From Mycolicibacterium smegmatis (lineage in GTDB: Bacteria; Actinomycetota; Actinomycetes; Mycobacteriales; Mycobacteriaceae): a stretch of 32,000 bases of DNA. The stretch is from NCBI RefSeq assembly GCF_001457595.1, contig NZ_LN831039.1, positions 390,001-422,000 of the forward strand. The letters run 5' to 3'. The notes under the pieces are model-generated. The model ran no database searches, had not been told where the DNA came from, and saw only the letters and a list, made by a program, of their open reading frames with translations. Position numbers and translations under genes: made by a program. How positions within the stretch are numbered: position 1 is the stretch's first letter; each line of letters starts with the position of its first letter. This document shows positions 1-32,000 of this stretch, one piece after another.

Positions 1-2206
1 GCCCGACACGGCCGAGGAGTTCTGGTCGTTGCGCGAGACCCTCATGGAGGAGGCCGACCGGCTGCACCGCGAGCTGTTCACCGGCAACCAGGCCTACGTC
101 GAGGCGTCGGCGAAAGAGGTGCGTGCCCGCGAGGCGCGTGACGCCGTCCAGACCGAGCTGGAACGCGTGCGGCGCCTCGGCTCGTCGCTGCCCAAGACCG
201 AGTACGAGATGCGGGCCCGCATCGCGCGGGCGATCGGCATCCCCGAGCGCGACCTGATGTACGTCGCCGAGCTCATGGAGCTCAAGCCCGATGAGAGCCG
301 CTGGCGCATGGCGGTCGAGAAGGTGCTGCGCGGCGCCGGTCTGCGGCTGCTCGTTCCCGAGGCACACCTCGACGCGGCCCTGCGGTTCGTCAACGAGAAC
401 GACATGCGCGGGCGCATCCAGTTGCAGCACGTCAAGCACGACGCCCAGTTGCGCACACCCCTCGAGGGGACGCTGGCGTCCAAGCTGCAGGTCGTCGACC
501 CCACGCATGACAGCGCGGTCGAGGCGCTCAACGTCATCGCGTCGGTCGGCGACTACATGTGCGTCGACAGTCCCGACGAGTTCACGACACACACCCGTGC
601 GGTCACCGACCAGGGCCTGCGCAAGGACAGCGGGCGGCTGTCGATCAAGGACGACCGGTCCAAGCTTCGTCCGTCCGACTACATCTTCGTCGGCGGCACG
701 GAGGCGAAAGTGGCCGCGCTGCAGGCGGATCTGGCCGCGGCAGAGGATGTCTACGCGGCGGCCCGCAAGGCGCGCGAACGGCTCGACCAGCACCGCGCGG
801 CGCTGCAGGCGCGTGAACGGGCCTGCCGGGCGCTGTGTGACCAGTACATGCAGTGGACCGACATCGACACCGACTCGGCAGACGAGGCACTGACCCGCCT
901 GCAGGACGAACTCGATCTGCTGGTGTCCGACAACCCCGACGTCGAGAAACTGCAGCAGCGCGCCGACGAATGCTGGGGGCGCGTCGAGAAGGTCATCCAG
1001 CAGATCGGCTCGCTCAACGAACGCGAGACACTGCTCGACAACCGGCGCACCGCACTTCTCGAGCTCACCGAGCGGCTCAAGCCCGGCGAGATCTCGCAGC
1101 ATGCGCGCGACACCCTCGACGGGTACGCAGCAGACATCGCGCTACCGCTGGACCTGCTCGACTCCGAGCCGTTCCGCAACGAACTCGTGCGCGTCATCGG
1201 CCGCGAACGTGACCGGTTGCGTGCCGACCGCAACCGCAGCCACGACGAGCTCGCGGGCATCATGGCGGCCTACGACAGCTCGTTCCCCGACGCGATCCCC
1301 AACGACAGCGACGATTTCGACGAGCGCGTGCACGACTACGTGGCGCTGTGCCGGCGAATCGACGAGCGTGAACTGCCCGACGCCTACGAGCGCATGCAGC
1401 GGCTCATCACCGAACAGGCACCTGGCGCGATCCTCAACCTGCACATGATCGCCGACAACGAGGCGCGGCGGATCACCGAGCAGATCGCGCGCGTCAACAC
1501 CGGGCTCGGCGCGGTCGAGTTCAACCGCGGTACGCGGCTCACGCTGCACGCGGGCACGCGTCACCTCGCGGCCGTCGACGAGCTCAACGAGATGGCCCAG
1601 CGCATCTCGGCGCGGGTGTCACTCGTGAGCTTCGGCGACGAGACCGCGATGTTCGAGCAGTACACCGACATCCTGCAGCTGCGGAAACTGTTGGCGGGCA
1701 ATACGCCCGAGGACCGGCAGTGGACGCGCGACGCCCTCGACGTGCGCAACCGGTTCGTGCTGTACTGCGAGGAGCGAGACGCCGAGACCGGCGTGGTGAT
1801 CCGCACGTACAGCAATTCCGGGGACAACTCGGGCGGTGAGCAGGAGAAGCTCATGGCGTTCTGCCTGGCGGGCGCGCTGAGCTTCAACCTCGCCAGCCCT
1901 GGCAGCGCCGACACCAGGCCGATGTTCGCGCAGCTGATGCTCGACGAGGCGTTCTCGAAGTCCGATCCGCAGTTCGCGCAGCAGGCGCTGTCGGCGTTCC
2001 GCAAGTTCGGATTCCAGCTGGTGATCGTGGCGACCGTGCAGAACACCACCACCATCCAGCCGTACATCGACAGTGTCGTGATGGTGTCGAAGTCCGACGC
2101 CTCGGCGCCCAACGCCAGGCCCGTGGCCTCGGTGACCGCGGCGTCGATCGCGGAGTTCGGCGAACTCCGCCGCGGGGCCGAGCCTGAGGCGGTCCCGGCC
2201 CCGTGA
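1..2206 (+). CDS. jetC: SMC-like ABC ATPase, C-terminal part (JetC/MksB/EptC-type, COG4913-like); 5' end lies outside the window
   Basis: The frame is open from nt 2, with no stop upstream of the TTG at 29. Long Glu/Arg/Leu/Ala-rich coiled-coil stretches precede a hinge-like block (YVAELMELKPDESRWRMAVEKVLRGAGLRLLVPE). These are followed by an ABC-signature-like SGGEQEKL (~1829-1852), Walker B QLMLDEAF (~1934-1954) and the tail FGFQLVIVATVQ..IQPYIDSVVMVSK, as in Wadjet JetC-family head domains. Confidence 0.65.
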   Translation, partial: PDTAEEFWSLRETLMEEADRLHRELFTGNQAYVEASAKEVRAREARDAVQTELERVRRLGSSLPKTEYEMRARIARAIGIPERDLMYVAELMELKPDESRWRMAVEKVLRGAGLRLLVPEAHLDAALRFVNENDMRGRIQLQHVKHDAQLRTPLEGTLASKLQVVDPTHDSAVEALNVIASVGDYMCVDSPDEFTTHTRAVTDQGLRKDSGRLSIKDDRSKLRPSDYIFVGGTEAKVAALQADLAAAEDVYAAARKARERLDQHRAALQARERACRALCDQYMQWTDIDTDSADEALTRLQDELDLLVSDNPDVEKLQQRADECWGRVEKVIQQIGSLNERETLLDNRRTALLELTERLKPGEISQHARDTLDGYAADIALPLDLLDSEPFRNELVRVIGRERDRLRADRNRSHDELAGIMAAYDSSFPDAIPNDSDDFDERVHDYVALCRRIDERELPDAYERMQRLITEQAPGAILNLHMIADNEARRITEQIARVNTGLGAVEFNRGTRLTLHAGTRHLAAVDELNEMAQRISARVSLVSFGDETAMFEQYTDILQLRKLLAGNTPEDRQWTRDALDVRNRFVLYCEERDAETGVVIRTYSNSGDNSGGEQEKLMAFCLAGALSFNLASPGSADTRPMFAQLMLDEAFSKSDPQFAQQALSAFRKFGFQLVIVATVQNTTTIQPYIDSVVMVSKSDASAPNARPVASVTAASIAEFGELRRGAEPEAVPAP

Positions 2207-2221
2207 CGGCTCTCGAACGTT

Positions 2222-3079
2222 CTAGAGCGGGGTGACCGTCGCGGTCAGGTGCGGATACCCCTTGGTCAGGTGCCGCAGCGTGAGCTCCCAGCCGTCGGCG
2301 TCGCGCTCGACGTAGAGCGCGGCCTTGGCGGGCAGCACCACCGGCTTGGCGAACCGCACCGAGTACTTCACGGCGTCGGGAAGTTGCCCCTCGATGTTGG
2401 CCAGAACGGCTGCGGCGCTGAACATCCCGTGAGCGATCACGGTGGGGAAGCCGAACAGCTTGGCCGCGATCGCGTTGGTGTGGATCGGATTGTGATCCCC
2501 ACCGACCGCGGCGTAGTGCCGGATCTGCCCCGGCGTGATGCGCAGGACCGCGTTGGGCGGCGGCAATTTCGGCTGCTTCTGCGGTGGCGGCTTGGGCTCG
2601 CCGGACAGGCTCGTGCGCTGCTGGTGCAGGAACGTCGTCACCTGGTGCCAGGCCAACTCGTTGCCCACCTTGACGTCGGTGACGATGTCGACGAGCAGGC
2701 CGCGGCGGTGCTCACGCAGGTTCTCGGCGTGCACCGCGACGCCGACGGTGTCGGTCACCGCGATCGGCCGGTACTGCGTGATGTGGTTCTCGATGTGCAC
2801 CGAACCCATTGCCGCGAACGGGAAGTCGAGGCCGGTCACCAGCGACATCACCGCCGGGAACGTCAGCGTGAACGGGTAGGTGAGCGGCACGGCGTCGCCG
2901 AACCGCAGGCCGGTCACCTGGGCGTACTCGGCGACGTTGGCCGGATCGATCGTCAGGTCGTCGACCGTGACGGTGCGCTTGGGCAGGCTCTCGCTGCGGG
3001 TGACGAACGGCAGGGCGCCGACCACGGCCCGCGCCATGTTCTTCAGCCCACTGGGCTGGGTGGTCTGTGTATCGGCCAC
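2222..3079 (-). CDS. htdX: MaoC-like double hot-dog 3-hydroxyacyl-thioester dehydratase (HtdX, Rv0241c-like)
   Basis: The 285-aa product has an N-terminus TQPSGLKNM..TVTVDDLTIDPANVAEYAQVTGLRFGD..PLTYPF and a C-terminal MaoC motif GGDHNPIHTN. Its start codon lies 1 nt downstream of the fabG4 stop, the same pairing as M. tuberculosis Rv0242c-Rv0241c. Confidence 0.85.
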   Translation of the reverse strand: MADTQTTQPSGLKNMARAVVGALPFVTRSESLPKRTVTVDDLTIDPANVAEYAQVTGLRFGDAVPLTYPFTLTFPAVMSLVTGLDFPFAAMGSVHIENHITQYRPIAVTDTVGVAVHAENLREHRRGLLVDIVTDVKVGNELAWHQVTTFLHQQRTSLSGEPKPPPQKQPKLPPPNAVLRITPGQIRHYAAVGGDHNPIHTNAIAAKLFGFPTVIAHGMFSAAAVLANIEGQLPDAVKYSVRFAKPVVLPAKAALYVERDADGWELTLRHLTKGYPHLTATVTPL

Positions 3080-3080
3080 C

Positions 3081-4433
3081 TCACGCCCCCAGCATCGCCT
3101 GGCCGCACACGCGGATGGTGTTGCCCGTCACCGCGTTCGAGGCGGGGCTGGCGAAGTACGCGATCAACTCGGCCACGTCGACGGGCTGGCCGCCCTGGAA
3201 CAGCGAGTTGAGCCGCCTGCCCACCTCACGCGTGGCGAGCGGGATGGCCTCGGTCATCTTGGTCTCGATGAAACCGGGTGCGACGGCGTTGATCGTGATG
3301 CCCTTGTCGGCCAGCACGGGCGCCAGCGCCTCGGCCAGCCCGATCATCCCGGCCTTGGTGGTGGCGTAATTGGTCTGGCCGCGGTTGCCCGCGATGCCCG
3401 CCATCGACGACAGGCCGATCACCCGGCCGCCCTCGCCGATGGTTCCGTTGCCCACCAGGCCTTCGGTGAGGCGCTGCGGCGCGAGCAGGTTGACGGCGAT
3501 CACCGCGTCCCAGCGCTTCTCGTCCATGTTGGCGAGCAGCTTGTCGCGCGTGATACGCGCGTTGTTGACGAGGATGTCGACCTTGCCGCCATGGTGTTCG
3601 GTGACGTGCGCGGTGATCTTGTCGACGGCGTCGTCGGCGGTCACGTCGAGCGTGAGTGCGGTGCCGCCCACCTTGTCGGCGACGCGCTTGAGATCCTCGG
3701 CCGCACCGTCGACGTCGATCGCCACCACGGTCGCGCCGTCACGCGCGAACACCTCGGCGATCGTCGCGCCGATACCGCGGGCCGCGCCGGTGACCACGGC
3801 GACCTTGCCGTCGAGCGGCTTGTCCCAGTCGGCGGGCGGAGTCGAATCGGCGGCGCCGACGCGGAACACCTGACCGTCGACGTAGGCCGACTTGGCCGAC
3901 AGGATGAACCGCATGGTCGACTCGAGACCCGTGGCGCCCGGCTTGGCGTCGGCCGAGAGATAGACCAGGGAGACGGTCGCGCCACGGCGCAGCTCCTTGC
4001 CCAGCGAGCGCGTGAAACCTTCCAGCGCCCGCTGCACCACCTGTGCGTGGACGCTGCCGGCCTCCGCGGGCGTGGTGCCGACGACGACCACCCGCGCACA
4101 CGGCGCGAGGTTGCGCAGCAGCGGCGTGAAGAACGTGTAGAGCTCCTTGAGGCCCTCGGCCTCGGTGATGCCCGTGGCGTCGAACACCACGCCGCCGAAC
4201 GAATCGGCCCACCGGCCACCGATGTTGTTGGACACCAGGTTGTAGTCGTCGGCCAATGCGGTGCGCAGGGGTTCGGCCACGCGGCCGGATCCGCCGATCA
4301 GCAGCGAGCCCGCCAGCGGCGGGTCACCGGGGCGGTAGCGGCGCAACGTCTCGGGCTGCGGCACGCCCAGCTGCTTGGCCAGGAACGATCCCGGCCCGGA
4401 ATTGACCACTTGGGAAAACAGGTCCGAAGCCAC
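3081..4433 (-). CDS. fabG4: Two-domain 3-oxoacyl-(ACP/CoA) reductase FabG4 (Rv0242c-like SDR)
   Basis: The 450-aa product starts [33 protein letters not shown], characteristic of FabG4. The C-terminal SDR domain carries [12 protein letters not shown] (TGxxxGxG), NNAGI-like NNARI and a YATTKAG catalytic Y-x3-K. Confidence 0.9.
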
Positions 4434-4476
4434 TTCAGCTGCCTTTCGCTCGCGGTACTACCTTGTCCCTACCGAA

Positions 4477-4492
4477 CTTACTCCAGAGTAAG
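4477..4492. promoter_or_regulatory. Perfect 6-4-6 palindrome CTTACTccagAGTAAG in the fabG4/fadA2 divergent intergenic region (candidate operator)
   Basis: Read directly from the sequence. It lies in the 80-bp gap between the divergent starts at 4433 and 4514. No regulator is encoded nearby, so the function is inferred. Confidence 0.3.
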
Positions 4493-4501
4493 AACAGTGG
4501 G

Positions 4502-4507
4502 TAATAT
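4502..4507 (+). promoter_or_regulatory. Candidate -10 hexamer TAATAT placed for a leaderless fadA2 transcript
   Basis: TAATAT fits the mycobacterial TANNNT -10 and ends 7 nt before the A of the fadA2 ATG (4514). There is no Shine-Dalgarno purine run between them. Confidence 0.4.
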
Positions 4508-4513
4508 GGGCCC

Positions 4514-5812
4514 ATGGCCAATGAATCGAGACGCCGTGTCGCCGTCCTCGGCGGCAACCGGATTCCGTTCGCGCGATCCGACGGTGCGTACGCCAACGCC
4601 TCCAACCAGGACATGTTCACCGCGGCCCTCGGCGGGTTGATCGACCGGTTCAACCTGGCCGGCGAGCAGCTCGGCGCGGTGATCGGCGGGGCCGTGCTCA
4701 AGCACAGCCGCGACTTCAACCTCATGCGCGAGTGCGTGCTGGGCAGCGCGCTGTCGCCCTACACCCCCGCCTTCGACATCCAGCAGGCCTGCGGCACGGG
4801 TCTGCAGGCCGCCATCGCCGCAGCCGACGGCATCGCCGCGGGTCGCTACGAGTCCGCTGCCGCCGGTGGTGTGGACACCGCGTCGGACGCGCCGATCGCG
4901 TTCGGCAACGATCTGCGCCGCGTGCTGCTCGGCCTGCGGAGGGCGAAGTCGAACGTCGACCGTCTCAAGCTCGTCGGCAAGCTGCCGGCGTCGCTCGGCG
5001 TCGAGATCCCCGTCAACAGCGAACCGCGCACCGGCATGTCGATGGGCGAGCACGCGGCAGTGACCGCCAAGGCGATGGGCATCAAGCGCGTCGAGCAGGA
5101 CGAACTCGCGGCGGCCAGCCACCGCAACATGGCTGCGGCGTATGACGCCGGGTTCTTCGACGATCTGGTGACGCCGTTCCTCGGCGTCTACCGCGACAAC
5201 AACCTGCGCGCCGATTCGAGTGTCGAGAAGCTCGCGAAGCTCAAGCCGGTGTTCGGCGTGAAGGCCGGCGACGCGACGATGACGGCCGGCAACTCGACAC
5301 CGCTGACCGACGGCGCCTCGGTGGCTCTGCTGGCCAGCGAGGACTGGGCGCAGGCCCGCGGCCTGGAGCCGCTCGCGTACTTCGTCGACGCCGAAACCGC
5401 GGCCGTCGACTACGTCAACGGGCCCGACGGGCTGCTGATGGCTCCCACCTACGCGGTACCGCGCCTGCTCGCGCGCAACAACCTCACGCTGCAGGACTTC
5501 GACTTCTACGAGATCCACGAGGCGTTCGCCTCGGTGGTCCTCGCGCACCTGCAGGCGTGGGAGTCCGACGAGTACTGCAAGGAGCGGCTGGGCCTCGACA
5601 AGGCGCTCGGCTCGATCGACCGCACGAAGCTCAACGTCAACGGCTCGTCGCTCGCGGCCGGGCACCCGTTCGCGGCGACGGGCGGCCGGATCGTCGCGCA
5701 ACTGGCCAAGCAGCTCGCGGAGAAGAAGAAATCCACCGGCCGGCCGGTGCGCGGTCTGATCTCGATCTGTGCGGCCGGCGGCCAGGGCGTCGCGGCGATC
5801 CTGGAGGCCTGA
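4514..5812 (+). CDS. fadA2: Acetyl-CoA C-acyltransferase (thiolase) FadA2, Rv0243-like
   Basis: The 432-aa product has thiolase hallmarks: active-site QQACGTGLQA (Cys), NVNGSSLAAGHPFAATGGR (His) and the C-terminal ICAAGGQGVAAILE (Cys). It is divergent from fabG4, as in M. tuberculosis. Confidence 0.9.
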   Translation: MANESRRRVAVLGGNRIPFARSDGAYANASNQDMFTAALGGLIDRFNLAGEQLGAVIGGAVLKHSRDFNLMRECVLGSALSPYTPAFDIQQACGTGLQAAIAAADGIAAGRYESAAAGGVDTASDAPIAFGNDLRRVLLGLRRAKSNVDRLKLVGKLPASLGVEIPVNSEPRTGMSMGEHAAVTAKAMGIKRVEQDELAAASHRNMAAAYDAGFFDDLVTPFLGVYRDNNLRADSSVEKLAKLKPVFGVKAGDATMTAGNSTPLTDGASVALLASEDWAQARGLEPLAYFVDAETAAVDYVNGPDGLLMAPTYAVPRLLARNNLTLQDFDFYEIHEAFASVVLAHLQAWESDEYCKERLGLDKALGSIDRTKLNVNGSSLAAGHPFAATGGRIVAQLAKQLAEKKKSTGRPVRGLISICAAGGQGVAAILEA

Positions 5813-5830
5813 GAACCCTCGCGGACGGGG

Positions 5831-5862
5831 CCCGAAAAACATTCCAAAAGTTTGTTTTCGGG
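5831..5862 (+). terminator. Hairpin downstream of fadA2 (CCCGAAAA(A)C / GTTTTCGGG, 13-nt loop)
   Basis: A 9-bp stem with one bulged A begins 19 nt after the fadA2 stop. No U-tract follows, so it is not a canonical intrinsic terminator. Confidence 0.3.
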
Positions 5863-5906
5863 ACGTGTAACGGAGGCGTCCGGGGGGTCGATAGACGAGT
5901 AGCTCC

Positions 5907-5942
5907 GTGTTGCCGTCTGACCCCCCGACCCGACGGCAACAC
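5907..5942 (+). terminator. 11-bp perfect inverted repeat GTGTTGCCGTC / GACGGCAACAC with a 14-nt C-rich loop
   Basis: Read directly from the sequence. It is the second of several hairpins in the 5813-6177 spacer. Confidence 0.3.
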
Positions 5943-6177
5943 GGGGCCATTTACTTCAAGGCTCCGGATGCCGGGGTAGTGCGATTCGATCGAAATTTCC
6001 TCTGGTCTGAGGGGTACCCGAGGCGTACGATCGTTCGTACGACGGGTTCGGGAGTGGCTTGATCCAAAGAGTCGGTTCAGGGGTGAAAAACCGACGGCGC
6101 GAGACGAGTAGTGACGCCCCCAAAGTGCCCTCCCGAACCCGCCCTTTTGTGTCGGGGCCTCCTGCGCAATCGCTGGC

Positions 6178-6358
6178 GTGGCCGTGCGTCAGCTCGCCCA
6201 GCTGCACGACGAAGGGTTCGCCCGCGTCTGGATGAGCCAGATGCCCTTCGAGCCCGACCTGCTGACCGCGCTGGCCGTTGTGTTAGAACCAGCACCCGAT
6301 GCTGATGGCGCAGCACGCGTTGACGCTGAGCCTGATCAGCGGCGCACACCGATCTTGA
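6178..6358 (+). pseudogene. Decayed fragment of a luciferase-like (LLM, F420/flavin-dependent) oxidoreductase
   Basis: One frame reads VRQLAQLHDEGFARVWMSQMPFEPDLLTALAVV. After a stop/frame change, a second frame (6293-6343) reads HPMLMAQHALTLSLISG. Both resemble consecutive conserved LLM N-terminal blocks, but about 15-20 aa between them are missing. The remnant runs into the 3' end of the convergent FAD-oxidase gene. Confidence 0.4.
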
Positions 6359-8204
6359 AGATCAGCGCCCGCAGCGCACCGAAGGCGCCGTGACCGCCGA
6401 TGTAGAGGCGCTTGGCGTCATACCCCGCAACATCTTTCATGGTCTCGGCGCCGAAGCGTGCCGCGGCGTTGCCGTCGACGACGGTGACATCCGCGCCGAG
6501 CAGCGCGTGGCGGATGCCGATGCGCTCGGCGCCGGTCGCCGTCGCGACCACCTCGCCGATGCTGCGCTCACCGCCGGTGGCGGGCACCGCGGGGCAGAAG
6601 ATGCCGTGATCGTCGAGGTAGCGGTTGATCTGCTCGACCGTCGCGTCGGCGCCGACGACGAGGCTCAGATTGCCCAGGTTGGCAGCGATGCCGGTGTCGG
6701 TGCCGGTGGTCAGCGCGGCGCCAGGATCGGTGAGCAGCGTGCCTTCCACGGCGTCGCGGACCGCGGTGCCGAACGCCGCCGTGACGGGTTCGTCGGGTGA
6801 CTGCTCGGGCAGCATCACACCCGGATTGAGCAGCCCGGCCGGATCGAAGGCCTGCTTGATCGCGCGCTGGGCGGCGATCTCCACGGGCGTGAAACGCTTG
6901 GTCATGAACTGGATCTTCTCGGTGCCCACACCGTGCTCGCCGGTGATGGTGCCACCCAATCTCAATGCGGCTTCGATGATCTCGTTGTTCGCGGCCGCCA
7001 GAGCCGGGGCCGCCAGCGGGTTGTCCTTGTCGTAGAACGTGGTGGGGTGCAGATCGCCGTCGCCTGCGTGGCCGCACACCGCGATGAACAGCAACCCGTC
7101 CTTGTGCCGGTCGGCGGTGGCGCCGATGGCCTCCTGCATCTCCGGGATGCGGTCGCGGGGCACGGTGACGTCACCGATGAAGAAGCCCTTGCCGCTCTGG
7201 ACCACCGAATCCGGGGCGTGCAGGCGGCCGTACCACAGTGCGGCCCTGTCCTTCTCGTCCTCGGCGATACGAACGGTGGTGGCCCGTTCGCGTAACACCC
7301 GTTCCACGATCGCCTGATCGCGTGCCACCTCGTCGGCAGTGCCGTCGACGTCGATCAGCACGATCGAATCGGCGTCGAGTGGATACCCCGTGTCGTAGAA
7401 CTGCTGCAGGCCCATGATGCCGTCGTGGTCGAGCCATTCCACGGCCGCGGGCACCACGCCGGTCGCGATGATCGCCGCGATGGTGTCGGCGGCCTCACGT
7501 GCCGTGGCGAAGGCGCCCATCAGGCTGTGCGTCACCTCGGCCACCGGTCGCAGCGCGACAGTGGCCTTGGTGACGATGCCGAGGGTGCCCTCCGATCCGA
7601 TGATCAGGCCGAGCAGGTCGGGGCCGTCATCCTCGGCGTCGAGGGTCACGGTGGTGCCGTCGGGCAGGACGACCTCGACACCGAGGATGTGGTTGTACGT
7701 CACTCCGTACTTCAAAGCATGTGGCCCGCCGGCATTCTCGATGATGTTGCCGCCCACGGTGGCCAGATGAGCCGACACCGGATCGGGTGAGAAACACAGG
7801 CCGTAAGGGGCCAGGTGCTCCTGCAGGGCGGAGTTCACCACACCGGGTTCCACGCGCGCGCACCGGCCCTCGACGTCGACGTCGATGATCTGGTTCAGGT
7901 TCGACAGGTCCAGCAGCACACGTCCGCGAGCCGGCATCATGCCGCCGGAGCAGTTCGACGCGCCGCCACGGGGCACGATCGGAACCTGGTGCTGAGACGC
8001 GATCCGCATGATCGCGGCGACCTCGTCACGGTCGTGGGGGTGCAGCAGCAACTCTGCGGTGCCGCCGACACCCCAGAAGTCGTGGCCTCGTGCGTCGAGG
8101 ACCGCACCATCGGTGATCACCTCGGCGTGGCCGGCCACGGCCTCGGTGAACCGGTGGATCAGGGTCTTGTCGACGGTGACGTTCGGTGCAGTGAGAGCGG
8201 ACAT
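6336..8204 (-). CDS. FAD-linked oxidase (GlcD/D-lactate dehydrogenase-like) with an additional C-terminal GlcE-like FAD-binding segment
   Basis: PCMH-type FAD-binding motif HQVPIVPRGGASNCSGG. The FAD-oxidase C domain ends ..AFDPAGLLNPGVMLP. About 190 extra residues follow (LVVGADATVEQINRYLDDHG..TMKDVAGYDAKRLYIGGHGAFGALRALIFKI) and resemble the N-half of GlcE. The start at 8204 (MSALT) is preferred because AAGGA lies 9 nt upstream; the ORF track extends to 8291. Confidence 0.75.
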   Translation of the reverse strand: MSALTAPNVTVDKTLIHRFTEAVAGHAEVITDGAVLDARGHDFWGVGGTAELLLHPHDRDEVAAIMRIASQHQVPIVPRGGASNCSGGMMPARGRVLLDLSNLNQIIDVDVEGRCARVEPGVVNSALQEHLAPYGLCFSPDPVSAHLATVGGNIIENAGGPHALKYGVTYNHILGVEVVLPDGTTVTLDAEDDGPDLLGLIIGSEGTLGIVTKATVALRPVAEVTHSLMGAFATAREAADTIAAIIATGVVPAAVEWLDHDGIMGLQQFYDTGYPLDADSIVLIDVDGTADEVARDQAIVERVLRERATTVRIAEDEKDRAALWYGRLHAPDSVVQSGKGFFIGDVTVPRDRIPEMQEAIGATADRHKDGLLFIAVCGHAGDGDLHPTTFYDKDNPLAAPALAAANNEIIEAALRLGGTITGEHGVGTEKIQFMTKRFTPVEIAAQRAIKQAFDPAGLLNPGVMLPEQSPDEPVTAAFGTAVRDAVEGTLLTDPGAALTTGTDTGIAANLGNLSLVVGADATVEQINRYLDDHGIFCPAVPATGGERSIGEVVATATGAERIGIRHALLGADVTVVDGNAAARFGAETMKDVAGYDAKRLYIGGHGAFGALRALIFKIGVRR

Positions 8205-8351
8205 TTGAACCATTCCTTTGCGGGCCGGGGCTTGGGCGTCCCCTGTAGATTCCCTGTGCGCGCCGCCGAAGTCTGCGCCGTTGTCCCCCAAACCGGGGGC
8301 ACGCTGGCGGTAGATCCCGATGGGTGCCAGCGGGTAGTCCCGCGGTGAACG

Positions 8352-9941
8352 TCACCAGTAGCGGCGCAACCGGTCGCGGTAGTTGCGGCCGTCGGGGTCG
8401 TAGACCGCCCGGTACACCGGTTCGGCCCACGCGCGTGTGAGCAGTCCGAGGCGCTCAGGGCGGTGTGGGCGCAACCGCCCGGGTGGCCGGGGCCCGGTTC
8501 GTCCGCTGTCATACCAGGCCTGCAGAGCGTTCGCCGATGCGTTGACCGCCGCGACCGCGTCGCTCGGGTCGATCAGCGCCGCGTCGTCGTTTTTCCCGTC
8601 GAGGTCGAGATGCTCGCGCAACAACTTCAGACGCAGTTCACGCGCGAAGACACGGGCGCCGTCGCCGAGCCCGGCCGGGTCCCGGGGCTCACGTTCCTCG
8701 CGCTCGTCGTCGAGCACCGCACACGACAGTTCGCTGTCGTGCGTCCACGACCGGCGGTTGAAGTTGTCGCTGCCGACGCTGGCCCACACATCGTCGATCA
8801 CACACACCTTGGCATGAACGTAAACCGGTGTGCCTTTGTGGTTTTCCACGTCGAACACGTGCACACGGTCCGGTGCGGCCCGACGGCACGTGGCGATGGC
8901 CTGTTGCCGACCCACCTGGTTGGGCGGTAACGAGAGCCTGCCGTCCACATCCGGGTGTCGCGGCACCACCGCGATCAGGTGCAGATCGGGATTGGCCGCC
9001 AGCGCCGCGGCGAACAACCGCGAAACCTGTTTGGACCACAGATACTGGTCCTCCAGATAGATCAGCCGCCTGGCGCGCAGCACGGCCTTGGTGTAGCCGC
9101 GAGCGATGCTGCGTTCACCGCGTGGGGCGAAGTCGTATTCGAAGTGCGCGTCGGGGTAAGTACGCAGCACCTGGACGGCCTGGGTCCCGCACGGCGGGGG
9201 ATCCGGTGGCCGGCCGGGCAGCGGATCCGCGCTCAGGTCGCTGCGGCGCAGCTTGTCGGTGATCCAGGCGATCGGCGAGAGCATGTCCAGCGGCGCCGGG
9301 TCGGTCCAGCGCTCCCGGAACGTGAGGTCGAGGGCGCCCACCGCGGGGCCCCGGATCTGTAACTGCGCATCGTGCCACGGTGGGTGGTCGCCGTACTGCC
9401 TGCCCATCGGTACGGCCTGCGGGTCGCCACGATGCGCGGCGTCATCCCGTCGGGAATGACACAGATCGATACCGCCGGCAAAGGCGACGTCCCGCTGGGG
9501 TGACGCCGGGTGACGCAGCACCACCAGTTTCTGGTGGTGGGAACCGCCGATGCGCACCCGCTGGTCGAGCAGCACCTCACCGCCTGCGCGTTCGATCGCC
9601 TCGCCGAGGTGCCGGTTCTGCTCCTCGCTGTAGGCGAACTGGTCCAGATGCGAGCGCCACATGAGGCCCTTGACCACCACACCGCGCTGCGCGGCACGGC
9701 AGAAGAGTTCGGCGATCGTCGGTCCGCCGTCACGGGTCCTCTCGTCGGGATCACCGCGCCAGTCGGTGAAGAACAGGTGGTCACCGCGGCCCAGTTTCTC
9801 GACCTCGTCGGTGAGGCGGTCGAAGTAGGTCGCGCCGTGGACCAGGACCTCGATGTCGTTGCCGGTGCACCAGTCCGGCAACGACGTGTGCGGGTTCCCG
9901 CGCTCCTCTGCGGTCAGGAACCAGTCGGCCAGCCCAGCCAT
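8352..9941 (-). CDS. Phospholipase D / cardiolipin-synthase superfamily protein with two HKD motifs
   Basis: First motif GGSHHQKLVVL..GGIDL; second motif VYVHAKVCVIDDVWASVGSDNFNRRS (HxKx4Dx6GSxN). The start at 9941 (MAGLADW) follows GGAGG; the ORF track extends to 10022. Confidence 0.8.
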   Translation of the reverse strand: MAGLADWFLTAEERGNPHTSLPDWCTGNDIEVLVHGATYFDRLTDEVEKLGRGDHLFFTDWRGDPDERTRDGGPTIAELFCRAAQRGVVVKGLMWRSHLDQFAYSEEQNRHLGEAIERAGGEVLLDQRVRIGGSHHQKLVVLRHPASPQRDVAFAGGIDLCHSRRDDAAHRGDPQAVPMGRQYGDHPPWHDAQLQIRGPAVGALDLTFRERWTDPAPLDMLSPIAWITDKLRRSDLSADPLPGRPPDPPPCGTQAVQVLRTYPDAHFEYDFAPRGERSIARGYTKAVLRARRLIYLEDQYLWSKQVSRLFAAALAANPDLHLIAVVPRHPDVDGRLSLPPNQVGRQQAIATCRRAAPDRVHVFDVENHKGTPVYVHAKVCVIDDVWASVGSDNFNRRSWTHDSELSCAVLDDEREEREPRDPAGLGDGARVFARELRLKLLREHLDLDGKNDDAALIDPSDAVAAVNASANALQAWYDSGRTGPRPPGRLRPHRPERLGLLTRAWAEPVYRAVYDPDGRNYRDRLRRYW

Positions 9942-10044
9942 CACGCCACCTCCAGCGCCCGCCGGCGAGTAGTTTGATCGGTCGGAGCGGGCATACCCGT
10001 TTCTCTGATCACCTAGCCGCATGCCGTGGAACGAGGATGAGGGA

Positions 10045-11067
10045 ATGCCGCCGGTCCTGAGCGACCCGAGAACTGTGGTCTTTGCGCTCTACGACAAGGT
10101 GACGTTGGCCGACGTCGCTGCCCCGTTGGAAATTTTTGCCCGCGCAAACGATTTCGGCGCGAACTACACCGTCCTGCTCGCCTCGCTCACGGGGACCGCT
10201 GTCGGCACGACGGCGTTCGCGAAGCTGGACGCCAACGTTGCGCTCGACGAGGTTCCCGCTGCGGTCGACACGCTGGTGGTACCGGGTGGCGTGCCCGCCG
10301 GATTCTCGTTCACCCCTGGCCTGCATGATATTCCGGAAGAACCGACGCCTGACACCATCCCCGACGCCGTGCACCTGGTGCGCCACCTGGCGCCGCGGGC
10401 GCGTCGCGTCGCGTCGGTCTGTACCGGTGCCTTCGTCCTGGCCGCACTCGGGCTGCTGAACGGCCGTCGTGCGACGACGCACTGGGCCCACTGCCAGACG
10501 CTCGCCCGCAACTACCCGCACGTGCGCGTCGATCCCGATTCGTTGTTCGTGCAGGACGGCCGATTCTTCACCGGCGCCGGGATATCGGCGGGTACCGATC
10601 TGGCGCTCGCGCTGGTGGAGAGTGACCACGGGCCCACCATGGCGCGCCGGGTTGCGCGGTGGATGGTCGTGTTCCTGCAACGTCCGGGCGGACAGGCCCA
10701 GTTCAGCGTGTGGTCCGGACTTCCTGCGGCTGACGGCCTGCGGGAGATCATGGATTCGGTGATCGCCGACCCGGGCGCCGACCATTCACTTGCCGCGCTG
10801 GCCGCGCGGGCAGCGGTGAGTGAACGCCATCTCGTGCGGATGTTCCGTGAGCAGGTCGGGATGACACCCGCGCGGTTCGTCGAACAGGCGCGCCTGGAGG
10901 CTGCCAAAGTGCTTCTCGCAACAGGTGATCAGGCCCAGGACGCCGTCGCGCGACTCGTCGGGTTCGGCAGCCCGGACACCATGCGCAGAACGTTCCGCAG
11001 AAACCTCGGGATTTCGCCGGGGCTGTACCGCAACCGCTTCCGGACCACCGGCATCGACCCGCAGTGA
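10045..11067 (+). CDS. GlxA-family transcriptional regulator (DJ-1/PfpI-like domain + AraC-type HTH)
   Basis: N-terminal DJ-1/PfpI-like fold with the nucleophile-elbow region VASVCTGAFVLAALGLLNGRRATTHW. C-terminal AraC HTH (ERHLVRMFREQVGMTPARFVEQARLEAAKVLL..GFGSPDTMRRTFRRNLGISPGLYR). The ATG at 10045 is preceded by GAGGA. Confidence 0.8.
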   Translation: MPPVLSDPRTVVFALYDKVTLADVAAPLEIFARANDFGANYTVLLASLTGTAVGTTAFAKLDANVALDEVPAAVDTLVVPGGVPAGFSFTPGLHDIPEEPTPDTIPDAVHLVRHLAPRARRVASVCTGAFVLAALGLLNGRRATTHWAHCQTLARNYPHVRVDPDSLFVQDGRFFTGAGISAGTDLALALVESDHGPTMARRVARWMVVFLQRPGGQAQFSVWSGLPAADGLREIMDSVIADPGADHSLAALAARAAVSERHLVRMFREQVGMTPARFVEQARLEAAKVLLATGDQAQDAVARLVGFGSPDTMRRTFRRNLGISPGLYRNRFRTTGIDPQ

Positions 11068-11134
11068 CGGACACCTTGCGTGCAGATCCGGACATCGGCA
11101 GGCGACGGACGCGGAAGCGAACCACGCTGATGGC

Positions 11135-11875
11135 ATGCGGCTCCAGCATTTCATCGGCGGGTTGGAGGGGCTGACCGGGCCTCTCGATTTCGAGAAACGG
11201 GTCTTCGTAGAAGACTGGGAGAAGCGGATATTCGGCATTCACGTGGCGATGATGGCGCTGAGCACACATCTGGGGGAGGCGCTGCCCGGGTATCCCGTCG
11301 CCGACGTGCCGACCACGTTCCGCGAGAAGTGGACCTGGGCCCATCTGCGCACCGGCGCCGAGGGAATGAATCCGTTCGACTACTTCAAGTTTCGCTACTA
11401 CGAGAAGTGGCTGGGCGGCATCAGCCAGTTCTTCGTCGACAAGGGATATCTGTCGGAAGACGAGATACGCGCCGCGCCAGTCGGTTCGCCACCGAAGGCC
11501 ACAGCGCCCGGCGGGAAAGCGGCCATCGACGATCAGGTTCTCGACTACCTCCGACGCGGTGACAGCCCTCGACGCGGCCCGGCGAGGCCTAGGTTCGCTC
11601 CCGGCGACACGGTACGGATCGCCGACGTCCCCGCAGGCGAGCACACGCGGCTGCCGGGATATCTGCGCAACCGGACCGGGACCGTGGAGCGCTGTTTCGA
11701 AGGCGAGTACTCCTACTTCGTCCACACCGGCGACGGAATCGGTGACCCCATGCCGATCTACATCGTCGAATTCACGCCCCGAGAACTGTGGGGTGCTCGT
11801 GCCGAACCCGGCGCGAGCGCGCTCTACGCAGAGTTGTTCGAGGCATATCTGTCACCAGTTGAGGAGGACCAGTGA
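11135..11875 (+). CDS. nthB: Nitrile hydratase beta subunit
   Basis: MRLQHFIGGLEGLTGPLDFEKRVFVEDWEKRIFG.. matches the NHase beta N-terminus. The C-terminal GDTVRI..HTRLPGYLRNRTGTV..IYIVEFTPRELWG block is typical. The stop overlaps the alpha start (GTGA). Confidence 0.85.
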   Translation: MRLQHFIGGLEGLTGPLDFEKRVFVEDWEKRIFGIHVAMMALSTHLGEALPGYPVADVPTTFREKWTWAHLRTGAEGMNPFDYFKFRYYEKWLGGISQFFVDKGYLSEDEIRAAPVGSPPKATAPGGKAAIDDQVLDYLRRGDSPRRGPARPRFAPGDTVRIADVPAGEHTRLPGYLRNRTGTVERCFEGEYSYFVHTGDGIGDPMPIYIVEFTPRELWGARAEPGASALYAELFEAYLSPVEEDQ

Positions 11876-12492
11876 GTGATCAGTTCGCCTATCCGGCCGA
11901 TCGTGAACAGGACAGCGCGTGGCGGGTCGCGGCGCTCGAACGCCTGCTGATCGAGAAGGGTGTCATCACCGACCAGACCGTCGACAAGGTGCTGGGCTAC
12001 TTCGAATCCGAGATGACACCGCTGAACGGCAAGAAGATCGTCGTGAAGGCCTGGACCGACCCGGATTTCGCGGCGCGCGTGGTGACGGATACTCCCGCGG
12101 CCCTGGCCGAACTGGACCTCCCCGAGGGGATGGCCGGCGCCGAGGGCGAACACATCCAGGCCGTCGCAAACGCCCCCGGCATCCACAACCTGGTGATCTG
12201 CACGCTGTGTTCGTGCTTTCCGTGGCCGGTCCTCGGGCTGCCGCCGTACTGGTACAAGGACCCCGTGTTCCGCGCGAGGGCCGCGAGTGAACCCCGCACG
12301 GTACTGGCCGAGGTCGGCGTCGACCTGCCGGACGACACCGAGATCAGGGTGTGGGATTCCAGCGGGCACTCCCGGTGGTTCGTCATCCCCGAACGGCCCG
12401 CAGGCACCGAGGAACTCACCGACGAGCAACTCATGGACCTCGTCACCACCGAGTCGATGATCGGCGTGGCCCTGGCGGGGCGGCCGGCATGA
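11872..12492 (+). CDS. nthA: Nitrile hydratase alpha subunit, cobalt type
   Basis: The metal-binding claw VICTLCSC (C-T-L-C-S-C) has Thr in the second position, as in Co-type enzymes. GAGGAGG lies just upstream of the GTG start. Confidence 0.9.
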   Translation: MSDQFAYPADREQDSAWRVAALERLLIEKGVITDQTVDKVLGYFESEMTPLNGKKIVVKAWTDPDFAARVVTDTPAALAELDLPEGMAGAEGEHIQAVANAPGIHNLVICTLCSCFPWPVLGLPPYWYKDPVFRARAASEPRTVLAEVGVDLPDDTEIRVWDSSGHSRWFVIPERPAGTEELTDEQLMDLVTTESMIGVALAGRPA

Positions 12493-12770
12493 AACTCCAC
12501 CAGACGTGCACCACTGACCAGGCGGCACCTTCCTTCGACCACGAGTGGCAGCGCCGGGCGTTCGGCCTCGCCCTGGCACTGTCGGAGTTCGGCCACTACC
12601 CATGGAGCGAGTTCCAGCAGAGCCTCATCGACGCGATCGGCGCCTGGGAGACCACAGGGGGTTCGGATTCCGATTCCCATGCCGACTGGCAGTACTACGA
12701 CCACTGGGTCGCCGCACTCGAAAAGGTCGTCGCACAGCGGGGCCTTCTCGCCGGCGCCGCGGGTTCGTGA
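12489..12770 (+). CDS. Nitrile hydratase accessory (activator) protein
   Basis: The 93-aa product (MKLHQ..PSFDHEWQRRAFGLALALSE..WSEFQQSLIDAI..YYDHWVAALEKVV) resembles the small beta-homologous NHase accessory proteins. Its start overlaps the alpha stop (ATGA). The longer 12351 start in the ORF track is rejected. Confidence 0.75.
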   Translation: MKLHQTCTTDQAAPSFDHEWQRRAFGLALALSEFGHYPWSEFQQSLIDAIGAWETTGGSDSDSHADWQYYDHWVAALEKVVAQRGLLAGAAGS

Positions 12771-13233
12771 ACAGTTGTTGAAACGGTTCAACGAAAAGGG
12801 AATGCCGTACTTTTCGGCTGGGAATTGACGACGGCGCCAAGTTCGCCTCACGGCCACAAAGGGCTCTTGTGATGCGGTATGAGTCGTCACCACGTTGCCA
12901 GTGCCGCCATCTGCGCCGAGGCGAGTCCTCGGCAAAGCGACCACACCGTGCGCTCCCGACATCGCCCTGAGATATCGGCGGGTACCGGCGGTTCGGCGAC
13001 CCATCAGGCGGGAGTGGTGGTTTGAATGGCTCGTCCCCGCTGAAGGTAGGCGTCACATCGTGGTGGACGGGCCTTTTGTGGACCGTACTGTTCGGGTCCG
13101 CTGGAGGGGAGCGGTGTGCACCCAATTGATGGACGGATCGTCACCGTTTGGTCAGAGATGGGCCCTCAGCAAACGCCGATCGATCTTGAGAAAATTCGCT
13201 GCTAGGGTGGTCGCTGGTCACTAGTGCCTGTGA

Positions 13234-13295
13234 ATTTGCTGTCTCATTTATTTGGTCGATGTTTGCTGAGTGAACACGCTGTTGCGTGTTTGCTT
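13234..13295 (+). promoter_or_regulatory. Three phased (A/G)TTTGCT(G/T) motifs, exactly 27 bp apart, in the AT-richer patch upstream of mmpS4
   Basis: TTTGCT occurs at 13235, 13262 and 13289. It lies in a locally low-GC segment about 190-250 bp upstream of the mmpS4 start. Function is inferred. Confidence 0.3.
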
Positions 13296-13480
13296 GCGCG
13301 AGTTATCGTGCGGCGCATACCGATTGCGTATCCGCTGGGCAACGGTCTGATACGCCAGTGCCAGTCATGGTTTACTCTTCAGGACCAGGCTGCGCCCCCC
13401 CGTGGTGCCGCGCGCTGCGATCCCGTCGCAGCAGTGATGTTGGGTGTGGATAGGGGAGGAGATCTACGATTTTTCGGCTC

Positions 13481-13900
13481 GTGAGGCGGCTGTGGATTCC
13501 GCTGTTGGTGATTGCGGTGGTCGCCGTTGGCGGCTTCACCGTCTCGCGGTTGCACAACGTCTTCGGCGCCGAGAAGCGTGTGGCGTATTCAGACACCAAA
13601 GCCACCGACTCCAAGCCCTTCAATCCCAAGAAACTGGTTTACGAGGTTTTCGGTCCTCCCGGCACCGTCGCGAGTATCAGCTACTTCGATGAGAATTCCG
13701 ACCCGCAGTTCGTCGAGGGTGTCAGCCTGCCCTGGGTCCTGGAATTCGACATCAACAAGGCCACCGCCGTCGGAAGCCTCATGGCCCAAGGCGACAGCAG
13801 CAGTATCGGGTGCCGTATCAAAGTTGACGACGAGGTCAAGGCCGAGAAGGTCTCGAATCAGACAAACGCCTTCACCTCCTGCCTGTTGAAGGCCGCATGA
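13481..13900 (+). CDS. mmpS4: MmpS4-family membrane protein
   Basis: [69 protein letters not shown] aligns along its whole length with my recollection of M. tuberculosis MmpS4. The stop overlaps the mmpL4a start (ATGA). Confidence 0.9.
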
Positions 13901-16779
13901 GCGAGACGACAGTGACTCAGGACCAGCAGCGCAGGCCGCGGATCGCCTCGTTCATCCGCCGGTTCTCAGTCCTGATCATCCTGGCCTGGATCGGCGTGGC
14001 GGTCGTGGCGACAGTCGTGATCCCTCCACTCGAAGTCGTCGAGCGTGAGCACTCGGTCTCGCTGAGCCCCGCGGATGCCCCGTCGGTGAAGGCCATGAAA
14101 CAGATGGGCATCCTGTTCGAGGAGTCGAACTCCGAGAGCATCGCCGTCCTGGTCCTCGAGGGACAGGATCGGCTGGGCGACGACGCCCACGCGTACTACG
14201 ACAAGATCATCGACCAGCTCGAAGCTGACACCGAGCACGTCCAGCACGTCCAGGACTTCTGGGGTGACCCGCTGACGGCGGGCGCCGCGGAGAGCGCCGA
14301 CGGCAAGGCTGCCTACGTCCAGCTCAACCTGCACGGCAGCTTCGGCCAGGCAGAGGGCACGGCATCGGTGCGTGCCGTCCAGGACATTGTCAAGAACACT
14401 CCCGCGCCGGAAGGTGTGACGGCATACGTCACAGGACCGGCCGCGATCGTCGCGGATATGGGCCAGAGCGGCAACCGCACGGTCCTGCTCATCACCCTGG
14501 TCACCGTCGGCGTCATCTTCCTGATGCTGCTCCTGCTCTACCGCAGGCTGCTCATCGTGCTGATCCTGTTGGCCACTGTCGCAATCGAGCTGCAGGTGGC
14601 GCGCGGCCTGGTCGCGTTCCTCGCATTGCACGGCATTGTCGGCTTGACCACCTACGTGGTGAACCTGCTCGTTTCGGTCGGTATCGCGGCAGGTACCGAC
14701 TACGGCATCTTCTTCGCTGGCCGCTATCAGGAGGCACGGCAGGCCGGCGAGGACCGGGAACAGGCTTTCTACACCTCGTTCAGCGGTGTGGCGAAGGTCG
14801 TCCTGGCCTCGGGTGCGACGATCGCCGGTGCCATCGCGTGCCTCAGTTTCACCCGGCTGCCCTACTTCCAGCCGCTCGGTATTCCTGGCGCGGTCGGTAT
14901 CGCGGTCGCCGTCGCGGTCGCACTCACTTTGGTTCCGGCCTGTATCGCTGCGACCAACCGTTTCGGCTGGTTCGACCCGAGACGTCTGGTGACCACGCGT
15001 CGTTGGCGGCGTATCGGGACAGCCGTGGTGCGGTGGCCGGCGCCGATCCTCATCGCGTCGATCGCCGTGGCGGTGATCGGCTTGTTGACGCTGCCCGGTT
15101 ACAACCCGAGCTACAGCGACCAGAAGTACATCCCGCAGGACATCCCGGCAAATCAGGGGTACGCGGCAGCGGCACGGCACTTCCCCGAGTCGAAGATGAC
15201 GACGCCGGACATCCTGCTGGTCGAGTCCGATCACGACATGCGGAACTCGGCCGATCTGCTCGTGCTGAACAAGCTGGCGAAAGCGGTCTTCGCGGTTCCC
15301 GGTGTTGCGAACATCCAGTCGGTGACGCGGCCTGAGGGCAAGCCGATCGAACACACGTCGATCCCGTTCATGCTCAGCATGTCCAACGCCAGCCAGCGGC
15401 TGAGCCTGCCATTCCAGCAGCAGCGCATGGAGGACATGCTCAAGCAGGCCGACGAGATGGCGACGACCATCGCGCTGATGCAACGTATGTATGCGTTGAT
15501 GCAGGAGATGGTCGGGATCACGCACCGGACGGTCGAGACGACCCATGAGGTGCACGCCACCATGGGCGAATTGCGCGACAACATCGCTGATTTCGACGAT
15601 TTCTGGCGTCCGCTGCGCAACTACCTCTACTGGGAAAAGCACTGCTACAACATCCCGCTGTGCTGGTCGATCAGATCCATCTTCGATGCGCTCGACGGCG
15701 TCAACGAGGTGACCGACAAGATGGGCGAGTTGGTCGAGAACCTCGATCGCCTCGACGAGTTGATGCCGCAGATGCTCCTGCAGTTCCCGCCCATGATCGC
15801 GACGATGCAGAACACGCGCGCGATGATGCTGACGATGCACGCGACGATGTCCGGCATCTTCTCGCAGATGGACGAGACCACTGAGAACGCGACGGCCATG
15901 GGTAAGGCCTTCGACCAGGCCAACAACGATGATTCGTTCTACCTACCGCCCGAGGTACTCGAGAACGACGATTTCAAACGCGTCATGGAGATCTTCCTGT
16001 CTCCCGACGGCAAGGCCGCGCGCATGTTGATCACCCAGCGCAGCGACCCGGCGACGCCGCAAGGCATTGCGCTCGTCGAACCGATCCGTATCGCGGCCGA
16101 GGAGGCCCTGAAGGGCACACCGCTCGAGAGCGCGAACATCTACCTCGCCGGAACGGCGGCGGGCGTGAAGGATCTGGTCGACGGTTCGAAGATCGACCTG
16201 ATGATCGCCGGTGTCGCCGCGCTCTGCCTGATCTTCATCATCATGCTGATAATGACGCGCAGCTTCGTGGCCGCGCTGGTCATCGTCGGCACGGTGGCTA
16301 TGTCGCTAGGCGCGTCGTTCGGCCTGTCGGTTCTGGTCTGGCAGCACCTTCTCGGCATCCAGATCAACTGGGTCGTGCTGGCGATGTCGGTCATCGTCTT
16401 GTTGGCGGTCGGGTCCGATTACAACCTGCTGCTCGTCTCCCGCATGAAGGAAGAGATCGGCGCAGGACTGAACACCGGCATCATCCGGGCGATGGGTGGG
16501 ACCGGAAAGGTCGTCACCGCAGCAGGTTTGGTGTTCGCGGCCACGATGGCGTCGATGATCGTCAGCGATCTTCTGACCATCGGCCAGGTGGGTACCACGA
16601 TCGGTCTCGGCCTGTTGTTCGACACCCTCATCGTGCGTGCCTTCATGGTCCCGTCCATTGCAGCGCTGCTCGGGCGCTGGTTCTGGTGGCCGCAGCGCGT
16701 GCGGCAGCGCCCGGCGAGCGCCATGCTCCGCCCGATCGGGCCCCGACCGCTCGTTCGTTCGCTGCTGCTGAGGGACTAG
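13897..16779 (+). CDS. mmpL4a: RND-superfamily lipid transporter MmpL4a
   Basis: The 960-aa product has 12 predicted TM stretches in two blocks, the conserved GTDYGIFF and [15 protein letters not shown] proton-relay motifs, and a large soluble insert with a coiled-coil-like region. It is translationally coupled to mmpS4. Confidence 0.9.
16223..16250 (+). repeat. 28-nt stretch identical between mmpL4a and mmpL4b (copy 1)
   Basis: tctgcctgatcttcatcatcatgctgat also occurs at 19138-19165. The two genes are tandem paralogs, and their 3' thirds are highly similar at the nucleotide level. Confidence 0.9.
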
Positions 16780-16789
16780 CGAAACCTGT

Positions 16790-19775
16790 ATGAGCACTGA
16801 GCTGAACACCGAGCAACGGGATCGCCCGTTCGTCGCGCGGGTGGTACGGGCGCTGGCGCCCTTCATCGTTCTGGGATGGCTGATCCTCATCCTCGTGACG
16901 ACACTCGCTGCCGTGGGCGGTGATTGGGCTTCTGCCATCCCAGCGCTCGAAAAGGTGGGCGAGAAGAACTCGGTCTCCCTGATGCCGCAGGACGCCCCGT
17001 CCGCACAAGCGATCAAGCGCATGGGGCAGAAGTTCGAGGAGTCCGACTCCGACAGCTTCGCGATGATCGTGCTGGAGGGCACCGAACCGCTCGGCGAGGA
17101 TGCCCACAACTACTACGCCGACCTGGTCCGTGACCTGCGCGCCGACACGCGTCACATCGAGCACGTCCAGGATCTCTGGGGCGATCGTCTCACTGCGTCG
17201 AGCGCACAGAGCGCCGACGGCAAGGCCTCCTATGTCCAGCTGAATCTGGCAGGCGATCAAGGAACCCCACTGGGTGACGAGTCGGTCGCGGCGGTCCGAG
17301 ATCTCGTCAACCGGAGCAACCCGCCCGAGGGCGTCTCGGTCTACGTCACCGGTGCGACACCGCTGGTTTCCGACCTGCAGCACAGCGGTAACCGCTCGAT
17401 CTTGAAGATCACCGCGGTGACGGTCGTGGTCATCTTCACGATGCTTCTTCTCGTCTATCGATCGGTGATCACGGTTATTTTGCTGTTGATCATGGTGGGG
17501 TTCGAGGTGGCGGCCGCCCGCGGCATCGTGGCCTTCCTCGGTGCCAACGACGTGTTCGTCCTGTCGACATTCGCCGTCAACATGCTGGTGTTCCTCGCGA
17601 TCGCAGCGGGCACGGATTACGGCATCTTTTTCTTCGGCCGCTACCAGGAGGCACGCCAACTCGGCGAGGACCGAGAAACGGCCTACTACAGCATGTATCG
17701 GGGCGTCGCCCCGGTTGTGATGGCATCCGGGCTGACCATCGCGGGTGCGATTTTCTGCCTGACCTTCACGCGGCTTCCTTACTTCCATACAATGGGCGTC
17801 CCGTGCGCCATCGGCATGGCTGTCGCTGTGGCCGCTGCTGTCACGCTCGTGCCAGCAGGTGTCGCCATGGCCAGCAGGTTCGGCTTGCTGGATCCCAAGC
17901 GCAAGATGCGGGTGCGGCGCTGGCGGGGAATCGGTACCGCTATCGTGCGGTGGCCTGCGCCCATCCTGGTCGCGTCGCTGGCCGTCGCACTCGTGGGTCT
18001 GCTGGCGCTGCCCGGCTACCAGACGAGTTACAACGACCGTGACTACATCCCCCCCGGACATCCCGGCGAACGCGGGTTTCGCCGCGGCCGACCGGCACTT
18101 CTCGCAATCACGGATGACGCCCGACATCGTCATGGTCGAAGCGGACCACGACCTGCGGAACCCGGCAGACTTCCTCGTTCTCAACAAAGTTGCCAAGGCG
18201 ATCTTCAAGGTGCGCGGCGTATCTCGTGTCCAGGGCATTACGCGGCCAGAGGGCACGCCGATCGAACGAACGTCGATCCCGTTTCTGCTGAGCCTGCAGA
18301 GCGCCGGACAGGTGCAGGCCACCAACTTCCAGAAACAGCGCATCGACGACATGCTCAAACAGGCCGACGACATGGCGACGATGATCGCTGTGATGAAGCG
18401 GTCCTACGGCGTGATGCTGGAACTCGCCGCGACCACCCATTCGATGGTCGAGAGCACGAAAGAACTACAGAACGTCGCCAAGGATCTGCGCGGCTACCTC
18501 GCGGTCTTCGACGACTTCCTACGTCCGATCCGCAACTACTTCTACTGGGAAGACCACTGCTACAACATCCCCATATGTTGGTCGCTGCGTTCGATTTTCG
18601 ACGCGATGGACAAGGTCGATCACCTCAATGACCAGATCGACATCCTCGTCGAGAACATGGAAGATCTGGACGCCCTGCTGCCCCAGTTGATCGCGCAATT
18701 CCCCGAGATGATCGCCGTCATGGAGAACATGCGGACGATGACTCTCACCACGCACAGCACGTTCTCCGGGATGCTCAAGCAGTTGGACGAACAGACCGAG
18801 GACGTCACCGCGATGGGGCAGGCGTTCGACGCCGCCAAGAATGACGACTCATTCTTCCTGCCACCAGAGGTTTTCGACAACCCGGATTTCAAACGGGCGA
18901 TGACCTCATTCCTGTCGCCCGACGGAAAGGCCGCGCGGTTCATCATCTCCCACAACGGGGATCCGGCCAGCCCGGAGGGAATCGCCAGAGTCGGCCAGAT
19001 CCAGACAGCAGCAGAGGAGGCGCTCAAGGGCACTCCGTTGTCAGGGGCGCAGGTCTATCTGGCCGGTACCGCTCCTACCGCCAAGGACTGGCAGACGGGC
19101 TCCACCTACGACCTGTTGATCGCGGGTATCGCAGCCATCTGCCTGATCTTCATCATCATGCTGATCGTCACCCGCAGCTTCATCGCGGCACTGGTGATCG
19201 TGGGTACTGTCGTGCTCTCGCTGGGCGCATCGTTCGGTGTGTCGGTGCTGCTGTGGCAGTACATTCTGGGCATCCATCTGCACTGGATGGTGCTCGCGAT
19301 GTCGGTCATCATCTTGTTGGCGGTGGGGTCCGACTACAACCTGCTACTGGTCTCCCGCATGAAGGAGGAGATCGGCGCAGGCTTGAACACCGGGATCATC
19401 CGGGCGATGGGTGGCACCGGCAAGGTCGTCACCACGGCCGGCGTGGTGTTCGCGGCGACGATGGCCGCGATGGTGGTCAGCGATCTGCGGATCATCGGTC
19501 AGATCGGCACCACCATCGGCCTCGGCCTGTTGTTCGACACCATGATCGTGCGGTCGTTCATGACACCATCGATCGCGGCGCTGCTCGGGCGTTGGTTCTG
19601 GTGGCCGCAGAGGGTGCGGCCACGTCCCGCGAGTACGCTCCTGCGCCCGTACGGGCCGCGACCGCTGGTGCGCGCACTGCTCGAAGGCCCACCGCCCGGT
19701 GACGAGACCCCCGGTGACCAAGGGGGTCGACCCTCCGACGACGACACACCGATCGGTCCGCTGCGGACCCGGTGA
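16790..19775 (+). pseudogene. mmpL4b: MmpL4b transporter gene interrupted by a +1 frameshift in a C7 tract (18049-18055)
   Basis: ORF 16790-18631 is MmpL-like only up to ..[16 protein letters not shown] and is nonsense afterwards. ORF 17859-19775 becomes MmpL-like exactly from ..[17 protein letters not shown]. The paralog mmpL4a reads [12 protein letters not shown] across this point. Removing one C restores a single ORF of about 994 aa. Confidence 0.85.
19138..19165 (+). repeat. 28-nt stretch identical between mmpL4a and mmpL4b (copy 2)
   Basis: Same 28-mer as 16223-16250. Confidence 0.9.
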
Positions 19776-19779
19776 TGCG

Positions 19780-19825
19780 GAACGGGCCGCAGCGCACTGA
19801 TTGTTCGGCGCGCCGCGACCCGTTC
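19780..19825. terminator. Extended stem-loop between convergent mmpL4b and the TB8.4-like gene (candidate bidirectional terminator)
   Basis: GAACGGGCCGC pairs with GCGACCCGTTC (10 of 11 bp, one C-A mismatch). An inner GCGC/GCGC stem lies within the loop. The structure sits in the 66-bp gap between the two stop codons. Confidence 0.4.
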
Positions 19826-19841
19826 TGCTGCTCTGAAGTCC

Positions 19842-20180
19842 TCAGTACTTGACGCAGCTGGTCAGCATCTGCTGGAACACCGGTAGCGCCACATTGGCGC
19901 CGGGATTGTTCTTGATCTGGTTCAGCAGGTTCACACGCTGGTCGCGGGGTGAAGCCAAGAACACCCTGATGAACTCGATGTTCGCCGGGTACTTGTCGAG
20001 ATACTGAGCGGCCATGGGGTTTTCCGTGCGCACAGCGGTCATCGCCTGGTCGAAGTTGCAAGGCGAGTCGATCAGCGGTGTGACATCCGGTTCAGCTGAC
20101 GCAACTCCGGCCGCTGCGCCCAGCGACAGTGCCGCAGCACCCACGGCGACGCCAAGCCTCGTAAGCGATTTCTTGATCAT
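19842..20180 (-). CDS. Secreted hemophore-related protein, TB8.4 (Rv1174c)/Rv0203 family
   Basis: The start at MIKKSLTRLGVAVGAAALSLGAAAGVASA (signal peptide) is preceded by AAGGAGG. The mature part CNFDQAMTAV..YL..FLASPRDQR..SCVKY parallels TB8.4 (CNYGQVVAAL..YLRNFLAAPPPQR..SCNNY), with both Cys conserved. Confidence 0.8.
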   Translation of the reverse strand: MIKKSLTRLGVAVGAAALSLGAAAGVASAEPDVTPLIDSPCNFDQAMTAVRTENPMAAQYLDKYPANIEFIRVFLASPRDQRVNLLNQIKNNPGANVALPVFQQMLTSCVKY

Positions 20181-20364
20181 GTTGTCCCCTCCTTGAAAAA
20201 ACGATCCATCGAACCCAAGACGTTCAACCAGAAAACGAGGCCTGGCGTTCCACCGACGTGCATCAACTACCACTGACACGTCGGCCTCAAACCTCGCGGG
20301 CTACTACCCATATCTGTGGGCGCATGCCCGGTGTTACAGCAGTATGCCCCTTTCTGTGGGCGGG

Positions 20365-21231
20365 CTACTCTCGATCCAGAAGTTGCAGCAGGTAGTGGCC
20401 GTAGCCGGACTTGAGCAACTCCTTGGCGCGAGTTGCGAGTTGCTCGTCGTCGATGAAACCCGCGCGCCAGGCGATCTCCTCGGGGGCGCCGATCTTCAAT
20501 CCTTGGCGACGCTCGATGGTGCGGACGAAATCACTCGCATCCAACAGAGAGTCGAAGGTGCCGGTATCCAGCCACGCGGTGCCACGCGCGAGCACCTCGA
20601 CCGACAACTCGCCGCGGTCGAGATAGGTCTGGTTTACCTCGGTGATCTCGTACTCCCCACGCGCAGACTTGCTCAGCGACCGCGCTATTTCGATGACGTT
20701 GTTGTCGTAGAAGTACAGTCCCGGCACGGCATAATGGGATTTCGGTGACTTCGGCTTCTCCTCCAACGAAAGAGCAGTGCCGTCAGGACCGAACTCCACC
20801 ACACCGTACGCGGACGGGTTCGCGACCCAATACGCGAAAATGGCTCCGCCGGTGACATTTTGGAATCGCTTCAGGCTCGTTCCAAGGCCGGGGCCGTAGA
20901 AGATGTTGTCGCCGAGCGCAAGTGCGACCGTATCGGTGCCGATGTGGTCCGCGCCGATGACGAAGGCCTGCGCGAGGCCCTCGGGTTCGGCCTGTACGGC
21001 GTACGTAAGGCTGACACCGAACGCGGAACCATCGCCGAGTAGGCGCTGAAACGCCGATGCGTCAGCCGGTGTCGTGATGACGAGGATGTCCCGTATCCCC
21101 GCCATAATCAGCGTGGACAGGGGATAGTAGATCAGAGGTTTGTCGTAGACCGGCAGCAGCTGCTTGCTGACCCCCATGGTGATCGGATGCAGCCGGGTGC
21201 CGGAACCGCCGGCCAGTATTATCCCGCGCAT
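20365..21231 (-). CDS. rmlA: Glucose-1-phosphate thymidylyltransferase
   Basis: [55 protein letters not shown] is the canonical RmlA N-terminus. Length is 288 aa. Confidence 0.95.
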
Positions 21232-21365
21232 ACGTCGTTCCTACCCGACAAAAACTGCGGAGTCGATGAATTCGGCCTCGACGTCGGTGTTGCCGTGAGA
21301 ATGAATCACGTAGCCACTGTATGGCACACGGCGGCGATCGGTCAGACGGTGTGAGGCGAAGGGCC

Positions 21366-22331
21366 TCAGGCCCAGGTGCCTCTTCGGCGATGTGCCATCG
21401 CCACGACCTCCAGGATCGGCCGGACGACAGCCGGTTTGACGAGTTTGTTGAGCAGGCCGTCTTGAAAGTGACGATTGCCTTCGTTCATCACGCGGAAATC
21501 GTGCTCTGCAACGCGGAACTGCTCGTACACGCGATCCAGGGTGTCGGTGTCGATGGGCTCATCTCGCCCCGCTGCCCGCAGAACCGCGTAGACCGTCGAC
21601 AACCAGTCGGTACCGAACCGGTCGATAACCGGTTTCTCGCTGCGTTGCCGTCGGAGGCTGGGCGCGAGGAAATCGTCGACTGCCTGTTCGTCGGGCGGGG
21701 TGAGGTCCACGTTCAACGCGGTGGACACGCGTTTCACCTCGCGGCGCCAGTCATCGATCATGTTCGGGTAGTCGACGACGACCCGGGGCACGTCACGGGT
21801 GTGCCGCTCTGACAGAAGGTTTCCCTTGAGCCATAGTCCCGCCGTCAATTCCGGCGGGGCCTTTGCCGCCGCGGCGAGCGAACTCGCTACCTCCCCGGGA
21901 TGGCGCACAGGGATGACGACCGCGATGTCATATCCCGCCGCGCGGGCGGCCTCGAACCACATGTCGTAGAGAACAACGATCTGGAGGTCCTTGACGACGA
22001 CGACGTCGGATTTCGGCAACTTGGCAATGAATGGTTCGATCTTGGCCATACAGGCCGCCCGCTCCTTGCCGACGTACTGTTCTTCCTCGGTGAGGCGGAG
22101 CGTCGGATCCCACCAGGCGCTCCCGTGGCGGTCGAGTATCGAGCGATTGAGCAGGAGGGATTCCCGCGGTTCCCAGTAGCCGCGTGGATTCGATTTGTCC
22201 GCGCCCATCATCTTGGTGGGTAGCGCGGCCCCGCACAACGACAGAACGCGGGTGAGCGCGGACGATCCGGACCGGCCCATGCCGAGGACGAAGAGGATCA
22301 CTGGACGCGTTCGCGTGCCGTTGCCGGTCAT
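21366..22331 (-). CDS. Sulfotransferase-family protein (PAPS-dependent)
   Basis: The 321-aa product starts at MTGNGTRTRPVILFVLGMGRSGSSALTRVL, a 5'-PSB P-loop-like GxGRSGSS. This is followed by NPRGYWEP and a VIPVRHPGEVASSL segment (3'-PB-like). The N-terminal extension in the ORF track (to 22544) is rejected. Confidence 0.7.
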   Translation of the reverse strand: MTGNGTRTRPVILFVLGMGRSGSSALTRVLSLCGAALPTKMMGADKSNPRGYWEPRESLLLNRSILDRHGSAWWDPTLRLTEEEQYVGKERAACMAKIEPFIAKLPKSDVVVVKDLQIVVLYDMWFEAARAAGYDIAVVIPVRHPGEVASSLAAAAKAPPELTAGLWLKGNLLSERHTRDVPRVVVDYPNMIDDWRREVKRVSTALNVDLTPPDEQAVDDFLAPSLRRQRSEKPVIDRFGTDWLSTVYAVLRAAGRDEPIDTDTLDRVYEQFRVAEHDFRVMNEGNRHFQDGLLNKLVKPAVVRPILEVVAMAHRRRGTWA

Positions 22332-22643
22332 GAGCGGCTTCCCCCGAACGTTGTGGAAGACCCAGCTGGCGCAGCTGCATGACAACTCGTGTGGGTTGTT
22401 CTGATCATGATTCCCCCGGGTCGTAGAGATACTTTGCGGGGCAGTGCGCCGTCGCCGCTGCCGCTCAGACGGTCCAACATTAGGCCAGGTCTTTTGATGC
22501 CACAGAGCCTTTCGGAAATCAACGGCCATGGGGAACGCGGCCACGACCGCGTGTTCATTGCCGTTTCAAACGGTCCCGCGTACCGCACTGTTGTACAGCG
22601 GAACAAACGGCATACGAAAATTCGAGGCTGTAGCGTGTCGGCC

Positions 22644-23435
22644 ATGTGGAGCTCAGTGATGGGCCTGGCACTCATGGGGACGCTCAATCCGGTGCGTCTC
22701 GGTGTGCTGCTGCTGCTGATCTCCCGGGAAAAGCCCGCCCAGAACCTGGTCGCGTTCTGGATCGGCTGCCTGACGGTGAGCCTGTTCCTCATTGTCGGGC
22801 CCCTCGTGCTCCTCCATTTCACGCCGTTGTTCGATTCCTTCTCCGACCGTCTGGCGGCCCCGTCGGACAAGTCGCGGTTCGCACATCTACAGGTCGGTAT
22901 CGGACTGTTCGCGTTGTTCATCGCCGCGGCGATCCTGGCGCGCGCCCGTTTACGCCGACGCGCGGCTGTCCGGCAGCCGGAGGAGCGTATGGCGCCTGCC
23001 TCCGGCCATGGGCCCGGTGCGATGGTGGCGTCGGGCGCTTTCGGCGACACCGAGCGATCCGGCGTGTTGAAGGGGTCGTCACACCGCCTGGTGACGAGGG
23101 CACGGGACGCCTGGAACAGCGGGACCCTGTGGGTGGCTTTCGTGGTGGGCCTCGCGATGGGGCCGGCGCCGGAGATCGTCCTCATCGTGTTGGCCGTCAT
23201 CGTGACATCGGGTGCGGCCGCATCGGTTCAGCTCGGTGCGGCAGTCGTCTACATTGCCGGCGTGCTGGCGGTCGTCGAGATCGTCTTGATCAGCTACGTG
23301 CTGGCGCCCGCGCGCACCGAACCGGTGCTGCGCAAGCTACGCGAGTGGGCGCTGGTGCACCGCCTGCACGTCCTGGTTGTCATCTTCACGGTGGTGGGTC
23401 TGTCGAGTCTGATCCGGGGGTTGAGCGTCATCTGA
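22644..23435 (+). CDS. GAP/Sap-family integral membrane protein (glycolipid-addressing protein-like)
   Basis: MWSSVMGLALMGTLNPVRLGVLLLLISREKPAQNLVAFWIGCL.. is followed by two TM bundles separated by a charged loop, the architecture of the mycobacterial Gap (GPL) and Sap (sulfolipid-1) addressing proteins. Alternative starts are GTG 22635 and ATG 22659. Confidence 0.6.
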   Translation: MWSSVMGLALMGTLNPVRLGVLLLLISREKPAQNLVAFWIGCLTVSLFLIVGPLVLLHFTPLFDSFSDRLAAPSDKSRFAHLQVGIGLFALFIAAAILARARLRRRAAVRQPEERMAPASGHGPGAMVASGAFGDTERSGVLKGSSHRLVTRARDAWNSGTLWVAFVVGLAMGPAPEIVLIVLAVIVTSGAAASVQLGAAVVYIAGVLAVVEIVLISYVLAPARTEPVLRKLREWALVHRLHVLVVIFTVVGLSSLIRGLSVI

Positions 23436-23739
23436 GCGATCGCGAAGCAACTGGCCGAGGGCAATTTTGTCGTGCCGGGGAGGAACGGGGGCGGCGATCT
23501 GTGGATTCGCATCAGATATTTGCCATAAGGGCGTTTTACTGCGATCGAACCATTTGGCTTTGGAGATTGACGCAGTAGTCGAATTAGCCTTGTTTGCAGG
23601 ATCTGTGCGAAAACTCGACAACGACTGCCCCTAACAGTGTTCGGGCGGGTGCGCTGTGTGCTACCGAATTGCACTAACGCCCCCATACCCGGGTTAGGCT
23701 CATCTCCGATGTACCGCCACAGGAGATAGGGGCAGTTTT

Positions 23740-24546
23740 TTGACTGTGACTCACCGCGACAGCCGATCCGCGTATCTCGACCTGCTCCGGCGGGACCTGA
23801 CCCGCTACGGGAGCGACGAGTTGGTCCCCGTGGGGTGGGGTTTGCTGCACCGTCCGCTGTTCAAGCTCGGCAACCTCATGCTCGTACGGAAGCGTGCCTT
23901 CGATTCACGCAAGCGCGACCTGGGCTTGGACTGGCCTGCCGACGCTCTGACGATGATCGGGATGAAGCGGCTCACGAGCCTGCAGGAATGCGTCGAAACC
24001 GTGCTCGCCGAGGACGTCCCCGGCGACCTGGTCGAGTGTGGGGTGTGGCGAGGCGGGGCGTCCATCCTCATGCGCGCGGTGTTGTCCGCGTACGGTGACG
24101 AGACCCGTCGGGTGTGGCTCGCGGATTCCTTCCAGGGTGTGCCCCCGCCGGACGCCGAGAAGTACGCGGCGGACAAGGGCGACCGGCTGCATCGTGCGGC
24201 GCCGATTCTCGCGGTCTCCGAAGCGGACGTCAGGGCCAACTTCGAGCGTTACGGTCTGCTGGACGACCAGGTCCGTTTCCTGCCGGGTTGGTTCAAGGAC
24301 ACTCTGAATGACGCCCCGATCGAACAGATTGCGGTGCTCCGGCTCGATGGTGATCTCTACGAGTCCACGATCCAGGCTCTTGACGGTCTTTACCGCCGCC
24401 TGTCGCCGAGGGGTTTCTGCATCATCGACGACTACCACGCCATCGACGGATGCAAGAAGGCGGTGACGGACTTCCGTGCGGCACACGGGATCTCCGCAGA
24501 CATCGTCGAGATAGACGGGACGGGCGTGCTCTGGCGCAAGGAGTGA
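23740..24546 (+). CDS. TylF/macrocin-type SAM-dependent sugar O-methyltransferase (GPL rhamnosyl O-methyltransferase-like)
   Basis: DWPADALTMIGMKRL..LVECGVWRGGASILMR..VWLADSFQGVP..LRLDGDLYESTIQALDGLYRRLSPRGFCIIDDY are TylF-family hallmarks. The TTG start has AGGAGA 13 nt upstream. Confidence 0.8.
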   Translation: MTVTHRDSRSAYLDLLRRDLTRYGSDELVPVGWGLLHRPLFKLGNLMLVRKRAFDSRKRDLGLDWPADALTMIGMKRLTSLQECVETVLAEDVPGDLVECGVWRGGASILMRAVLSAYGDETRRVWLADSFQGVPPPDAEKYAADKGDRLHRAAPILAVSEADVRANFERYGLLDDQVRFLPGWFKDTLNDAPIEQIAVLRLDGDLYESTIQALDGLYRRLSPRGFCIIDDYHAIDGCKKAVTDFRAAHGISADIVEIDGTGVLWRKE

Positions 24547-24613
24547 GCGCCGAGCCCACCGCGGCAGGCGGCCGGCGGCGCACCCGGATCCTTCTGAAAG
24601 GCTTTGACTCCAG

Positions 24614-25882
24614 ATGAAATTCGTGATGGCCACCTACGGGACCAGAGGTGATATCGAGCCATCTCTGGTCGTAGGCCGCGAGCTGTTGCGCCGCGGGCAT
24701 GACGTGCGAATGGCTGTCGCACCCGACTCTGTGGATTTCGTCGAGGCTGCAGGTGTCCCGGCCGTGCCATTCGGCTTGGACACCCGCACCTGGCTGAACG
24801 TCTATCGCAACTTCTGGAATTCGGTCTTCAAGGAATTCTGGAAGATCAACGAACTGCGGGCGCTGTGGAAAGAGCTGTGGGAGCGCAGCGACGAGAGTTG
24901 GGCGCAGATGAGCGCCACGCTGACCGAGGTGGCGGCCGACGCCGATGTGCTCTTCGCGGGACAGGCCTACCAGGAGACGGCCGCCAACGTCGCTGAACAC
25001 TTCGACATTCCTCTGGTCACGCTTCATCATGTGCCGGTACGGCCGAACGGACGACTGGTGCCGATCTTGCCTCCTCTGCTCGGGCGTACGGCGATGAAAG
25101 GCTTCGATTGGTTCACCTGGTTGCTGAACAAGAAGGTCGAGGACGCGCAGCGGAGGGAACTCGGCTTGCCGAAGGCGCGGATCCCGTCGACCCAGCGGAT
25201 CGGCAACCGTGAGTCGCTGGAGATCCAGGCCTACGACGAGGTGTGTTTCCCGGGCCTGGCCGCCGAATGGGCGAAATGGGGGGAGTTACGCCCCTTCGTC
25301 GGCGCCCTGACGATGGAGCTGTCGACGGAGGTCGACGGCGAGGTCTCGGACTGGATCGCGGCCGGGACGCCCCCGATCTGTTTCGGTTTCGGCAGCATGC
25401 CGGTGGAGTCGCCGAGGGACACCGTGGAGATGATCAGTACGGCGAGTGCGTTGTTGGGCGAGCGCGCCCTGATCTGTGCTGGCTACAGCGATTTCAGCGG
25501 GGTCCCGACTTACGACCATGTGAAAGTCGTGGGCGCGGTGAACTATGCGGCCATCTTCCCGTCGTGTCGTGCGGTGGTGCACCATGGCGGGTCCGGAACC
25601 ACGGCGGCGAGCATGCGTGCGGGCGTCCCGACATTGATCCTCTCCATGGATGCAAACCAGACATTGTGGGGTTCGCAGGTCAAGAAGCTCAAAGTTGGTA
25701 CGACCCGTAGATTCTCCGCGACGACCAAGGATACGTTGATCACCGATCTGCGACGTGTCCTCGATCCGGCGTGCGCCGAGCGTGCGAAAACTCTCGCCCT
25801 GCAGATGACCAAGCCGGCCGACGGTGTTCGGCGCGCGGCGGATCTGGTCGAGAATTTCGCGCGAGTGAGAAGTGCTGCCTGA
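24614..25882 (+). CDS. GT1-family glycosyltransferase (GPL Gtf-type, MGT/UDP-glycosyltransferase fold)
   Basis: N-terminus MKFVMATYGTRGDIEPSLVVGRELLRRGHDV and the C-terminal donor-binding motif VVHHGGSGTTAASMRAGVPTLILSMDANQTLWG. The 422-aa length matches the mycobacterial Gtf1-3 class. Which gtf it is cannot be decided by eye. Confidence 0.85.
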   Translation: MKFVMATYGTRGDIEPSLVVGRELLRRGHDVRMAVAPDSVDFVEAAGVPAVPFGLDTRTWLNVYRNFWNSVFKEFWKINELRALWKELWERSDESWAQMSATLTEVAADADVLFAGQAYQETAANVAEHFDIPLVTLHHVPVRPNGRLVPILPPLLGRTAMKGFDWFTWLLNKKVEDAQRRELGLPKARIPSTQRIGNRESLEIQAYDEVCFPGLAAEWAKWGELRPFVGALTMELSTEVDGEVSDWIAAGTPPICFGFGSMPVESPRDTVEMISTASALLGERALICAGYSDFSGVPTYDHVKVVGAVNYAAIFPSCRAVVHHGGSGTTAASMRAGVPTLILSMDANQTLWGSQVKKLKVGTTRRFSATTKDTLITDLRRVLDPACAERAKTLALQMTKPADGVRRAADLVENFARVRSAA

Positions 25883-25941
25883 TCGGCCCGCCGATGTCGT
25901 CGCGGCCTTTCAGAATGTGGAATCCTGAGCGGAAAAGGTAG

Positions 25942-26943
25942 ATGTCCGAAATCAGCAAAGAATGCCGGATGTGTGGGTCCGCGGGACCACATCGGACGGT
26001 CACCGTCCGCGAGATGTATTACGGCACCCGCGAACTGTTCGAGTACTATGTCTGCGCCGACTGCGAGACGCTGCAGATCGTGGATGTGCTCGAAGGTGAG
26101 GAACTCGCTCGCCACTACCCGCGGAAGTACTACTCGTACAACGCTTCCCAGGGGGCCGGTGTGCTCCAGTGGTTGACCAGACAACGAGATCGTCATGACC
26201 TGGGCGAGGGCACACAGCCAGTCGGTGCCCTCATCGCCGCTCTGCCGCCTGGCATTCGCTCGCTCATCGGCACAAACGACGCGAGCGGTGATGTTGTCGG
26301 GATGCTCGGTCAGTTGGGTGTGGGGCGTGAGGCGCGGATCCTCGATGTCGGATGTGGCGGCGGTGCCCTACTCGACCGGTTGGCGAGAGCGGGCTTCCGT
26401 AACCTGTTCGGGGCCGATCCCTTCGTCGATGCGGACACCACCACATCAATGGGTGTGCCGATCGCCAAACAGTTCATGGAGGACGTGGCCGGCGAGTTCG
26501 ATGTGATCATGTTCAACCATTCGCTCGAACACGTACCGGACCCGGTTTCGACTTTGAAAGCCGCGCGCGCCCGGCTCGCGTCCGGTGGTATCTGTGTGGC
26601 ACGGGTGCCCACGACGTCTTCGGAAGCGTGGGATGTCTACGGGAAGAACTGGTGTCTGATCGATGCGCCCAGGCACACGGTGGTGCCGTCACGGCGTGGA
26701 ATGGCGCGGGCCGCCGAAGCGGTCGGTATGCAATTGGAGCGGACGATCGACGATTCGAATGCGTCCCAGTTCTTCGGCAGCGAGATGTACCGCACCGACA
26801 CCGCACTGACCGAGGCCGGCGGCTTCGGCTATCTCTTCAAGACTTTCGGCGTGAAGCGCGTCTGGGACTGGGAGCGACGTTCGATCGCGCTCAACCGGCA
26901 AGGACGCGGCGATCAGACAGGGTTCATCCTGCGCGCGAGATGA
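25942..26943 (+). CDS. Class I SAM-dependent methyltransferase with N-terminal Cys4 zinc ribbon
   Basis: CRMCGS..x..CADCETLQ zinc ribbon, SAM motif I ILDVGCGGGALLDRLARAGF and motif VIMFNHSLEHVPDP. SD GGAAAAGG lies upstream of the ATG. Confidence 0.75.
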   Translation: MSEISKECRMCGSAGPHRTVTVREMYYGTRELFEYYVCADCETLQIVDVLEGEELARHYPRKYYSYNASQGAGVLQWLTRQRDRHDLGEGTQPVGALIAALPPGIRSLIGTNDASGDVVGMLGQLGVGREARILDVGCGGGALLDRLARAGFRNLFGADPFVDADTTTSMGVPIAKQFMEDVAGEFDVIMFNHSLEHVPDPVSTLKAARARLASGGICVARVPTTSSEAWDVYGKNWCLIDAPRHTVVPSRRGMARAAEAVGMQLERTIDDSNASQFFGSEMYRTDTALTEAGGFGYLFKTFGVKRVWDWERRSIALNRQGRGDQTGFILRAR

Positions 26944-27040
26944 ATTCGGGGTAGGCCCGGATAGGATCCCCCCGGCCGCACGCCCTGTGGCGGGCACGTA
27001 TGTGCACAAACTGGAGAACATCGAAGGAAAGGCCTCGACC

Positions 27041-28123
27041 GTGGCAAAGTCCGTGCTCATCACTGGTGGAGCGGGGTTCATCGGCTCGTTGCTTTCACGT
27101 CGGCTCGTTGAAGCAGGTTACGAAGTCGCGGTGACCGATGTCTTCCTTCCCCAGGTGCACGGGGAGCGACGGAAGGCCGACCTGCCGTCGTCGGTCCGAC
27201 TGTTCACCAGCGACGTCACACATGCTCCTGACTGGGACGCCGTACTGCGGCTGTTCCGCCCGGATCAGGTGGTCCACCTGGCCGCAGAAACGGGTACCGC
27301 ACAGTCCCTTTCGCAAGCGACACGACACGGCTCGGTGAACGTCGTCGGCACCACCCAGCTCCTCGACGCGTTGAGCCGTGCCGACCTGGTGCCGGAGCAG
27401 ATCGTCGTCGCGTCGTCGCGGGCTGTCTACGGTGAAGGCGCATGGCGAAGCGGCACCGAGGTCTTCTACCCGAAACCACGAAGCCATGCCCAGCTGGCAG
27501 CAGGCATCTGGGACCCCGTGGGGCCCACTGATACCCCTGCGGTGCATCTGCCCAGCCGTGCGGGCGTGACCCAGCCTAGGCCGACGAACATCTACGGGGC
27601 CACCAAACTCGCCCAGGAGCACCTCCTGGCGGCTTGGACATCCGCGCATGACAGCGCGCTCAGTGTGTTGAGGCTGCAGAATGCATACGGCCCCGGCCAG
27701 TCCCTCACCAATCCCTACACCGGTGTTGTTCCGTTCTTCGCGCGGGTCTCACGTGAGGGGCGCGCATCGGAGGTGTACGAAGACGGCCTCATCATCCGGG
27801 ACCTCGTCTACATCGACGATGTCATCGACGCGCTCTTCGCCGCGGTGGACAGGCCTGCGGCAGAGTCGCGACACGTGGACATCGGCTCCGGTATCGGCGT
27901 CACGATCCATGATCTGGCGCGCAAGATCGCGGCGGCGTTCGACGCACCTGAGCCTGTGGTGGTCGGCAAGTTCCGCGACGGCGACATCCGGGCCGCGAGT
28001 GCCGACATCGAACCGGCGCAGCGGGAACTGGACTGGGCACCCAAGTGGGGACTAGACGACGGTCTCCGGTCCCTGCTGGACTGGATCAACGAACAACACG
28101 AGCTGTCCGCCCGCAACAACTGA
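27041..28123 (+). CDS. NAD(P)-dependent extended-SDR sugar-nucleotide epimerase/reductase
   Basis: VLITGGAGFIGS Rossmann motif and catalytic YGATK (Y-x3-K). The GTG at 27041 (VAKSVLITGG) with GGAAAGG upstream is preferred over the 26987 start in the ORF track. Confidence 0.8.
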   Translation: MAKSVLITGGAGFIGSLLSRRLVEAGYEVAVTDVFLPQVHGERRKADLPSSVRLFTSDVTHAPDWDAVLRLFRPDQVVHLAAETGTAQSLSQATRHGSVNVVGTTQLLDALSRADLVPEQIVVASSRAVYGEGAWRSGTEVFYPKPRSHAQLAAGIWDPVGPTDTPAVHLPSRAGVTQPRPTNIYGATKLAQEHLLAAWTSAHDSALSVLRLQNAYGPGQSLTNPYTGVVPFFARVSREGRASEVYEDGLIIRDLVYIDDVIDALFAAVDRPAAESRHVDIGSGIGVTIHDLARKIAAAFDAPEPVVVGKFRDGDIRAASADIEPAQRELDWAPKWGLDDGLRSLLDWINEQHELSARNN

Positions 28124-28376
28124 ATGTTCGCGTTGTCGGCCGCTGATGCGCTGACGGCGATCACTCACGGGAAATCGGCTGATCAGTGCCTTGGTTGACA
28201 GGACGAATCAGGTTGCCAGTTTCGACCGCCGCGGGTGGCTTGCCCGGACGATGGCTGTGAGTACGGTTTTTCCTGCGCGAGGCTGGGATTCGCCCTACTA
28301 GGATTCGTCCTGTTTGATATTGAGGATTCGGCAGTGGTAGCTACCGTCGGATTCATCAGGCGGCGCGGGAGGATCC

Positions 28377-29474
28377 GTGCGGATGAAGGCGGGGACGATG
28401 AAGCTGGGGCAGGTTTTCGATCCGCGTAACAACGCGTTGAACGCCTTCCGCCTCGCATTGGCGGCAGAAGTCATTCTCTGGCATTCGTTCCCCATCACGG
28501 GCCGCATGCCCCCCGAACCCGTACTGCAGGTTCTGTTCTCGGTCGGTGTCGACGGATTCTTTGCCATCTCAGGGTTTCTCATCACGCGGAGCTGGTTGAC
28601 CAACCCCCAGATCCGTGACTACCTCCTCGCGCGTGCCCTACGAATCCTCCCCGGCTTCTACGTATGTCTCATCGTGACCGCCTTCGTGTTCGCGCCGCTC
28701 TATCTCGCGACCCACGGCGACTCGGTCGCCAAGGTGTTCGGAACTTCGGCGCCGTTCGAGTTCATTCTCAAGAACAGCGGATTGATCTATATCCAGCGTG
28801 ACATCGCGGGTACGCCCTACGACATCCCCGACCACATGGCCGGCTGGAACGCGTCGCTGTGGTCGTTGATCTGGGAAGTGATGTGCTACATCATCGTTGC
28901 GATCCTGGGGTTGATCGGGCTGGCCAAGCGGCGATGGACATCCGTGGTGATTCTGTGTCTCGCGCTGGTCGGCGCGAACTTGTTCCCGCCGCTCACCTTC
29001 CCCGGCGTGTGGACCATCCCCCAGCTCATGATGCGCTGCGCGATCATGTTCGCGGCCGGCGCGATGATGTATCAGTGGCGTGGCGTCATCCCGGCCCGAT
29101 GGTCCCTGGTTGCGGTGTGTGTGGTGATCGTGTTCGCGGCGGGCCTGATGCCCGACTACCGCATCCTCGGCGGCGTCCCACTGGCCTATGCCGTGATCGT
29201 GGCGGGCTCGCTCATCAAGGCCAAGCGGTTGAACCTCCGCACGGATCTGTCCTACGGCCTCTACATTTACGCCTTCCCGATTCAGCAGTTGCTCGCGGGT
29301 CTGGGGCTGGTGTTCCTCCATCCGGTGGCATTCTTCGCCGTATCCACAGCCGCCACGCTGCCTTTTGCCGCGCTGAGTTGGTTCATCGTCGAGAAGCGCG
29401 CCATGGCCCTCAAACACCGGGCCAGGATGAAGAGGGCGGCGACTTCGCCGCAGGTCGAACCTCAGCCTGGTTGA
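28377..29474 (+). CDS. Acyltransferase-3 family integral membrane O-acyltransferase (GPL Atf-like)
   Basis: N-terminal NALNAFRLALAAEVILWHSFPITG, about 10 TM segments and the overall length fit Acyl_transf_3. The start is ambiguous (GTG 28377, ATG 28383 or ATG 28398; GGGAGGA at 28366-28372). Confidence 0.8.
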   Translation: MRMKAGTMKLGQVFDPRNNALNAFRLALAAEVILWHSFPITGRMPPEPVLQVLFSVGVDGFFAISGFLITRSWLTNPQIRDYLLARALRILPGFYVCLIVTAFVFAPLYLATHGDSVAKVFGTSAPFEFILKNSGLIYIQRDIAGTPYDIPDHMAGWNASLWSLIWEVMCYIIVAILGLIGLAKRRWTSVVILCLALVGANLFPPLTFPGVWTIPQLMMRCAIMFAAGAMMYQWRGVIPARWSLVAVCVVIVFAAGLMPDYRILGGVPLAYAVIVAGSLIKAKRLNLRTDLSYGLYIYAFPIQQLLAGLGLVFLHPVAFFAVSTAATLPFAALSWFIVEKRAMALKHRARMKRAATSPQVEPQPG

Positions 29475-29648
29475 ACCGGACCGCTTCACGTAGGGTTCGC
29501 CGCGCACAGCAATTACCCTGCTCGTCAGAATGCGCTACGAGCGAAAATTTGCGAGCCGGCCATCTCCTCACAGTAGGCTGGCTGTCACCGCGCGGACCGC
29601 TCGTGCACAGCGGCCGGATTCGCTTGAGCAACAGAGGGAATCAATATA

Positions 29649-30461
29649 ATGCCTATGTTCCGGCCGGTTTTCCTGCCGAGGCCGCCGTTCATCTTCCGTC
29701 GGTACCCGTTCAAGGGTCGCAAACAAATGCTGGCCGCACTCGGCTCGGACCTGGCCCGCCCGGTGGTCATGCGACGAGACGATTCTCCTCCCGGGGAAAC
29801 AGCGATCGGGAAGATTTTCGACAAGTCCGAACATATCCACAAGCTGCGTCACTACCTGCCGATCTATGAACGCTTCCTGCCCGGAGCCGAGCGGATGCTT
29901 GAGATCGGCGTCGATCGAGGGGGATCCCTCAAGATGTGGCGAGAATTCCTGCCCGACACCACGATCGTCGGTCTCGACATCAACCAGAACTCCGCGCAGT
30001 TCGACGACCCGGAACGGGATGTCCACGTCCGGATCGGCGATCAGACCGACACGAGCTTCCTCAGCAGCGTCGACGACGAGTTCGGGCCGTTCGACGTGAT
30101 CCTCGACGACGGTGGCCATACGCCCAACCAGATGATCTCTTCGTTCCAGTTCCTGTTCCCGAGACTGAAGCCGGGCGGCGTGTACCTTGTGGAGGACGTG
30201 TGCGCGAACTACTGGATGGGTTATCGCGATCGTCCCGACACGTTCATCGACTTCACGAAAACGCTCATGGATGCCATACACGCGCCATACATGGCGCTGC
30301 GCTCACCATTCGACTTCATGGAGGAGCATCCAGATCGCGTCGACCACGTGCAGGTTCCGTTCGCGGCGACGATTGTCGACAGCATCCAGGTGTTCGACTC
30401 GGTGGTTGTCGTCCATCGGTCGAAGGAGCCGAAGCCGTTGCCGCGGACGGTGTATCGGTAG
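29649..30461 (+). CDS. Class I SAM-dependent sugar O-methyltransferase (TylE/MycE-like)
   Basis: FDKSEHIHKLRHYLPIYERFL..MLEIGVDRGGSLKMWREFLPDTTIVGLDIN..FDVILDDGGHTPNQ..LKPGGVYLVEDV. GAGGGA lies 9 nt upstream of the ATG at 29649. Confidence 0.75.
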   Translation: MPMFRPVFLPRPPFIFRRYPFKGRKQMLAALGSDLARPVVMRRDDSPPGETAIGKIFDKSEHIHKLRHYLPIYERFLPGAERMLEIGVDRGGSLKMWREFLPDTTIVGLDINQNSAQFDDPERDVHVRIGDQTDTSFLSSVDDEFGPFDVILDDGGHTPNQMISSFQFLFPRLKPGGVYLVEDVCANYWMGYRDRPDTFIDFTKTLMDAIHAPYMALRSPFDFMEEHPDRVDHVQVPFAATIVDSIQVFDSVVVVHRSKEPKPLPRTVYR

Positions 30462-30630
30462 ACCCGACAACCTTCGGGTTTGCCGAGCTGGTCCTCGTTG
30501 TCCATTGAGCGTCGTCGGCGGATTCTTTGTCCGATCGCTGCGTTAGCTTGTCGGGTGTGCGTGTGGGAGTGTACTGCCCGAATTGCCGTGGCGGCAAGAG
30601 CAATCGGACTGGGCCAGGGAGTGCCGTGCG

Positions 30631-31488
30631 GTGAAGTTGCTGCAGCATCGGCGTTGTCTCCACGGCGAAGCGATGTGCCGCGGTGTTATGGTTGCCGCCG
30701 TGCCGACTCGATTGTCGTTTCCCGCCCGTCTGAAGATGTTGGCCGTACGTGGCGAATATTGGCTCGCGCGCACCATTTTGCGGGACGTGTATTCGAACGA
30801 TGCGTTGATCACGTTCAATACGCATGCGTTCATGGAAGATCCGGATTTCCAGCGCGCGTACGAGCGCGGTGCGAAGGCACTCGGCGACATGGACTGGTAT
30901 CAGTGGCACTGGCGCGTGCACGTGGGGCTGTGGGCGGCAGCGAGTGCGAGCAAACTCGAGGGTGACTTCGTCGAATGTGGCGTCAGCTATGGCTTTCTGA
31001 GCAGCGCCATCATGGAGTACCTCGACTGGAACAGTCTCGAAAAGACGTTCTATCTTCTCGACACCTTCACCGGGTTGGATCCGCGGTACGTATCAGCGGT
31101 CGAGCGCGAATCGGGTGCCCTTGAGACGAGCGAGGCGCACCTGCGTGACGGTCTATATGTCGATTCCGTCGACAGCGTCCGCGCCAACTTCTCGGAATGG
31201 AAAAACCATCGGATCATCGTCGGTGCTGTCCCCGACACGCTCGATCAGGTCGATGCCGAAAAAGTGGCGTACCTGCACATCGACATGAACTGCGCGCCTC
31301 CTGAGGTCGCCGCGCTGCGCTACTTCTGGCCCCGCCTGACGCCCGGCGCGTTCGTCCTCCTGGACGACTACGCCAACAGGGGCCGTGAGGAGCAGCGCAT
31401 CGCCATGGACGAGGTCGCGAAAGAACTCGGCGTGATGGTCTGCACCCTGCCCACGGGGCAGGGGCTGATCATCAAACCGGCAGCCTGA
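30631..31488 (+). CDS. TylF-like class I SAM-dependent methyltransferase
   Basis: FVECGVSYGFLSSAIMEYL..FYLLDTFTGLDP..LHIDMNCAPPEVAALRYFWPRLTPGAFVLLDDY. The start is uncertain: GTG 30631 has AGGGAG 9 nt upstream, and alternatives are 30583, 30673, 30688 and 30736. Confidence 0.7.
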   Translation: MKLLQHRRCLHGEAMCRGVMVAAVPTRLSFPARLKMLAVRGEYWLARTILRDVYSNDALITFNTHAFMEDPDFQRAYERGAKALGDMDWYQWHWRVHVGLWAAASASKLEGDFVECGVSYGFLSSAIMEYLDWNSLEKTFYLLDTFTGLDPRYVSAVERESGALETSEAHLRDGLYVDSVDSVRANFSEWKNHRIIVGAVPDTLDQVDAEKVAYLHIDMNCAPPEVAALRYFWPRLTPGAFVLLDDYANRGREEQRIAMDEVAKELGVMVCTLPTGQGLIIKPAA

Positions 31489-31507
31489 CCGTCGGCACCG
31501 CGGGCCC

Positions 31508-32000
31508 TCAGACGATGTGAACCTGGGGTACGTAGACGATCCAGCGGCCGCCCTTCTCCTGGAAGAGTCGCTCCTTGCCCATGATCTCCTCTGCGTGATT
31601 CCACGCGAACAGCAACGCGTAGTCCGGGTACGGGTCGGCGAACGCATCGGGCGGGCAGACCGGGATCAGCGACATCGGCGTCACCCGCCCCTGTTTTTCC
31701 GGTGTCGAGTCGCAGACCATCGGCAGTAGGTCGGGGCCGATACCGCAGTAGTTGAGCACGGTGGCGCTCCTCGACGTCGCGCCGTAGCCGACAACGCGTT
31801 TACTGTCGGAGCGGAGTTTCTCCAGTAGGGATACCAGGTCTGTCTTGATGCGGCCGACCTCACCGGCGAACCGTTCGAACGCTTCCTCCCCGGCCAGTCC
31901 TTCGGCTTGTTCCTTCGCGAGAAGTTCTGACACCGCGGCGCTCGGCACCCTCGTCCCTCGCCGTGCCACGGTGTATCGGATCGAACCGCCGTGGAGCGGC
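31508..32000 (-). CDS. Sugar C-methyltransferase, C-terminal part (TylCIII-like, Methyltransf_14 C-domain); N-terminus lies outside the window
   Basis: ..VVGYGATSRSATVLNYCGIGPDLLPMVCDSTPEKQGRVTPMSLIPVCPPDAF..PDYALLFAWNHAEEIMGKERLFQEKGGRWIVYVP is typical of NDP-hexose C-methyltransferase C-terminal domains. The frame stays open to nt 32000. Confidence 0.75.
   Translation of the reverse strand, partial: PLHGGSIRYTVARRGTRVPSAAVSELLAKEQAEGLAGEEAFERFAGEVGRIKTDLVSLLEKLRSDSKRVVGYGATSRSATVLNYCGIGPDLLPMVCDSTPEKQGRVTPMSLIPVCPPDAFADPYPDYALLFAWNHAEEIMGKERLFQEKGGRWIVYVPQVHIV

What the first reader, a model, noticed from the sequence alone, without database searches (positions are those of the whole stretch)
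18041..18060. mmpL4b (GPL exporter) is split by a single-C insertion in a C7 homopolymer
Seen in sequence: codons read gac tac atc ccc ccc gga.. across a run of seven C (18049-18055). MmpL-like translation stops at ..DYIPP in frame 1 and resumes at [10 protein letters not shown] in the +1 frame. The tandem paralog mmpL4a reads [12 protein letters not shown], so a C6 tract would give one intact protein of about 994 aa.

Established knowledge: in M. abscessus, smooth-to-rough conversion has been traced to small indels in GPL genes, including mmpL4b and the mps genes. In M. smegmatis, loss of MmpL4 function abolishes surface GPL, sliding motility and biofilm formation.

Inference: this strain may be a GPL-export-deficient (rough) variant, or the C-tract may act as a reversible slippage switch. 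A homopolymer sequencing error is the trivial alternative.
Basis: partly seen in the sequence, partly recalled or inferred. Interest (0 to 1): 0.75.

Follow-up and report, generated by a model that had tools for sequence, protein, structure and literature searches.

The report
Frameshifted GPL exporter gene mmpL4b
One extra C in a run of cytosines breaks the lipid-export gene mmpL4b in this Mycolicibacterium smegmatis strain; the change is real, because otherwise identical cultures carry either the broken or the intact form, but it is a familiar kind of mutation.

Summary
Window 18049-18055 is a C7 run, and it shifts the frame of an MmpL gene after codon 422. Deleting one C gives a 994-aa protein identical to the intact MmpL4b annotated in three complete M. 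smegmatis genomes.

The gene sits in a glycopeptidolipid (GPL) locus: mmpS4, mmpL4a, mmpL4b, then an Rv1174c-like gene and rmlA on the other strand, then gtf, rmt and atf genes.

Sequencing error is very unlikely.
- C7 recurs in two other NCBI assemblies and in a Logan short-read contig seen in at least 20 runs.
- It also matches the 553-aa fragment annotated on a 6.98-Mb contig, probably NCTC 8159.
- C6 occurs in CP082846.1, which is identical to the window over 22,985 bases apart from that one C, and in at least 13 other read sets.
- A second C7 run 4.6 kb away never varies.

C6 is ancestral and young. One synonymous CCG-to-CCC change created it, and no relative has the run.

Best reading: slipped-strand +1 insertion that inactivates MmpL4b, with predicted loss of surface GPL. 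A bidirectional switch is possible but not shown. This is a new member of a known kind, mainly relevant to laboratories that use this strain lineage as wild type.

The parts
13481..13900 (+). mmpS4 (139 aa), first gene of the mmpS4-mmpL4a-mmpL4b unit
   Evidence: Called gene carrying PF05423 Mycobact_memb in L081, L082 and L085. The gene order matches Ripoll 2007, Table 1.
13897..16779 (+). mmpL4a (960 aa), intact tandem paralogue
   Evidence: TIGR00833 MMPL, 1064 bits. The identical protein is on 12 contigs. It is 73% nucleotide-identical to mmpL4b.
16790..18055 (+). mmpL4b codons 1-422 in the original frame: TM1, periplasmic domain 1, TM2-TM7
   Evidence: Translation. PF03176 MMPL covers residues 64-392, E = 1.5e-120. 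Hydropathy peaks up to residues 389-407.
18049..18055 (+). C7 homopolymer; the extra C is the frameshifting lesion (the intact allele has C6, reading ATC CCC CCG GAC)
   Evidence: C6 or C7 state read in 17 related loci.
18056..18631 (+). Out-of-frame tail of the truncated product: 191 aberrant codons and a stop
   Evidence: The tail is rich in Arg, Pro and Gly and has no family match beyond residue 392.
18057..19775 (+). mmpL4b codons 423-994 in the +1 frame: periplasmic domain 2, TM8-TM12, C-terminal tail. These are no longer translated from the gene's own start.
   Evidence: Identical to residues 423-994 of P0123. PF03176 MMPL, E = 6.5e-108.
18114..19775 (+). 553-aa fragment from the first in-frame ATG; this is how one public annotation calls the remnant
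   Evidence: Equals P0124 / CKG91824.1 on a 6,983,267-base contig and the gene called on Logan contig L084.
19842..20180 (-). Rv1174c-like, hemophore-related gene (112 aa), convergent with mmpL4b; because of it the frameshift has no polar effect downstream
   Evidence: TIGR04529, E = 5.8e-12. Locus order in Ripoll 2007.
20365..21231 (-). rmlA (288 aa), GPL sugar activation
   Evidence: TIGR01207 rmlA, 478 bits, above the cut-off.
23746..30461 (+). GPL tailoring genes: TylF-type methyltransferase, GT28 glycosyltransferase, methyltransferase, epimerase/dehydratase, Acyl_transf_3 acetyltransferase, methyltransferase
   Evidence: Pfam families on the called genes. All are identical to CP082846.1.

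Best explanation
A genuine slipped-strand +1 C insertion (C6 to C7) has inactivated mmpL4b, the last gene of the mmpS4-mmpL4a-mmpL4b export unit of the GPL locus. It occurred in one sub-lineage of a single M. smegmatis clone, probably the NCTC 8159 type-strain lineage.

Shown here:
- the lesion itself;
- its presence in several independent data sets;
- the intact C6 allele in otherwise identical DNA;
- C6 as the ancestral state.

Inferred:
- The product is cut 15 residues after TM7. It keeps TM1-TM7 and periplasmic domain 1, followed by a 191-residue nonsense tail.
- The second periplasmic domain and TM8-TM12 are not made. If they were made from an internal ATG, they would lack the TM7 anchor needed to place domain 2 in the periplasm.
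- The transporter should therefore be dead. Because MmpL4a and MmpL4b are not redundant, GPL should not reach the surface, giving a rough, non-sliding phenotype.

The tract is an accidental hot spot rather than an evolved switch. One synonymous CCG-to-CCC change made the C6 run.
For: Lesion and repair. The repaired protein is identical to P0123.

C7 is seen in:
- the window;
- GCA_029221955.1 (L081) and GCA_029222015.1 (L091);
- the Logan contig of SRR32024582, present in at least 20 samples;
- the 553-aa remnant CKG91824.1.

C6 with no other difference is seen in:
- CP082846.1 over 22,985 bases (L085);
- SRR32024592 (10 samples) and SRR32024526;
- SRR16263436, SRR17125536 and ERZ27256335.

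C6 is also present in diverged strains: CP089233.1, ERR736848 and ERZ27256373. This makes C6 ancestral.

Six 0.2-1 Mb draft contigs and two of five contigs above 1 Mb carry the identical MmpL4a but not P0123.

Control: the C7 run at 13395-13401 is C7 in all five assemblies checked.

Tract origin: M. goodii X7B reads ATC CCG CCG, MKD8 reads ATC CCG GGT, and none of 66 homologous sites in other species has a run of six or more C.

Topology: hydropathy, Pfam halves, and an end-to-end alignment to the solved M. tuberculosis MmpL4 structure 9syt.

Function from the literature:
- The locus order matches the M. smegmatis GPL locus (PMC1885439).
- CRISPRi knock-down of mmpL4b in M. smegmatis nearly abolishes GPL and gives a rough-like morphotype (PMC11848015).
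- In M. abscessus a 1-nt deletion in mmpL4b underlies a rough variant, and 4a and 4b are not redundant (PMC5996870).
Against: - No phenotype or lipid data exist for any C7 strain.
- Esteban 2008 reported sliding motility for their ATCC 19420 stock (PMC2588597). The tract state of that stock is unknown, and I have not proved that the window is the type strain.
- I saw assemblies, not raw reads.
- The published functional evidence comes from other M. smegmatis alleles and from M. abscessus. The only other M. smegmatis allele I could compare, the MKD8-type P0003, is 86% identical. The function is therefore transferred by orthology and synteny.
- A low level of full-length protein from ribosomal or transcriptional slippage on the C run cannot be excluded.
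Confidence: 0.8

Rival explanations
1. Bidirectional phase variation. The C6/C7 tract would switch GPL export on and off heritably and reversibly at an appreciable rate, as the 7C tract of M. tuberculosis glpK does.
For: - Both lengths occur in DNA that is otherwise identical.
- Runs with neighbouring SRA numbers, presumably one project, split into at least 20 C7 samples and 11 C6 samples.
- Reversible homopolymer frameshifts are documented in mycobacteria, which lack recognisable mismatch repair (bioRxiv 10.1101/717272; PMC10334774).
Against: - The direction of change is not known. C6 samples may simply retain the ancestral state.
- Only two lengths are seen, with no C5, C8 or compensating scars.
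- The tract is short and young, and is absent from all relatives, so nothing suggests selection for mutability.
- In 37 laboratory-evolved NCTC 8159 lines, no change at an MMPL pseudogene was listed, although another C run changed in 7 lines.
Confidence: 0.25
2. Homopolymer sequencing or assembly error. The strain would really carry C6 and an intact gene.
For: - Homopolymer miscalls are common in long-read assemblies.
- At least one C7 record, the 6.98-Mb contig, may come from a long-read project (from memory, not checked).
Against: - The same C7 is in two draft assemblies and in a de Bruijn contig recovered from at least 20 read sets.
- Sister runs give C6.
- The C7 run at 13395-13401 is never miscalled in the same assemblies.
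Confidence: 0.04
3. Recoding rescues the gene. A +1 ribosomal slip of tRNA-Pro on CCC-C, or RNA polymerase slippage on the run, would restore the frame often enough to give functional MmpL4b. A slip from 18050-18052 to 18051-18053 would produce exactly the wild-type I-P-P-D sequence.
For: - The sequence allows perfect re-pairing on the run.
- The next zero-frame codon, GGA, is the rarest Gly codon here, at 8% of Gly codons.
- CCC-N sites are known to be prone to +1 slippage (own knowledge, not checked here).
Against: - There is no in-frame stop, no Shine-Dalgarno-like stimulator and no unusual RNA structure (z = 0.36).
- The frameshift is absent from all orthologues and from sister cultures. 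It is therefore a mutation, not a conserved recoding site.
- Spontaneous slippage is expected at the per-cent level or below.
Confidence: 0.05
4. The two pieces work together as a split transporter.
For: Each piece carries one complete Pfam MMPL half.
Against: - The cut lies after TM7, not between the repeats, so the C-terminal piece starts with a periplasmic domain and has no anchor.
- No Shine-Dalgarno-like sequence precedes ATG 18114.
- The N-terminal piece drags a 191-residue nonsense tail.
Confidence: 0.02

Closest known systems
Smooth-to-rough variants of Mycobacterium abscessus caused by small indels in GPL genes (mmpL4b, mps1, mps2; Pawlik 2013 as summarised in PMC5996870)
   Same: - The orthologous gene in the same locus position is hit.
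- The lesion is a single-nucleotide frameshift.
- Isogenic pairs differ only at that site.
- The predicted outcome is loss of surface GPL.
   Different: - The species is a saprophytic M. smegmatis lineage.
- The lesion is an insertion in a C run rather than a deletion.
- No morphotype or lipid data exist here.
- It probably arose in culture-collection or laboratory stocks rather than during infection.
Homopolymer-tract phase variation in M. tuberculosis glpK (7C tract; bioRxiv 10.1101/717272, PMC6667613, PMC10334774)
   Same: - A cytosine run lies inside an ORF.
- A +1 C frameshift inactivates the gene.
- Both lengths are found among closely related cultures.
- Mycobacteria lack canonical mismatch repair.
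   Different: - In glpK the in-frame state is 7C and reversion was measured at about 1e-2. Here the in-frame state is 6C and no reversion has been measured.
- The mmpL4b tract is lineage-specific and only one synonymous change old.
M. smegmatis mmpL4a/mmpL4b (tmtpB/tmtpC) transposon and CRISPRi mutants (Recht 2000, as cited in PMC11848015)
   Same: Loss of the same transporter in the same species. It abolishes extractable GPL and changes colony morphology.
   Different: - Those are engineered lesions in other M. smegmatis strain backgrounds; the one other M. smegmatis allele I compared (MKD8-type P0003) is 86% identical to this protein.
- This one is a spontaneous natural allele.

Membership tests
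MmpL family RND transporter (PF03176 / TIGR00833) | Two MMPL half-modules and about 12 transmembrane helices with two large periplasmic loops | tested here: met
Pfam MMPL matches both pieces. Hydropathy peaks. End-to-end alignment to solved MmpL4 structures 9syt/9syj.
MmpL family RND transporter (PF03176 / TIGR00833) | One uninterrupted reading frame | tested here: not met
   The C7 run shifts the frame after codon 422. NCBI assemblies with C7 have no protein called there.
mmpL4b of the GPL locus | Third gene of mmpS4-mmpL4a-mmpL4b, followed by Rv1174c-like and rmlA | tested here: met
   Gene order in the window and in L081, L085, L099 and L100 matches Table 1 of Ripoll 2007. rmlA reaches its equivalog cut-off.
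mmpL4b of the GPL locus | Linked glycosyltransferase, rhamnose/lipid methyltransferase and acetyltransferase genes | tested here: met
   GT28, TylF/Methyltransf_24, epimerase and Acyl_transf_3 genes at 23746-31488.
mmpL4b of the GPL locus | Linked mbtH-mps1-mps2-gap peptide synthetase genes | not testable with these tools
   These genes would lie beyond the end of the 32-kb window and were not fetched.
mmpL4b of the GPL locus | Required for GPL at the cell surface | not testable with these tools
   Known only by transfer from other M. smegmatis strains and from M. abscessus.
Homopolymer-tract phase-variable (contingency) gene | Repeat tract inside the ORF whose length sets the reading frame | tested here: met
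   C6 is in frame and C7 is out of frame.
Homopolymer-tract phase-variable (contingency) gene | Tract length differs among members of one clone | tested here: met
   There are zero other differences over 22,985 bases (CP082846.1) and over 3-7 kb in five read-set assemblies.
Homopolymer-tract phase-variable (contingency) gene | Switching observed in both directions at an elevated rate | not testable with these tools
   This needs pedigrees or fluctuation tests. The only pedigree data found, 37 evolved lines, lists no change there.
Homopolymer-tract phase-variable (contingency) gene | Tract maintained across related strains or species | tested here: not met
   No run of six or more C at 66 homologous sites. 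M. goodii X7B and MKD8 have interrupted codons.
Programmed +1 ribosomal frameshift site (prfB-like) | Frameshift conserved in orthologues, with a stimulator (in-frame stop or hungry codon plus an upstream SD-like element) | tested here: not met
   Orthologues and sister cultures are in frame. There is no stop within 191 codons. The RNA fold is unremarkable.

The most novel reading that the evidence does not exclude
The C6/C7 run is a working two-way switch. Cultures of this M. smegmatis clone would flip GPL export, and with it the smooth or rough surface, sliding and aggregation, by gaining and losing one C. The mixture of C6 and C7 among runs of one sequencing project would reflect repeated switching or selection on it. 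This would be a naturally reversible GPL morphotype switch in a tractable model species, whereas the M. abscessus transition is generally treated as irreversible.
Probability: 0.2. Interest if true: 0.55.

Novelty: new member of a known kind. Interest (0 to 1): 0.3.

Why it matters
**Practical.** The C7 allele appears to be carried by the NCTC 8159 type-strain reference record and by most public assemblies that share its MmpL4a. At least one near-identical complete genome is intact.
- Laboratories using this lineage as wild-type M. smegmatis may unknowingly work with a GPL-export mutant or with a mixed stock.
- This would affect drug-susceptibility, biofilm, aggregation and phage experiments.
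- Comparisons between stocks could be confounded.

**Biological.**
- It adds a spontaneous, isogenic on/off pair for MmpL4b in a fast-growing model species.
- It shows how a single synonymous change can create a frameshift hot spot in a mismatch-repair-poor genome.

It does not reveal a new mechanism.

Tried and rejected
- **Genome-collection scan.** It returned only relatives of at most 80% identity, not the source species. It was still useful as an orthologue panel.
- **Exact look-ups.** Neither the 613-aa N-terminal product nor P0001 was on record.
- **Separating the NCBI contigs.** I shortened the flank to try to split the contigs into C6 and C7 groups. The tool still merged 11 of them. 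The split of 3 intact to 8 not intact is therefore inferred from which contig size classes carry P0123.
- **Metagenome DNA scans.** Two scans for the tract with either length found nothing.
- **Literature searches by accession.** Searches by assembly, contig and run accession found nothing.
- **Literature searches by topic.** Searches for M. smegmatis with mmpL4b, or ATCC 19420 with GPL, found no description of this allele.
- **Maeda 2021 mutation table.** I read it in full. The 'mmpL4' entries there (AT701_RS18505, I112V and T292A) do not fit either gene of this locus.
- **Regulatory signals.** Promoter and terminator scans were at chance level.
- **RNA structure.** Folding around the tract gave z = 0.36, so I dropped a structured recoding signal.
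- **Gene conversion.** I rejected conversion from mmpL4a, because that gene reads CCG CAG at the site (pattern).
Full report
**1. The observation**

The window reads gac tac atc ccc ccc gga cat at 18041-18061. It has exactly seven C at 18049-18055.

- An ORF starting at ATG 16790 encodes MmpL sequence up to ..[13 protein letters not shown] (codon 422, ending at 18055).
- Contrary to the finding's wording, translation does not stop there. It continues out of frame for 191 Arg/Pro/Gly-rich codons to a stop at 18629-18631.
- The MmpL sequence continues in the +1 frame from GAC 18057 (DIPANAGF...) to the stop at 19775.
- Pfam MMPL matches both pieces, with E = 1.5e-120 and 6.5e-108.
- Removing one C gives a single 994-aa ORF.
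- The tandem paralogue at 13897-16779 (960 aa) reads [12 protein letters not shown] at the same place.

**2. Organism and locus**

The repaired protein is identical to P0123. That protein is annotated as an RND/MMPL family transporter of Mycolicibacterium smegmatis in three complete genomes (UAK52657.1, UGT72588.1, UGU29801.1).

- M. goodii proteins fall in the same 90% cluster.
- The M. smegmatis MKD8-type allele (P0003, CP027541.1) is only 86% identical.

The gene order in the window is:

- mmpS4 (13481-13900);
- mmpL4a;
- the broken mmpL4b;
- a convergent hemophore-related Rv1174c-like gene (19842-20180, minus strand);
- rmlA (20365-21231, minus strand; TIGR01207 above its cut-off);
- TylF-type and other methyltransferases, a GT28 glycosyltransferase, an epimerase and an Acyl_transf_3 acetyltransferase.

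This is the order given for the M. smegmatis GPL locus by Ripoll et al. 2007 (PMC1885439). The mbtH-mps1-mps2-gap genes would lie beyond the window and were not checked. Because the next gene is convergent, the frameshift can affect only MmpL4b itself.

**3. Real allele or sequencing error**

I read the tract in 17 loci fetched by exact-protein look-ups (tract calls in 10, 19, 26).

C7 is found in:

- GCA_029221955.1 (L081, 100% identical to the window over 22,883 bases);
- GCA_029222015.1 (L091);
- the Logan assembly of SRR32024582 (L084/L095), whose contig is reported in 20 or more samples.

The 553-aa remnant that starts at ATG 18114 is annotated as CKG91824.1 on a 6,983,267-base contig. 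I take this contig to be the NCTC 8159 record LN831039. The grounds are the accession style, the contig size and the coordinates used by Maeda et al. 2021. This identification is not verified.

C6 with no other difference from the window is found in:

- CP082846.1 (L085, 22,985 bases);
- SRR32024592 (contig in 10 samples);
- SRR32024526;
- SRR16263436;
- SRR17125536;
- ERZ27256335.

C6 also occurs in a near-identical metagenome contig (ERZ27256373, three other differences). It occurs as well in diverged strains (CP089233.1, ERR736848).

Contig size classes give a further count.

- Six 0.2-1 Mb contigs and five contigs above 1 Mb carry the identical MmpL4a.
- Only three contigs above 1 Mb, and no draft contig, carry the intact P0123.
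- About 8 of 11 NCBI contigs therefore lack the intact gene. This count is inferred; two of the eight were read directly.

An internal control supports the calls. The other C7 run of the window (13395-13401, about 80 nt upstream of mmpS4) is C7 in all five assemblies examined, including the diverged one. Apart from the mmpL4b run, CP082846.1 shows no difference from the window at all.

A random or systematic homopolymer error cannot explain this pattern. I put the artefact explanation at about 4%.

**4. Which state is ancestral, and how old is the tract**

C6 is present in three backgrounds and C7 in one, so C7 is derived.

- M. goodii X7B reads ATC CCG CCG GAC at the site.
- MKD8 reads ATC CCG GGT GAC.
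- This lineage reads ATC CCC CCG GAC.

A single synonymous CCG-to-CCC change therefore created the uninterrupted C6 run. At 66 homologous mmpL4a/b sites from other mycobacteria, the residue after the conserved Pro is K, Q, G, P, A, T and others. No site has a run of six or more C. The tract is a young accident, not a conserved feature.

**5. Predicted consequence**

The repaired protein aligns end to end with solved M. tuberculosis MmpL4 structures (9syt, 9syj).

- Hydropathy places helices at about 25-43, 204-354 (five helices) and 389-407.
- After a long polar stretch, further helices lie at 775-930.
- This is the RND plan of TM1, loop 1, TM2-6, TM7, loop 2, TM8-12. The plan itself is from established knowledge of MmpL3/MmpL4 structures.

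The frame breaks 15 residues after TM7. The product keeps TM1-TM7 and loop 1, then a 191-residue nonsense tail. Loop 2 and TM8-TM12 are lost.

A restart at ATG 18114 would give a piece that begins with a periplasmic domain but has no anchor. No Shine-Dalgarno-like sequence precedes that ATG. I therefore infer a null allele.

Published work links MmpL4b to GPL:

- CRISPRi repression of mmpL4b in M. smegmatis almost abolishes extractable GPL and gives a rough-like colony (PMC11848015).
- In M. abscessus a one-nucleotide deletion in mmpL4b underlies a rough variant.
- Point mutants show that MmpL4a and MmpL4b are not redundant (PMC5996870).

The prediction for C7 strains is no surface GPL, rough colonies and no sliding. 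This could not be tested here.

One report that ATCC 19420 slides (PMC2588597) neither supports nor refutes the prediction. The tract state of that stock is unknown.

**6. Switch or one-off mutation**

Both lengths occur within one clone. Runs with neighbouring SRA numbers split into at least 20 C7 and 11 C6 samples.

This fits three scenarios: two founder stocks, repeated forward mutation, or reversion. I could not find the project or a paper.

Mycobacteria show frequent, reversible homopolymer frameshifts. The best known is the 7C tract of glpK (bioRxiv 10.1101/717272; PMC10334774).

Several points argue against a fast switch here:

- The tract is short and not conserved.
- Only two lengths are seen.
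- In 37 drug-evolved lines of NCTC 8159, no change at an MMPL pseudogene is listed, although a (C)5-to-6 change in a taurine dioxygenase pseudogene recurs in seven lines.

I rate a true two-way switch at about 0.2-0.25.

**7. Recoding**

A +1 slip of tRNA-Pro from CCC (18050-52) to CCC (18051-53) would re-pair perfectly and yield exactly I-P-P-D. The next zero-frame codon, GGA, is the rarest Gly codon in the window's genes, at 8%.

However:

- There is no in-frame stop for 191 codons.
- There is no SD-like element.
- The local RNA fold is ordinary (z = 0.36).
- The frameshift is absent from orthologues and sister cultures.

At most this gives a trace of leaky full-length protein. It is not a programmed site.

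**8. Comparison with what is known, and verdict**

Mechanistically this is a slipped-strand frameshift in a homopolymer, like glpK in M. tuberculosis. By gene and predicted phenotype it is the counterpart of the GPL-locus indels behind smooth-to-rough conversion in M. abscessus.

- It meets the tests for an MmpL gene and for mmpL4b by position.
- It meets two of four tests for a phase-variable gene: tract in the ORF, and length polymorphism within a clone.
- It fails the test of tract conservation.
- It leaves the test of two-way switching open.

No publication describing this allele was found. NCBI annotation calls no protein at this position in the C7 assemblies.

It is a new member of a known kind. 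Its interest is modest and chiefly practical, for users of this strain lineage.

Noticed in passing
window 5000-13400 versus 13400-29775 (compared with L082/L086, CP089233.1): About 200 differences from CP089233.1 are confined to 5-13.4 kb, reaching about 5% per kb over the nitrile hydratase genes. The GPL locus from 13.4 kb onward has only 8 differences. This is a sharp mosaic boundary just upstream of mmpS4, as expected from recombination between strains.
   Followed up: partly
window 16790-19775; P0003 (L100, CP027541.1); M. goodii cluster members P0121-P0128: MmpL4b of this M. smegmatis lineage clusters at 90% or more with M. goodii proteins. It is only 86% identical to the MKD8-type M. 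smegmatis allele. The GPL export genes may therefore have a different ancestry from the rest of the genome.
   Followed up: partly
window 13395-13401: A second C7 run lies about 80 nt upstream of the mmpS4 start, in the likely leader or promoter region of the export operon. It is invariant in five assemblies. I used it as a control but did not examine it for any regulatory role.
   Followed up: partly
outside the window: NZ_LN831039 position 218917 (AT701_RS00960), Table S2 of PMC8302736: A (C)5-to-6 insertion in a taurine dioxygenase pseudogene recurs in 7 of 37 independently evolved NCTC 8159 lines. It is either a second unstable C run that restores a frame or heterogeneity in the parent stock.
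   Followed up: no
L097 (Logan SRR17125536), contig start = window 18033: This contig begins 16 nt before the tract, whereas sister contigs start at 14247. It may be an assembly-graph break caused by mixed C6 and C7 reads in that sample. This cannot be decided without the reads.
   Followed up: no
window 21366-22331 (-) and 22644-23435 (+): Two GPL-locus genes are of unclear role. A 321-aa ORF has no family match; its 325-aa MKD8 counterpart has a faint Sulfotransfer_3 hit. A 263-aa protein belongs to the SfLAP family. In position they replace gtf3 of the published M. smegmatis locus order.
   Followed up: no
window 11135-12770: A nitrile hydratase cluster (beta subunit, alpha subunit and a small NHase_beta_N-like accessory gene) with an AraC/DJ-1 regulator at 10045-11067 lies directly upstream of the GPL locus. 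The arrangement is conserved in MKD8.
   Followed up: no

Follow-up and report, generated by a model that had tools for sequence, protein, structure and literature searches.

The window analysed here, a stretch of 32,000 nucleotides from Mycolicibacterium smegmatis, carries two divergent genes in the middle of a GPL locus. The first, stf (21366..22331, minus strand), encodes a 321-aa soluble sulfotransferase-like protein that represents a divergent member of PF13469 (Sulfotransfer_3), and the second, gapL (22644..23435, plus strand), encodes a 263-aa integral membrane protein of the Gap/Sap family (Pfam SfLAP, PF11139). Between them lies an intergenic region (22332..22643, no strand) whose length of 312 bp was read directly. 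A preliminary description of this DNA had proposed a minus-strand gene with a GMGRSGSS loop, divergent from a plus-strand membrane-protein gene at exactly this spacing, and both the ORFs and their starts confirm it. On the 3′ side of stf and on the same strand, after a gap of ~134 bp, is the glucose-1-phosphate thymidylyltransferase gene rmlA (20365..21231, minus strand; NCBIfam TIGR01207, 8.7e-144, above the cut-off; Pfam NTP_transferase). It is followed by an Rv1174c/TB8.4-like hemophore-related gene (19842..20183, minus strand; NCBIfam TIGR04529, 46.3 bits against a cut-off of 32), in the position that 'Rv1174' has in the reference GPL loci (PMC1885439). The three genes are thus co-oriented, as previously noted.

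Upstream of this group are the transporter genes mmpS4-mmpL4a-mmpL4b (13469..19775, plus strand; Pfam Mycobact_memb, MMPL), and downstream of gapL, Pfam and NCBIfam identify a series of sugar and lipid tailoring genes. These comprise, on the plus strand, a TylF methyltransferase (23740-24546), a GT1 glycosyltransferase (24614-25882), a Methyltransf_23 member (25942-26943), an epimerase/dehydratase (26987-28123), an Acyl_transf_3 acetyltransferase (28377-29474) and two methyltransferases (29649-30461 and 30583-31488), and, on the minus strand, a partial C-methyltransferase-like gene (31508-31999); gene calls for the whole tailoring region (23740..31999) are identical in the loci L081-L086. The proposal that both genes are embedded in a GPL locus is therefore upheld by the succession mmpS4-mmpL4a-mmpL4b-Rv1174-rmlA, then GT1, rhamnose/TylF-type O-methyltransferases and the Acyl_transf_3 acetyltransferase. 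This assignment was made on the mmpS4-to-acetyltransferase genes, as the window and the 10-kb flanks stop short of mbtH-mps1-mps2. The gene order agrees with Table 1 of PMC1885439, save that stf and gapL stand at the gtf3 position. The codon-position GC of both genes follows the pattern of real mycobacterial genes (GC3 of 0.77 and 0.79). A horizontally acquired islet was also considered, and this idea was dropped because the GC of the pair (0.62-0.63) is the same as that of the remaining GPL locus.

By its sequence, gapL can be clearly assigned to the Gap/Sap family. As the preliminary description had anticipated, it matches SfLAP (PF11139) over the full profile (positions 1-213 of 213), with 144.8 bits against a cut-off of 35 (E=3.2e-42). 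The protein starts MWSSVMGLAL; a GTG at 22635 and Met6 are other possible starts, which would shift the 312-bp spacing by a few bases only. A Kyte-Doolittle scan places six hydrophobic segments at residues 8-26, 39-57, 80-98, 177-195, 198-216 and 245-263, giving a 3+3 helix arrangement with a hydrophilic loop of ~75 residues (~99 to 176) in between that is strongly basic (12 K/R vs 5 D/E). This topology agrees with that described for Sap and Gap, which belong to the same family and size class, share the 3+3 helices and a variable hydrophilic central loop (PMC3318749), and likewise have their genes next to those of MmpL transporters in a locus for a surface lipid. It has been established that Sap and Gap act with MmpL8 and MmpL4, respectively (PMC3318749; PMC4183827), and the central loop of the Gap proteins has been proposed as their substrate-recognition part (PMC3318749). 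In contrast to the gap genes of the reference GPL loci, where gap follows mps2 and gap-like follows fadD23/pe, gapL lies between rmlA and the tailoring genes, where those loci have gtf3 (PMC1885439). Its nearest named homologues are M. goodii proteins annotated as 'GAP family protein' (80-87% identity), and it groups with proteins of M. goodii, M. aquaticum, M. brisbanense and M. dioxanotrophicus in a clade separate from the other Gap-family proteins sampled. With it, one more Gap paralogue joins the still little understood accessory proteins of MmpL transporters.

Homologues support the ATG at 22331, within the ORF 21366..22544(-), as the start of stf, yielding a 321-aa protein with the N-terminus MTGNGTRTRPVILFVLGMGRSGSSAL, and the gene calls of L081, a public contig identical to the window, give this 321-aa gene as well. 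Longer ORFs of 392 and 348 aa were rejected, as homologues and public gene calls favour shorter starts. The protein lacks any hydrophobic segment in a Kyte-Doolittle scan, in keeping with a soluble protein, and carries the GMGRSGSS loop. Its score against PF13469 is 21.8 bits (E=2.5e-4), under the curated gathering cut-off of 27, and NCBIfam gave no match. Similarly, phmmer and hmmsearch runs with the protein and its family profile against all PDB sequences (E<=10) found no sulfotransferase. The best PDB sequence matches were to dihydrodipicolinate reductase, at chance level (E=0.2). Among 18 homologues of stf, 15 match PF13469 at E<=0.01 (best 1.6e-6), and a precomputed match to the same family is attached to many of its database homologues.

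Three motifs are invariant in the 18 homologues: R20-S21-G22-x-S24-A25, W53-E54-P55-R56 and R143-x-P145-x-E147-V148-x-x-S151. In an AF2 model of stf (pLDDT 81, pTM 0.83), the first of them comes after strand 1 and the third after the strand at 135-142; from the motifs known in TPST and cytosolic sulfotransferases, we take them to be the 5′-phosphosulfate loop and the 3′-phosphate Arg...Ser motif, respectively, the RSG(T/S)(T/S) loop being presumably of the same type as in the CurM, OLS and TPST enzymes. When the model was compared with the PDB by Foldseek, 17 of the 17 matches at E<=1e-3 were PAPS sulfotransferases, including OLS-ST, CurM-ST, TPST1/2, M. tuberculosis Stf1 and S4. The model thus displays the sulfotransferase alpha/beta fold, albeit with TM-scores of only 0.39-0.46. 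Taken together, stf is a predicted PAPS sulfotransferase, a call that is weaker by sequence, with the sub-threshold Pfam score and the null NCBIfam and PDB sequence searches, and that is upheld by the fold and the invariant PAPS-loop motifs; in this form the sulfotransferase assignment of the preliminary description stands.

Kinship with the mycobacterial enzymes Stf0-Stf3, to which attention had also been drawn, did not emerge: neither phmmer nor the family-profile hmmsearch detected sequence similarity of stf to the structures of Stf0 (1TEX) or Stf1 (2ZQ5) at E<=10 in all PDB. Because of this and of the sub-threshold Pfam score, stf is not regarded as an Stf0-3 orthologue. What they share is a predicted PAPS-sulfotransferase fold and the proposed sulfation of an envelope metabolite; in the case of M. 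tuberculosis Stf1 (2zq5), Foldseek aligns the two structures at E=2e-4 with 16% identity. Stf0 (Rv0295c) performs the first step of its pathway with free trehalose as substrate, and its gene lies apart from the SL-1 locus (PMC3318749), whereas stf is part of the lipid locus and would act at a late stage. The working model, by description, is Sam10/Stam10 of the saccharomicin cluster of an actinomycete, a cluster-encoded PAPS-dependent fucose-2-O-sulfotransferase that modifies a deoxy-sugar of the assembled glycoconjugate and not the nucleotide sugar (PMC13291958), although producer, scaffold and acceptor differ. Since tailoring sulfotransferases encoded in biosynthetic clusters are known, as are accessories of the Gap/Sap type, stf and gapL do not constitute a new kind of system.

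Sulfated GPLs were described decades ago, and those known carry the sulfate on a sugar. They were reportedly characterised by chemical means in M. fortuitum bv. peregrinum by Lopez-Marin in 1992, and are also said to have been described chemically in M. avium-complex isolates by Khoo in 1999, the M. avium-complex producers being drug-resistant isolates. The GPLs of M. smegmatis mc2155, M. abscessus and M. chelonae are not known to be sulfated. To our knowledge, no gene has been firmly assigned to GPL sulfation, and a search of the accessible literature returned no paper tying GPL biosynthesis to a sulfotransferase, neither for nor against an earlier assignment.

The distribution of stf was surveyed by searching contigs with an alignment of its homologues (A1), and 80 loci from different species were kept, with flanks of 10 kb; these come from species other than M. 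smegmatis, to which the window belongs, and M. goodii. A contig search with the stf protein as single query confirmed no relative, whereas the alignment did find them. At least one GPL-type gene lies within 10 kb in 69 of the 80 loci, a GPL-type GT1 glycosyltransferase is present in 61, and two or more kinds of GPL-type gene in 53. In this co-occurrence survey, which the preliminary description had called for, the stf family is strongly associated with GPL-type loci, and the carriers include M. peregrinum (L070, L077) and the M. avium-complex members M. intracellulare, M. marseillense and M. colombiense. The position of stf varies: in the clade of the window it comes after rmlA, M. fortuitum-group loci have it after mmpL4b, and in M. 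avium-complex-type species it stands, frequently as a tandem pair, between atf and the epimerase gene. The genes that recur most often and most closely beside it are sugar genes, namely those for GT1, TylF-type O-methyltransferase, epimerase, RmlA and sugar O-acetyltransferase. On the other hand, neither stf nor gapL is given for M. smegmatis mc2155, M. abscessus and M. chelonae, whose GPL loci serve as reference (PMC1885439), the absence from mc2155 and M. abscessus resting on Table 1 of that work. Both genes are found in the lineage of the window, in M. goodii and in a 7.1-Mb 'M. smegmatis' lineage, and neither at this site in mc2155 (PMC1885439).

Since the stf family is present in the GPL clusters of dozens of species, it represents a good candidate for the enzyme of sulfated GPLs, and a concrete one, being found in GPL-type loci of M. 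peregrinum and of the M. avium complex and absent from the three reference loci (PMC1885439). The reading towards which we lean, somewhat on the probable side, is that stf is a GPL-tailoring sulfotransferase standing beside a general export accessory, gapL. The stf protein would be a soluble, cytoplasmic, PAPS-dependent enzyme from a divergent branch of the Sulfotransfer_3 fold family that extends across the mycobacteria, acting late in the GPL pathway and most likely sulfating a deoxy-sugar of GPL on a free hydroxyl, at the inner face of the membrane. The gapL protein, in turn, would help MmpS4/MmpL4a/MmpL4b to carry GPL, sulfated or not, to the surface, a role suggested by its genomic association with mmpS4/mmpL4a/mmpL4b. 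GPL is a dominant surface lipid governing colony morphotype, sliding, biofilm formation and host recognition. Sulfation would add negative charge to it, which could have consequences for the surface biology and serotype diversity of non-tuberculous mycobacteria. Several observations weigh against this reading: the sub-threshold PF13469 score and the missing NCBIfam and PDB sequence matches, even with the family profile, the low TM-scores of the model, and 11 of the 80 loci, some on short contigs, with no GPL-type gene nearby.

The structural matches also raise the question of the acceptor. The top two Foldseek hits are the beta-hydroxyacyl sulfotransferase domains of OLS and CurM, which together with the tyrosylprotein sulfotransferases form the best structural matches (E 2.4e-6 to 1e-4, with 14-20% identity and TM-scores of ~0.4-0.46). 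CurM and OLS domains sulfate the beta-hydroxyls of acyl-ACPs instead of a sugar, which likewise weighs against the reading given above, and tyrosylprotein sulfotransferases act on protein tyrosines. By analogy with CurM/OLS, stf might modify the acyl 3-hydroxyl of GPL, or else a nucleotide-sugar or another envelope glycolipid, a notion to which its homologues off the classical GPL loci (L014, L054, L067, L071, L078) also lend themselves. We consider this quite improbable, as the TPST, Stf1 and 3-OST matches are almost equal to those of CurM/OLS, the genes most constantly found beside stf are those of sugar metabolism, and the sulfate of the known sulfated GPLs is on sugar. Unlike the CurM, OLS and TPST enzymes, stf is free-standing, bears in the AF2 model a C-terminal helical extension of ~90 residues, and is encoded in a glycolipid locus.

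A further point against stf as a working GPL sulfotransferase in this strain is the state of mmpL4b (16790-19775, plus strand), which is frameshifted at a run of seven C (18049-18055). In tblastn comparisons the gene changes frame near 18051-18079; the window shares its C7 with L081, the identical contig, and the run is C6 in the sister genome L082, where mmpL4b is intact and encodes 994 aa. As mmpL4b is frameshifted here, the pathway may yield no surface GPL in this strain. The pair could then be silent or decaying, GPL delivery being blocked, and stf, with its score below the Pfam threshold, might be an inactive, degenerate sulfotransferase-like protein. This is very unlikely in our view, given that stf is intact, with 100% identical copies on at least 22 contigs, that all the family-invariant PAPS-loop residues are kept, and that the GC3 of stf and gapL is normal for coding sequence. 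Moreover, mmpL4b is intact in sister genomes, and the single extra C in the homopolymer run could stem from an error of assembly.

Returning to the GPL-tailoring reading, it has to be decided whether gapL is a specific partner of stf. The preliminary description envisaged a possible dedicated module in which the first gene sulfates a GPL sugar and the second addresses the sulfated species to the surface; gapL would then be specialised for anionic GPL. In the survey, stf directly adjoins a Gap-like gene (<600 bp) in 14 of the 80 loci as well as in the window, with six divergent and eight convergent arrangements, and a further 12 loci of the M. fortuitum group have a Gap-like gene 2.8-3.0 kb away. 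Adjacency occurs in at least four separate stf clades and three Gap-like clades, and extends to M. neumannii (L078), where the two genes are 40 bp apart in a locus with FadD, an ABC exporter and a rhamnosyl-O-methyltransferase and without a GPL-type glycosyltransferase. The joint presence of both genes in the three lineages named above, their joint absence at the mc2155 site and the basic central loop of gapL would also fit a functional cassette. However, no Gap-like gene is found within 10 kb in 53 of the 80 loci, including all those of M. avium-complex type, and three members of the stf clade of the window itself (L002, L014, L058) lack it. Other Gap-family members reside in PKS/NRPS lipid loci without a sulfotransferase, and because many lipid loci commonly have such a gene as an accessory (PMC3318749 and our survey), their co-location with stf in GPL loci is expected anyway; a basic cytoplasmic loop is likewise ordinary under the positive-inside rule. 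A dedicated functional cassette is thus unlikely. Adjacency is recurrent and takes several arrangements, yet it is not obligatory, and in the window stf and gapL stand side by side in a single arrangement (rmlA-stf <-> gapL-tailoring genes) that is conserved in its lineage. Hence, of the earlier interpretation as a whole, the Gap/Sap family, the sulfotransferase fold and motifs, the GPL context and the co-occurrence with GPL loci hold, the dedicated module does not, and no sequence similarity to the Stf0/Stf1 structures is found.

More speculatively, an stf-family gene and a Gap/Sap gene might form a recurrent mobile cassette that is plugged into GPL and other glycolipid loci, such as that of M. 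neumannii, to make and export anionic sulfated lipids, with the basic loop of the Gap protein selecting the sulfated species. We regard this as doubtful; if true, the Gap proteins would gain a defined role in substrate selection, and many environmental mycobacteria would contain unknown sulfated glycolipids.

The two genes may share a divergent promoter region. Within 22332-22643, a promoter and terminator scan gave nothing above shuffle expectation, the single sigma-70-like match (22379-22408, plus strand) included; the Rfam search found no family, the repeat search no notable repeat, and the alignment of six syntenic loci no conserved operator-like block between stf and gapL. As the operator, promoter, Rfam and repeat searches came out null, no claim of shared regulation is made. 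The same six loci do share a conserved stretch of ~12 nt just 5′ of the gapL start.

The gene set of the window is that of a glycopeptidolipid (GPL) locus. Two genes within it are considered here, a minus-strand sulfotransferase-like gene (stf) and a plus-strand gene for a Gap/Sap-type membrane protein (gapL), and upstream of this pair lie the plus-strand transporter genes mmpS4, mmpL4a and mmpL4b. Downstream of stf, and also on the minus strand, are found rmlA (20365-21231; TIGR01207, 8.7e-144) and a hemophore-related Rv1174c/TB8.4-like gene (19842-20183; TIGR04529, above cut-off). Downstream of gapL lie genes for a TylF-type O-methyltransferase, a GT1 glycosyltransferase, a class-I methyltransferase, an epimerase/dehydratase, an Acyl_transf_3 acetyltransferase, two further methyltransferases and, as a partial gene at 31508-31999 on the minus strand, a C-methyltransferase-like protein (Methyltransf_14, the C-methyltransferase C-terminal domain, 1.5e-55). 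The gene order agrees with that of the reference loci, mmpS4-mmpL4a-mmpL4b-Rv1174-rmlA-gtf3-rmlB-rmt2-rmt4-gtf1-atf-rmt3-gtf2-fmt (Ripoll et al. 2007, Table 1, PMC1885439), except that stf and gapL stand at the gtf3 position; the same table lists neither a sulfotransferase nor a Gap-like gene at this site in mc2155, M. abscessus or M. chelonae. The C-methyltransferase-like gene, whose full product in the identical public contig has 407 aa and also matches Methyltransf_13, is likewise absent from the GPL gene table of M. smegmatis, M. abscessus and M. chelonae (PMC1885439), and suggests that the GPL of the window lineage may carry a C-methylated (branched) sugar.

The stf gene lies inside the minus-strand ORF 21366..22544, with ATG 22331 as the start backed by homologues, and its product has 321 aa (N-terminus MTGNGTRTRPVILFVLGMGRSGSSAL). 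By the same kind of support, gapL extends from ATG 22644 to 23435 on the plus strand and encodes 263 aa (MWSSVMGLAL...). The starts are separated by 312 bp (22332-22643), exactly the spacing given in the preliminary description. Public gene calls on the identical contig yield the same two lengths, GC3 values of 0.77 (stf) and 0.79 (gapL) are typical of real coding sequence, and for both proteins the closest named relatives come from M. goodii (80-89% identity).

At the level of sequence, support for calling Stf a sulfotransferase is thin: its match to PF13469 (Sulfotransfer_3; E=2.5e-4, 21.8 bits) falls under the gathering score of 27, there is no NCBIfam match, and PDB sequence searches with Stf and with a profile of 18 homologues returned nothing. 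The call is supported by the domain matches of its homologues, by its modelled fold and by invariant motifs. PF13469 is matched by 15 of the 18 homologues (best 1.6e-6), and the domain is also present in many relatives from the databases. AlphaFold2, run on the family alignment, gave a confident model (pLDDT 81, pTM 0.83), and all 17 Foldseek PDB matches at E<=1e-3 are PAPS-dependent sulfotransferases, at modest TM-scores of 0.39-0.46; they comprise the olefin-synthase and CurM sulfotransferase domains, tyrosylprotein sulfotransferases (TPST) 1/2, M. tuberculosis Stf1 and sulfotransferase S4. Three stretches are invariant in the family, namely R20-S21-G22-x-S24-A25 in the loop following the first strand, W53-E54-P55-R56, and R143-x-P145-x-E147-V148-x-x-S151. 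On the pattern of the TPST and cytosolic sulfotransferase motifs, we take the first to be a putative 5'-phosphosulfate binding motif, the third a putative 3'-phosphate binding motif, and E54 a candidate catalytic base. The hydropathy scan found no hydrophobic segment in Stf, which is therefore predicted to be cytoplasmic. Orthology to Stf0 or Stf1 was ruled out, as no sequence similarity to either is detectable; in the structural alignment, identity to Stf1 is 16%. Stf belongs to the sulfotransferase fold as a divergent member outside Stf0 and Stf1.

With the family alignment as query, a survey in which each species was represented by a single genome yielded 176 confirmed relatives, of which the best 80 were analysed with 10-kb flanks, GPL-type neighbours being called by tblastn with the proteins of the window. 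Named organisms among these best 80 of 176 are all mycobacteria or mycobacterial MAGs. At least one GPL-type gene lies within 10 kb of stf in 69 of these 80 loci, a GPL-type GT1 glycosyltransferase in 61, and at least two kinds of GPL-type gene in 53. The place of stf within the GPL locus varies by clade. The window clade (M. aquaticum, M. brisbanense, Mycobacterium sp. 852013-50091, a MAG and the lineage with the NCBI 'M. smegmatis' Gap-like protein) has the order rmlA-stf <-> gapL-tailoring genes, and the M. fortuitum group (M. peregrinum, M. houstonense, M. setense and others) has mmpL4a-mmpL4b-stf-x-gtf-gapL-gtf-x-gapL. In M. peregrinum (L070), a 472-aa ORF without a Pfam match occupies 11023-12441 (+) between stf and the first glycosyltransferase gene; an equal-sized space (~1.5-1.6 kb) separates stf from the following gtf in the other M. 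fortuitum-group loci, its content being known from L070 alone. M. avium-complex-like slow growers (M. colombiense, M. mantenii, M. scrofulaceum, M. europaeum) show atf-stf-stf-epimerase-TylF-gtf-gtf, and a protein search added family members in M. marseillense, M. intracellulare and M. paraintracellulare. The tandem copies of M. avium-complex-type slow growers are diverged paralogues, ~52-56% identical to the window Stf, set in the GPL glycosylation cluster with the acetyltransferase on one side and the epimerase on the other; in M. intracellulare they lie at the cluster edge (L091, 10001-12268), and further tandem loci include L006, L009, L011, L012, L023, L025, L028, L030, L035 and L037, among others.

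Sulfated GPLs have reportedly been described chemically, by Lopez-Marin et al. in 1992 and Khoo et al. in 1999, in M. fortuitum bv. peregrinum and in M. avium-complex isolates, two groups where the stf family occurs. To our knowledge, the GPLs of mc2155, M. abscessus and M. chelonae have not been described as sulfated. The stf family is not in these three reference loci (PMC1885439). The co-occurrence survey suggested in the preliminary description thus speaks, on correlative evidence, in favour of a GPL-tailoring role for stf. In the text library searched, no paper ties GPL biosynthesis to a sulfotransferase, and an earlier remark on such a link may exist in older subscription papers. Taken as a candidate gene for a known, hitherto unattributed lipid modification, stf is well supported and easily testable.

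The membrane protein can be placed securely, by profile and hydropathy, in the Gap/Sap family: GapL matches the entire Pfam profile SfLAP ('Sap, sulfolipid-1-addressing protein'; 3.2e-42, 144.8 bits, cut-off 35), and six hydrophobic segments are predicted, 3+3 around a basic hydrophilic loop of ~75 residues. Sap (Rv3821) and M. smegmatis Gap share this architecture, and their central loop is highly variable and hypothesised to recognise the substrate (PMC3318749). GPL surface exposure requires Gap, and Sap modulates sulfolipid-1 transport via MmpL8 (PMC3318749; PMC4183827).

It had been proposed that stf and gapL form a dedicated module that sulfates a GPL and addresses it to the surface. Their recurrent proximity is suggestive: among the best 80 of 176 loci, 14 besides the window have a Gap-like gene within 600 bp of stf (6 divergent, 8 convergent), 12 M. 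fortuitum-group loci have one at 2.8-3.0 kb, and the association spans at least four stf clades and three Gap-like clades. In M. neumannii (L078, 2286-16695) the two genes are convergent and 40 bp apart. The locus also encodes a FadD-type ligase, ABC proteins (two exporters and one ATPase), an epimerase and a rhamnosyl O-methyltransferase, and a glycosyltransferase of the GPL type is missing within 10 kb; it may belong to another sulfated glycolipid. In L034 and L061, stf and the Gap-like gene are arranged in a similar way. Several observations, however, tell against an obligatory unit. In 53 of the best 80 of 176 loci the 10-kb flanks contain no Gap-like gene, and the clade to which the window stf belongs has three members that lack one. 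Two other Gap-family proteins that were looked up adjoin PKS/NRPS genes with no sulfotransferase there, and several lipid loci are known to have Gap-family genes as accessories (PMC3318749). Since a Gap gene is a normal part of a GPL locus, some of the co-location is to be expected, so that a dedicated module is an unlikely, minority reading. Nor did the 312-bp intergenic region lend support to a specific shared control element, as judged from its sequence: one sigma-70-like match did not exceed shuffle expectation, Rfam and repeat searches gave no family and nothing notable, and across syntenic loci no block is conserved besides ~12 nt adjoining the Gap-like start. As a GPL-tailoring candidate beside a Gap-family gene, stf does not represent a new type of system; in working principle its nearest analogues are the Stf0/Sap/MmpL8 sulfolipid-1 system and Gap/MmpL4 GPL export, and Sam10 of saccharomicin biosynthesis is an analogue for late deoxy-sugar sulfation on an assembled glycoconjugate (PMC13291958).

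The reading frame of mmpL4b (16790-19775) switches near 18051-18079, splitting the gene into two frames. A draft contig of GCA_029222015.1 matches the window at 100% identity, and the complete chromosome CP089233.1 (7.06 Mb) matches it at 99.56%; window and draft contig have a C7 run at 18049-18055, and CP089233.1 has C6 and an intact mmpL4b of 994 aa. The extra C is either a genuine rough-type mutation or an assembly error; if real, the strain may export no GPL, regardless of stf.

The flank (1-11000) has a GC content of 0.67-0.70, against a lower 0.59-0.65 over the whole GPL locus (11000-32000), and stf and gapL do not stand out in composition from its remainder. Directly 5' of mmpS4, genes for an AraC/DJ-1-type regulator and the nitrile hydratase beta and alpha subunits (10021-12492, +) mark the left edge of the locus in the window lineage. 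Farther upstream, between thiolase and FAD-oxidase genes, the sRNAs F6 (5896-5953, +; 72.1 bits) and M. smegmatis Ms_IGR-2 (6007-6089, +; 103.9 bits) adjoin each other, both above the Rfam gathering threshold.
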